Shown piece by piece: positions 1 to 64,000 of a stretch of DNA of 64,000 bases. The notes beneath the pieces were generated by a model, which saw only the letters and a list, made by a program, of their open reading frames with translations, did not search any database and was not told the origin of the DNA. Position 1 is the first letter of the stretch. Each line of letters begins with the position of its first letter. A program made the translations under genes and the position numbers. Origin of the DNA: Phyllosticta citribraziliensis (lineage: Eukaryota); the NCBI RefSeq assembly GCF_038025025.1, contig NW_027117348.1, positions 1,240,001 through 1,304,000 of the forward strand. The letters run 5' to 3'.

Positions 1-1260
1 ATGTTCACGGCCATTTGTCCGCCAATATTCTGGGCCACAAAGCACGGTCATCTCAAAATGGTCAATCTGCTTCTCCAAAGTGGGGCGCGGACCGAGAGAC
101 CACACTGTCTTCATGGGTCTCCAGGCAAAGGATCACGCCATGAACTCTACAATCAATCCATTTCCGCGCTCCCAACCGTGCTTCAGCTTGCCTTGGCCCA
201 GAAGGACGATTCGATGGCTAAAACTCTATTACTCCATGGCGCTGACCCTGAACCTGCCCAGATCAATGGATCTACTGGACCATTCCGACACTTGCACCAA
301 AAGAAAATCCTGCGAATTAGGCTCGGAAATCACAGGGGAGACGTTTACAGCTCTAAATTGCTTTCGTTGCTTCGTAAAGCCCAAAGATGGGACAGACCTC
401 TCAAGGTTGCCTCATTCTGTGAATTCCTGGGGGCGCATGTACAGCCGGAGGGCATTCGACTGCGTCTCGACCATGGCAAACCCGGGACTCTCAGTTTTCT
501 ACAGGCCGCCGCATGGAAATGGGACGTGCCCATGATGAAGAAGTCTCTTGAAAAGAGGGGGAACATCAATTGCGTCAACAGCGAAGGCTTGACACCGCTT
601 CACATGCTCTTCTTGAATCCTTGGCGATTCCATTCCAACAGCCACTCTTTCAAGGAGCTTCAAAAGGCGTTGACCTTCATGGTGGACAATGGGGCCAAAT
701 TCAACAGCCTGAAAACACCCGCGCCCTTAATACTCGTCATAGCTGATGCGATTTCTCATATGGAACCTCAAGACGGAATGGAACTCTTCGATTTCTTGGT
801 CAACCAGGGCCTTACTTGCGACGATCCACGCGCGCTCGAAAAAGCAGTAGCGCATCGGTGCTACTGGCTTCTTAGTGCATTACTGGAAATCAGAATAAAC
901 AACCCTCATTTGCAGCATCCTGCCCTCATAAAGGCTGTCACGAATGCGGATCGATCAGCAGTTGAGATACTGTTGCAGTGTAAAAGAAGCGCTTCTCTCC
1001 CATGCACCATGGAAGCACTAAAAAAAGCCTGTCTCATGGTTCACAACCACGCAATGATCAGACTGCTGATCGACCTTGGAGTTCCTACCGAGAAACCCAA
1101 CATAAAGCAGGATTGCATGTTTTTACCTCCGTGCGGCGATTATCTTTGGCCACATGAAGGGCGTGTTGCCCTGACCGCAGTATTGGCAGCAAAGGCAGGC
1201 TCGAGCGCTTCGACTAATTTAGCCCTGTCGACTGATCAGCGCGGGTGGGAGCAGAACTGA
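1..1260 (+). CDS. Ankyrin-repeat protein, probably 5'-truncated by the window edge
   Basis: Ankyrin-like motifs PPIFWATKHGHLKMVNLLLQSGA, TVLQLALAQKDDSMAKTLLLHGADP, GNINCVNSEGLTPLHML and ALIKAVTNADRSAVEILL in a 419-aa ORF that starts at base 1. Confidence 0.75.
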   Translation: MFTAICPPIFWATKHGHLKMVNLLLQSGARTERPHCLHGSPGKGSRHELYNQSISALPTVLQLALAQKDDSMAKTLLLHGADPEPAQINGSTGPFRHLHQKKILRIRLGNHRGDVYSSKLLSLLRKAQRWDRPLKVASFCEFLGAHVQPEGIRLRLDHGKPGTLSFLQAAAWKWDVPMMKKSLEKRGNINCVNSEGLTPLHMLFLNPWRFHSNSHSFKELQKALTFMVDNGAKFNSLKTPAPLILVIADAISHMEPQDGMELFDFLVNQGLTCDDPRALEKAVAHRCYWLLSALLEIRINNPHLQHPALIKAVTNADRSAVEILLQCKRSASLPCTMEALKKACLMVHNHAMIRLLIDLGVPTEKPNIKQDCMFLPPCGDYLWPHEGRVALTAVLAAKAGSSASTNLALSTDQRGWEQN

Positions 1261-1741
1261 CTTGGAGAACCAAGAACAGAAATCGTCTGATTTCAGCTCT
1301 TGTTGGGTTTTCCACAATTCACACTGGTCCGACGGGCGAAGGTTTCGCCCACGCTCCGGCCTAGTCGTCTCGGCTTCCGAAACGGGCTTGACGTTGTGGT
1401 TGCTGGTACCCGCGCCAAGTATAACGTCATGGCACATGCATGCCGTGAGAATCTACCAGAGAAATCCACTGGACTGGCACAATGTTGTTTCGAAATAATG
1501 CAGTCCCGAGGAAGCCTTGCGAGGTACGGCCGGTGCGAACGACGTCACTGCTCGCCATGACGTTGTCCAAATCCCTTTCTATGTACCCAAGGACATATTT
1601 AAGTCGACCTCATTCGCCATGGCTACAACGAGACACCAAGTCAACGCAGAAATACATTTCAATCAGCTGAAAACTGCCTCCAAGCTTTCAGACCCAGAAA
1701 ACCTTTCAACTTCTACAGCAGACATTTCAAGAATCCCCGCT

Positions 1742-1981
1742 ATGAATTCCGCCCCTAACAACCCTCAAACTGGCCCCACGAAGCCTCCTGTCGGCCCTGC
1801 AAAAGTCAACGTTGGTCCAAAGCACGGCGTTGATGTCCAAACAGGAGGTCCCAAGCCCACGGGAGTCAAGGTCGGGGCAAAAAATGGAGTCGACGTAAAT
1901 GTCGGCGGAAAGAAACCAGTCGGCGTCAAGGTCGGCTGGAAGGGAGTCCATGTCAATGTCGACGGCAAGAAGATTATGTAG
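1742..1981 (+). CDS. 79-aa G/V/K/P-rich microprotein with three ~20-aa repeats
   Basis: ATG at 1742, TAG at 1979-1981. Repeats: AKVNVGPKHGVDVQTGGPK / PTGVKVGAKNGVDVNVGGKK / PVGVKVGWKGVHVNVDGKK. An intron-like element (GTATGT..GCTGAT..TAG, ~1997-2048) follows the stop. Confidence 0.6.
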   Translation: MNSAPNNPQTGPTKPPVGPAKVNVGPKHGVDVQTGGPKPTGVKVGAKNGVDVNVGGKKPVGVKVGWKGVHVNVDGKKIM

Positions 1982-3606
1982 ACACGGGGACACGACGTAT
2001 GTCTATCTGTCGGAGTAGTTGTGATGATAAGCTGATGTGCTTACCTAGGTTCAACTTAGACGACGAACACGGTCAGGACGATTTTCATTGTAAGAAGGCG
2101 CATGAACATCTATTCGGGATCGGAGAAACAGCACAGCAAATGAATTGGACGGTGTAGTACTGCGTAATTTCTAAGGACAGTAATATCGTGGCAGACTCAC
2201 TTATGATATCAACTTCTCCGAATCAAATACACCTACACACGGGCGTGGAATGTATGAGTTTTACGGGCTCGCAGCCCTTTAGACAGAACATGCCCTGTCG
2301 TGGCATCAGTTGGTTGTTCTTCTCCTCTCGCAGGTTAACCAACGTTCCCTGTGTTGACCCATCCACTGAATGAATGCCTCCTGGTGCCACATCTGAAGGG
2401 ACCTGAATGCTCCCTGTCGTCCCCTGTTTCTGCTTCAGACCTCCCGTTAAGCTCAGATTTAACCTTACTTTGTGAAACAGATGCGTGAGACACATTCCAT
2501 TTACTCAATTCAGTTGCGCGCTCACCTAGCACATCCTACCAGCTCAGCATGAGCTCGACCAAGTCCATGAACAGAAGAATACTCCAAATCGATCGTGTCC
2601 TGTTCCAAAAAATCGCAAGTTCGCATAACGGCCAAAGTCAACTATATTCACTGCGGAAATTTCAAATTCGTTGTGATTCGTTGTGGACTCCCAGCGGACG
2701 CCTTAAATCAGCCCTGCTATAGATGGTAGTGGAGCGGTTGTTCTAGAAACACTATAAAAGTCTGGGCAAGACCCCAGGGACAATCTCCAGTCAGGAGAGT
2801 GGTGCGATGGCGGCGGTGAGTTCAACGCTCAAGCCTGGGAACGGGCAGTGGCTAGTGCTTCGGGGCCGAAGCTGCGTTTCGAAAGATACAAGCGATTGAC
2901 AAGCGACGTTGGTGTTGTTGTAATGAGTGGGTCTGGGGCGACCCAAGCGAGGGCCCCTGAACTCCGAAGCTCGGATGATCTCCCCGTTGTCGCGCTGCAG
3001 CAACTTCTTCACACTACTGCAAGCGTTTCTCCGCATCGATTGCCGACCGTTTTGTATTTCGCAGTGGATGCATTCTCCCACCAGAGACGGGTTGTCGAGC
3101 AATATTCAATTTCGCTTTGGATTCAGCCTGTGCCGTCCAGACGGCGGAGACTGCCGACATCCCACTTTGAGAGCAGCACTGCTATAGTGCTCTATCGAGG
3201 CTAAAATGAGCCATTAGATACAAAGACGACCCATCACAGATCGATTGGTGGAACCATTGTCAACCTGCCATGTTGGGTGACCCAAGAACGCGGAAAAGGG
3301 ACTGCATCAGGCGCCAAAGCCGAGCCAGCACAGTGCGAACGGGACGGTTTTCCCAAACCACGTGTGACGGCGGAAGCGCAACAGAAACGGAGTAATTCAT
3401 CGGCAAGGCGGGTTTGCGGGAGCGCAACGGCTGCCAAATTCCATCGGCAAGAGCCGACAGATGCACAGTACCTCCCCAATGGGCTCCACCCCGTTTCGTC
3501 GTCCGAAACAGTGTCTTGGCAGTGGTTATGGCTGTGGAATGCTTCTTCTTATAAAAAGTTGAAGTGCTGCGTCCTTGATGGCTCATCATCACTCCAAACA
3601 CTCACC

Positions 3607-4938
3607 ATGAGACTCGCACTTCTTCCCCTTGTTGCTGCCCTTACCAGCCGCGTCGCTGCTGTCGGCGTCGTTGGCGCTGCCGAAGGTTTCGCCCATGGCG
3701 TCACTGGAGGTGGATCGGCTACGCCCGTCTACCCTTCGACGACTGATGAGCTGGTCTCTTACCTCACGGACGACGAGGCTCGCGTCATTATCCTGAACAA
3801 GGAGTAAGTTTTCGAAAGTAGTCAAAGGAGCAAATGCTAACGGTACAGATTCGACTTCACGGGCACCGAAGGCACTGTGACGGAGGATGGCTGCCGTCCT
3901 GCTTCCAACACCTGCGGTAGCAGCGGTCAGGATGCCATCAACGAGGCCGAATGGTGTACCAACGGAAACGCTGGAGACGGCTCGACCACCATCTCGGTCA
4001 CGTACGACAAGGCTGCCATTCTGGGCATTTCGGTCGGCTCCAACAAGTCCCTGGTTGGCGAGGGCACCAAGGGCGTCATTCGCGGAAAGGGTCTGAGGAT
4101 GGTCAGCGGTGCTTCCAACATCATTATCCAAAACATCCAGTGAGTTATTACGCAGTCGATGTCAAAAGGGGGAGCAGCCCTGTCCCTTCTGAAGCCACCA
4201 AGACCTCAAGATTATGGACAGTGCTGACTAGCTCTAGCATCACCGAGCTCAACCCCCAGTACATTTGGGGAGGCGATGCTTTGACTGTCAACGATGCGGA
4301 CCTGATCTGGATTGACCACGTCAAGATCAGCCTTATTGGACGTCAAATGTTTGTCGCTGGCACCGAGGCCTCCAACCGCGTCACCATCTCTTACTGCGAG
4401 TTTGACGGCAACACCTCGTGGTCGGCGTCTTGCGATGGCCACCACTACTGGTCGGTGGTAAGTGTCTCTTCCATTTGGACTTGGACAAAAGCTTACAAGA
4501 CAGTACCTCCTCGGCTCCAACGACCTCATCACCATGCAGGGCAACTACCTGCACCACCTGTCCGGCCGCGCCCCCAAGGTCGGCTCCAACACGCTGCTGC
4601 ACTTTGTCAACAACTACCACTACGCCAACACCGGCCACGCCTTCGACGTCATGTCGTCCAACGCCAACGTGCTCATCGAGGGCAACGTCTTCCAGAACGT
4701 CGATACGGTGCTGCTCGAGAACAAGGGCCAGGTCTTCGCCGCGCCCTCGGCGTCCTCCAACTCGGCCTGCGAGTCGTACCTCGGCCACACTTGCCAGGCG
4801 AACTCCTTTGGTAGCTCTGGAACTCTGACTGGAACCGACACTGGCTTCCTGTCCAGCTTTTCGGGCAAGAACGTCGCCTCGGCCAGCGCTGCCAGCGCCG
4901 TCAGCACCGCCAGTGCTGGTGTTGGTGTTGTCGCTTAA
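3607..4938 (+). CDS. Secreted pectin lyase (polysaccharide lyase family 1), 4 exons
   Basis: Signal peptide [12 protein letters not shown]; motifs [54 protein letters not shown]. Introns 3804-3848, 4140-4237 and 4458-4503 restore one reading frame. Confidence 0.93.
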
Positions 4939-5257
4939 AGTCAGCGTCATATTATTTTGGTTTCGCTTCTGTAAATACCTTTTATTAAGCCTTTCGTTCT
5001 CCCATTCAAATGTTGATATTCTTCGAGCCGAAATGTTTCTGAACTTTCTTTGTCACTCCCGAAAGGGTCGGAGATGCATCAGCCTTGTCATAAGCATTTA
5101 GTTCTCCATTCTACTTTCACCATTTTTGAATTACCCTATCCCATGGTCCTCTGTCTATCCAAGGACCAGGAATCTTATCCTCCAACCCATCCCGATTTTG
5201 AAAGAAACCTCAATCCGTGCCCATTTTTCACCAATATCTTACACTGCAAGGAGCTCC

Positions 5258-8200
5258 TCAGGACTTGCAAAGGCAGTAGCTAGTCACAGTCAGCGGTGTT
5301 TAAGTTGGACAAAAAGGTGACATACTTAGGTCCGTCGGACTCATTACCACGGCACTTCCTCTGTGCGCCATTGAGGGGGCACACCGGACATTGCTGCCAC
5401 GCAGAGCACCAACTGTCTGGGCGGTAGTCCTGGTACTCAGGGACGCCGGTGTAGTCGTCAGCGCCAACCGCGTCGTTGTGCATGTAGCCAACGGGAAGCG
5501 TCGAAAAGAGGCCGCGGCGAATCGACCACCTCCAACAGTCGCTGGTCCGCGCACCGCCGCTCTTCCACCAGTAGTGGTCGTTACGTGCAGTGTTGCCTGG
5601 AAGTGTTAGCCAAGTTGGAGCACACGGGGCGAGAAACTCACAGCTGTTCACGATGTACTGCATGTTGGCGATGCAAAGGTCCTTGAACTCGCCGCCCGAT
5701 TGAGGAGCCGAGTTGGAACAGTACGGCGTGTCCCTGCGGCCCTGGAAGTGACGAGCGACCGAACGCTCCCGGTCTCCCACGTACAGCATCTCAAGCTCGA
5801 TGGGATCCTCGTATGACGCGCTCCAGTCGACATGGAAGGGCAGGAACTTCATGATGTCCGAGTAACCCCACTTGTTGCAAGCATACTCGATGGCTGCGTT
5901 TGCTCCATCGAGCTCAAAGTTGAGACGAGGTGAGCCCTGGGCAGCGTTGAAGCACTGCAGGACACCGGAGGCAATCGTGCTCATGGAGGAATCGACAGAA
6001 GCGTTGGCGACCGGGACGAGGGACTTGAAGGCTGTGCCATTGGAACGCGCCTGAAGGGGAGCAGAGTACTTTTGACTTGTCGAAGCGGCGCCCACAGAGG
6101 CAGAGTCGGAAGACGGGTCAAAACAGAGGCATGCACCACTGTAACGACTTAGCTTTGGTTTGATGACGGAGCGCTTGAAAGACTTACCTCATGGGACGCA
6201 TGTTGTCCATGACACACTTCCTCTGCAAGCCTTTGCCTGGGCACTTGGGACATTCCTGCCACTCTGTGCAAGAGCTGTCTGGCCGGTAGCTGTCAGATGT
6301 CAAGGAATCCGCGTTCTGGGCGTCGTTTCGAGAGTAGCCACTTTCCAGCCTGGTGTTGAATTCACCACGGAGGAGCGCCCACTCATAACAGTCCTTGATG
6401 TAAGTGCCACCACTTTTCCACCAGTGAGAGTCGTTGCTCGCCGTGTCGCCTGTAAATCGTCAGTACCCATTTCCAAGAACAAAATGCACGCTTTGGTACT
6501 CACAGCTGTTGATCAGGTAACCCATATTGTCTCGGCAGGTGTTCAAAGCCACGTCCCGATCATGGAACAAATCCGGGCATGAGCCGCCTTCATCGTTCCT
6601 GGCGATGTGGAAATGAAGCGGATTTTCAATGACCGAACCGTAGTCGAGAGGGAAGTAGTCGTTCTTGGGGTCCCAGACATAAGCAAAGGCTTTGCAGATG
6701 TACTCGATGGCCTGGTTTGCGGTGTCGAGATCAAAGCTTGCAATGGCATTGCCTTGTTCAAGATTTGCGCAGCTCAGCTTGGTGTAGCCAGAGTTGTCGG
6801 GAAGAGCGGTTGCCTTGGGGGGCACTGCGCTCACGACCAGCCCAGGATTCTTGCAAGTGCAATACCTAGGTAATGATCAGCAAATGTTTCGAGCCGTGTG
6901 TGAAACGGTCACTTACTTGATGCCAAAGCTGTGGTCGTCGCATTTCCTCTGCGCATGGTCGATCGGACACTCAGGGCAGTCTTGCCAGTTGTCACAAGGT
7001 CTGTCGGTGCGGTAGCTGTCGTCAATGGGAATGACTTGATCCGCCACCACGGCATCGTTGTGAGAGTATTCGTCTGGCAGACCCTGAAAGGTGCCACGAG
7101 AAAGAGACCAGATCCAGCAAGCACTGTACTTCGAGCCACCGCTTTTCCACCAGTATTTGTCATTGCTGGAGGTATCGCCTACGAATTGTCAGTCATGTTA
7201 ACAAATGGAAAACACTGCAAACTCACATTGGTTGAGCACAAATTGGAGGCTTTCCTTGCAGAGCTCCGAGTACTCCGCAGCAGACCGAGCTCGATTGTCG
7301 TCGTACCAGCAGAGACTCTTGACATCTTCGCCTTCGCTGGTGGTATTGCCGTCGCCCCAGAACTTGATCTCGACATTGATTGGATTCTCATAGGCTTCAC
7401 CCCACTGCTTAGAGAACTCTTGGTCTCTGTGGTCAGTCGAATAGGCCCAGGATGTGCATGCCCAATCGATGGCTCGGTTTCCGCCGTCGAGGTCGAAGTC
7501 ATTCTCAGGAAATCCTTGCTCGGCCTCGACACAGTTCAGACCCGCAGATGACGATGTCGCCGACGGTGCATCGGTTGTAGTCGATGCCTCCAGGGAAGAG
7601 CTCGAGCTGGTCGACGTAGGGTTGGCAGATTCCGAATAACTGTCAGACGTGGTCGTGGTCAAAGTCCAAGGCGCTTCAGAAGTGGCGGAAGAAAATTCCA
7701 ACGAGGTCGAGCTGCTGGACGCTGCTCCAGATGACGAAGCCTCCATGGTGGCACTGGAGGAGGCTTCGGACATCGACGTCGTCGAGTTCATGGCCAAGGA
7801 CGAGGAAGACAATGAGGAATTGGATGTGCTGCTACCAGAGTCTGACTCAGGGGTCGTGGAATTGCCAGAGTCGCTTGAAAATGCAGACCTCGCACCCGTT
7901 TTGCTCGAATCGTAGCTAGACACAGCATTGGACGAGAAGACGACCGAAGACGTGGAACTGCCAAAGCTCGTCATGGCTGGCGTGGAGAAATTTGCCGACG
8001 AAGTCATCGGAGCCAAGGACGAACCCGGAGTCGGCACAGGCGAGGGCGTCAGCGTGTGGCCAGACCAACTCCCGGTCGACTTCGACGCCATCGGGGTAGA
8101 AAAAGACGAAGAACCAGTGGCAATGGGGGTCGAGTTGAGCGGAGCATACTCCCAGCAGCTCGAAGTGGTCTCTCCGCCCACACATGGGACTTGGTACGAC

Positions 8201-11200
8201 GTCAGCGGAGGATCAGAGCCGGTCCATTCCATGCTTTCAGCCGAAGTGAGGCTGCTGTACGAGCTGAGGAGGCCGGGAATGTCGACCGATGGCGTGGCAT
8301 AGCACGTGGCAGGGCTCAGTGGATTGTAGGAAGGCCGAATTTCCCACTGGAGCATTGCATCCGTGCTCATGGTCCACATCGAGCTGGGGTAGCCCGCCTT
8401 GAATGCCTCGAGGCCTCTGCCTGCGAGGTTCAGGTTGCCGTCCTCGTCTGCCGTTTGGGTGAACCAGCCGCCATCCGTAGCGATGATTGACTTGATGTGC
8501 TCGCTGATGGCAGTGTTTTGCTGCGCCAACTTGCTGTTCATGAAGTTGGTGTACGCATCAGCCCATCCTGGAGCGCCAGAGCTCGGGGGAGGAAGAGGAG
8601 CAGCGCTGCATCCAGGAGCTTTTCCAAGGTCGTCAATGGCCATGAAGCCACCCCAGTATGCAGAGTTCGACATGTTGAACCGAGAAGTGATGCCCTCGTC
8701 ATTGATCAGAGCGATAGCCGCGGCGATTTCGTTCAAGACTTGCAACTTATCGCTGTCGGACATGGTGACATTGGTGGAGCCGACTTGCTCGGTACCGTCA
8801 TCGCCGCCCCTGAGACCGTTGAGATTGGCGAGCAGCTTGGCCTTGACGTCGTTGAGAGCCGAGTCAACAGCGTAGTTGTTGAAATAGGCGTTTGCTGCGT
8901 CATTCATCAGCTTCTGAAGGCGAGGAAGGCCGTCGTAAGAGGGGTCGGGGCCAATGAAGAAGTCGTTGAATTCGTCGCAGAAGGTCGAAAGGTCCGACTG
9001 CGCGGCCATGATGGACTCCAGGAATTCCATGATCAAGGGGATGTCGTAGGCGTGGTCGACGTTGACAGAAGGCCTGTCCCCATCCAAGCTGTAGGTCGCA
9101 GGGATGCCGCCAATACCAGTCATAATCGGGCTCGCCGTCAAGGATGTGACATTGTCGAATTTCTTGTACGTGAGCGTGGGGCAAGCTCCCTCGGTCTCGC
9201 TAGCCATTGTTGCGGCGTACCACTCTGTCGCGTCGCTGCTGGTGGCCAAAGAAGTTGCGGCTGGCCAGGTGGCGATGCGGATGAGGATTGGGATTGCAGT
9301 AGTCGATCCACGCGCCGGATCATACTCATTCCTGCTGAAGGAGCAGCCGCCGACATGATTGAAGCCGTTTGCACCAGCCTCTGGATCGATTTTCTGGAAG
9401 GACTGCTCATCCTCGCTCTCGAATGCCTGGTCGTCGAGCTTGAAGTCGTACTCCCAGCAGCCAGAAGATGCAGACGCTGTGGTAGCAGTAGCCGTGTTGG
9501 AGGCGACGCTGCAGCCGATGGTGGGAGTGCAGGAGCTGGTCGTTCTCGTCGCAGTTGTGGAACCAGATGCGTCTACACCAAAGCTCGTCAAGGTGGAACA
9601 GACTTCGGTCGTAGTCGTGGCGCAGCTACTGCTTGACTGAGAGGAGCTGGTGGACTGCGAAGAGCGGGTAGATTCGGAGGAGCTTGTCGACTTGGAAGAG
9701 CTGCCAGACTCGGAAACACTTGCCGACACGGAAAAGCTGGCGAGCTCCGAGGAAGCGCTGCGGGTGATGGAGGCAATCTCAGACGAGAGGCTCGAAGCGT
9801 CAGAACCAGTGGCAGTAGAAGTGACAGAAGAAAGGCTGCTAAGATGGCTGCTGAGCGAGGCCTGGTCAGATGTGGAGGACTGCGAGGAGCTGGTCGACTC
9901 AGAGGACGCGTAATTGGAAGAGCTGGGCGACTGGGAAGAGCTAGTCGGCTCAGAAGAACTGCTGGCCTCAGAACCGCTCGTAGACTTGGAAAAGCTGGTG
10001 GACTCGGAAACGCTGGCCGACTGGGAAGCGCTGGCCGACTCAGTAGAGCTGCCAGACTCCGAAGACTTGGTCGTCCTTGCACTAGCAGAAGCAGGTTCAT
10101 TGGGATCGCTATCCGAAGGCTTTGGCTCAAACTCAAACGTTGGGTTACCAAAGCCATCAATCGTGAGAGCAGGAATGGACATCCAACCTGGGCCGGGCGG
10201 CTTGATGGGAGGATAGATGCCAGGGAGAGTGAGCTCAGGAAGACGGAACCCAGGAGGGCCAGGTGGGCAGAACCAGCAGCCACCTGGAAGCACGGGGAAG
10301 TGAATACGGTGCAAGTGCCCATGATGGTCTTTGGAAACCGAGTCCTCATGCGTGCCCTTGGTCTTCTTCGGGTCCTTTGTCGATGGCTTCTCACTCTCGC
10401 TCAGAACGATCGGGACGGGAGTGATCAGGACAGGCGGAAAAGTGGTCTCGCTGGTAGAAGTAGAAAGGGTCGAGGTTTGGCTACGACTCTGCATGCTTTC
10501 GGCGGAGCTGATAATGGATTGCGATGCATCAGAAGACGAACTGGCCGTGGGATTTGGGGTGGGTGCAGATGGAGTTGGCAGGTTCGTGGCGCGCACGCTT
10601 GAAGATGATGCTGCGTTCGCAGACGTCCGAATGCTCCCTGCCGCAGTAGACGACGACGTCTGGATGCTCCCCGACAGTGAAGACGAAGACGACTGGATGC
10701 TCCCCGTGACAGAAGATGACAATGCAGAGCCTTCCAAATTGCTCGACGAAGCGCCAGCCACCATGCTAGTTGATGAGAACGAGCTGGTCCAAGGCAAGGC
10801 GCTTTGTGAACCTTCAGCAAAAGTCTGAGGCGGAATCACGATGATAGCGCTGCCGTTGGCGTTTGTCGTGGAGTAGGCCTCGGAAAAGCTGAAACTGGAA
10901 GCGCTGAACGGGGCGCTGACCGTCTGGGGCGGAATCACGATGATTGCGCTGCCGTTGGAGTTGGTCGTAGAGTAGGCCCCAGAAAAGCTGAGACCGGAAG
11001 TCATCGACGACGAGATGCCGGTCGTTTGAGGCGGCACTGCAACCGCGGTCGTGCTGCCGTTGATGGTGACCATAGACAAGGCATCAGAAAAGCTGAAACC
11101 AGAAGTGGCGGAAGCGCTGCTCGTTGCCAGAGGCGGAATTGGAACCACGGTCGTGCTGCCGTTGACGATGGCCGTTGTGGAGGCATCAGGAAAGCTAGGA

Positions 11201-12777
11201 CCGGAAGTACTGGACAAGGTGCTGGCTTCAAAAGAGCTGAGGCCAGGATTGCCCAGCGAGGCGCTGGTCATCTGGGTCGGAATGGCCGTAACAATAGTGC
11301 TGCCATTGAACGTAGTCGTGTAAGAGGCTTCTGGAGAGCTGAGGCCAGAACTACTCAGCGAGGCGCCGGTTGGCAGAGGTGGAAGAACAACCACAGTCGT
11401 GCTCCCATTGACAACAACCGTAGACGAGATTTCAGAGGGAACAAAGCTGAAAGGGCTCGACGAGGTGCTGGCAGTCTCAGGCGGAACGGCCGTTACGAAT
11501 GTGCTGCCGTTGACAACAGCCGTAGACGAGATGCCACTGGAGATGAAGCCAAAAGAGCTCGACGAGGCGCTGGACATCCAAGGCGGAAAAGCTGGCAGGG
11601 TCGTGCTGCTGCTGGTAGTGGCCATAGATGACAAATTGAAGGAGCTCAGACCAGAAGTGCTCAGCCAAGCACTGGAGCTCAGAGGCGGGATACCTGTCAC
11701 GAGCGTGCTGCCATTGACGACGGTGGTAAAAGGAACCTCTAGTGAGCCGGGACCGGGCGTGCTTGAAGTGGCGCTGACCGTCGAAGGCGGGGGAGTGGTG
11801 AAAAGAGAGCTGCCGCTGACCGTAGTCTTTGATTGAACATTGGATGAGCCGAGACCAGACGTGATTGAGGAGGCACCTGTTGACGAAGGTGAAAGACTGG
11901 TGATCGAAGCGCTGCCACTGGCCGTAGTCATTGACCAGACGTCTGATGATCCAAGACCGGACGTGGCTGACGAGGCACTGGCCGTTGGAAGCGGGAGAAT
12001 GGTGACCACAGCGCTACCACTCACCGTAGTCGTCGAAGTGACACCTGACTCGGAGTAGGAGGAGGCTTGGAGGCCACCCGAAGAGCTCAAAGGCGGGAGG
12101 AAGGTGACAGCAAAGCTGGTGAGGACCGCGGTGCCATTGACCGTTGCCGTAGACGTAACCACCGACTCAAAGGAAGAGACGTAGGCCGAGCTGCTCCATG
12201 TGCTTGGGCTGGTAACGTTGCTCGTCGTCGACAGTGTGCCCGGGAGAAACGAAGAGTCAGAAGGCAAGGAGGTACCGGAAGTGAGCCAGGTAGAGTAGCC
12301 GGGGGTCGGAAGCGACGAGAAACCAGGCGTCAAGGGCCAAGGCGTGTGCACTGGGACCTCAGGTGTAGACGGAGAAGCAGTGGTGAAGGAGACACTGGTC
12401 AGATCACCGCTTGGCTTCGGAAGCACCAAAGTACTGGATGTAGAGGTACCCGTGGTTTGCACACACGGAGCAGGCAGAGTGATAAAGCTCGTCTTGACGA
12501 GGGTGAGAGTCGTGATACTGACGCTGTCACCCAACAAGCCTGTGCTGCTGGCAAAGGGCGAAAGACCGTCGGCAGTGAGGAAACCAGAAGAAGAGAGAGT
12601 AGAGGACCAGGTAGACGGGAGAGCGACGTTCGAAGCCTCCCAGATCGTACGCGTGTAGTGCGCGCCCGAGGTGTCGATGCCATGATCTGAGAGAAAACCG
12701 GTGGTGAAAGCAGGGAAAACCAGGATGTTCAGAGCCATGACAGCCAAGAGGAGCTGCCAAAGCACTGGGGGTGCCAT
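5258..12777 (-). CDS. Giant secreted Ser/Thr-rich modular protein (~2,408 aa, 7 exons) with a central DHxY(D/E) domain and three C-terminal Cys-rich tandem units
   Basis: ATG at 12777 with signal peptide MAPPVLWQLLLAVMALNILVFPA. Introns 7179-7226, 6866-6916, 6450-6503, 6139-6187, 5597-5641 and 5280-5325 give a 7,227-nt in-frame CDS ending NYCLCKS-TGA at 5258. Confidence 0.85.
10830..12200 (-). repeat. Coding tandem repeats of ~32-33 aa (approx. SGLSSxxxSSTxxVNGSTxVTxxPP) forming a mucin-like stalk
   Basis: Recurrent VNGST/NGSA and IPPQT motifs in the translation. Each NGS is an N-glycosylation sequon. Confidence 0.8.
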
Positions 12778-13254
12778 GGTTGGCAATGAGGCTCAATGAG
12801 CCAGGGCAATTGAGTGTGAGAAGGTGTGCAAGCAAGCAGAAGTAAGGTGTGGGGAGGTTGTGTAGAGGTTGTGGAAGCAAGCAAGCAAGCGAGCGAAGGT
12901 GGAGTATAAAAAGGGTAGAGGTCAAGAGAGCGCCCGAAGCGAAGGCGGGTGGTGGTTTAGAGGGCACGGGCCTCGATCAGATGCCGCTTAGGGTGCAGAA
13001 AAGCGCCTGAATTAACACTTCGGTGTGTATATTCGAAGTGAGCGGGCGTGGTGTCCGGAAGCTCGGACCCCTTTTTCCCGGTGTTGACCATCGGGTGCAA
13101 CTTGACCTTGGAACCACCACCTCCTCCATCAACCAGCTACTCATTTGAGAAAAGGACCCTCACCTTGATGCCTTCAGATTCATCGTCCTGCAGCCGTCAT
13201 TCAGAGAAATCTCTCCTTCTGGTATTGCGATTGCGTCTGGGAGCATTCGTTGAC

Positions 13255-13412
13255 CATTACGACCACGCTCAGGGAGCCTTCATCTGCTGTCACGGCTGTA
13301 CCCAGGGAGCTGTCATTCATCGATCGCACGGCCACATTCAAGGAGCTTTCGTTCGCGGCCACAGTTGCGCTCAGGGAGCTGTCGTCGACCACAGCTACGG
13401 GCAGGGAGCAGT
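13255..13412. repeat. Degenerate ~30-39 bp tandem repeat with a CAGGGAGC core, ~5 copies
   Basis: Five CAGGGAGC/CAAGGAGC cores in succession. One frame reads LREPS..PRELS..FKELS..LRELS..GREQS. Confidence 0.5.
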
Positions 13413-13591
13413 CATTGCTCTCGACACCAAACTCTTCTCGAAAGGCCAGTATATACGTCGCCTTCACGAGACGGCCCTGGATATACACACTGCGACCTGC
13501 AAGTCCTTCCTAGATCATGAAGTATCCCGTAACTTACCAAAAAAGGAGTATACACTCGAAAATACCGCTCTCCATCGAAGCCAGCTCGAAA

Positions 13592-14579
13592 ATGGAGAAT
13601 CCGAACAACCCGTTCCAATGGCCGAGCTGCACCAGTTACTGGCAAGAAGTCGAGACGGCTGGTGTCTCGTAAGTGCCACATCCCAGGAAATGGTCTATGG
13701 CCCGTACTGACAGCTTCGTACAGGAGCGGGGAGCAAAACTTCGTTACCATTTTGGTCGGCCCAAAGCTGAAGCCCTTCGTCGTCCACGCCAACGTCATTG
13801 GCGCCAAATCGCCCTTTTTCAAGACAGCCTTCGAGAGCGGCTTCAAAGAAGGCGCCATGCAGGTCATGACGCTCGCCGACACGGAAGAGGCAGTGTTCCG
13901 CGTCGTCATGGAGTGGGTCTATGACCATACATCTCTGCCGACGGCCTACTGGGCCGAGACGGACAACTGGGAGGAATTCTCCGCGGGCAGGCAAGAACTG
14001 GAGTGGGACGCTCTGATGGTCGAGAACTACATCTTCGCCCAGACGTATATGTTCAAGGAGTTGGCTGCAAGTGTATGCGGCGACTTTGTTTGGCGCCTGT
14101 GGGAGATAGACTGCGAGGACCCGCGGGAGCCGCAATTTCCGTTTCCAACAACGCACACGGTCGAAAGGCTGTTCGGCGGCGTCCCGGAGAGCTCGAAGCT
14201 CTGTGAAGAGTTCGCGTTGGCGTTCCTCTTGCGCCTGCATGAAGGTACCCTAGCGTCCGGTCAGCAAAGCCTCAAAGACGTCCCTCCGACCTTCGCCAAA
14301 ACTCTCCTGGTCATGCTCGCCAGTACAAGAGTTGGCATGCCTTTTCCTTGCTCTCCGGCGGTCAATGTCCCCAGACTGGTGGAAATAGCGTTCCAGACTG
14401 AGGAAGAGGAAGAGGACGACCACACTTTACAGGAGATCCAACCCGAAATCTTTGGAGTCAAGCTGGAGGAAGCATCTCGGGCAACGGAGAGCAAGAAGGA
14501 CGCCAAGATCCAAGTTTTGACTCGTGAGAACGACAGGCTGAAGAGGGAGATTGAGGAGCTCAAGAAGCGACTTGCCTGA
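13592..14579 (+). CDS. BTB/POZ-domain protein (dispersed copy, BTB-1) with C-terminal coiled coil
   Basis: ATG 13592, phase-2 intron 13669-13723, then VTILVGPKLKPFVVHANVIGAKSPFFKTAFESGFKEGAMQVMTLADTEEAVFRVVMEWVY (fungal BTB consensus). C-terminus LTRENDRLKREIEELKKRLA. Confidence 0.88.
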
Positions 14580-15023
14580 GTACGGCATCGGGAATGGGTC
14601 TCAGGACATGATGACAGGCCACAGGGACATGAAAGCGAGTTCCGATGGGGAATCAAGTTTTCTGAAGATATGAGAGACGCCTGTACATAGTCATTGAATG
14701 CGAATGCCTGCTCAATTTCATCAGTGGAGAAATTGCTGCCATCAGCCACATCAGCTTGCTCACAAACTTCTCCGATTGCAGACGTTCAACATGGAAAGGA
14801 GGCCCCAGGGCGCTTGAACAAGCTTAAATCAGAATTGAATGACTTCAAAGAGATACGTTCAAAAGCAAACAAGACCTCTAGTCTGACATCTGAAGGCACT
14901 CGAAAACGCAAACTTGATTTTGTTGGTACAGAAAGAAGGCAACAAAGAACCAAGAGGTATTGAACTCGAATTTTCCCTATCCACCCAAGTCTAGAAAATC
15001 AAGAAAAGCACATCTTACTTGAT

Positions 15024-17087
15024 TTACTGCTCCTCCTTGTACGCTTGCTCGTGAATGGCAATGGCACTGCAAACAGTCAGTCAAGCACTTGCAAAAACGT
15101 TGGAAAACTCACCGTCCGCTGGGGTCAGTCTGCTTGCTCCAGGTGGGGACCCATCTCTTGACGGTGCCCGCGCAGTACGTGGGGAAGTGCTCGTCAAACA
15201 TGCACCTGTACCAGTAGGCCTCCTTGGTGTCGGGAACGTCGCTGCCCCACTCGGGCTTGGGGTTCTTCATGTCCTCGTCCGAGACGTGGAGCTCGGCGTT
15301 GTCCTTGAGGCCGTCGATCCAGCCGTATCCGACACCGTCGGAGAACTGCTCCTTTTGGCGCCACAGAATCTTCTCGGGCAGGTAGGGCTTGGTCTCCGGC
15401 TCGTCGGTCGTGTCAAAGGCGCGGCGCAGAATGTACTTCTCGATGCGGTCCTTGGTGATCATCTTGTCGGCGGGGTCAATGTTCATGCACAGCTCAAGGA
15501 ACTCGCGGTCGAGGAAGGGCACGCGCGCCTCGACACCCCAAGCAGAGGTCGACTTGTTGGCGCGCAGGCAATCGGCAAGGTGCAGGTTGTCGACACGGCG
15601 GACAGTCTCCTCGTGGAACTCCTTCTTGTCCGGCGCAGCGTGGAAGTAGAGGTAGCCGCCGAAAATCTCGTCACTTCCCTCGCCGCTGAGAACCATCTTG
15701 ACGCCCATGGCCTTGATCTTTCTGCTGAGAAGGAACATGGGAGTCGATGCGCGGATAGTGGTGACGTCGTAAGTCTCGAGGTGATAGATGACGTCGGAGA
15801 GGGCGTTGAGGCCGTCCTCAATGGTAAAGGTAAAGCTGTGATGCCTGGTACCAAGGAACTTGGCAACCTCCTCTGCCGCCTTGGTGTCTGGTGCGCCGGG
15901 GAGACCAATCGAAAACGAGTGGAGCTCGGGCAGCATCTGGACGGTGGTCAACTTGTTGTCGTCGTCGATTCCAACCAACTCCTCATCGAGGCTGCCGTTC
16001 TGCCGTTGTCTTTGCTGTTTTGCCAGCTCGTTGACCCTCTGGATTTCCCTCTGGGCAATGGAGGCAACCAAACTCGAGTCGAGACCGCCGGACAAGAGGA
16101 CACCAAAAGGAACCTCGGCCATCAGCCGTTTCCGCACCGACTTTTCCAACGCTGTGCGCAGAGTCTTGTAGTCCACCGGGGTCTCGGGGATGCTGCTGGG
16201 CTCAATGAGCCACTTGGGGTCAAAGTATCGCTTCAATTGGTCGGTCTTGGAGTCGTAGACGTGGCCCGGGGGGAAAGTCATGATGTCGTCGCAGACGGGG
16301 TGGAGGCACTTCATCTCGGAAGCAAAGTAGACGGCGCCGGGCGTCTTGCTCGACCTGCCCATGTAGAAGGAGGTCACACCAATAGGGTCGCGCGCCGCAA
16401 CAACGCGGTCCTGAGTCTTGTCGTGGAGGACCCAGGAGAACATGCCATCGAGGTGTCTGGGGGCATCAATGTCGTGCTCGAGGTACTGTCTCCAATTAGA
16501 AGAGTCTGGATTGGCGGCGCAGAGCAAATACCAGAGGAATAATGACCTCGCAATCCGAATGCGTCTTGAAGTTGTATGGGGTCTTGAGGTGCTTCCTCAG
16601 CACCCTGTGGTTGTAGATTTCGCCATTGACGGCCAGAGCAATGGTTCCCTCGTCGTTGACAAGAGGCTGAGCGCCAGACTCTTGGGATCGTGAGCGATTG
16701 TCTCGCAGCGGGTGGATTCACGTACCGACGCCAACAATGGACAGACGTTCATGAACAAGGACTAAAGAGTCAGATCGAGACCGATAAGGATCAAAATTGG
16801 GGAGCGCTTACTAGTGTTGTTCGCAATCACGTTGCCACCTATCTGGTTCAGCAATGAATCTTCTCTCGCGGTAAAGGATGCTCACTCCAGTCCGGTCCAC
16901 GGTGACGGATGCTGCGATTGGTCAACAAAGGAAGCTCGGAGGCCAATTGGAAAAACGTACGCCTTGCCCATTTTCAGGGCCGTAGGCTTGAACTTTTGGA
17001 CATCAGGGTGACTGGCGATTGTTAGTCGGGCGATTCGTAGAGGCGCAAACGGTGTACGGACCAATGGCAAGCGAAAATGCCACACAT
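15024..17087 (-). CDS. ASN1: Glutamine-hydrolysing asparagine synthetase (multi-exon)
   Basis: N-terminus MCGIFAC (Ntn glutaminase), plus [44 protein letters not shown]. Last exon [16 protein letters not shown]. Confidence 0.96.
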
Positions 17088-17637
17088 TTTGGCGGAAGCG
17101 TGAGGCGACGAGGGAGGTGAGTGTTCTGGATAGCGAGGAAGAAGAGTGGTGGCGGAATATTAGAAGAAATGACGGCGGACCAGGGCGGAGGACAGTTTTT
17201 TGAGTCACTTTTGAGCGAGCGAGCTATCGGCCGCCCGATCTGCCCCGCGGTGGGCCCAGCGGTGTCTTGGGAGCACGTCCGTTCTCGGCCCGCACGCTAC
17301 CACCAGCTTGATATTACTAAGGGCCGTGATGAATGGAATTGTGTGGTCACCTCATGGTCGTCAAGTAATAACATTCCACATTCCTAGGTCATTCAATACC
17401 GGCACTCGCTTCTGCGCCTTCAATCCGCTTCCTGCCGTCCGAAATTGAAATCAAACAAAACACTTGGATCTACGAAAACAAAGACTGCCAGTCCATCCGT
17501 TGAGGCACAGACGCCGCCACGTACCGCCTCCGCTCATGCTCACCCCAAATCCCCAGAATCCAACCAGAAAGAAACGCGATTGCTGTTTTTGACTACCCGT
17601 GTGCTCGACGTAAGAGTATCGTGAGAGCGCGCGGTGT

Positions 17638-18712
17638 CTAAAAGAAGAAGTAGGCCAGCAAGAAGCTAAAGAGGCACAGACCAGCAGCAATCTGGACCGA
17701 GACACCGCTGGCCGGGGCGTGCTGCATGGCCATGTTCTGGGAAGTCGGTCCTTTGTCAGAACCGCTGCTAACCACAGCATTGCCCTTGCGTTGCCGGAGA
17801 CCCTGGTCGCGTTCCTGTTCCAGGCGGGTGATTTTGGCATACGCTTGCTCCAGCTCGGCCCTGAGGCTCTCTTCCTTTCCAGACACTGCTGGGTTGTGTG
17901 TCGAAGCGACGGCGTCGCCGAGGTTCTTACTCTCGCTGGGGCGCGACTCTGAGCGCGACACGGTGCTGGAAGCGGGCGCAACAATGCGCTGCGGCGTAAC
18001 GGCTTCGGGAGACGGGGAGCGCTGGGAAGCGGACAGATCGTGGTTGCTGGTCGACGTTCCGTTGACGGCTGGAGAAGCGTCGCCGTCGGCAGGGAGAAAG
18101 ACGACACGAATCTTCTTTTCCTGGATCGTGTGCTTTGCCGTTTGTTCAATGTGACTCCACTATCGCCAATTAGTCTTGTTCCTTGGCGCCTGTTTGTCCA
18201 CATACGACAGAGGCAACGTTGCCCAGTTCATTTTCTCCAGTCATTGCGACGGACTGAACGAGAAACTTGTCGCGGCATCGGGCATCCGGGGGAGGGTCCT
18301 CCCTCATGGCCTGGAGAAGGACTGTGGAAATTAGCCTTGTAGTCACCAAGAGGCCAGCTTATCCCACCTTGAACCTCGACTTCCTTTCCCGGCTCGATGC
18401 GGCCAGAATTTGGTCGTACACAGTATCTGTCAAGAATGAGCAGCGAGCGGCATGGGACGGGCAGGCGACAAACTGCTTGGGAGCCGTGGTTTTGACCTAT
18501 ATGGCGTCAGAACAGCTCGGTCTGGGAACGCTGTGAAACACTTGCCTTGAACGCGACTGGTTCCGCATTGGGGTTGCGCAATCGCAGCGACTGGGAAACT
18601 TCGGTGGTGAAGGGGCCTAAGGACGACGGTCAGGCACCAGAGTCTCGGACAGGCAGAAAAAGGCTAGCATACGCTTGAAGCCCAACTCGGGCGGCGAAAG
18701 CTCAACGGACAT
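17638..18712 (-). CDS. SCS2: VAP/Scs2 ER membrane protein (MSP domain, C-terminal TM)
   Basis: Spliced MSVELSPPELGFKRPFT..AFKVKTTAPKQYCVRPNSG, a coiled coil, and the TM anchor GVSVQIAAGLCLFSFLLAYFFF. Confidence 0.92.
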
Positions 18713-19296
18713 GGTGACGACGGCGTTGGCGCGAGGTGGCAGGGGCGTGATTGCAGGACAGGAGACGCAAGTACGCGATCGGCGGATGGGCAAAGGGCTA
18801 CGGCGGAGACGGCGGAGAGCACGGAGCGCGCAAAGTCAACGACGACGAGGACGGAGGTGAGGCGATTCGATGGAGAAGAGGGCAAAAGCGACGATGAGCT
18901 CGCGAGAAGCAACAGGCGGACTGGAGTAGGTGGAGATTTGCGAGTACCTTCTTCCCGCGGCTGCTGATTGCCCGTTGCCTGCACGCGACGACAAAGCCGG
19001 GGATTGTCAATTCATTACAGTGGGATTACTGGTACAGTCAGCAGGATCTGGCCATTTCGGGTAGGCAGTGGAGCCGGCTTCCTTTCTCTGCTGACAAATC
19101 CAGGCCCGTTTCCTCAAGCCCTGCCAGTTCAGGCTCACCGCCATCCCCAGCGTATCAAATACACACTTTGTGGTAAGATCAGCATTGCCGGGGATCCGAC
19201 GTCACCACCCGATCAGCACCCCGCCGGAGCTCTGTTCTTCTCGAACCTTTACTCTCAACCGAAACATCCTAGCCACATCAACCTCACAACCTCATC

Positions 19297-20324
19297 ATGG
19301 CTTCCTCCGACCTTGACCAGCTCGTGGGCATGGGCTTCGACCAAGAACGCGCCCAGCTCGCCCTTTCCAAGGCCGGCTCCAGTGAGTAAACGCTAAACAC
19401 GGATTCTCACTCAAACACGACTAACAACCTGCGTCTGACAGTCCCCGACGCCATTGATTGGCTTGACAAGAACAGCGAGAAGTCGATTGATGAAATCAAA
19501 GCCGAGGATGCTTCGACCGCTGAATCAGCCTCCGCCGACGCCGGAGAGGTCGCCATGAGCATGCGCTGCGCCGACTGCGGCAAGACATTCAGAACTCAAG
19601 GCGAAGTCCAGTTCCACGCCAACAAGTCGGGCCACGCCAACTTTGAGGAGAGCACCGAGGTACTCAAGCCGCTCACCGAGGAGGAGAAGAAGGCCAAGCT
19701 GGAAGACCTGCGAGTTAAGCTGGCGGCGAAGCGCGCCGGCCAGGCCGAGCAGGACAAACTCGACAAGCAAAAGAATGACGTATGTTTGCAAAACGCACAA
19801 ATTGAAAAGACGTGTCTGACGAGTGCTAGGAAATCCGCCGCAAAGCCACCAAGGAAACTCAAGACGCCAAAGAAGCCCTGCAAGCCAAGGAGCGCATCAA
19901 GGAAGCGCAGGCCAAGAAGCGCGAGAAGCAGGAGGAGATTGAGGCGCGCAAACGCGTGCAGGCCCGGATTGAGGAACAAAAGGAAGAGCGCAGACGCAAG
20001 GCCGAACTCGAAAAGGCTGCCCGTCTTGGACAAGCACCCCCAGAAGCGGCTCCGGCTCCGGCTGCTGCTCCCGCGCCGCCCAAGCCGTCTGCTGCGTACT
20101 CCGAGGCCAGATTGAGGTTGCAGACCCCGAGTGGCACTGTCCAAAAGACGCTGCCCGTGGAGACGACGCTGTTCGAGGTGGCACACCAATTGACGCAGGA
20201 AAAGGGCATCACCGTCACCAACTTCACCCAGACTTTCCCCAGAAAGGTGTTTGACTCGACCGACTTTGGAATGACGCTCAAGGAGGCGGGCATGGTTCCG
20301 AGCGCGGCATTGATCGTCGGCTAG
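19297..20324 (+). CDS. UBA-C2H2-UBX domain protein (UBXN1/SAKS1-like Cdc48 adaptor)
   Basis: MASSDLDQLVGMGFDQERAQLAL (UBA), CADCGKTF..H..KSGH..FEES zinc finger, coiled coil, and UBX ARLRLQTP..TFPRKVF..GMVPSAALIV. Two introns. Confidence 0.9.
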
Positions 20325-20501
20325 AAAATGCATTCGAGGCGTATGGTTTGATCACAACATGGGATTGTTGATGTCTTGACAGGGTTGCTTCACATCCATG
20401 GGGACGACATCAAAAGTGGAAATACCAAAACGGTGGATACCAGTTTATATCGACTCATAGAACCAAGATCCTCAACGCCTTTTGATGCCCATTTCAGTGA
20501 C

Positions 20502-21931
20502 CTATTTTGATGCCTTGGCCTTTTTTGCCTTGGGCGACTTGGTGTCCTTGACCTTGCCAGCCTTGGCCTCCTTCTCAGTCTTGCCCTTGGTAGCCTTGAC
20601 CTCCTCAACGGGCTTGCTCTTGGCCTTGGTCTTCTTTTCAACCGGCTTCGTCTCCTTGACCTCCTCGACCTTCTCCTCCACAGCACCACTGCTAATCCTC
20701 TTGGATCTTCTCGTCGTCTTTTCGGTCACGGTGCCCTTGCTCGGCTCGGATTTGACCGTTTTGACAACCTCTGTCTCCTGGTGCGGTTCCTCGGCGATGG
20801 CCTTGGGCGCCTCAGCAGCCGGCAGAGCTTCCTTCTTGCCCACCGCGTCGACACCCTTGACAGCCGGGGCCTCGAACTCGTAGCCCAGCGCCTTGAGCTT
20901 CTCCTCTTTCTCCTTGCGTCTCTGCTCCTCCTTCTTGATGCGATTGTCCCAGCCCTCTCTCTCCATGCCGAGCCTCAGGTGGCGACCCTCCATCTTGTTG
21001 CGCGGGGCGGGCTTGAAGCGGCGGTTGGCGCCCTTGAACAGCTCCGGGTGCACCTGGTCCGCGGGAATGTAGCGCACCTGCAGGATGTGGCCGAACATGA
21101 GATACTTGTCCATGGTCTCGGCGGTGATGCGCGCAACGGACGCGTGCTTGAATTCGATGAAGGCGTAGTGCTTGGAGCGGCCCGTCTTCTTGTTGCGCGA
21201 CAGCCGCAGCCGTGTAATCTCGCCGAATTGCGAAAAGTAGGCGCGCATCTGGTGCTCGTAGAAACCGTGGGGAACGCGGCTATTCATCAAACATTAGCGA
21301 TGGGCAGAATGTGGTGTCGTGTGATGCTTACCCAACGTAAACGACGCCCGGAAGGTCCTGGCCCTGTTCTTGAGCCTTGGTGAGCTTCTTGCGGAGCTTC
21401 TTCTCATTCGGTATCGTCGGGACCTCGTCAACGTTGAGGCCTTCATCTTCGCCGTCCGCCTCGTCCTCGCTGCTCTCAAAGCCCTTTAGCAGGGCCGCCG
21501 TCTGGTCATCCTCCTTTTCATTTTCGCTCTCCTCGGCAGACTCTTGCGCTTCCTCTGCGGCCGCAGACTCTTCGGATTCCGGCTCAGGCTCCGGCTCAGG
21601 CTCAGATTTGCGCTTCTTGTTGCTCTTCTTGGTCGCCTTTTCAGGCTTGGCCTCTGCCTTTTCAGTCGCGGGTTCCTCGGCCTCGAAGAAGTCAGAAGCG
21701 CGCTTGCGAGAAGCTTTGGTGCTGGCAGCAGTATCGGCTTTGGGTGCTGCAGCCTTGGCCTTGGAGGGCTTCGCGGCGGCGGTCTTTTCAGCAACAGGCG
21801 CTTCGGTCTTTTTGATTTTTTTCGTCGAGGGCGAGGGAATTGCGGCGCCGCCTGCACATGTCAGCTTGAGTCCAGATTGGAATGATAGATTCCATACTCT
21901 TGCGCTTCTTGTTTGTCTTTTCGGGTGCCAT
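20502..21931 (-). CDS. NOP15: Ribosome biogenesis RRM protein, Nop15/NIFK-like
   Basis: Spliced [50 protein letters not shown]/E-rich termini. Two introns. Confidence 0.9.
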
Positions 21932-22195
21932 GGTGAATTCAATGTTTGGTGAAGAGCGAGACGCGCTTGGTGAATGGAACTTTTTTCTCCAGGTGCGCCA
22001 GCAGGGTATCGCCGAAATAGGGCCGGCATCTACAACTTCAACCCGACCCGGACCGTTGCCAACCCGGACGCTTCACGTTAATATCAACAACACGCATCTC
22101 GAGAAGTCTTCGATTGAAATTTGGCGTCGAAGAGTTCAAACTTGTGCTTGTGCAGCTCCAACTTGTGAAGTCTTTGCATTTGACATCAACCGAAA

Positions 22196-22974
22196 ATGGC
22201 AACCAACGTCGACCTCAATGACAGAAGAGCTTGGGATGACCGCGCCCTCATAGATGGCTGGGATGCTGCGCAAGAAGAATACAATGTATGCCTTCCAAAC
22301 TCAAAAGAACTTCCCCATGCTGACGCATGCCAGCTCTACCACTCGGTCCAGCTTCATGGCGAGAACATTCTCCACTACCTCGACAGAGAGCAACTCGAGT
22401 CTCTCAAAGAGTAAGAGTTTGCGGGCTTGTCACGAACGTTGCTGATTTTTCAAGTGCATTTCAAGATAGCGGAGAAGATGCTTACATTGGAGCCATCGAA
22501 GCCGAGCTCGCGGCCCGTCCTGCTGAGCCGGTGAAAGAAGAAGAAGCAAATGTCCCAGAAGATGCGCAAGCAGGTGATGAAGAAATGAAAGAAGCCAACG
22601 AAGCCGACAAAGGTAACTTACCTCCAATTTTGATGCTACTGCCTCACAAGAAGATCAGACAAGTACATTTGGCGATACTAACCCAATCCAGACGACACGG
22701 CCGCGCAAGACCAACTACTCCAAGAGACGGCAGCATCCGCGCACTACGCGCCAAACCCAACGGCACCGGGCCCAATCATGAAAAGTAATCCCAAACCAAC
22801 CCTCTCTGGAAGCACGCATCTAACAAGGCAGCAGTGGAAGACGAGCTCCTCCGCAACATGATGCTGTCATGGTACTACGCGGGCTACTACCAAGGCAAAT
22901 ACGAAGAGCGTAGCAGCAACAGCACCAGCAGTAGCAGCAGCGCGTCTCAGCCACCGGGCCCATCAACCAAATGA
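22196..22974 (+). CDS. SMN1: Survival motor neuron (SMN)-like protein
   Basis: N-terminal WDDRALIDGWD (Gemin2-binding motif) and C-terminal YG box LLRNMMLSWYYAGYYQGKYE. Multi-exon, TGA at 22972-22974. Confidence 0.85.
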
Positions 22975-23824
22975 AGGACTTTTTCGCAAATGTCGAGTTT
23001 TGCTTTCCGACGACGCTGCGCCACATGCAGCAACGATCCTCCATTTCCACCCACCACATCCGACATGCTGCGACGGATGCAAAAATCGGCGTCTGCACTC
23101 CGGCTATAAGGCAGACGCTATGCGCGAGCTGCTTGAAAAGCCCATCATACTGACCGGGGCTGCCCGCTTACGACGAAAAAGTACCATCGATCCCAAGAAC
23201 TATATCAGCCTCGCACACCACGGCACTAGGACCGGCCCTGCCCCCCTTTCCAAAAAACCCAAGGACGAACGAGATGGAATAGCCATGTGGCTTGCTAACC
23301 GGCGGGGCGGCACTATGCACAGAAGGACAGAGAAAAAAAATATTTGGCAACCATTCGAATAATGAGACGGACATGCGACGCGGTCCGAGACGCAGCCAAC
23401 ACGGCCAAGCCGCGAGGCTGCCATGTCGCCGCGCCCTAATAACCAGCTCTCCTCAAATCAATTGGCGGGGGGAGGCTCCCATTCCACTGGAGCGAAGGAG
23501 CCGGCGTCGTCGAGGCGCTCCCGAGCTTCCGCGCGCGCGCGTTGCACCGTTTTGCTTCATACATGGGTGTGGTGTATGGTGGCCAATTCAATACCTAGTT
23601 GAGGCGCAGGCAGGCTAGGTAGGTGAATTCGGATTTGACCGTCTTATATCCATGCTTCCTTGACAGCTCTTGTCCAATTTGCGTGCGTGTCTCTCCCTTT
23701 TTGATCCGTGCTGTGCCCTTTTCCACCACGCGTTTCCGGGATCTCTCACATCCTCGTCCTCTTCCTCTTCTCTCCTCCCTCGTCCTTCGCACCGCAGCGC
23801 GGCACCCGTCCACCCATCCACACC

Positions 23825-24719
23825 ATGCGCCCACTCCCCCTCAGCGTCCTCCTCCTCGCGCGCTTCGTCGCCGCGCAAACCGTGCACACCGTCACGGTCG
23901 GCGGGCTCAAAGAAGCCGCCGCGCCCGGCGGCCAGCCCTCGCCCAACTTCATCTACCAGCCCGAGTCCATCACCGCGGCGCCCGGCGACGTCGTGCAGTT
24001 TAACTTCCTGCAGCTGAACCACACCATCACGCAGAGCTCGTTCGAGAACCCGTGCGCCAAGGCGCCGGGAGGCTTCGACTCGGGGTTTGTTGTGAATGAG
24101 GACGGCCGGCCGGGCCTGCAGTTTAGTGTGCGCGTCAACGATACTAATCCGATTTGTGAGTTACATGTGGGAGAGGAGGCTGGGGTTGTTGGATGGCTTG
24201 CTGATTTGCTGGGTTGTCGTGTAGGGGCGTACTGCGCACAGGAGACGCACTGCGGCAAAGGCATGGTGTTCGCCATCAACGCGCCGCAGGCCGGGACGAC
24301 GTTCAACGCGTTCAAAGCATCCGCCATCTCGCAAGGCGGCAACGGCGCGCTGACAGCGGCCGGCATCACGGGGCCAACGCCAGCGCCAGCCGCGGTGCAG
24401 CCTCAGGGCCAACAGCCCCAGCCCGCCGCTGCTCCCCAGCCGGCGCCGTCGATTGTACCGGGCAACGGGCAGTGTCGCGATGGCAGCGCGTGCGCGTGTA
24501 GCTGCCTGTGTGGCTCCAGTAGCTTCCCTCCGCAGGCGGCGCAGAATAATTTTGGTGGCTATGCGGGTAAGTCTGTCGAGCTGGCGCTGGGCATCTTGTG
24601 GGCGCTGGCGGCGAGATTGACAGGCATGCGATTCCCTTCCTTGTGTTGTTGGAATCGTGTGCGTAGAGACATGTGCTGACTTGTTTCCAGGTATGCTGCC
24701 GGGAGGAAGTAGGAAGTGA
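23825..24719 (+). CDS. Secreted cupredoxin-fold extracellular protein
   Basis: Signal peptide; HTVTVG..YQPESITAAPGDVVQFNF..NHTITQSSFENPC..FDSGF and YCAQETHCGKGMVFAIN. Cys-rich CACSCLC tail. Two introns. Confidence 0.85.
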
Positions 24720-24977
24720 GGGGTCTTCTTTTCGTGTGCTTGATGCATGACAGTTGAAATCCGCTGAGCGACTGACTGTATTTCGTTTGAGCGATGCTTC
24801 ACATTTACCTTGAGCATTTTTCAACTTTGATCGAGCGTCCATTTTTGCCAAAGGGTATCTTGAAGCAAACTCGTCATGCTCCCTTGTATCCATATCGCAG
24901 CTTTTCGAGCCCGGCCACATCAACAGGGGCGAGCTGTGAGCGGACCAAAAATACCAGACCAAGAACAACTACTTCTG

Positions 24978-25590
24978 TCAGCTTATCCTTCGAGACCGAG
25001 AGGTCAACTTACTGCCCGGGACCCATCCCTCCCACTCGCCGACCCTATCTCCAGCGGCCCAGCAGTTCAACGCTACGATGCCGGCCACCAAAACATTCAG
25101 CAGGCCAATGTAGCGCTCAACCGGGCCATCGCCATCCGGCAGCAGACCCAGCGCCTGCACCCAGTGCGCCAACGGCGTCTTGTCGCCCATACCCGCACCC
25201 ATAGGCCCGCCACTCAGTTCAAACGAGCTCGGCGCAGCAGCACCAAGCGGCACGCCACACAGCACCCACCCTGACGCTGCCAGGCTCGTCAGAGCTAGCA
25301 GGGAAGTGAGGCATTCGGAGAAGCTGGAGGGAGCAAAGAGCGGGCGCAGGTAAAGCAGTGCGGAGAGGGCGGGGAGAGATAGAAAGGCGCGACGGTAGAA
25401 TTCTGTGCGAGCGGCATCTTGGGCGCGAAGACGCGCAATGAGCTGCGCTTGTTCTGCGCTTGGTTAGCCATGAAGCGGCGAGATGTGGTGGCTGCGTACC
25501 TTCTTCGTCGATACCCTCAACAGGCTCATCTGAGTCGGAATCCGCGTCTGTGGGGTAGCGGAAAGCTTTACGTAGGCGCGTGGAATCCAT
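24978..25590 (-). CDS. Small multi-pass membrane protein of unknown function
   Basis: MDSTRLRKAFRYPTD..EGIDEE, one intron near 25453-25499, then hydrophobic segments (LTSLLALTSLAASGWVL, YIGLLNVLVAGIVAL). Confidence 0.65.
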
Positions 25591-25762
25591 GTTGTCAATA
25601 AACGTGAGGAAAAGCCATGAGTGACGGCCAGGGAAACGCGCGCCGCGATCAATGACGCAGACGGCAGAAAACGGCGCTAGCCCACCGCCCGCCGATCACC
25701 AAGCTCCCGATGAATTAATCGACTCGGCCGCCAGCAATTGCACCACCACATCACCTGTCACG

Positions 25763-26387
25763 ATGCGCACACCCATCCGGCCCACGCTCCTCCGAGGAGC
25801 GCCGCTACGGCTCCCCCTCGCACCATCACGAAGCCTCGTCTCCGCGCCGAAGCCGGGCAGCGGGCCGCTCATGACGCGGCGGGCGGACCGCGCGCTGCCG
25901 GCCGTCACCTCGCGGCGCTGGATGTACACGCTGCCGCTGTTTGCGCTCGTGGTCGGCGGGTCGACGCTGGCCATCTTCAACTACCAGAAGCAGACGTCGT
26001 CGGTGGTCGAGGCGACGCTGTACGCGCTGCGGACGGACCCGCGCACGCGCGAGGCGCTGGGCCCCGAAATCTACTTCGCCAGCAAGGTCCCCTGGATCTG
26101 GGGCACCATTGACCAGGTGCACGGCAAGGTCGACATCGAGTACGCGGTCAAGGGGCGGCGGCAGCGCGGCACCGTGCGCTTTGTCAGTCTGAGGAAGAGC
26201 AAAAAGGGCTTTGTACGTTCCACCCTTTTTGGAATGCTCCTGCCCCGTCTTCTGGAATCGAGTGCTGATGCTAGCCCTGCAGTTTGAGACGGTCGAGTGG
26301 AGTCTCACGACGGATGACGGCCAAACGCTGCAGCTTCTCGACCCCGACAAGCCCGATCCGTTCCGCCGTCAGGATGATGACGAGTGA
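25763..26387 (+). CDS. COA1: Cytochrome c oxidase assembly factor Coa1-like
   Basis: Arg-rich mitochondrial presequence, TM TLPLFALVVGGSTLAIFNYQK, SSVVEATLYALR..ALG..PWIWG. Intron ~26213-26282. Confidence 0.8.
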
Positions 26388-26899
26388 ACAAACTGAAACT
26401 TGGGATGACAGTGTATAGGGCGACGGGGGTTTTCTGGCAGACGTGTATCACCACTGCATCATACGGCGTTTGGAAAATGGTCATTGCAGGTTGGCAACTG
26501 TTGCCGCAGCTAAAACACGCATCGGCAGTTGCAAAAAATGTCAACCTCGTTTCAGCAGCACGCAAAACCACGAATATTTGTCAATTCCACGTATCCATTT
26601 TGAGCGCCGCTGGGAAGAAAAAGACCTCTGTTGAAAAGTGTAAGAGAAGATACATTAAGGAGTGGTGAGAAGGGAAGGCGAAATGTGCCGAGCGAATGGA
26701 TGCACGCTGTCAGTCATGCTGTCATTATTCGGGTTGCTCGTTAAGGTATGCCAAGAAACAGGCGTCATGCCTGCAAAGCGAACGGATTCCAAATCCACAG
26801 AGAAAGAAAAAAAAAGGGTATCTAATCCATTGCCGACGCAGGGGTCAATGATAGCAGCGCATAAGCGCGAGAAGAGAAGAGCGAGACGAAACTGACGTC

Positions 26900-27925
26900 T
26901 CAGAACGTCGGCGACAGCTCGTATGGATTGTTTTCACGCCTCAGGGCACGCATGCTGGGGTGGTGCGTCAGATCCGGCTTCTGGACGGTGCTGCGCAGGC
27001 GCTCAAACTCGGGCGAGCGGTTGATGGGGCCGCCGTTGACGGGCGGCGAGATGTTGAGCGGTCCGGAAATGTTTTCGATGAAGCCCGTCTTTTTGGCCTT
27101 TTTGGACTTGGCCGACTTGGTCGATTTGGCGTCGGACATGTCGTTAGTGTACTGATTTTCGGCGTAGCGGTTGGGGAAGAGGGAGGCGCGAGCACTGCGG
27201 AAGAGCGAGTTGGAGGTGGGCGGCTCAGGGGCAACAGCAGCAGCAGCCGTGGGTGTGGGAGTGCGCGGCTGGTACGGCGTTGGAGTGCGAGTGTTGGACA
27301 CGCTATTCATCGACGTCTTGACGCTTAGAGTCTTTTGGGCGTGCTCCATCTCGCGCTGGGCTTCGGCGTCCTGCAGAGCGACCACGCCATGGGCTCGCAC
27401 GCGCCTGGCAGAGATGCGCAGCTTGCGGTCCCGGAAAATGAAGCTGATGCCAATGTTGAAGAAGCCGACGGCTATGCTGACGATGCCGGAGCTGAGCACG
27501 AGGCGGAAAAAGGGCGTTCCCAGCGTGGCTTCATTGATTTCCTTGTTCAGACTGCCGAGCAGGTTGACGCCCATGGTGATCATTGCCAGACCGAGCACGA
27601 CGAAGCCATGGTCGTAGCTGAGGAGCGGCCAGTCTCGAACAAAGTAGTTCCTGAAGACGGACAGCTCAGAGACGACGAGGAAGACTGCAGCAGCGGTTAG
27701 TGGTGTTGTGGTGGTGAGGGGGAAATGCGTACGAGCAATGAGAGCGGTGATGACTCGACCGCAGAGGTCGAAAAAGTAGTACTGGTTTGAGCGGATGATG
27801 GTCTTGACAACGACGACGATGCTCGAAGTGCTGACGGCGAGCAGGACCAGAATGTTCAAGAGGCGGAAGATGTTGAGCAGGATGTAGCCTGGGCCAGCCA
27901 GGTTCTTGATGGAGAAGAGCGACAT
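26900..27925 (-). CDS. Fungal 4-TM membrane protein with disordered C-terminal tail
   Basis: LAGPGYILLNIFRLLNILVLLAV, WPLLSYDHGFVVLGLAMITMG and FRLVLSSGIVSIAVGFFNI hydrophobic segments. In-frame intron near 27686-27731. Confidence 0.75.
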   Translation of the reverse strand: MSLFSIKNLAGPGYILLNIFRLLNILVLLAVSTSSIVVVVKTIIRSNQYYFFDLCGRVITALIARTHFPLTTTTPLTAAAVFLVVSELSVFRNYFVRDWPLLSYDHGFVVLGLAMITMGVNLLGSLNKEINEATLGTPFFRLVLSSGIVSIAVGFFNIGISFIFRDRKLRISARRVRAHGVVALQDAEAQREMEHAQKTLSVKTSMNSVSNTRTPTPYQPRTPTPTAAAAVAPEPPTSNSLFRSARASLFPNRYAENQYTNDMSDAKSTKSAKSKKAKKTGFIENISGPLNISPPVNGGPINRSPEFERLRSTVQKPDLTHHPSMRALRRENNPYELSPTF

Positions 27926-28682
27926 CTGGGAGCTGCAGAGGAGTGGAGGATGCAGAAGCGAGGGCGGAGTTGGATGGACGAGTCCAGAGCCTCGTAGAGG
28001 TCGTGGTGACGCTCAAGTGAAAGGCAACGGAGCAAAGGGCATGTGCATGGAGCCGAGAGTGAAGTGAAGACGCAGAAGCGGATGTGAAGAGCTTGACATT
28101 GTGTGTGTAAACTAGCAACTGGCAGGGAACAGCGTTGTGGTCATGGATGGCGGCAGACGGGAGTCGAGTGAGCAAGGCGTTCAGCCAATTGCCCGAGATT
28201 TTGTCACAATTGATGAAACGCCGGAGTCAGTCGATGGATGGCTTGTGGTTTGTTTCTGCCGTGTTCCCTGCGGCGAGGCGGCGCCCGTTTCATGGATGGC
28301 TGAGCGCTGTGAGGTGCCCTGGTGTTGAGCAGGGGAGGGGAGCGAAAACTGGGGTGGCCGATCGAACTGTTGCTGCGTGGACGCGCGAGAGCGACGATGT
28401 TGCACTTTTGACGGTGCAAACAACATGGCATTTGGTGATTGAGGTGTTGGTGAGAGGCGACGGGGCCGGCGGTTCCATTCACGGTCAGGTCTGGCTTCTT
28501 CGCAGTCCACGTCCGTCTGTCCGCCCGCGCTGTGGCGCTATTTTTATCGCGCGGTCTTCGCCCACCGGCTCCCTCTGCACCTCTCTCTTCTTTTTTTCTC
28601 CACACCCCGACCAGACCCTCAGGTCCCCTCTGCCAACACCACCGACAACCCACCCCACCCCGGCTCTCCATCAACTCCCACC

Positions 28683-29086
28683 ATGGCCCGCGGTAACCAG
28701 CGTGAAAAGGCTCGCGAAAAGAACCAAAAGGCCCAGGCCGGCACGGTATGTCCTGTCTCCTCTCCTATCTGTCGGGCTTGCCGCTAAACGCCCTCGCAAT
28801 CCAACAGAAGAACAAGAACAGCGTACGTCGTCCGCGATCAGCACTTCTAGGCCCGTCACGCTCTATTTTCTCGCGCGGCCTCCCTACCCTTCATTTCACC
28901 CATCTAACGTGACCTCTGCCCAGATGTCCGGCACCGAGTTCCAGCGCGCCAAAGAGGATGCCGCCGCCATTATGCGCGCCAAGCAGGCTGCCGGTACGTC
29001 TTCTTCTCCTAATCACCACCGCCGTCTACTGACTGGCGTCTCTACTAGCCGACGCCAAAAAGGGCGAGGCTTCCAACAAGAAATGA
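28683..29086 (+). CDS. SERF/4F5 (small EDRK-rich factor) family protein, 4 exons
   Basis: Spliced MARGNQREKAREKNQKAQAGT-KNKNS-MSGTEFQRAKEDAAAIMRAKQAA-ADAKKGEASNKK. MARGNQR is the family signature. Confidence 0.88.
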
Positions 29087-31044
29087 GCTTCATGTGCCTC
29101 TTGTTTTCTTTTTTTCTTCCCCCGAGTTGGCCTCGGCCACGGAGCTACGGAGTAGAGTTGGTTGTTGTTGTTGGTCACCGTCTTTGCGCGCGTCCGTCCC
29201 CTGCGTCTCTACCGCGTAGGAGATTGACAAGTTATACCCCCTACCTACTTACCTAGACATACATCCACGACTTTTCTCGTCCTCCCCTACGCTCCATCGC
29301 TGTGATTGCTTTCTCAAATGAGCCTGCGCCACCGTGGCACCGGCACTCATGGCCGGGCGTGCCACCTCCCCATCCAGCGCGGCCTTGCGTCATGCATGGA
29401 GAGCTTCGATGGTGAAGGCTGGTCAGGCACGCGCTCCCATCCAGAGCAGCACAAGCAGAGCAAATAAGGCGCCAAGACAGCGGCGCACCACCATCAATCA
29501 AACACCAACCCATGCATGCAGAGGGGCCGATTTTCCCAACCTGATCAGATCATCGTGCCTGACAGCTCCCGCGACTCGAGAGAATAGACTCGAGAGCAGC
29601 GACAAGGTCTGCCATTTCGACCCGCCAAGTCGGGACTCGAACGTACGTCGTCAATCGTCCGTCAGGTCCGTCTCCTGTCCTCACTCGCCCGGGCCCTCTC
29701 GCCGAGCAAGCATCCCGTCCCTCATCCCAGGTCCCTCGTTCCCCGCTAGGCTAGGTACAGGAGTCTGGCGAGAGGAGCAGCAGCGCATGCTCCTGGCCGG
29801 CCCGCCGTTCCCTGCAACCGAGCAACGTCAAAGAAAAACTCTATTTGGACCTGTCTTGCCCTGACGTGTGTGTGTGCTTGCAACAACAACACTCCTCCAG
29901 GCACGTCCTCTGACGGATGCCGTTTCTGCATGACTGACGGCCGCGTGCGATTGCGCTCAATCAAACGGCCATCCAGATCGCCAATCCAGCGCATCGCCTG
30001 CCTCGTTTCGTTTTGTTTCGTTTTCGGTGCGTACGCCGGCCGTCAAGCTTTTCGCGCTCTCCGTGCCTTACCGCGCTTTGGTAGCCGTAGTCATGACAAC
30101 AAACCTCCCTCCCTCAACCTACGCACCCACCACAGACAACCTTCGGCAATGCGCCGACCTAGCACCCTGTCTGTCTTTGCGCGCGCGGTCAAACCCATCC
30201 ACTCTGCTGCTGTGCCTTGCAGTTGCTGACTCCGCGTCCGCGCTTGGCTGACTACCTTACTTGTCTGCGTCCTGTGTGTGCACCTCCTTTACCTCACTTA
30301 CCCCTCTCCCATCCCAGACACAATCGCATCATTAATCCGTCACGCAGCAACGCGCGCCTGGGTCGAGATGCCCCTCCCTCGTGCGGATCGCTCGATCGCT
30401 GGCTTTGACGTCACTGTACCTACTTTCTACTCCCTATTCCCCCGGCGCCCCCGATTGCCGACACTATGAACGTGTCGACTCGTAGACCGTTGGCGACGTG
30501 AATGCTCCACCATCTCCGATGCGCTCAGAGACTCGGAGGCTCGAAAGCTCCCATCCGCCCCCTTCCTCCTTTCCCTTTCTTGACCCCCCGCTCACTCTCT
30601 GCCATTCGCTGCCGAGTATACAGCAAAGCTCCATCCCCATCTCGCCTATGCTCCACATACCAGCGCACAACCAAACACCCTACCTCTCTACAACTGTCCT
30701 CCCTGTCATCCCTATCCTCCCTGTCACATCCGCCGCCGACGGCGGGACGGCGGGACGGCTGGCTGCCACGCCATGCCGCCTGTCGGCTCGGCTGCTAAAC
30801 GCATCTACCTGACGTCCCGACACGCACGCACGGCCGGCAGGCCGACTGGTCAACCGATTGGCGGGAGCGGTTCGTTCGTTAGGTGGTGGGCGGGTGGCTG
30901 CGATGACACAGGTATGTAAGGATGTGCGGTGGTGCGGGTAGTATGCTCCGGCAACGGCGTGCCGTACTCTGCTACAGGACGTATAGTTTTCGCCGAGGGT
31001 CTGTTCATCTTCCTATGTCTGTCAGGGGTCTGGCGAAGTGGGCA

Positions 31045-31068
31045 AGTGAGTGAGTGAGTGAGTGAGTG
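31045..31068. repeat. (AGTG)6 microsatellite
   Basis: agtgagtgagtgagtgagtgagtg read directly from the sequence. Confidence 0.9.
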
Positions 31069-32150
31069 GGTGACGGGTATCTAGGTGCCTGCTCCCCTTC
31101 GATTAGCCAGCGCTGCTGCTGCTCTTTCGTGAATCCCCTGATCCATCTCGTCGCTTGCATCGCCGCCGGCCATGTGACGCCGCGCCGCTCCTGTTTTAGG
31201 GTCTGTGTCGAGCGCGTTGCTGCTCTGACTGAGACAGATGCGCCGTGAGGGCGTCGTTGCAGACTTTGAGGATTAGTGCCTCCCCATCGTCGTCGCCGAT
31301 TTGCGGCTCCACGCGCCTTGCAAGCGTTGGAGGCGTGCAAGGCCCTCGGCGTTGTGTGAGGGGGCTGATTGGGACATGGCGATGTGAGATGGATTGGACG
31401 AAGCAAAGCGTCTTGGTAACGTGCAGGAAAAGAGATGTTCAAAGATATTGTGGTGATGGGGAGGAGTGTTGATGGTAACGCGCCTGAAGTCAAAGTTGCG
31501 AGAAGACGCGTCTATAAACTCTACTCCATCTGGCAGGGGCCTGACTCGCTGTACACGAAGGCTGCCAACCTACCGACCTGCTGTTATGGTCACGAATGCT
31601 CCAGATCGACATCAAGTCGGGTTTGCTAAGCACCCTGCTAGTGTTTTACCTGGTAAAGGGAGAAGGACGCCGAAGCAAGTGTTCGACGACGCAGGATTGA
31701 AGACGCAAGCGCTGTCTTTCCATTGTCGTCCTGCACAAAAGCGTTGATGAGCTTTCAGACGCGGTATCAATGCACTTTGTGACGCAGCACCGACGACCGA
31801 TGCCCCTGTCTGTGTATATATCAGTACGTGTGAACCCTCTTCAAGCTCGCCCCTAGGAACTTACTCGTAGTCAAGCTAAGACAGTGACCGCAAGTTTTCC
31901 AAGCACCCTACAAGTGCTTTACCTGGGTTTCAAAAGCATGATGGCTCAAGCACTGCAATTGCATCCAAGGAGCACTTCTTCGAAGCTACAGTTGTGCCTG
32001 GCGGGGAGCTGTGGTACGGCGTCACAATCACTTGGGAGCCATCATCTGCCACTGTAGACGCCCAGAATACCTGTACCATCAATTACCAAGCAAAACTGTG
32101 GAATGCGTGTCTGAAACTGAACTTGATGCCTCCTTTTCTAACGTGACCTT

Positions 32151-33107
32151 TCAGGGACATCTTCCTCTTCTCGAACATGCTGCCTGGCTGTCTTCCTCCA
32201 TGACATTGGGCCAAGCTGTCACCTCCTTTCGGGAGAGATGAGAGACAACAGAACGTGCGCTCAGGACCGGGGAGCTGCTTGAAATCAGCATCGACATGGG
32301 TGTGGAACTTGGGATGAACTCACGTCGGAGTCTAGTGAAGAAATTGCGATGCCTTTCGTCCTCCACTTCCTCCGAATCCTCGACATCCAGCTCGTCCAGA
32401 TCTGGTTCATCGTCGAATCTCTCATCAGGCGTATGGGTTTCGAAACATTCCAAATTTCTCGTTGCAACGGCGAGACTTTCCTGCTTGACCCGGATATCAT
32501 TTCTCAACCGTGGCTGCATGTCTTCAAGTCTGCCGCATGCAAAGACTAGGCGATTGTGGACAGCAACGAAGACCGGCTGCCCTTCGAGAAGTCTGTCGTC
32601 GTCCTCCATGTCGTCCAACATCTTGTAGGCGTCTACCAGGTTCTTTCTTGATTTTCGGAGTTCCTCTTGGAGAAATGCCAGGTCTTGACATAGGGCTTCG
32701 CATCTGTCTTCGAGCTGCTTCCGGAACCGAGCCCGGGCACGAGATAGAGGGCTCGCAGCCGGAGATGGGGTCTGGCGCGGAGTCGACGGTCGGTTCTGTC
32801 CAGGCGAGTTGCTTTGCCGCATGGCTTGTAGTGCTTCACGCAAGTCGCGAAATGGAAAGCGGTCGCCACCATGCCTATTGACATCAGTTGCAGGCGAAGA
32901 GTTTGACGGAGTTCGTGGCCGGCGCGGAGGAGATGGAGAGGTCCGTCCAGGCGAGTTGTTTTGACGCAAAGCCAGTAGTTCTTCTTGCATGTCGCGAAAC
33001 TGAAAGCGGTCTTCATTGTGCCCGTTGACGCCATTTGTAAGAGGAGAATCTGACGGAGACTGTGGTGCAGGTCCGCACCCGTTCACACACTGTTTGGGCG
33101 GAGACAT
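32151..33107 (-). CDS. Orphan protein with a duplicated ~50-aa N-terminal motif and a coiled coil
   Basis: 318-aa ORF with ATG in a CATC context. GVNGHNEDRFQFRDMQEELLALRQNNSPG recurs as DVNRHGGDRFPFRDLREALQAMRQSNSPG. Confidence 0.6.
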   Translation of the reverse strand: MSPPKQCVNGCGPAPQSPSDSPLTNGVNGHNEDRFQFRDMQEELLALRQNNSPGRTSPSPPRRPRTPSNSSPATDVNRHGGDRFPFRDLREALQAMRQSNSPGQNRPSTPRQTPSPAASPLSRARARFRKQLEDRCEALCQDLAFLQEELRKSRKNLVDAYKMLDDMEDDDRLLEGQPVFVAVHNRLVFACGRLEDMQPRLRNDIRVKQESLAVATRNLECFETHTPDERFDDEPDLDELDVEDSEEVEDERHRNFFTRLRREFIPSSTPMSMLISSSSPVLSARSVVSHLSRKEVTAWPNVMEEDSQAACSRRGRCP

Positions 33108-33615
33108 GATGGCGAGATGAGAGATGCAGGCAAGGCGTCAAAAGTGTTGTGAAAGCGATACTGGGCGTTGTAGCGATAAGTGAAGTGTGCTGACCGATTG
33201 GGGTCCAACGAAAGACGTGGGTATTGTTGTAGCGATGATGAGATGTGCTGAGAGAGGTCCGGCGAAAGGCGCGTTCTTTAGAGCGAGCCATGCCCACGCA
33301 CCTTCCCATCGACGGTGGTCCACTCCCACATTTCCTTCCTTCTTGGGTCAGTCTTTCTTTCAATGGTAACTTGGAAGCCGTTGCCAAAATCTCTAATCAT
33401 GCACAATGATGGTATGGATCCTATCCAACCAAATCAGCAAAAGGCTCGAATTGTAAATCTACCATGGCGATTGGGGAATTCGAAAAACAATGTACAGCGA
33501 ATCCAAAACAATTTCCAACTCCTCGCCTCGCAAAGCGCCTGTCCACCGCTGCACCAACGATTTTTTGAGCTGCACCATGTCCACACTGTCCAGCTTACCG
33601 GCCCACGAAAGCAAC

Positions 33616-34055
33616 CTATTTGTGCGAGCCAGCAGCCCCCGTTACCCTCAAAATAAAGTTTACCACGACAGCCGCCAGCAGAGCAATGGCCAGAACCGTC
33701 GGACCAAAGCGATCGTCAAAGCCGCTCTGGCCGCGCTGGCGGATACTCTTGGCGCGCCAGTGAAAGGTGACGAGGGCGTACAGCATGGCGGCCATGGCCA
33801 CGAGCGTGAAGAGGCCGGCGCTGATTTGGCCGACCTTGTCACCAAAGTTGAGGAGGCCGACGGCGAGGCCGCCAAGGATGACGGTGAAGTTGAGCCAGGA
33901 CAGGAACGTGCGCTCGTTGGCGAAGAAGACCTTGGGCTCGACGCGCGTGGGCAGGGCGATCCGCTTGCCTGGAGGGAGAGGTCAGCGCGCAGCTACATTG
34001 CGCGGGAACTGGAGCTCTTACCGGGCGCGGTCTGGAGGAGGGGCTGGCTCGACAT
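33616..34055 (-). CDS. VTC1: Vacuolar transporter chaperone 1
   Basis: Spliced [47 protein letters not shown], with three TM helices. Confidence 0.95.
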
Positions 34056-34530
34056 GATGATATCCCGGAGATTCCTTGGGGAGCGTGCGCGGGACGGCTT
34101 TGGGGCGTGCGGGACGAGGGCGGGCGTGTGTCGGCGCAGGTGAAGCGGGTGGTTTGGCGGCGAGGAGAGGCTGCTGTTCCAACTGGAGGAGTAGAAGGTC
34201 TCCAAAGGGTCCTCGTGCAGAATTTGTCGTGAGCGGGGAATTGAGATGCGAAGGGAAGTTAGAGTCGTCGACGCCGCACGAGTGACGGGGTGTCGAGTGT
34301 GATTGGTCGAGGTGGCCGCTCGGACTCGGACGTGGGTGGTGGCTTCCCCGTCGCTCCGCAACCGTCCCGTCACCCACCTGCACCCACCAGCTCAGCTCGG
34401 CCACCGCAGCTCCTGATAGCACAACACTGCACCCTACATCCCGACTCCCTGTCTGCCGCAAAAACAACTGCAAAACATCCTCCGCCCCCCTCTGCCGCCG
34501 CTTAAACATCTCCAAACTATATCACTCACA

Positions 34531-35130
34531 ATGGCTGCCCCTGTAAGACCTGTCTCGAACTCCGCATTGTACTCCTATTCAGCCTACTGACGCCCTTTGC
34601 AGCCCGTTTCTGAAACCCGCCTCAAGCAAATCGCTACCGACGTACGCCATCGCCCCAGCTTTCCAACTCCCCACACTGACGAGACTCTGCACCAGGCCTG
34701 CGATGCCGCCATTGGCAAGGCAGAGAGCTACGTCCACGCCTCGACGGCCGAGTGGAACGAGACGATAATCGTACGTCTTGCGCTCCAACAACGTCGCATC
34801 AAGGCGCCCGCAATCTGACACTGGCCGCAGAACTCGATCCTCAAGTCCCTCATCAGCGAGACGTCGACGGGCCCCAACAACCAGCCGCCGTTCAAGTACG
34901 CCATCAACAGCACCATCATCCAGCATGCCCCTACCTTCAGCCGGACCGCCGACAGCGATTCGACCGAGGACCCCGCCGCAAGCCTGGCCAAGGTGGGCCG
35001 CCGTGGCATGCACAGCGCCGCCGGCGCGTACTGGAACAACGAAAAGGACGGCATGTGGAGCTACAAGTACGAGGGCGGCGACAAAAAGGGCCTCGACGTC
35101 GTCATCAACATCATGTGGATCGCCATTTAG
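34531..35130 (+). CDS. Dynein light chain, Tctex-1 family, 4 exons
   Basis: WNETII-NSILKSLI..PFKYAINSTIIQH..RGMHSAAGAYWNNEKDGMWSYKY..LDVVINIMWIAI-TAG. Confidence 0.9.
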
Positions 35131-35632
35131 ACGCAACCGCAACAATCACCAGGAAAGAAAAAAACTTGTCATCTAGACTGAGAAAAGAGGGATCACATGG
35201 GCCACTTCTTCGCATATACTCTTGTGCAGTTAGGTATTGAGCATGCGCTTGGTTTGGTTGGAGCTTGGAGTCAGTCCGCTCGTTGTCGTCTGTCTGTCTG
35301 TCTAGAACGGGGGCTGAAGCTTGTTCTCTTTGGATCTTTTGTGTGTTGCGTTGCTACTGGACGCTCGGTGGCATCAAAACTTGGAAAATCAAACTGGCGT
35401 CTGGACGGGATTCGAGCATCGGAAACTCAAATGGTAAAGCCTGCTGGGCGTTTTCTTTACTTTCGTCAATCGAGAAGCGTTTGGACTGCACTGCCGTCGA
35501 AACATACATGTCACCAATCTGCAGCTAGGGAGGCATCCGAATCCCAATGCTCCTGACATCCCAAACTCGTTTCTCCGTCCCACTAATCTACCGATGCATT
35601 AGTCGCCGCTGTCAATCCCGCACCGCACTACT

Positions 35633-36646
35633 TCACTTCAAGCAGTCCCCCACAAAGCGCTCCCAAAACGACGCAAACAAATCCGGCCGCTCCCAAAACG
35701 GCGCGTGCCCCAACCCGTCAATGCGATGCGCCGCGCCCTCCCACAAGTTGGCATACGCTATCTCATCCAGGTAGTCGAGGTTGACAAACGGCTCGGCGCC
35801 GCCGTTGACGACGGCCACGGGCACGTCGCTCTCCTCGCAGAGCTGCCGCTGGTCGACGCCGCGCCCGCCCTTGAAGGCGTCGAACATGATGCGCCGCGCC
35901 CGCCCGTCGGTGCGCTGCGCTGCGCTGCGGATCCAGTCGTCGTGCGGCTCCCCGATGGCCGCGTAGGGGAAGGTCGAGAAGGCGGTCGCGGGCCATGTTT
36001 CTTGCTCGGCGAGGAGCATGCGGTCGCCCTCCTCCTCTCCCTCCTCCTTCTCCTCGCCGTCGTCATTCGTCTCGGACGCAGGCGGCGGCGGCGGATCGTG
36101 CAGAAAACCCGCCGCGACCTGCGCCTCGCCCAGCGCCGGCGGCGTCCCCACGATCATGACGCCCTGGACACATCTCGTTGCGTCCGCGCCGCCGCGCCGC
36201 ATGCGCGCCTCGTCCGCGGCTGCCATCTCCAGCGCCACGTGCCCGCCCAGACTCCAGCCCAGCACGACGACACCCCCAGAAAGACAGCCCAGCGCTTCCA
36301 GCACGTCAAGCGCCGCGGCTGCGTAGGCCGGCTGCGTGTAGCTAGCCTCGGGATGCGGGGCGTCGGTTGAGGCGCCGTGGCCGGGGAGGTCGAGGAGGAG
36401 GGTGCGGTGGGTTGTCAGGGGGGAGGAGTGTGCGCGGAGGTGCGTGAGCAGGCGGTGGAAGGAGAGGCTGCAGGAGGAGTTGCCGTGGATGAGGAGGAGG
36501 GTTGGGGTTGGGGAGGTGTTGGGAGGGTTGGCGGGGATGTTTGAAGCGGTTGGTGTTGGCGCGAGGGACGAGAGGTGCAGTGTCCCGTGCGCCGTGGCGA
36601 TGTGATGGTGGGTTAGGGGCAGCCCGGAGTTTTCGGTGAATGCCAT
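35633..36646 (-). CDS. Alpha/beta hydrolase
   Basis: LLLIHGNSS, DLPGHGAS, nucleophile elbow GWSLGG, catalytic His in GHAPFWERP. Probable start MAFTE at 36646. Confidence 0.9.
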   Translation of the reverse strand: MAFTENSGLPLTHHHIATAHGTLHLSSLAPTPTASNIPANPPNTSPTPTLLLIHGNSSCSLSFHRLLTHLRAHSSPLTTHRTLLLDLPGHGASTDAPHPEASYTQPAYAAAALDVLEALGCLSGGVVVLGWSLGGHVALEMAAADEARMRRGGADATRCVQGVMIVGTPPALGEAQVAAGFLHDPPPPPASETNDDGEEKEEGEEEGDRMLLAEQETWPATAFSTFPYAAIGEPHDDWIRSAAQRTDGRARRIMFDAFKGGRGVDQRQLCEESDVPVAVVNGGAEPFVNLDYLDEIAYANLWEGAAHRIDGLGHAPFWERPDLFASFWERFVGDCLK

Positions 36647-37323
36647 GGTGTTGATTGAGCTGGATGCGAGAGATCGGAGTTGAGGTTGAGCAAACGTGGG
36701 GAGCGGCGCGTTGTTTTTGTTGCTGTTGTTGTCGCAAGACAAAACCTCCAGCTGTTGAGTATTCCTTTCCTTGCTCTTTCTAAGCCCACATTCAATCCAC
36801 CTTTTTTGGCTACAATCAGAACACGCAGACTGCCACAAGAGCCAGCGCGGCATCTCTCTTCATATACCTGTACCTCGCGGACCCCGGTCAAGCTATCTCG
36901 CCCCTGCCGCTTGCTCGCGAGCACATCAGCAACCCCACCTTTGTAATCAGCGACCTTGACCTTGAGCCCGTCACCCTGGACAGTCTGCCTCCCACTTCTA
37001 GTGCGTCTTGTTTGCGCCGCAGCGGCGGAGCATGCGAAGGTGGTCGGTCGGCTTGGTACGTAGCGCGGGATTGGGCTGTGGCGTGTCAGTAGGTGAATTG
37101 ATTTCGGGATTGATGTGTTGGGCACAGGAGCATTCGTGTGTTGGTACGTTGAATCTAGGTATCTTTTTGAAGAGCTACGAAACCTAGGTGAGACTGTTCT
37201 CCCCCATTTCTTTCATGTTGAACCGCTCTCTGGATGTTCTGAGTCCTCGGCGGGAAGATTTGGATGCTGCATTCGGACTTGAAGCGTTTGGCCACCGTGG
37301 AACACATTTAAAGCGGCCTCCAT

Positions 37324-38072
37324 CTATATTTCTGGAGAAGGAGCAGGTGTGACGTCCGAAACGCCTTCGGAAGAGCTTGAACTCGCACACATCTGACTTT
37401 CAGTGCCATCTCGCCTCTCTGCGAACGCGTTGAAAGCCTGCTCGAAAAATGCAATCGGAAGGTACTGGAAGAGCTTCTTATCGGCATCGCTGGCACAGTC
37501 GCGGCGCCAGTACGCTGCAAACTGGTTGACAAACAGTTGACATAGCCAAGCATCTTCCGGGACGTTGTCGAAGAGCCGGCAAATGGTGGCAATCCTCGGA
37601 CATGACAAGGTTTGGAATCGCTCTTCGAACAGGGAATGGATGCCAGAGGCCAGAAGAGGCATGTCGAAATCCTTGGCGAAGACGTAGGCGCTGCTCATCA
37701 GGAAGTCCCACATGAATTCGACTTCATCTCCCTCCTCGTCTTCCGACATCTGGATCTTCCATCTCTTCTCGCTGTTTGGTCCTGGAAGCTCGCGGGTGTA
37801 CATCCAGTGCATGATGATCTCAAAGACCTCTTCATCGATGTGTTCAAGCTCCATGGCCTTTTCTTTTCCTTCCTTGAAATCGCTGTTGAAAGCAGCTTTC
37901 ATGACAGCCGATTCACAACAGATGATATGCATGTGGATGTAGTAGTTGGTCTGACTTGGGCCAACTATAAGCTTTACGATCTCCTGTTGGGAGCCTCGTC
38001 TGGTAAGTGTCAGCAAACGCATGCCTTGAGCAAACATGGTACTTACGCTGCGTTTGGTAACTGAGATTTCAT
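37324..38072 (-). CDS. BTB/POZ-domain protein (array copy BTB-2)
   Basis: ATG 38072 (CCACCATG), phase-2 intron 38000-38046, then IVKLIVGPSQTNYYIHMHIICCESAVMKAAFNSDFKEG..DEEVFEIIMHWMY and WDFLMSSAYVFA. Confidence 0.88.
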
Positions 38073-39354
38073 GGTGGCGATTGGAAATTCTGAAAGAATC
38101 GCAGCTGTTTTGACCCAATCGTGCCCTCAATTGGTGTTGGCTGGAGAGGCCCAGATACTTGTCAGAAAGGCAAAACACCGTCAGATGAGGCGCTCACCTT
38201 GCGCGACTGACAGGTCGCTGCACTCAAACACCACTCAAAGCCAAGTGAAAAGCTCCATGGACATCTGGGCCGCTTTGCGGCTGCAACAAGAGTAGAGCCT
38301 GAGACTGTGAAGAGAGGTGAAGGAGACTCCAGAGCTGGCGCTGGGATGGTACGGAATCCTTGCAAAGTCAGCGTCAGTTGGAGGTTGAAGGTTGAGGTGG
38401 ACCGTTGGAGTTGTGGCAGCTCGTAGAAGATATTCACCCACAGCGCACCCGCACTAGCCCGAATTGGAACGCCCGGTCAACGATGACACAACATTGTTTC
38501 TCGACATTCACCTACCGCGTAATTTTCCTGCTGGTGATGGATTCCGCAAGCTGTCTTATTCTCCCTTTCCGTCACTGCATGCGCTCCTGCGCCTTTCACC
38601 TCACAAGCTTCCTCTGACCTGGAGATCCAACAGAGAAGTCCTATACCATCACTGAGTTCGCTCTCCCGTGGCATTTACGGCGGAACATCTTTGACGTTGA
38701 CAACGCAACTTTTCCCCGTAATATCTACTTTTGGCTCCCATAGTCCGAACGAGACATTTCAAGAACGCTTTTTGTGACTTCATCTCTCCCATTCGAATCG
38801 TGGCTGCGCTTGCCAAACCCCCCAAAGGTCACAGATCTTGCTATTCAGCTCTTGACATTGAACTATCCAGTGGAAAGAAGCATGCGCTTGCTTGCACGGG
38901 ATGTTGCAACACCTCTTTAGCTACAAAATAGGACAATGAGCAAGGAATCAGTCTTGCAAGTCTGTGCATGATTAATTTTGGGCAGAGCACTATCACTGAC
39001 TTAATTTCTGAGTGGCTGTGAAATTCCTGGCTGAAAAATAGCCACTTGTTTTGGTGTCCTAGTTGGATCGCACTCCGAGCATCCGTTGAAGTAGTCCCGT
39101 GAACAGATCAACCCTTAGCATAAGAAAAAGCACTGGACTGGGGAAGGAAATCCAGTGAGAAGTCAGGAAACCCAAGCAGGGGAAAGAAATATCCAAGGAT
39201 AGTAAAGGAGCCCCCGAATAGGCGCAATCCAGCACAGAAACTTTTGAGGCCGCAGCAGTGGCGTCCTGCCACGTGCAACGAATACTCCCGGAGCGGGGGC
39301 AAACACTCAGCCAAGGAGCATCCCTGTGTCGCTGAATGGGTCCAGATCAAAAAA

Positions 39355-40067
39355 TCATTCAGAAAGCCGGTCTCGGACCTCCGCAAAGCTTGCCATGCTC
39401 ATAAGCGTGAATTCGAGCGGCAACTCCTTGAACAGCTTGAGCTCCGCCTGAGTCGCTCCGGCCGGCCTCCAGTGTTTTGCAAACTGGCGAGCAAACGTCT
39501 TGCGGATGGCGACGTTCTCCGGGGTATTTTTAAAGAGGCGGATGATCGTGGCATGGCTCGGGTATGTAGGGGTTTTGTCGTCGCCAGGCTCAAAGCGGTG
39601 CTGAAATGCACCATGGATGGCGCTGCAAAACTTCCACATGTCGTACATGGCGCCGAAGATGTACGCCTGACTCATCATGTAGTCCCACGTCAACTCGACC
39701 TCGTTTCCTTCTGCGTCGGTCTGACTCTCCTGAGGGCCCCACTTCGGTGGATCTTTTTGTCCCTTGGTCCTGAATGAGGGCACTCGGCCGGTGTACATCC
39801 AGTGCATGACGATCTTGAACACGTCCTCTTCCGTCTCCTACAGAGTGATCTCTCTCTCTTTGCCTTCTTTGAACTCGCTTTTCAGGGCTTTGTCAAAGAC
39901 TGGCGAGTGCTGGCAGACGACGTCCATGTGGATGAGAAACTGTTTCTGGTTTGGACCGACTTTGAACGACACCATCAGCTGTTCACCATCGCTGAGAATT
40001 AGTGTCAGCAAACTGCCTTTTGCAAGGGTGAGGGTGCTTACGAGGCGTCTGGTGGAATCTGCGACAT
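39355..40067 (-). pseudogene. BTB/POZ gene (BTB-3) with a single in-frame TAG at 39838-39840
   Basis: ATG 40067 and a phase-2 intron, then VSFKVGPNQKQFLIH..SEFKEGKEREITL*ETEEDVFKIVMHWMY. The frame continues intact to 39355. Confidence 0.8.
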
Positions 40068-40842
40068 GTTGCTGATGAATGGTCCTTGAACGAATTCGAT
40101 GAAATGTCGGAGATCTTCGAGTGCGCTTGCGAGCTAATCCGTAAGAAGCTTCCAGACCAGAGAAGGTGGTGCCATGCACAGGTCTGCCTTCACCTCCGGA
40201 GTTTCGCTACTTCAGTAGCACTTTTGGAGATGAAGGGAAGGACCAGACCCCATGCAAGGTTAGACGTGTTGAAATGAGGTCGTATTGAGAGAGTCGGCCC
40301 GGGTTGGCGAAGATTGACGAGGAACTGGTGGAAGGCGTCGGCCTCACTGCTGCAATCGAGAGGTGACAGTTTGAGGATGCGCTCAGTCAGGTGAGGACCG
40401 CAAAGCTACCTGAAGCTGCAGTCGAAAGGCCGGCTTGTCGGTCAAGAGATGGGAGAGATGAAACGACTTGGGGGTCTGGACGTTGACGCCAGCTGAAGGG
40501 AGAGTCCCACGGGAGGTTGGCGTCGACGTAGCTGCGTCGAGCAAAGAAAGTAAGGTGAGGTGCGTTGAAAGAGTTCGATGAGTTGATGTTTCGAAATGGA
40601 AATGATGGAGCTGAGGATGGATGCTCCCGCTGCTGTAGGTACAGAGGGGGGCCTGTGCGCCGACTCGCTTCGAGTGCAGTGACGCCACTGGTGATTAAAA
40701 TGGTTCTTTAGTTGGCCGTTTTGACGCGTCCCCTCGCGCACCCTCTTCTAAAAAATACAACAACCATGGTCTGCGCCTTCTTCAAGAAGACGTGGGTGGT
40801 GTCGAGATGTCAAGAAGATTGATGGTTGGTGCGTCCTGGGGG

Positions 40843-41781
40843 CTACCATCCCGATAGATCTCGTGGTGTGCCCGCAAGGATTATTGGAGGCTGCGGTTGT
40901 CTAGAACGGAAAGGTCGAGAGGTTTTGTGCCAAATGCGAAAAAGATAACTCCCCTCCGGTACTCGTTTGTACGGCCTCGGCTTTTTTTCTTTGATGCTGT
41001 GGCCTCTGGAACGGCCATGTAAAAGGGGGAGCCAGTGACGTTGAGCCGAGGCCAGATCTTTTTCCAGCGCGCGCCGACGCTCAATCAAATTGCTGATCAA
41101 CAGCATGACAAAACCATGCGGCAACTCTATTAACCCTCTCTTTTCAATGGGATTTTGGGCAGTTGTTGGATTCCAATGTTCCGCAAATTTCTCGATGAGC
41201 AGTTTGCTGAGCGCGGAATCTTCCGGGACGTTGTCGAACACCCTGAGGATTGTGAATATACTCGGACATTTTGCGGTATTCCAAATTCCGAATCGGGCTT
41301 GGAACAACCGCATGATGTCATCAGCCAGCTTGGGGATGTCGTAGACGACTGAGAATATATAGCAGCTGCTCAGGAGGTAATCCCACCACTTCTCGACCTT
41401 GTTTCCTTGATCGTCTGTTCTGTACGCTTCCAATGGATAACGCTTCAACATTTGTTGCTCCGGGGCATACATCCAGTCCAGAACAACTCTGAAGACGTTT
41501 TCGTCGGTATCTTCAAGGGCCATTCTCTTGGTTTGACTCTCTTTGAAATGCCCATGATTGAATGCTATGTCAAAGAATCGAGAGGACCCACAAATGATGT
41601 CTCGGTGAATGGCAAACTTCTTTTGATTGGGGCCGACTACGAAGGTCAGGAACCTCTGTGAGCACTCACTAAGACAAAAGTTAGAGCTGGCCATTGCCAC
41701 TGATTAGAACACTCACGAAGGTCTGAGTGGGCCCCTCACATAGGGAGATATCGGCGGATTCGGTTTGGGTGGATAAACCAT
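40843..41781 (-). CDS. BTB/POZ-domain protein (BTB-4)
   Basis: ATG 41781, phase-2 intron ~41670-41716, then LTFVVGPNQKKFAIHRDIICGSSRFFDIAFNHGHFKES..DENVFRVVLDWMY and WDYLLSSCYIFS. Confidence 0.88.
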
Positions 41782-42077
41782 CTTGAGTGGATTCTCAAAC
41801 TCCATTGTGGGCTTCAACTTCAACCCCTGATCCTGCATCTTATGATTGTTTGTCGAGGCGAGGAGCGAAATTGGGCGACGAGTGGCTTGAAATATCTATT
41901 GCACGATTTACGCGGTACCGAACCGTCAAAGCAATTTGGTTGATGAGAACCAAGGGGCCAGCTCGCTCCCAAGAGTGTCGTTCACACTTGATTCCCAAAT
42001 GACGGATTACCAAAGTTTGCGATATCCCTGGATTTGAATGTGATTGTCCAACCACGCTACCTTTCCTGGTGGCGTAC

Positions 42078-42914
42078 TTATGGACCGTTCTTCGCAAACA
42101 CGACTGGGAGATTGCTGTCTTGTCGCTTCCGCGGGACGACCCTGCTCTTCGCTCCCTCCCGCATGTTTCTGAGCAGCCTCTCCTGCTGTTGCTTCCACAA
42201 CATGTTCTGATGGCATTTTTGCATTTCCGCAAATGGCTCCGGAAATTGTTTCGTTGGGCGCCTGGCCCAGCGTCTCAAAATCTCTTCAGCAAGTGCCTCG
42301 CAAAGCGGCGAGTCCGTCGGAACCTCTTCGAAAAGCCTGGAAAGCGTGACGCTCTTTGGCAAGCCAGCAAGCGAATTGTAGTTGCGTTCTGAATCGCGCA
42401 TCCGGCTCGTAAATTGCTGCAGGACCGCCTCTGCGAATTCGTTGACCTCGTAGATTGTCGCGAATACGTATGCGCTACTCAGTAGGTAGTCCCAGAGCTC
42501 TTCAGGATTGCTGCCATCTTCGTCGTGCACCATTGTCCAAAGGTAATGGCCCGTAGGTTGCGGCAGAAGCCTTGTGCGTATCCACTTTGCAAAGAGCTCA
42601 AATACTTCAGGGTCGGTATCTTCGAGCGCCAGGACTCCGGTACGTCCTTCTCTCCAGTGGTTTTGGAAAGCAACAGCAAAGAATGGTGATCGTGACGTAA
42701 GGTGACGCATTTCCATTTCGAATTCTTGTTGTTCCGGACCCACGACAATTGTAACTCTGTTGTTCGTCAGCTTGTGATGTGAAGGGAACCCGGAACAATC
42801 GAATTACCGAAAGTCGCAGGCAGTATCAGCCTGAGTCGTCTTCAAGCTCCCTGGGTCTAACGAGATGTGCCCCGGACGGGAGCTTTCTTTACCTGGTCGC
42901 ATCGTGAAGAACAT
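42078..42914 (-). CDS. BTB/POZ-domain protein (BTB-5)
   Basis: Probable ATG 42914, phase-2 intron 42757-42807, then VTIVVGPEQQEF..SPFFAVAFQNHWREG..DPEVFELFAKWI and WDYLLSSAYVFA. Confidence 0.85.
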
Positions 42915-44046
42915 GGAAACGTCTGGGGCTTCAAAAATGGCGAATCATTGTGGTTGATTTGATGGGTTATTGCAAGAGTCTTTGAAGGAAAAGAAACAAT
43001 CCGATAGTTGCTGTGTAGCGCGTTCGCGAGATTAGTCACGCCCTAGGCTGGCGAGCAGCTGTTGAGTTTTGCATTGGGATGTCGACCGTCTCCTTCGCAG
43101 AGCCCCTCAATGCAAAACGCACCACAACCCATCCATGGTACGCTCACCTGAAAAGCCAAGGGCAAAGCAACACAGCTCCCCCAGGATGATGCGATCAATC
43201 GAGCTTCTTGGTAATATAGTAGGGTTTTGGCCAGAAAGGACAATTTCAGCCAGAAGCAGAGGAAAAAAAGCCGCGCGTAAATTGGGCGCAGTGTCGATGG
43301 GGAGTGTAAATGTGGCAAGCCTGCTGTGCACAGCTTTTCCAGTACATCTGCAGATAAAGACCGCTCGGCGAGCTGGATTTGGCTTTGTCACGAGGAGCGG
43401 CTCTGGGCGACCTTTGGGACGCCAAAGCAAAGGGAGAACGGACTGGAAAGCGTCGGGAATTGCAGCGAAGCAGCTACCGCATTCTCTTTCTGGAAGACAC
43501 GCCGGAAGACAGAGGTGACTGTCATGCGCTCACAATCAGCACAATGACAGCACAAAAGCCCAGATCCAAGGCGTGAGTGGCTTCAAGGGAACGAAATGGG
43601 CTTACCCTGAGCCGTGGAAGATTTCTTGGCACCCAGCTATGGGCCGGACTCGAAGAAAGACAATTGCCTGAAGAACGGGTATTGTCCACGTGGAACGCTT
43701 CATGGACGCATGGCTCTTTGAAGATGATGCGACAATCACGTCAGTGGTGGATGGGAGAAGGCGTCAAGTGTTCTGGGCTGCTCCAGCATGTCGTGTTAAG
43801 TTGCCGGTGTTTGGATGATGTTCGGGAAGAGTACAAGCGTGCAAGTCGGTGACCGTGGTCACATACGTGGTCAAGGCGACGGGATGGGCTCAGGACTGTG
43901 CTGGATGGGCTTTGCATTGTTAATGTTCAAGCCAGTTTGGAAGCGCAATCAGCACCGACTCACTCTTCGTCACCTCCATCTCAGTCGCATCCGATTGGTC
44001 CATGGGGCGCCCCGGGCTAATCCTACTTGGGTTAGGGTGTGGCTGC

Positions 44047-44434
44047 GTGCACGGCTCGTAAACTTCCAAAAGCGGTAGTAGTACGACCCAGGCGGTGAGT
44101 CGCAACATGAGCGAGACACCTACCCTATCGCTGCCAGTGCACGGCTCGTAAAAGAGCCAACGAGGAAATGTAGAGTGAGGGAGCATTGTTGCTGCCTTCT
44201 GGTTGCCAGCTTACTAGAATTCCCCGAATCATGGCGCCTTCGCATGATCTCTTCATGGCCCCCAAGCCAAGATGCTGTCCCTGAACTTTTTTCCTAGTAA
44301 CAATGCCCCTCTATGTAGTCATCTCTGCAGTGGCTTATGATTCGTCACTGAAACGCCACGTCGGGCACACCGTGCGTCTCTTGATTTGGTACAGTGAAGG
44401 ATTCGAGGTCGCCTTCCGGTGCACGGCTCGTAAA
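44047..44434 (+). promoter_or_regulatory. Three exact copies of GTGCACGGCTCGTAAA upstream of the ABC transporter (candidate Zn2Cys6 sites)
   Basis: Copies at 44047-44062, 44137-44152 and 44419-44434. Each contains a CGG triplet. The binding-site role is inferred. Confidence 0.6.
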
Positions 44435-44728
44435 AATCCAAAAGCAGTAAGTGTACGACCTGAGGCAGTTCCAGCTAGCTGAATGATGTGTGTGGCTCGG
44501 CAAAGACCGCAAACATATCACTGATGAGGCTTTCGCATCGCGCATGCAATGTCCGACCTTTTCCTTTATAAGTCTTCCCAGCTCGCCTTGCGGTGCGGCC
44601 CAATAGACCTTACATTCAGCGGACGATTCCGGACTAATTCCTAGAGTAAGTTTTGATTCACAAAACTTATCTTGCAGGTCCCAGACTCATCTCTCCAGGG
44701 GAAAAAAAGACAAGCGATTTGCAAACCA

Positions 44729-47700
44729 ATGGCAGAAGACCCAGGCTCCATCGACGGCGCCGCGCCAAAGTCAAATTCCAGCCGACCAGAACGAACACCC
44801 AAGTTTTCCGACTACCTCAGAATCTTCACCTACGCCACAAAATGGGACTTTTGCATGTACTTCGCCGCTTCCCTGGCATCCGTCGGGGCCGGCGTGATGA
44901 TGCCCCTTATGAACGTCGTCTTCGGGCAGCTCGTGGGCGAGTTCACCGACTACTTCAAAGACCCCGAGGCCATGTCCCCTGGCGACCTCGAGCGCATTCT
45001 CAACAAGGCCGCGCTCTACATCATGGCACTCTTTCTCGGCCGCTGGGGGCTCAACGCCATCAACAAGTTCTGCTTTCGAATGATTGGCATCCGGTTGTCG
45101 TCGGCCGTGCGACTGCGGTACTTGCAATCGCTTCTCGCCCAATCCATCCACACTCTCGACGCGCTGCAACCTGGCGCGCCCGCGACCGCCATCACCTCGA
45201 CGGCCAACACGCTACAGCTGGGCGTGTCGGAGCTGCTGGGCACGTTTCTGATGTTCAATGGCACCGTCTGGGCCGCGTTGATCATCGCATTCGTCTGGAG
45301 CTGGGACCTTACGCTCGTGACGTCGTCAGTGATTCTGTACATACTGGCCGTGCTGGCGGTAGTTGTGCCACTGACCGTCAGGGGTCAGGCTGCGATGGCG
45401 AAAGCGGACGGCGAGGCGACAGCCATTGCCAGCGAGGCGCTGGGGGGCATACGGCTTGTCATGGCATGTGGCGCGCAAGGCGGCGTCATCGCCAGGTATA
45501 ACAATTGGGTGCAGGAGGCCCTGGAGCGGGCGCAGAAGATCGCACCGGTCTTGGGAGCTCAGTTCGGTCTAGTGGTATGTTTCTGGCTCATCACTACCAG
45601 TCAGATGATATTTGGGGCTGATGCTTGGAGCAGTTCTTCGGCGTGATCGGAGCATTCGGCCTGTCGTTCTGGTACGGCACGCAGCGGTACATTGCCGGAG
45701 CCATCGACAACGCTGGCGTGGTTATCGTCGTGCTCTTGTCCGTCTTCATGATTCTCACTTCCATGGAGCGCATAGCGACCCCCCTCATAGCCGTCAGTAA
45801 GGCCACCGTTGCTGCTTGTGAGTTGTTTACCGTAATAGATGCCGCCCCGCCTGCGTCTGGTTCCTTGAAGCCGCAGTTTTCCTCTGAAGACCTGGTCTTC
45901 AACGAGGTGACGTTTGAGTATCCCAGTCGGCCTGGTGTCAAGGCTCTGGACGGGTTGAGCTTCCGCATTCGGTCAGGCCAGAACACAGCGCTCGTTGGTC
46001 CGTCGGGCTCAGGGAAGAGCACTATCGTCGGATTGCTGGAACGATGGTATTCTCTGAGAGATCAGCACGCCGTGCCTCAGGTGGATGAGGCTAAGCCGAA
46101 GGAAAAGACGGATGATGAGAAGAGCGAACAGCCTGATGAGGAGCCGAATGCTCCTATCACGCCAACTCTTTCCGGGTCCATTACGGTTGGTGGAGTCAAC
46201 GTGGAGGATCTGGACCCCATCTGGTGGAGAGCGCAGGTTGGGCTAGTTCAGCAAGAGCCCTTCCTCTTCAATGATACCATTTACGGTAACGTTGCGAATG
46301 GTCTCATCGGAACCGAATGGCAAGACGAGCCCGAAGCGCGGAAGCGAGAGCTGGTCCAAGAAGCGTGTCGGGAAGCTTACGCCCATGAGTTCATCAGCCG
46401 CCTCCCAGATGTAAGTCCGAACTCGTTGTTCAAACCCTCTCCTACGACTCCGTCAAAGTGACCAAAGATTCTGACGGTGCATCATTAGGAATACAACACG
46501 CACGTCGGGGACGGTGGCGCGAAGCTGTCAGGCGGCCAAAAGCAGCGTCTCGCCATCGCGAGGAGCATCATCAAAAGACCGCGCATCATCATTCTCGACG
46601 AAGCAACCAGCGCGATAGATGCCAAGAGCGAAAGGATAGTCCAGGCCGCCCTCGACCGAGTTACGCAGAACCGCACGACCATAACCATCGCGCATCGCCT
46701 CTCGACAATCAAGAAGGCCGACAATATTATAGTGCTGCAGAAAGGGAGGGCAGTCGAACAGGGGACACATCGAAGCCTCACTGCCGACCCGTCGGGTGTT
46801 TACAGCTCTTTGGTGCGGGCGCAGTCTTTGCATCTTTTGGCCCAGGATACGTCGGAGACGGAGACAGCAAAAGCGGATTCCGATTCAGACTCGAAAAAGG
46901 CAGCCATCGATTTCAACCAGGATGGAGAGGTGGTCCGTACCAGTGTTGATCAAGAAAAAGCCACTCGTCAGCCCCGAAACCTATTTTCCAGTTTCCCAGA
47001 GCTTCTCCGCAACCAACAGGTGCATTGGCTGCACTATCTTGGCATCCTCTTGGCGACTTTGGGAGTCGGAGCCCAGGCGCCCCTCCAAGCCTTGCTCTTT
47101 GCGAAAGTCCTCGGCGTGTTCCTCATGAACGGAGATGAACTCAAGAGCCAAGCTGATTTCTGGGGCCTGATGTGGTTCGCCCTGGCCGGGGGCGTCGGAA
47201 TTGCGTACTTCTTCGAGGGCTGGCTCAGCATGCGCGTACAGTACTTCGTCAGCGCGGCTTTCAAGCGGCAGTACTTGGCCGACATGCTGCACCAGAAGCT
47301 CACCTTTTTCGACGAGGAAGCCAATTCGCACGGCACACTGAGCTCGCGCATTGCCAGCGACGCGAAGCTGCTGGAGGAGCTGTTCGGGCTCAACACGGCC
47401 ATGTTTCTCTCGGGCGTCTTCACAGCCGTCGGCTGCATCATCATCGCGCTTGTCTTCAACTGGAAGCTTGGCCTGGTCGCCACGTTCATCACCATGCCGA
47501 TCATGCTGACGTCCGGCTTCTACAAGTACAGGTACGAGGTCAAGTTCGACCAGATGAACTCGGCCGTCTTCGACGAGAGTTCGCAGTTCGCCACCGAGGC
47601 CATAGGGGCAATGCGCACCGTCTCTTCCCTGACGATGGAAGCTGTCATCATCGACCGCTACAAGAAGCTCTTGGATGGCCATGTGCGCGCAGCGCAGCGC

Positions 47701-48805
47701 AAGGCCCAGTGGACTTCCGCGTTCTTCGGCTTCGCGGAAAGCGTGACTCTTGGCTGCCAGGCCCTGATTTTCTGGTACGGCGGCAGGTTGCTTGCTCGCG
47801 GCGAGTGCTCGTTCGAGGCCTTCTTCGTCTGTTTCATGGCCATCATCAATGGAGCAGAGGCGGCGGGTCTAATTTTGTCTCTGGCACCCAGTGCCGCACA
47901 GGCCACAGCGGCTGCAAATCGTATCCTCGATGTCCAAGAGTCGGCAGAAAAAGACCGGGGTGGAACATCAGACAGCTGGGCCTTACCCGGATCGGATGGC
48001 GGCGTGAGAATCGAGCTGCGGAACGCCCATTTCAAATACCCCACGCGGGACGTTTTGGTTTTCGAAGACCTGAACCTGACCGTCGAGAAAGGCCAGTACG
48101 CCGCATTTGTCGGGCCATCCGGGTGCGGAAAGACGACCATCATATCCCTCTTGGAGCGGTTCTACGAGCTGGGCCCAGGCCAAGGCACGATTCTCTGCAA
48201 TGGAATCAACATCAACAACCTCAACCTCTACGACTACAGGCGGAATCTTTCACTCGTGTCCCAGGAACCAATTCTGTTCCACGGAACAATGCGCGACAAC
48301 ATCCTTTTCGGGGTAGAAGACCCGAGCTCTGTATCGGACGAGAAGATCCAAGAAGTCTGCCGCAATGTTTTCATCCATGACTTCATCGTCTCCCTGCCCG
48401 AGGGCTACGACACTGACGTGGGGCAGAAGGGCGTGTCCATGTCTGGAGGCCAAAAGCAGCGGATCGCCATTGCGCGCGCTTTGGTCCGGAATCCCAAGAT
48501 TCTTCTACTGGATGAAGCGACATCGGCACTGGATTCCGAGTCCGAGAAAGTCGTGCAGGCGGCATTCGAACGGGCGCGGGCCGGGCGAACCATGATCGCA
48601 GTGGCCCACCGACTCTCGACCATCCAGGACGCCGACGTCATCTTCGTGTTTGATGAGGGGAAGGTGGTTGAAAAGGGTACGCACAAAGAGCTCATCAACA
48701 AGCAGGGCATTTATTGGGAAATGGTAAGTCCTTGTAAACCGATGGTGGCTCTCCGTTTTCTGACAAATGAATCTTTAGTGTCAAAGCCAGGCATTAGATC
48801 AGTGA
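44729..48805 (+). CDS. Full-length ABCB (MDR/P-glycoprotein-type) transporter, 4 exons
   Basis: TMD-NBD-TMD-NBD. Walker A GPSGSGKST and GPSGCGKTT, signatures LSGGQKQR and MSGGQKQR, Walker B ILDEATSA and LLDEATSALD. Introns 45575-45633, 46411-46488, 48724-48778. Confidence 0.95.
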
Positions 48806-49069
48806 ATGGCCTAGGGAGACGGAGGAAGAATCGTTAGCTAGAATTAGACTTTTGGTGAGGAGTTTTCTTACGGAAACAGTTGGCATGGTTCAAAGGCGTC
48901 TCGCATTGGGCACACTCGCTTGAATGCTCCTTGTGACCTCGCTTCGAAGAGACGAGACATTCTCTGTTCAAGGCGACAGGAGCTTGGAAACTCCAAGTCT
49001 TCCTGCATTTGTACTTAACGATGAGGGGTCCCGGAGTTGGAAATCTTTTTCTTCGCCCTCTGGGGTAGC

Positions 49070-51085
49070 TCAAGAGGAATATATGTCAACCATAAACAGC
49101 CCGCCAGATCCCGTGAGGGGCTGCCGTTCCCACCGCACGACCTCTGTCTCCGGCCGCACCTCCGCCGCCTCCTCGACGCACTCCCACTTCCCTGTTGTCG
49201 CGTCTTTTTCCAGGAAACGTAACAGGATACGCTCGCCGCCGTCCTCAAACAGCAACTCGCGGCGCCACAGCCGCTGCCACTGCTCTGTCGGCGTCCCCTC
49301 AAACGCGTTCGCGCGCTCGACGGCGCGATTGCGCAGTGCGACGGCGTGCAGGGCGCGCGTGTTCCATAGGCCGTCCTGGCCTGGGTAGTCCCTCAACAGG
49401 GCAACGGTGTCATCGCGCGTCGGTGGGTCACGGCAAAAGAGCGCGATCATGAGCAGGTTCCAGGCCAGGCTGCATTGCAGCGACAGCGCGCGGGCCGGGT
49501 TGTGCGCGATGTCAGCGGCCGCCCGTAGCGCCATCCGCGCCAGCGACAGGTACTCGCGGTATGCGGGCGTGAGTGCGCTCATGGTCTCGACGGCGATGAA
49601 CTGCGGCGGGTCTTCGAATAGAATGGCGCTAAGGTACTGCATGCGCAGGTGCAGCGCCTTGAGGTAGGCCGGCGAGGAGCCCGAGCGCGTGTCTCCTTCT
49701 TCTTCCCCTTCGGTCATGACGATGCGGTGGAAGAGCGGCATAAAGGCGGCTTCGAGCACTTGGGTGTACTGCCTCGCCGGCTCGCACCAGGCATGGAGCT
49801 TCGGGTTGTCGAAGAGATCTTTATAGAATTTAGACACCTGGATGTCAAAGGGCTCAGCCCTTTGATGTACGGTTTCTGTTGCGGAGCCGGACAAGCCGGA
49901 ATTTTGAATCGCTTCGGCCATTATCATTAGCATGGTGGTACTGTCGCGCCGAGCGGCGGTCAGGCGCTGCTCGAAGTCGTCAAGGCTTGTGAAGGCGGTG
50001 GGGATGTCGCTGGCGGTTGCGGATGGGCGCTGGACCCGGCTGAGGAGGACCATGAAGGACTCCATGGTTTGTTGCTTGTTCCGAAGCCCTTTGGTGAGGT
50101 GTGGGAGCGGCGAGCCATGGCCGAACCTCCCGCGAAGAACAGTGCGGGCCTGTATTGCTAGATTTGTGAAGATGTCTGCCACCGCTGCCAGGAGCGGTCG
50201 CGGATTCGGCGCGAGGTTGGTTATGTGATGGTCTGAATCTCGGTCCGTCAAGACGGCAAGCAAGAGAGCCATTCCATGGTTGACATGGTCCAGGGCAGCC
50301 CTCCTATTGCCTCTGAGTATCTCGAAATACACCGAGAGAACAGAGAGGAAGACAGCATCCTGTACAGAAGCTTGTTGGCTCTGCATTTTCAGGGCGTGGC
50401 AGTAGTGAGCGACGGCATGGAAATAATATGCGTCTTCTCCTTTAGCCTGGGAATTTGGTGCGGAAATTGCGCGAAGAGACTTGTGATTGGATTGTTGATG
50501 CCACTTGCTCAGCGAGCCAATGGCCATTGCCGCATGACGAAGCGTGGCATTACTGCGAGCAACCTGAGGGAGAACAACGGCCCATAAGTCACCGCAGGTT
50601 GCTGCAGTGTTCCAGGATCCCTGAATAAGACCTACGAACTCCTGGAAATAGAACATGCTCGTAGAATCTCGGAAATCTAGGAAATCTGGATTGGGCTGAT
50701 GCTGCAGCCTTGGAGTTGCGACATGTACGGTCTGCTTGGAATCCCAGCAGAGCTGCACAGGACCGGCATGTTTCTTCTTTTTCAGTCCGACAACATACCC
50801 TTCACAATGACGTCGGCTGCTGATGCAGTTACCACAGTGGGGTTTAGCCTCGTCGCATTTGATGTGGCGCTTCTTGCAAGTCACACAGCCTGTTCGAACT
50901 TTTTGGGTGCTCGTACGTGAAGGTTTTGGTATGTCATGCCGGACATGCTGGACTGAATCATTTTGCAACAGAATATTCTTCTCGGGAGATACAGATCTTG
51001 CGGGGTGTCAGCCTTGTTTTTTCATCTTCCCGCTGCGTTGAACTTTGGCTCACTGGAAAGAATTATTAGAAAATGCGTCCCCCAT
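49070..51085 (-). CDS. Zn(II)2Cys6 transcription factor
   Basis: [36 protein letters not shown] and middle-homology-like [11 protein letters not shown]. Probable ATG 51085 with a short 5' intron (~50998-51053). Confidence 0.92.
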
Positions 51086-51750
51086 GCCACCATAATCATC
51101 CGTCGCCTGTGCGATGCAAAAATAGGGTTGGTGAGAGACGTTGTTAGTCCAAGCTTTAAGAAGGCAGGGTCGCAGGAGTAAGTGGATCGATTGACAGTGT
51201 AGGGTGGAGCTGTGGACGAGGCTGTAGAACCGGAAACCACGAATGGGCCTGCCAAGCTGGATAAACCTTAATGCCGATGACGCATGCGGGCGGAACATAG
51301 GTACCCCACCTTCATCAGCCACAGCAGTAAGCACTAATCCTAGTTCACTCTTCGCCACAGTGCGCCACAGTTGCCAGGCTCCACGAGCGCCGGACAACAT
51401 TTCTTCCTTTCATCACAATCTGCCTTGCAAACAGCCCAAAAACGCTGGTGACATTTGACGATTATGTAGATCGGCGCCAGTCAGAGGCATGGAAGTTTGG
51501 GGCAAAATAACGGAAAGTACCTACACACGGCAAGGCAGTTGAGGCAGAGGCATACTGAATTAAGTCTATTTTTGCTGGCACCATGAGAAGAAAGACCAAG
51601 ACCGGGCTGTCCCGTCACTGAAAATCGAGATTCTACCTGGAGACAAGTGAGCAAGCTGTCAATTTCATTGGGGACAAGGCTTCATCAGTACCTGAGAGGA
51701 CCGTTGAAGAGAGCGTCACGGTCGCTCAAGCAGAGAGAGACTGACCAGTC

Positions 51751-52011
51751 CTATCCACCAAGCATCATCACCCTGCCTTTGATGCTGTCCGAGATATGCA
51801 TGCGGAACATCATGTGGCCATCCTTCTGCTCGTTGAAATAGTGCATGATGGCTTTGGAGACCGCCTTGCAGAGGGGGGCGGACTCCAGGACCTCGTCAAA
51901 AAGCCTGCAGAGCGTTGCGTCATCGGGCAAGCAATTTAAATTCGGCAGAGGGGCGATGCAGGGCGAGAAATGGGCTTTGGTGAACGCTTCGTGGAGCTCT
52001 TGGGCGAACTT
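51751..52011 (-). pseudogene. Orphan C-terminal half of a BTB-family gene (BTB-6), paralogous to the 3' half of BTB-7
   Basis: Reads KFAQELHEAFTKAHF..LPDDATLCRLFDEVLESAPLCKAVSKAIMHYF..GHMMFRMHISDSIKGRVMMLGG*, versus BTB-7 EFAAQLHEAFMEAHF..FPAHATLTRLFDDVPEFAPILKSISKGLMTFF..GHTMFHFHLPSSIKGRFMMLGG*. No BTB domain or start codon upstream. Absent from the ORF track. Confidence 0.85.
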
Positions 52012-52263
52012 CTAATATAGGGCGCAACAACGAAAAGCACGCGCACATGAGAGAGAAGCTGGAAGCAAGTTTTCAATAGGGGAAACTATTTTCGCTCAAA
52101 CCAGAAGCAGAGCAGATCGAAACGACCCCAGATCATGACCAGAAGCAGAGTTGGAGCCTGCAGATGAGTAAGCCACTGGCGAATTCGCAGAGGAAAAGTC
52201 TCTCCAAATACCTGAGATGACACTTGAAGAGGAAACTGCCGTAGCAGTTGAAGCAGGGATGCC

Positions 52264-52940
52264 TCATCCTCCAAGCATCATGAATCTGCCCTTGATGCTG
52301 CTGGGCAGATGAAAATGAAACATGGTATGTCCCTGGGGCTCCGCGTCGAAGAAAGTCATCAGACCCTTCGAGATCGACTTGAGGATGGGAGCGAACTCCG
52401 GGACGTCGTCGAAGAGTCGAGTGAGGGTTGCATGAGCAGGGAAACGGGTGAAGACCACCTGGGCGTCTCCGTTGGCGGGGAAATGAGCTTCCATGAACGC
52501 TTCATGAAGCTGGGCGGCGAACTCGTCGATCATGTACATATGGGCAAAAATGTAGGAACGACTGATGATGCTGTCCCAAAGTTTCTCCGCCCTTGAGCCG
52601 TTCTCAGCCGGTGTAGTGATTGCCTGGTATTCGCTGCAGGAGAAGGATGGGAGCTCCTTGGTGCGCATCCAGGTCGTGAAGAGCTCGAAGACGTCCGCGT
52701 CGGTTTCTGGGAGATTCAGAACGCGAGTCTGACCTTCCTTGAAGTGTTCACCGAAGGCGTTGCGGAAGAATTGAGAGTGGGTCGTAAGGGCTTTCTTCTT
52801 GAGAACGAAGATGGTGCGACCGATGGTAACTTCGACGTTCACCCTGGCGATTCATTAGCTGAGCTTGAGAGAAGGCATGTGATTACTGACGGATTATCCC
52901 TCCACATCCAATCAGAGAAGCGGTCTGATTTAGTCGCCAT
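52264..52940 (-). CDS. BTB/POZ-domain protein (BTB-7)
   Basis: ATG 52940, MATKSDRFSDWMWRDNP, phase-2 intron, then VEVTIGRTIFVLKKKALTTHSQFFRNAFGEHFKEGQTRVLNLPETDADVFELFTTWM. Confidence 0.88.
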
Positions 52941-53430
52941 GGTGGTTGATGATCTTGAGTTGATTGTGTTGTTGTTGTGGAGAGGAAGGAGAAGAGGGAC
53001 GTGGGCGCAAGCAGACGTGGATAAATTAGGTGTGCGCCGGTGGCACGACCTTGGCGCAGGCGGCAGCGATATCAGAGCAGGCGCTCGTAGGAAAATTTGT
53101 ACAGGAAGTCACAGGCATAGAATTTTGAGACACGTGATTTGAAAGGGAACATATATACGCGAGAGAAGCAGAGAGTAAGGTGTCTTGAAGGGATCCATTT
53201 TTTCTGGCCAAGACTAGACTGTCCCATTACGGAAGGTTGAATTGTGCCTGGAAAGTTGTGAGCCAAAAGGAAACTTTCCGAGCCTACATGCTCCCAAGAC
53301 TTACCTGTCCTTCCACATGGAATCCGACCTCGTATACGAACCAGAAGAGAAGGAAGTTGACAAGCTTCCGTTCGTTTATTAGGTTCAGGGCCCTGATGGA
53401 GATCCACGCCACACACTGACGATGTAGAAA

Positions 53431-54128
53431 TTATCGGCGCCAGCGACGCCGGGTGCTGGTGATGCGTCCACCAATGGTCGTAATCTTCTGCCTGAGTTCG
53501 CGTGATTGGCGGAACTTGAAGAGAAGAGCACCGTCGTACTCGTCGTTGTATAAAGTGACGATGGCGTTGGCGACGGCTCTGGAGAGCTTGGAGTATTCGG
53601 GAAGCTCAGTCAGGATTGACGAAATGCTTTCGTCGCTCGGGAAGAGGTCGAAGGCTTCGAGCGAGTCTTGGACCTTTGGGAAGAACGCGGCCATGTAGTC
53701 ATTTTTGAGACGGTCCTCGAGTTTGTTGACCTGGTAGAGGTGGGCAAAGGCGTAGACATTGATGAAGTCTTTCATGTTAACCATCTCGAGCCTGGTGCGA
53801 GTCGGGTCAGGGCCAATGAGTGTCGGAAGATTGTCAAAACGCATCCAGTTGGTGAAAATCTCGAACGTCTGGACATCGGTCTCGGGAAGATGGAGTACGC
53901 CAGTGCGCGCCTCCCGAAAGCCGCCATTGAATGCGTTGAGGAAAAACAGCGAGTGCTGCATCAGCAGCGCCCTCTTTATGATGAAGATTGTCTTTCTCTC
54001 TTGAGAACCGACGACAATCGAAGCGTTCACCCTATCGATTTATTAGCTGAGCTCAGGAGAAAATCTGCGCTTACTCACGGACTGTCCCGCCACATCCAAT
54101 CAGAGAAGCGGTCCGAATTGGCTGCCAT
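53431..54128 (-). CDS. BTB/POZ-domain protein (BTB-8)
   Basis: ATG 54128, MAANSDRFSDWMWRDSP, phase-2 intron, then SIVVGSQERKTIFIIKRALLMQHSLFFLNAFNGGFREARTGVLHLPETDVQTFEIFTNWM. Confidence 0.88.
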
Positions 54129-55025
54129 TGCGATGAGTCGTATAGGGGTTGTTGTTTTTGTGGAGGGAAGAGGAGAGGAGGGACGTGGGCGCGAACAGCA
54201 TGGAAAAACAGGTGTGTCGGTGGCACGACCTTGGTGCAGGCGCGCGGGCTTCGCAGAATTAACATTCGACGGTGTTAAAATAGGAAATGTGCTGACCTAC
54301 CCAAACGAGCTAGCCCAAGCTACCTTGACGGCCGCTTTCAACCGAGGCTTGGCCTCTTATTTTCTCTCCTGCATCTATAAGCGCTACTCCCTTGGAAGAG
54401 AGCTGATGAATATACGAAAGCTGCGCAAACGGGGCAAGAGACAGGTCGCCATACTATACACCACATTTTGCTCCGCTCTTGAAGGTCAAAACAACTATTG
54501 CCGGAGGCTCATCCACACGGCCAAGCCGATTGGCAGCTCGAATTGCGTAAGAGAAGCGGGAAAAACAAGGAGACATGGAGGAGCAAATCAAGAAGTGGTT
54601 CATGGAACAAAAGAAATTCTTAGTGGCTACTCTATCCCCGTGAAAGCAGGCGTGGATTTGATTCTGAAAACTCCAGCAGAACGCGTGAAACCAAGGGAAA
54701 GCCAAAGAAAACCAAGACCTACAGAACAGTAAGCTTAGCGGAAACTCTTCAATGGGATTTGCTTTGGAGTTTCACCTGAAGAGCTGGTCGTCACTGGTTT
54801 TGTTGCTCAACCTGCGTCCACTGCGTCCTACCTGCATGATGAGAAGCAAGGAAGCCTGGAAACTTATCATTGGTAATTGAGATCATTTCCAGGACCAGAA
54901 GTAATCAACGCGCCATACCGGCGTTGTATTGTTCGACAACGACCCAGTCCCAAGACATCACGACCTGAGGCAAGGTGGTGGCTACCCAGCCGGAGAAGAA
55001 GTTCGACTGCCCTGCCGGTTCGCGA

Positions 55026-55727
55026 TCAAGCCCTTCGAGAACTTCCTGACCCCATCATAGCGCGGTATTCGAGGATCGCGGGGTGGAGATGCCGCGGAAT
55101 GGTTTGGCCGAGGAGGTCGTGGAAGAACTCGTTATAAGCCCGGGAGATCGCCTGAAGAAGTTTCGCGTTCGGCAGAAGCGCGTCGTGGAGGCGCAAGAGC
55201 AGATCGCCGGAAGGGAAAGCATCGAAGGCCTCAAGACTGTCCTCACAGCGCGGAAAATAGGCGTCCATGAAGATCTTCTGGAGCGCCTCCTCGAAGTCGG
55301 GCATCGTGTGCGTGTAGGCGAATTCGCAAGCCGGGATGAAATGTTCGTCCCAAAAGGCCTGAGCTGCAACGCAGGACCGGCGCCGGATTGCGGAGAAGAC
55401 CGGCAGCTGATTCGTTGCTTTCCAGTCCAAGAATAGTTTGAAGACGGCTGGGGGTGTGTGCGGTAGGTAGATCATGCTGGTGAAGGCCTCTTTGAATGGA
55501 CCACGAACCACTCCCTCGAAGAAGACGGAGAACTTCATGACCTCGTCTCTCTTCTTATGGAATATCTCTTCCTCTGGGCCGACGAAGAACACGACGTGTG
55601 TATCTCCTTGTCTAAAGGATCTGTTAGAAGGGCCAATGTCAAGGTATCAGGCGACTCACTTGTTCGGCTCCACGCCCTCCAACCAATCCCAAATCCTCAA
55701 AGTCACGTAGGTAGAGATGGAAGCCAT
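55026..55727 (-). CDS. BTB/POZ-domain protein (BTB-9)
   Basis: ATG 55727, phase-2 intron ~55612-55659, then VVFFVGPEEEIF..FSVFFEGVVRGPFKEAFTSMIYLPHTPPAVFKLFLDW. Shares DSLEAFDxFPS with BTB-8. Confidence 0.85.
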
Positions 55728-56384
55728 TTCGGTAATGGAGCTTGCGGTTGGTGATTGTGCTAGTGTCTTTGTGACAGAGAAAGAGCTTTGGTGATGGCGC
55801 TGAAAGGTTGCAGTGGGTGGTGTTTGTGCGTCGATCAACTTGGAAGCTCTGAGGTGGTTGGCGAACACCGCAGAGGAGCATCCAGTGCACCGTAAGCGAA
55901 AGCAAACGGGCGCTGACATTGTCAAGGCAACTACGTGTCTGATTTAGCTAGAAGTCGGCAGTGTCAAAAATTACCACTGATTGGCTTTCAAAGCACTCAC
56001 TCTGTTCTTTGCAGCTCTTTGCACAAGACCTGTCCCACACTTACCTGCTTGTAGACACTTGTGCTTCTTTCCATATCACAGCTCTTAGACCCAGAGATTT
56101 CTCCGGCAGGAGGACCGCCTTCGTCTGCCTCTCATCCGAAGTGTTCCATACAAAGAGAAGATCTTGCAGCGCTTGTGCTAAAAGCACTGGTGTGTGTGAT
56201 TTTTCATGCAACCCTGGCTGCAGAATTCCAGCACAAAGTGGAGACTTTTGTAGACTCTTATAGACTTTGGATAAAGGAAAGCAAACTAGCCAGGCCAATC
56301 ACCAACATCAACGGCTTCCACGGGCCGCAGGGGCAGCTGAATGATTTGAACGCAAAGAACTGGAAAGAAAGCGGTATTTTCTCT

Positions 56385-57632
56385 TTATGCCTGCAAACTC
56401 TGCTTCCCAGTTTGCTTTTGTTTTTTCTCATCATACCAGCCCAGGAGTCGAGCGAGGTAGTCGCCAAACAGCCCGAAAGCGATGCCGCCACCTGTAAACC
56501 AGCATCCATGTCTAAACCACCACCAGCAGTTTCCCACCTCCTTCAGCTTGACCCTCCAAATCATGGCGCCGAGTGTCGCGACTGCGCTGCCACAGCTACC
56601 AATGTAGAAGAGTGGACCGGCGCCCACAGCAGCACCAGCGGCACCGAGCAGGGCCACTTGGACGGCTGCGAGGCCAGTGAGCACCGTCTTGGTGTTTCTC
56701 TCGTGGGCAAGGGCAATCGACTTGATGCCGGCTTTGACGTCGTCCTTGATATCCATGTGTGCGTAAATCATGTCGTAGAGGACCGTCCAGGCGATGTTGC
56801 TGGTGTACAAACATGCCGCTGCTTTCAAAGCAGCCGAGTCTGAAAGCAAGTCGACTCCCAGCGCTGGAAAGCCCATGATGGCACCCCAAGAAAAGGTCAG
56901 GCCGAGGACGAATTGCGGGTAATACGTGACGCGCTTGGCGAGCGGGTAGGTAGCGACGAGTGCAAGAGACGGAATGCCGTAATATAGGCAATCAAAGGGA
57001 AACTGGAGCAGGACGGCCAGGCCAGTGAGCAGCTGGCCGCCTGTAAATATGACGGCTTGCTTGGGCGTGACGGCACCCCGTGCAATCGGTCGCAGCCGTG
57101 TTCTTGCAACATGTGGGTCCAAGTTGCGATCCCACAGGTCATTGATGGTGCAGCCGGCGCCGCGCATGACGAGGGCGCCAGTCAGGAAGAGCATCGTAGT
57201 GCCCACGATGGTTGATGGCGGGGTGATTGGCGTGGCATGGATTCCAGCGAGAAGCGTGCTGAATAGACACGGAAAGAAAAGATAGTATGTTCCCACGGGC
57301 TTGTCGAGGCGGACCAGCTCGGCGTACGGTACTACGGACGGAGGGAGTTGTGAGAGGAATCCACTTTTCGGTGGTTGGTACGCTGGAGGCGGCGTGTCAT
57401 GTTGAGATTGTACTTGTTGCAAACGAGCACTGCTCTTGGTACAAAAGACTCGTGATAAAAGATCCCGCCTATCACAGCGCTTCGATGCTGAGGTTGTGTG
57501 GCAGGAAAAGTTTACATCCCTGGATACAGATCTTTGTTGGCCCCGAGGCGTCCGTAAGATAACGTCCACGCTCCGGCCAGTAAATCGCAGCGAGCCCAAC
57601 CGCGTGGAGCATCTCGATGTTGATGAAAACAT
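56385..57632 (-). CDS. COQ2: 4-hydroxybenzoate polyprenyltransferase (UbiA family), mitochondrial
   Basis: RLDKPVGT, GAGCTINDLWDRNLDPHVARTRLRPIARG, YDMIYAHMDIKDD. Presequence-like MFSSTSRCSTRL. Confidence 0.95.
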   Translation of the reverse strand: MFSSTSRCSTRLGSLRFTGRSVDVILRTPRGQQRSVSRDVNFSCHTTSASKRCDRRDLLSRVFCTKSSARLQQVQSQHDTPPPAYQPPKSGFLSQLPPSVVPYAELVRLDKPVGTYYLFFPCLFSTLLAGIHATPITPPSTIVGTTMLFLTGALVMRGAGCTINDLWDRNLDPHVARTRLRPIARGAVTPKQAVIFTGGQLLTGLAVLLQFPFDCLYYGIPSLALVATYPLAKRVTYYPQFVLGLTFSWGAIMGFPALGVDLLSDSAALKAAACLYTSNIAWTVLYDMIYAHMDIKDDVKAGIKSIALAHERNTKTVLTGLAAVQVALLGAAGAAVGAGPLFYIGSCGSAVATLGAMIWRVKLKEVGNCWWWFRHGCWFTGGGIAFGLFGDYLARLLGWYDEKKQKQTGKQSLQA

Positions 57633-58086
57633 GACGGAAAAGGAAATTTTCGAGAGGCGTCTTCCAAATGCTGGCGCAAGGAGCTCCACTATGTGCAGCA
57701 GTTCTGGAGCATTGCAGGTGAGACAGATCAGCCCAATTGTTGCGCCAAATGCCGAGACGATCCCGCGGCTTCAGTATCGTGAGATTGACGTGGTGTTGAG
57801 GTGATGTTGAGTTGGAAATGTCGTGGCCTCGACGGGAAAGCCGCTAACGCGGACTTTGGGGCCCGTGCACGCGGAACCTTGACGCGACCACCAGCCTGTC
57901 GCGTCCACCACTGACTGCTCTTCGTCCACCTCATTTTCCCAACCCCACCGGACTACTCGGCATCTGCTCTGCCCAACGACACAACTTCACCCTGCAACGA
58001 CGGTCCGACGATGAAAGCTTGGGCCCGCGCTGGGACGAAGCTCTGATTCGGATCTCACCAGCTCAACCGCTTCCCCGCGACGAACT

Positions 58087-61000
58087 ATGCCCGCGCAACG
58101 TCCACGCGCCACTTTCGAGCCGATACCACCCGACTTCGACGTCCGTGAAGTGGTCGAAACCACCGACAACTTCGAGTTCGTGACTTGCATCAACTACGAA
58201 GAGATAAAGAATCAAGGAATCGACCAGTTCGAGAAACTTGTTCTTGTCTACGTTGTGCTGGGAGGCAAGCCGCTCGTCATTGAAGGCTTTGACCAAATTT
58301 TGGACCCATGGACGTTCACGCCAGGCTGGTTGAATGCCAACTGCGGCGACAAGGGTAAGCTCGTCTCTCTATGCCACGGACGATTTTGACTTTGACCAGT
58401 CGAAAATGCGCGCGACATAACCAAACAAGAAGATATCCCCGTAACAATCAGCCATTACCTGAAGATGATGGACCCTTTGACCGAGCACTGGTTCAAGGGC
58501 CGAGAAAATTACAAGGACAAGAATCGTCAGCGGCCCTACCTCAAGGATATCGACTGCCCACAGGTCTGGCAAGAGAAGCTCAAAGAGTTGATTCCCGGCA
58601 GTCTCTTCTACCTCAACGACAACATTGGTGAAGTCGGCGGCCCAGGTGCCGTGGATGAAGGCACCAATGCGACGGGTAGAAGGAAGGGAAGAGGCATTGC
58701 ACGGGCGGGCGATTTGATGAGCAGTCTGCCAAAAGAAATGCGGGCCGAGAACCTCATGTGCTACATTGGCCAGGAAGGAACCTACACACCAGCACACAGG
58801 GAAATGTGCGCCTCACTCGGACAAAACATAATGGTCAACGCGTCCGGCACCGTCGGTGAGGATGGAAAGCGAGAACGGCCGGGCTCGTCCATCTGGTTCA
58901 TGACCGAGACGAAGGACCGACACACGGTTGCCGAATACTGGCTGTCAGTGTTGGGTCACGACATTGAAGTCGAAAAACATTTTGCACAAGTTGCAGCCTG
59001 GAAGCGCGCCCCCTTCAAGACCTACGTCCACGAGCAGAAGCCTGGCGACTTCATCCTCATCCCTCCGCTCGCCCCTCACCAAGTATGGAATCGTGGCACC
59101 CGTACCATGAAGGTCGCCTGGAACAGGACGACCGTCGAGACGCTGGAGATGGCCTTCGAGGAGGCGTTGCCAAATGCCCGCATGGTGTGTCGAGACGAAC
59201 AGTACAAGAACAAAGCCATTGTCTACTACACTCTGCTCAAGTACTCGAAACTACTCAAGCAAGCCAATATGCAGAGCACGGGCAATCCTGAGCAGGCCAG
59301 TCTATTGCGTCGCAGTGTCAAGGTCAAACAGGTCAAGCGCGATTTCAAAAGGCTAGTTCAGCTTTACAAGCAGATTTTGCTTTCGGAAATGTTCTCCTCA
59401 GATCTTCCCAAAGAGCACCCTGAATTCATGCCCTTTGAGTCCTTTGTCACCTGCGCGTATTGCCGAGGCAACATCTTCAATCGCTTTTTGACGTGCAAGT
59501 CTTGCGTCTACGCGTTGGGCACCGAGTCCGAGGAGCCATACGACATTTGCATGGACTGCTACGCCATGGGTCGGAGCTGTTACTGCATCTCAGGTCTACA
59601 GTGGGTTGAACAGTGGCGATGGAAAGACCTCCTCTTCAAATATGAGGAGTGGCGCCAGCAAGTCCTCGAAATTGAAAATGGCCGTCTAACGGCGACCACC
59701 CCGGTTCCTTTGACCGAAGAAAGGCGCGCACTGCAAAAGAAGACGCTGGCGCAAGTCTGTCAAGAGCAGCTGAGGGCAAGACCTTGGGTAGACCCCAATG
59801 GTCCCAACCCGAATGACGAAGAAAAGTCGGACGAAGAAATCATTGTTAACGATGACGGCACGGTTCGCAAGACGACCAAGAAAAAGTCAAAGGCCTACCT
59901 CAACAAGACCGCATCCTGCCATGTTTGTTTACACCGTCATCCCAAGTGGAAAATGGCCAAATGCACGACGTGCGATTTGTGGTTCTGCTACGGCTCGTTG
60001 TTCCGGGCGCACGACTTGATGCCTCAAACGGTCATGGAGAATCCGCGATGGCAATGCCCACATTGCCAGAAGGTGTGCAATACAGGAGCCTGCAGGAGGG
60101 ACCCCCGACAAACGCCATACGAGCCAAAAGGAACGCTCTTGGGTCACGACACCAAAAAGGTTGCAGATGCTCGAAGCACCGAGGCTCTTGTTGATTTTTC
60201 TGTGTCAAACCTCAATTGGATTCGGGATGAGGATGAAGCCAGACTCGCCCGGAGGAGAGCAGAGGCCGATCTTGACAAGCAAAACGATCCGTACCAGGAC
60301 CAGCGTCTCGCGGATGAGCATGAAGAGCCGGAAGAACAAACTCAAGTCGTGTATACCAACAATGGAGACGACGAAAGCTTCTTAGATCCAGCCCTACGAT
60401 CTGGTCCGTCGACAGGTCAAGCCTTGCCTGGCCCATCTCAGATGCTCGACGGTGCGAGACCAAATGGCAACGTCTCGCCCCTGTTCGTGCCGCCAGCAGA
60501 CGGCGACTATGACACTTTCAACGAACCCCAAACTGTTCAGTACCAGGACGAGTACATGGGCACGAATGGCTACGCAGACGCCGAAGATGACGCCTTTCCC
60601 GACTACCCACGCAAGAGACACCTCGATGACGACGACCCGATCAAGCTAACGGCAAAACGGCAAAAAACCAACAAGGGCGACAAGAAGGCCAAGCAACCTG
60701 TCAATGACGCGACAAAGCAATACCTGAAGCAAATGGAAAAGAAGAGGCTCGAGCAAGCAAGAAAAGAGGGCCGCTTCATTCAGTTGCTTGGAAGAATGAA
60801 GGGACGTCGGCAACTGGTGACGTTACGTTTGCCAATGGAACGGCTTGCCGAACTCAAGCAGCGTGAGTTGGAAAAACGGCGTCAGCAGTTGCGACCAGGC
60901 GACAATGCGGCACCCGACGTGGCCATTTTGCAGTCTGATGTTAAAGACAAGAGAAAGCAACCAGCCGTCACAAACGGAACAAAGCCTAAGAATCCCAACA

Positions 61001-62085
61001 AGGCTCGGGTGCTCCTCGAAGACGATGGCGATTACGATGTCCGTCATCGAACAAAATCGGGCAAAAAGAAGACTCGATACGAAGAGATTGACATTGGGTC
61101 AGACGTCGAGGAAGAGGACGAAGACGACAACGACGACGAATACTATGCGCCTCGCCAGCGCAATCGGCGCGCGCGCGCACGTGCTCGAGGGGATGACGAG
61201 CTTGTCGAGCTGCCGGACGATTGGCGTGACGGCGCGGGCCGCAGGAGAACAGTGGGCGAACGGCCAATCGCAAACGGAGCCCAAATCCGTCCCCCGGGCA
61301 CCAAGCCAGCGCGGGCGAGCACCGGCAATATTACGGCCAACATTAGCGACGACGACGAAGATTCTGGAGCTGAAAGTGGTGCGAAATCCACACGTACCAA
61401 GACTGTGCCTGCGGCCCCCGTGGCGCCCATGTTCCGTCCACAAGCTCAGGCAAAGCCTGTGGAGAACAGGGAAACCGAGGCTCAAAGAGTTCGCCGTCTT
61501 GCAGAGGCCGCAATGCGAGAGCAGGAGCTGAAGAAACAGAAAGAGGATAACGTCCGCGCTAAAATGCAGGCTGCTGGCATCACCGAGGATGACAGTGACA
61601 TGGAGTCTTCGTCTCCGGAAGCTACCAGAACAGCTGCACCCACACACAAGGGTAGCATCCTGGATCGCGCAAACGGCAAGAAAGTCACGATTGTCTCCGG
61701 TCAGACATCAAAGAGCGTTACGTCCAGGAGCTCAGCTGCACCATCGCCAGCACCGCGGACCGGGACCGCGACCCCCTTGAGCGGCTTTACTTCCGTCAAC
61801 AAGCCAGCCTCGATGCTCAAAACCACCGTTCAATACTCCGACACGGAAAGCGAAGATGATGGGGCGGACATTGCGGCCAGGCCTGCGCCGCCAACGTCCA
61901 AGACTGCAGCAAGAGATGAGGGCGCGAGCGCGAGCGACATCGGTAGCGAGGACGACGGCGAAGACATTCCCGCTAGATCCAAGTCGCCGCCGGCCGCGAA
62001 GTCGAGTGCGAGAGGTGGCCGAGGCGGCGCGCGCGGCAGAGGCAGAGGAAGGGGCAGGCCGTCTCGCGGCAAAAGCGCCGTGTAG
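58087..62085 (+). CDS. JmjC-domain chromatin protein with Cys-rich zinc fingers and C-terminal RGG/AT-hook tail, DMM-1-like
   Basis: YLKDIDCP, GTYTPAHREMCASLG, QKPGDFILIPPLAPHQVWN (JmjC). CxxC clusters CAYCRGNIFNRFLTC and CHVC..CTTC..CPHCQKVCNTGAC. Tail GRGRGRPS. One intron ~58355-58399. Confidence 0.88.
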
Positions 62086-62476
62086 CATTTCCTGAGGTGT
62101 TTTCATGGCGCTCGGTGGGTAAAAAATGGGGAGGCTAATTTGTTTTTATGGTGTTTCCGGGCCGCCATTGTCTGATGGCTCTTGGATCCGGTGGATTTGT
62201 GCTTCACCGGGTAGTCTTTTGTCCCGTTGGAGGTTGACTTCTCTGTTCAATCTCAGTCTGCCGTTCAGAGGTAGAAACAGGAATGTGAGAAGTTCATTTC
62301 ATTGTCTATCTACTGCGCTGCTTTGTCTTTTGCTCTATCTCTTTCTCTGATTTCCCTGCCAGCCTACAGCGCGTGCAAGTCTCTAGCTACAGGGGCTCAG
62401 TGTTGGTGTTGCCGCTCTCGAAATTCACGTGGTAAGCGTCTTTTGTCGAACGATTGCTGTGCCTGAGCTGATGAGG

Positions 62477-63765
62477 TTAGGCGTCCTCTCCACCTGGAGT
62501 GTAGGATTTGGGGTATCTGAAACCGACATCGAGTGGACGCGGCGACGACTTGGGCCTAGCAAGGGCGACGATCCAGTCCTCCTCGCTCAACTTCAGGTTG
62601 CCTGGGGCCGGCATATGCCCTTTGATGCTGAGCGCTCTGACAGTGCGTTGCAGCGCTTCCGTCTTTGCTTTCCAACGGTCGGCCGTTTCTTTCCAAAATT
62701 CGACCTCCCTGGCCTTTTCTGCTCCGACTATCCTTTCTTGGACGTGCAGTCTGTTCATGCGCTCCCGCTGTCCCTCGTAGCAGTCATTCAGCACGCTCCA
62801 TCTGTCGTCGGCCGGAAATGTAACCGCTGTAGCGAAGACTTTTACTTTGAACGCTTGGTTCAATGCCCTGGTAGTTTCTTGTTCCGTGGCTAGCTTCTGA
62901 CCCAGTTGTGTTGTCTTCGCGCGCTCGGCAATCAACTCATCACGAAGTTCCTTGCACTTGACATCGACATCCTTGTGCTCGTTCTTGAGCTTTTCGTGAG
63001 ACTCCCGCTCCGTGTGGAGTTCTTCCTCAACCTGGGAAACTTGTTTCGACTGAGCCGTGAGGTAGTCAAGCGCTGGTCGGTCCGTTTGCGTTCGCGCTCC
63101 TCTAAGTCACATTGAAACTTGGTGCAGTACGTGTGGTATCGATATTTGAACTTCTGCTCCTCCTCCTCTCGTATATTGTCCCTTTGCTGTTCCAGCTTGT
63201 CGTTGTACTGTCTTTTGCAAATTGCCTCGGCATCTTTAAGCTGCTTGTGGGACTGCTGTCTGAACGACTCTTTGAGGTTCATTCTCCATCGCTTCTGAAC
63301 CTTTGTGTTCTGGGCGTCCTTCTTGCGAAGAAAGGCCTCCATTTGGTTGTGGACCATGTCTTTCAGCCGGGCGTTTTCCTTTTCGAGTTGTTCGCAGCGC
63401 GTGGCATTCGACGAGTGTTCCAGGGCCTTCTCTAGCTGAGGGGCATCATTCCTCGCTTCCATGCCCACCATGGCCACGCTTGAGCTCGTTTGCTCTATCG
63501 CGGCCAGCCCTTCGACAGAAAAGGTTTCTTCGGCGGTCAAGCGCTTAGTGCCAGGCCTTCCGCCCTCAAGCACCCTCTGAGTGGCAATTATTTCGTTGTG
63601 GCCACGGGATCCGGGAAACCGTGGCGGAAGCCCAGCATCATCGGCCTCTTCCTGAATGGTAGCCAAGGGTTCGCGTTCTCGCGGGCAAAGATGCGGAAAG
63701 GTCATCATGCGGCGAGCAAAGCGAGAAAAATTTAGGGGACGAGGCTCCTTGTTTTGGTTAGTCAA
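62477..63765 (-). CDS. Orphan coiled-coil protein interrupted by an apparent frameshift near 63070; 5' end uncertain
   Basis: Heptad-like LEERERKRTDQ in one frame continues as ALDYLTAQSKQVSQVEEELHTERESHEKL..ELIAERAKTTQL..LATEQETTRAL in the adjacent frame. Confidence 0.55.
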
Positions 63766-63876
63766 GATGGTCGATTTCGTGGCTGGTGTGTGTGCGCGTT
63801 GCTGAGAGTAGGAGTGGCAGTCACCACAGTGTCAATACTGGCGCCTTCTATTGCGCCCGCCGCAGAATAAGTTCGT

Positions 63877-63913
63877 TTTGGTGCAGAAAACAACATTTGG
63901 TGCAGAAAACAAC
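63877..63913. repeat. 18-bp direct repeat TTTGGTGCAGAAAACAAC x2
   Basis: Copies at 63877-63894 and 63896-63913. Confidence 0.8.
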
Positions 63914-64000
63914 CAAATGCACTCACGCCATCATCGCGGACTACATTGAGGCCTACAAGTGCTGGTGCTTGATTGAAGCCGGAAAGTCTGGGAGCCGGCG

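Follow-up and report, generated by a model that had tools for sequence, protein, structure and literature searches.

The 64,000-nucleotide stretch of Phyllosticta citribraziliensis DNA analyzed here (hereafter the window) harbors a family of small BTB proteins at nine loci. When all six frames of the window were searched by hmmsearch with family profiles, ten ORF pieces making up these loci were detected, with E values from 5e-80 to 3e-10, far beyond chance, and no other window ORF scored better than E ~1; the loci described in the earlier note are therefore real. Four loci (B1 to B4) form one sub-array at 37.3-42.9 kb, and three loci plus a 3' fragment (B6 to B8 and B5f) form another at 51.7-55.7 kb, all on the minus strand. 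The ninth locus (B9, 13.6-14.6 kb) lies on the plus strand, opposite to the other eight, which corrects the earlier note. The two sub-arrays are separated (44650..51168) by an ABC transporter gene (about 44.65-48.84 kb, plus strand; Pfam ABC_membrane and ABC_tran) and a Zn2Cys6 transcription factor gene (49070-51168, minus strand; Pfam Zn_clus and Fungal_trans_2), both matched by spliced X1/X3 contigs and neither a member of the family. A repeat search of the array revealed neither transposons nor long repeats. Seven of the nine loci are intact and two, B2 and B5f, are broken; the core regions are 20-41% identical to that of B3. The family is large, with 2,299 cluster representatives at E<=1e-10. 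The named members that we found belong to Dothideomycetes, and no member has a described function in the literature and databases searched.

In all eight full-length loci, the first coding exon is short, as is the case in the earlier note, and is followed by the phase-2 intron named there, which sits at a common position just before the first BTB strand. In the following, ORF coordinates run from stop to stop. B1 (ORF 37324-38193, Pfam BTB 31.4 bits; gene 37324..38198, ATG at 38072) is an intact BTB/3-box/BACK gene with its phase-2 intron at 38000-38046 and a 5'-UTR intron at 38141-38197, both seen as CT..AC joints in contigs of run X1. B3 (ORF 40843-41703, 33.6 bits; gene 40843..41805, ATG at 41805 with a further in-frame ATG upstream) is intact, and its intron (41669-41716) corresponds to the X1 joint 41668/41717. 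In the intact B4 (ORF 42078-42803, 18.5 bits; gene 42078..42914, ATG at 42914), the phase-2 intron is predicted at 42757-42807, and an X1 contig piece stops at 42756, the predicted exon edge; its relative P0004 is 93% identical. Intact genes in the second sub-array are B6 (ORF 52264-52851, 22.2 bits; gene 52264..52940, ATG at 52940, predicted intron 52844-52890), B7 (ORF 53431-54039, 20.3 bits; gene 53431..54128, ATG at 54128), and B8 (ORF 55026-55646, no Pfam match; gene 55026..55727, ATG at 55727). The phase-2 introns of B7 (54031-54077, with the cut maybe one base further) and B8 (55612-55659) match the X1 joints 54030/54078 and 55611/55660, respectively. B7 is 100% identical to P0002, and B8 is 99.5% identical to P0003 and 83% identical to P. 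citrichinensis P0181. The dispersed copy B9 (ORF 13533-14579, 30.7 bits; gene 13592..14579, ATG at 13592, predicted intron 13669-13723) is also intact, encodes a coiled-coil-like C-terminal tail, and has a 71% identical relative, P0006.

Both losses reported in the earlier note were found again. B2 (ORF 39355-40206; gene 39355..40067, ATG at 40067, intron 39992-40041) carries an in-frame TAG at 39838-39840 on the minus strand, whereas the remaining frame is open. An X1 contig is spliced across B2 at 39991/40042 and shows no other letter at 39840, while run X4, from a relative, has a C at this position, giving GAG where B2 has TAG; P0013, an intact 220-amino-acid relative, is 90% identical. B2 is thus a transcribed pseudogene or truncated allele. 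B5f (51751..52011) is a 3' remnant of 86 codons that matches only profile positions 108-193 and lacks the first half of the BTB domain. It is 68% identical to its closest relative P0005, a full-length protein of 209 amino acids, compared with 49% to B6. Both the stop in B2 and the truncation of B5 are confined to the source lineage, and birth-and-death, as earlier proposed, is borne out by the absence of the B2 stop from its relative and by the survival of full-length P0005 beside the remnant.

The phase-2 intron was confirmed by spliced X1 contigs in five loci (B1, B2, B3, B7, and B8), whereas the introns of B6 and B9 are predictions only. The X1 contigs are identical to the window and contain eight CT..AC splice joints within the array. 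A 4748-nt contig covers B2-B3-B4 and a 4282-nt contig covers B7-B8. The BTB cluster is therefore real and transcribed, and the absence of expression that the earlier note had named as evidence against its proposal does not apply. Single contigs extend across several array genes together with the spacers between them. Public gene models in the cluster are mis-joined. The 5' end of B6 is 100% identical over 33 amino acids to the P. citrichinensis model P0182, which is chimeric. A block comprising the proximal upstream DNA, exon 1, and intron of B6 (52836..53062, minus strand) resembles the B7 block at 54024-54242; these 5' blocks (direct repeats D1, D6, and D7, 72-90% identical) are far more alike than the coding bodies, and a 17-nt motif occurs only at 53038-53054 and 54218-54234.

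The gathering cutoff of Pfam BTB/POZ (PF00651, 20.5 bits) is reached by four of the eight full-length loci (B1, B3, B6, and B9), with B7 and B4 just under it. The 5' half of B2 scored 13.6 bits, and the Pfam search gave no BTB match for B8, B5f, or the 3' half of B2. The matches span only positions ~12-79 of 110 because of an insertion, which the predicted models show as a variable hairpin, about 25 residues long, that follows the third BTB helix. The predicted model of the B3 core (pLDDT 93.2, pTM 0.89) and that of full-length B7 (pLDDT 84.2) adopt the BTB fold of three strands and five helices. The exon-1 peptide was modeled with low confidence (pLDDT 50-68), so that the N-terminal helix used by long-form BTB dimers is not evident. 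BTB chains dominate the structural matches from both Foldseek and VIA-align. With Foldseek, the B3 core matched 69 chains at E<=0.001, the best being KBTBD4, SPOP, NPR1, KBTBD2, and KLHL3. VIA-align superposed B3 core residues 1-199 on SPOP 198-363 (Z 12.4, rmsd 3.3 A, 165 residues aligned) and also gave Z 11.1 for the Cul3-bound vaccinia A55 BTB-BACK. Skp1 chains also scored (Z 9.1-9.5); hence, Cul3 cannot be picked out as the partner from the fold alone.

In the predicted model, six helices follow the third BTB helix at the 3-box/BACK position, and residues 1-199 also superpose on the BTB-BACK regions of A55, KBTBD2, and KBTBD4. HMMER aligns the helix after the insertion with the 3-box helix of SPOP and KBTBD4 rather than with the fourth BTB helix, a register off by one helical hairpin, and the helix-by-helix correspondence is therefore taken from the ranges of structural superposition alone. 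The two conserved motifs that had been pointed out from the sequence are present; however, they correspond to helices within the predicted BTB/3-box fold and are not additional elements. The hydrophobic-x-Glu motif (phi-x-E, defined in PMC3616122), which contacts Cul3 in adaptors of this type and precedes the third strand in a loop or a short helix, reads [F/W]-[K/R]-E in all eight full-length loci. Its glutamate never varies among the seven window copies that were aligned, and across 77 family members its conservation is at least 90%; the profile F-k-E aligns with SPOP M233-E234-E235 and with L-K-E of KBTBD4. The earlier assignment to the structural type of Cul3 adaptors thus holds for the predicted architecture. 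The SPOP-like fold and the retained motif make Cul3 binding plausible, and judging from the models, the proteins probably serve as subunits of a cullin-3 ubiquitin ligase. In the Pfam search, no copy contained a second domain at E<=1 apart from weak, chance-level matches, and a separate substrate-binding domain (MATH, Kelch, PHR, ankyrin, etc.) was absent from all copies, whose proteins end 0-80 residues past the BACK-like helices. Therefore, "adaptor" may be the wrong word.

Saturation of the synonymous sites in every one of the 36 paralogue pairs (pS 0.61-0.85) indicates that the paralogues are old. In the phylogenetic tree, the eight full-length copies and B5f each pair with their own orthologue representative rather than with a neighbor, with support of 95/68 to 100/100 in eight loci (99/91 for B5f with P0005) and 90/91 for B3. 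B4 groups with the second sub-array (99/98), so that the tree follows the physical order, B8-B7-B6-B5f with B4, then B3-B2-B1. The orthologues are 83-100% identical in other Phyllosticta assemblies, and the B6-B7 adjacency is retained in P. citrichinensis. One-to-one orthologues in related species, which the earlier note had set beforehand as an observation against its reading, were thus largely found. Orthologues have diverged unevenly: B8 and its P. citrichinensis counterpart share 83% identity, whereas 75 amino acids of B7 are kept in P0182 at 95%. The differences to X4 number more than 2,100, of which 16 coding ones are listed; eight of these are synonymous and eight non-synonymous, and for B7 the listed differences are five and one, respectively. 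Between paralogues, conservation is 20% in the hairpin and 22% in the C-terminal helices, compared with 36% in the first BTB half; the regions that vary between paralogues are, however, not those that change most between close orthologues. In one X4 contig, position 51342 is linked to 53163 through 114 different letters that stand where B5f and B6 would be, but a second X4 contig does cover B6. From these sequence comparisons, we take the striking paralogue divergence to be a sign of age, not of speed.

Comparison with known systems places the array in a familiar domain class. SPOP is the best structural match over the whole model and matches the profile at 5e-13; it differs in that the fungal copies lack MATH, contain the extra hairpin, and are only 13-16% identical, and their Cul3 docking is predicted. 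The fungal copies share BTB plus 3-box/BACK helices with KBTBD4, the best match in both sequence (5.6e-15) and Foldseek, and with KBTBD2, KLHL3, KLHL11, KEAP1, and vaccinia A55, but they lack the Kelch propeller of BTB-BACK-Kelch adaptors. NPR1 superposes on model residues 1-197 (Z 11.8, 180 residues) but extends further, into ankyrin repeats and a domain that binds salicylate, and its identity of 13-14% suggests a shared fold and not orthology. In nematodes, MATH-BTB families have expanded into clustered paralogues of the Cul3-adaptor class with pseudogenes. A comparable expansion of clustered MATH-BTB paralogues with pseudogenes is described for grasses in PMC4091423. The fungal array resembles both in having tandem paralogues of this class with pseudogenes; by contrast, its copies lack MATH, are old, and have their own orthologues in sister species, and no sign of a non-synonymous excess was seen in the 36 pairs, whose synonymous sites are saturated, or in the 16 listed X4 differences. 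A table in PMC11412873 names a BTB-domain orthogroup as one of the families expanded in a Dothideomycete. Fungal BTB/POZ expansions as presented there are Pfam-domain or orthogroup counts without gene structure, fold, array anatomy, or function, and do not imply subfamily identity with the present family.

The array is an old gene cluster, unexceptional in its birth-and-death evolution, and its domain class is known. We judge it slightly more probable than an even chance that this old tandem cluster of a large, uncharacterized fungal small-BTB family encodes subunits of Cul3 ligases. As modeled, each protein consists of a short N-terminal peptide, a BTB domain with the variable hairpin, and about six further helices occupying the place of the 3-box/BACK helices in SPOP, KLHL, and KBTBD proteins. 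We infer that it would dock on the cullin-3 N-terminal domain through the hydrophobic-x-Glu loop and the 3-box-like helices and serve a Cul3-RING ligase as a subunit, either receptor or modulator; target recognition, if any, may involve the variable hairpin, the C-terminal helices, or the tails. Serial tandem duplication built the cluster long before the split of the Phyllosticta species compared, and its present evolution is slow birth-and-death, with seven copies intact and transcribed, one recent stop codon, and one 5'-truncated remnant. The absence of a substrate-binding domain from every copy would also suit BTB-only scaffolds that do not work through Cul3 but act as oligomerization or partner-binding modules, such as regulators pairing with other BTB proteins or transcription factors, Skp1/Elongin-C-like connectors, or decoys that would titrate Cul3 and bring it no substrate. 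The structural scores of the transcription co-regulator NPR1 and of Skp1, the profile match to BTB-ZF proteins such as BCL6 (~5e-4), the B9 tail, and recruitment through BTB heterodimerization as a route set out in the preprint 10.1101/575910 are consistent with such roles. However, the conserved hydrophobic-x-Glu motif and the fact that the top matches over the full length are, without exception, Cul3 adaptors carrying 3-box/BACK helices make this a possible but rather unlikely alternative.

The earlier note had read the array as a diversifying bank of Cul3 adaptors that may mark foreign or selfish proteins (viral, transposon, or competitor) for degradation. The tandem layout, the low paralogue identity, the two broken copies of nine, the poor conservation of the hairpin and C-terminal helices, the X4 junction that bypasses B5f and B6, and the uneven divergence of B8 and B7 would all suit such a bank. 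The saturation in 36 of 36 pairs, however, dates the divergence as old, each copy has its own orthologue, B6 and B7 are still adjacent in another species, half of the listed X4 coding differences are synonymous, and the paralogue-variable regions are not the fastest-changing ones between close orthologues; B6 is moreover present in another X4 contig, and the array is free of transposons and long repeats. "Diversifying" is accordingly not upheld, the defence reading found no support in these data, and we consider a rapidly diversifying defence bank improbable. It is very improbable that the loci are mostly decaying, functionless duplicates transcribed merely as a by-product of neighboring genes, as the broken loci, the continued transcription and splicing of B2, and the contigs spanning genes and spacers might suggest; seven frames have stayed open despite saturated synonymous divergence, introns are removed at a conserved site, Phyllosticta orthologues are still 83-100% identical, and the predicted fold is of high confidence. 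A more speculative extension, to which we give little credence, is that the cluster is a counterpart of MATH-BTB banks without a separate recognition domain, in which the variable hairpin and C-terminal helices would form the target face and the cluster a slowly renewed palette of Cul3-ligase specificities, some directed against non-self or selfish proteins. As a variant, the copies flanking the Zn2Cys6 factor and ABC transporter could be KEAP1-like controllers of a stress or efflux module.

Many small BTB proteins of filamentous fungi carry no annotation beyond "hypothetical" or "BTB domain-containing". The family described here, preferably read as Cul3-ligase subunits, combines the full predicted Cul3-docking architecture (BTB, hydrophobic-x-Glu, and 3-box/BACK) with the lack of a recognition domain, and it occurs in transcribed tandem clusters. 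The idea of a role in defence is tempered by the age of the divergence. Together with the mis-joined gene models, this architecture and its transcribed clusters provide a testable starting point for fungal Cul3 biology.

A six-frame search of the window with two profiles, one built from the window copies and the other from 77 family members, recovered exactly nine loci of one BTB family, with E-values from 5e-80 to 3e-10, and nothing else scored better than about 1. The tandem BTB loci claimed in the earlier note are thus confirmed. Given as stop-to-stop ORFs, the first sub-array consists of B1 (37324-38193), B2 (39355-40206), B3 (40843-41703), and B4 (42078-42803), and the second of B5f (51751-52011), B6 (52264-52851), B7 (53431-54039), and B8 (55026-55646), all on the minus strand; the dispersed ninth copy, B9 (13533-14579), lies on the plus strand. 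Identity to B3 across the core regions was 20-41%. The Pfam BTB cutoff was passed by B1, B3, B6, and B9, whereas B7 and B4 fell narrowly below it and B8 was unmatched; owing to an insertion in the family, matches reached no further than the first two thirds of the model. Among annotated P. citribraziliensis proteins, P0001 was identical to B3 over the overlap of the models, P0002 was 100% identical to B7, and P0003 was 99.5% identical to B8, so the window comes from this species or one very near to it. The tail of B9 (14340-14576) is charged and heptad-like, with weak leucine-zipper-type Pfam matches (E 0.015-0.5), which suggests a coiled coil that is absent from the array copies.

Contigs from X1 and X3, two sequencing runs of organism A, reproduced the window sequence minus short stretches bounded by CT..AC, that is, GT..AG on the minus strand. 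No run is on record as RNA, and X1 and X3 had only been guessed to be so; since their contigs are spliced, the runs contain RNA. Contig joints placed the skipped minus-strand stretches at 38000-38046 and 38141-38197 in B1, 39992-40041 in B2, 41669-41716 in B3, 54031-54077 in B7, and 55612-55659 in B8. These five genes have a short first coding exon and a phase-2 intron directly ahead of the first BTB strand, and an equivalent exon and phase-2 intron were predicted for B4, B6, and B9; at B4, an X1 contig piece stops exactly at the predicted exon edge (42756). Joints also revealed two further minus-strand introns in the B7-B8 spacer (54249-54300 and 54717-54773, the second in both runs), which may be part of an extended B7 5' UTR, of a B8 3' UTR, or of an unannotated transcript. 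A 4748-nt contig traverses B2, B3, B4, and their spacers, and a 4282-nt contig traverses B7 and B8; single and several transcripts are indistinguishable from such contigs, and contig depths give no basis for ranking the genes. The gene model behind P0001 is a chimera of most of B3 and the first 59 codons of B2, ending at the B2 stop (40843-41805 with 39838-40067), and the X1 contig is unspliced at the supposed junction.

Divergence among the copies was estimated by Nei-Gojobori counts on codon alignments. In all 36 paralogue pairs, pS was 0.61-0.85 and the Jukes-Cantor correction was undefined or above 1.2. Synonymous sites are thus saturated: the low identity stems from age, and dN/dS ratios between paralogues were rejected as meaningless. 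Trees built with FastTree (138 rows) and IQ-TREE (34 rows) both grouped the window copies with 16-17 other representatives in a single, well-supported clade, and the nearest partner of every copy was its own representative, never its neighbor. The second sub-array formed a single group (98/94) that was joined by B4 (99/98), and B1-B3 and B9 lay on the opposite side of the tree. This order matches the physical order, as predicted by serial tandem duplication. In P. citrichinensis, the chimeric gene model P0182 fuses the B7 end (95% identity, 75 aa), translated spacer, and the B6 start (100%, 33 aa); therefore, the two genes adjoin in that species too, where B8 also has a relative with 83% identity. 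The defence hypothesis predicts fast turnover; most of the evidence goes against that prediction. Among the paralogues, the insertion and C-terminal helices were the least conserved parts; among close orthologues, they were not the fastest.

The repeat search found no inverted repeats and no long DNA repeats linking copies beyond short coding blocks and a 5' block shared by B6 and B7. The latter (52836-53062 and 54024-54242), comprising proximal upstream DNA, exon 1, and the intron, is 72-90% alike in DNA, and the second exons of the two genes show saturated synonymous divergence (pS 0.71). Either 5' gene conversion or a strongly constrained, shared regulatory and N-terminal module would account for this likeness. 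A 17-nt motif occurs only in the two upstream blocks; it was rejected as a family-wide element because it is missing upstream of the other copies.

Two loci are broken. B2 ends prematurely at a TAG (39840-39838, minus strand), and the X1 contig, which has the same base, shows that the gene is transcribed and spliced despite the stop. At this site, X4, a run of the relative organism B, has C on the plus strand, giving GAG (Glu), and P0013 (220 aa, 90% identical to B2) has Glu in an intact frame; the stop is therefore recent and restricted to this lineage. B5f covers only profile positions 108-193. In the IQ-TREE analysis, its sister was P0005, a full-length protein of 209 aa (support 99/91), with B6 sister to that pair (97/88); its identity was 68% to P0005 versus 49% to B6. 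B5f is thus the leftover of a gene that is complete elsewhere.

X4 contigs were present on all 30 bins of a 19-kb stretch; a further run, X5, contributed just six small pieces and was set aside. The comparison sample comprised 40 of more than 2,100 differences, chosen by read support; 16 of these 40 fell in BTB coding sequence, eight synonymous and eight non-synonymous. Non-synonymous to synonymous counts among the listed differences were 1:5 for B7, 1:2 for B3, 3:0 for B4, and 3:1 for B2, including the stop. As for the site-wise dN/dS that the earlier note had looked to, saturation in 36 of 36 pairs removes the paralogues as a source, and this small, equally divided sample from X4 tentatively points to overall constraint rather than an excess of replacements. 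One X4 contig joined 51342 to 53163, with 114 other letters replacing 51343-53162 (B5f and B6), and a second covered B6 with about 94% likeness. Either a presence/absence difference for B5f and B6 or mixed genomes in the X4 run is possible.

An AlphaFold2 model of the B3 core, with 77 family sequences as alignment input, reached a pLDDT of 93.2 and a pTM of 0.89. It begins with two strands, two helices, and a short helix; the third strand leads into a long helix, after which come an inserted short helix and beta-hairpin (residues 66-91) and then six helices. Full-length B7 gave the same fold (pLDDT 84.2), with low confidence in the exon-1 peptide and the insertion. The top Foldseek chains for the B3 model were KBTBD4, SPOP, NPR1, KBTBD2, and KLHL3. 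VIA-align ranked residues 198-363 of SPOP first (Z 12.4, rmsd 3.3 Å over 165 residues, model residues 1-199) and gave lower scores to the Cul3-bound BTB-BACK of vaccinia A55 (Z 11.1) and to chains of Skp1 (Z 9.1-9.5). The family profile matched KBTBD4 at 5.6e-15 and SPOP at 5e-13, with its F-k-E aligned to M233-E234-E235 of SPOP. According to excerpts of PMC3616122, the hydrophobic residue of this Cul3-contact motif (hydrophobic-x-Glu) has the largest buried surface against Cul3, KLHL3 with a changed Glu loses measurable Cul3 binding, and SPOP requires its BACK part for full affinity. The site reads F/W-K/R-E in all eight full-length loci; the Glu did not vary among the seven window copies aligned, and its conservation across 77 members was at least 90%.

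A Pfam scan found no second domain in any copy, and the window copies are thus predicted to be BTB/3-box/BACK-only proteins. From helix order and superposition ranges (the HMMER register differs by one hairpin), we infer that the two motifs described in the earlier note correspond to the helix after the insertion and the first helix of a 3-box-like pair. The predicted anatomy fits subunits docking on cullin-3. A homodimer prediction for full-length B7, run twice and without the supplied alignment, returned no answer (score 0.00), which speaks neither for nor against binding. Of the earlier reading, the structural type of a Cul3 adaptor is supported: predicted models and sequence supply the BTB/3-box/BACK fold and the contact motif. 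Substrate delivery by these proteins would be a further, putative step. Outside the Phyllosticta clade, the majority of family members have a conserved C-x-Y-H-x-H ... E-x-x-x-C ending, possibly a metal site, of which the window copies retain at most an F-H-F-H remnant (B6 and B5f).

A seven-copy profile searched against 1.84 billion cluster representatives gave 11,564 matches at E ≤ 0.001, 2,299 at E ≤ 1e-10, and 23 at E ≤ 1e-30; other BTB classes will be among the weakest. In the best 150, many proteins were 170-320 aa long and aligned across the full profile. Some long ones had two to seven matched stretches (P0032, 1219 aa, has seven); they could be genuine multi-BTB proteins, or tandem genes whose models were merged. 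In a word-seeded search, which favors relatives of its seeds, 17 of 35 homologues carried organism names, all 17 of which we take to be Dothideomycetes, the class to which Phyllosticta (order Botryosphaeriales) belongs; in three species, a single contig carried two hits. All of these homologues were annotated as "hypothetical" or "BTB domain-containing", and in a protein atlas B3 lay among Ascomycota BTB clusters. Literature searches turned up no work on the family, whether from Phyllosticta or from elsewhere in the Dothideomycetes, and excerpts of PMC10282164 and PMC11412873 record fungal BTB/POZ expansions only as domain or orthogroup counts. Both "ubiquitin" and BTB/POZ are absent from the text of a fungal-immunity review (PMC10197012).

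Pfam matches in the 35 largest ORFs of the window include ankyrin, asparagine synthase, RRM, Coa1, hydrolase, ABC transporter, Zn2Cys6, UbiA, and JmjC; a secondary-metabolite cluster was dropped from consideration because no core biosynthetic enzyme was among them. The ABC transporter and a divergently placed Zn2Cys6 factor (44650-51168) lie inside the phylogenetic B4/B5-B8 group, and spliced contigs cover both genes in X1 and X3; a functional tie to the BTB genes is possible. A 1864-codon open frame on the minus strand (7201-12792), Ser/Thr-rich with many loosely repeated units and no Pfam match, resembles a giant wall protein of the mucin or adhesin type.

None of the evidence obtained supports the proposal that the array is a defence bank. 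What is left of that proposal is a slow birth-and-death process, with two of nine loci lost in this lineage. Overall, the observation holds and its interpretation is partly supported.
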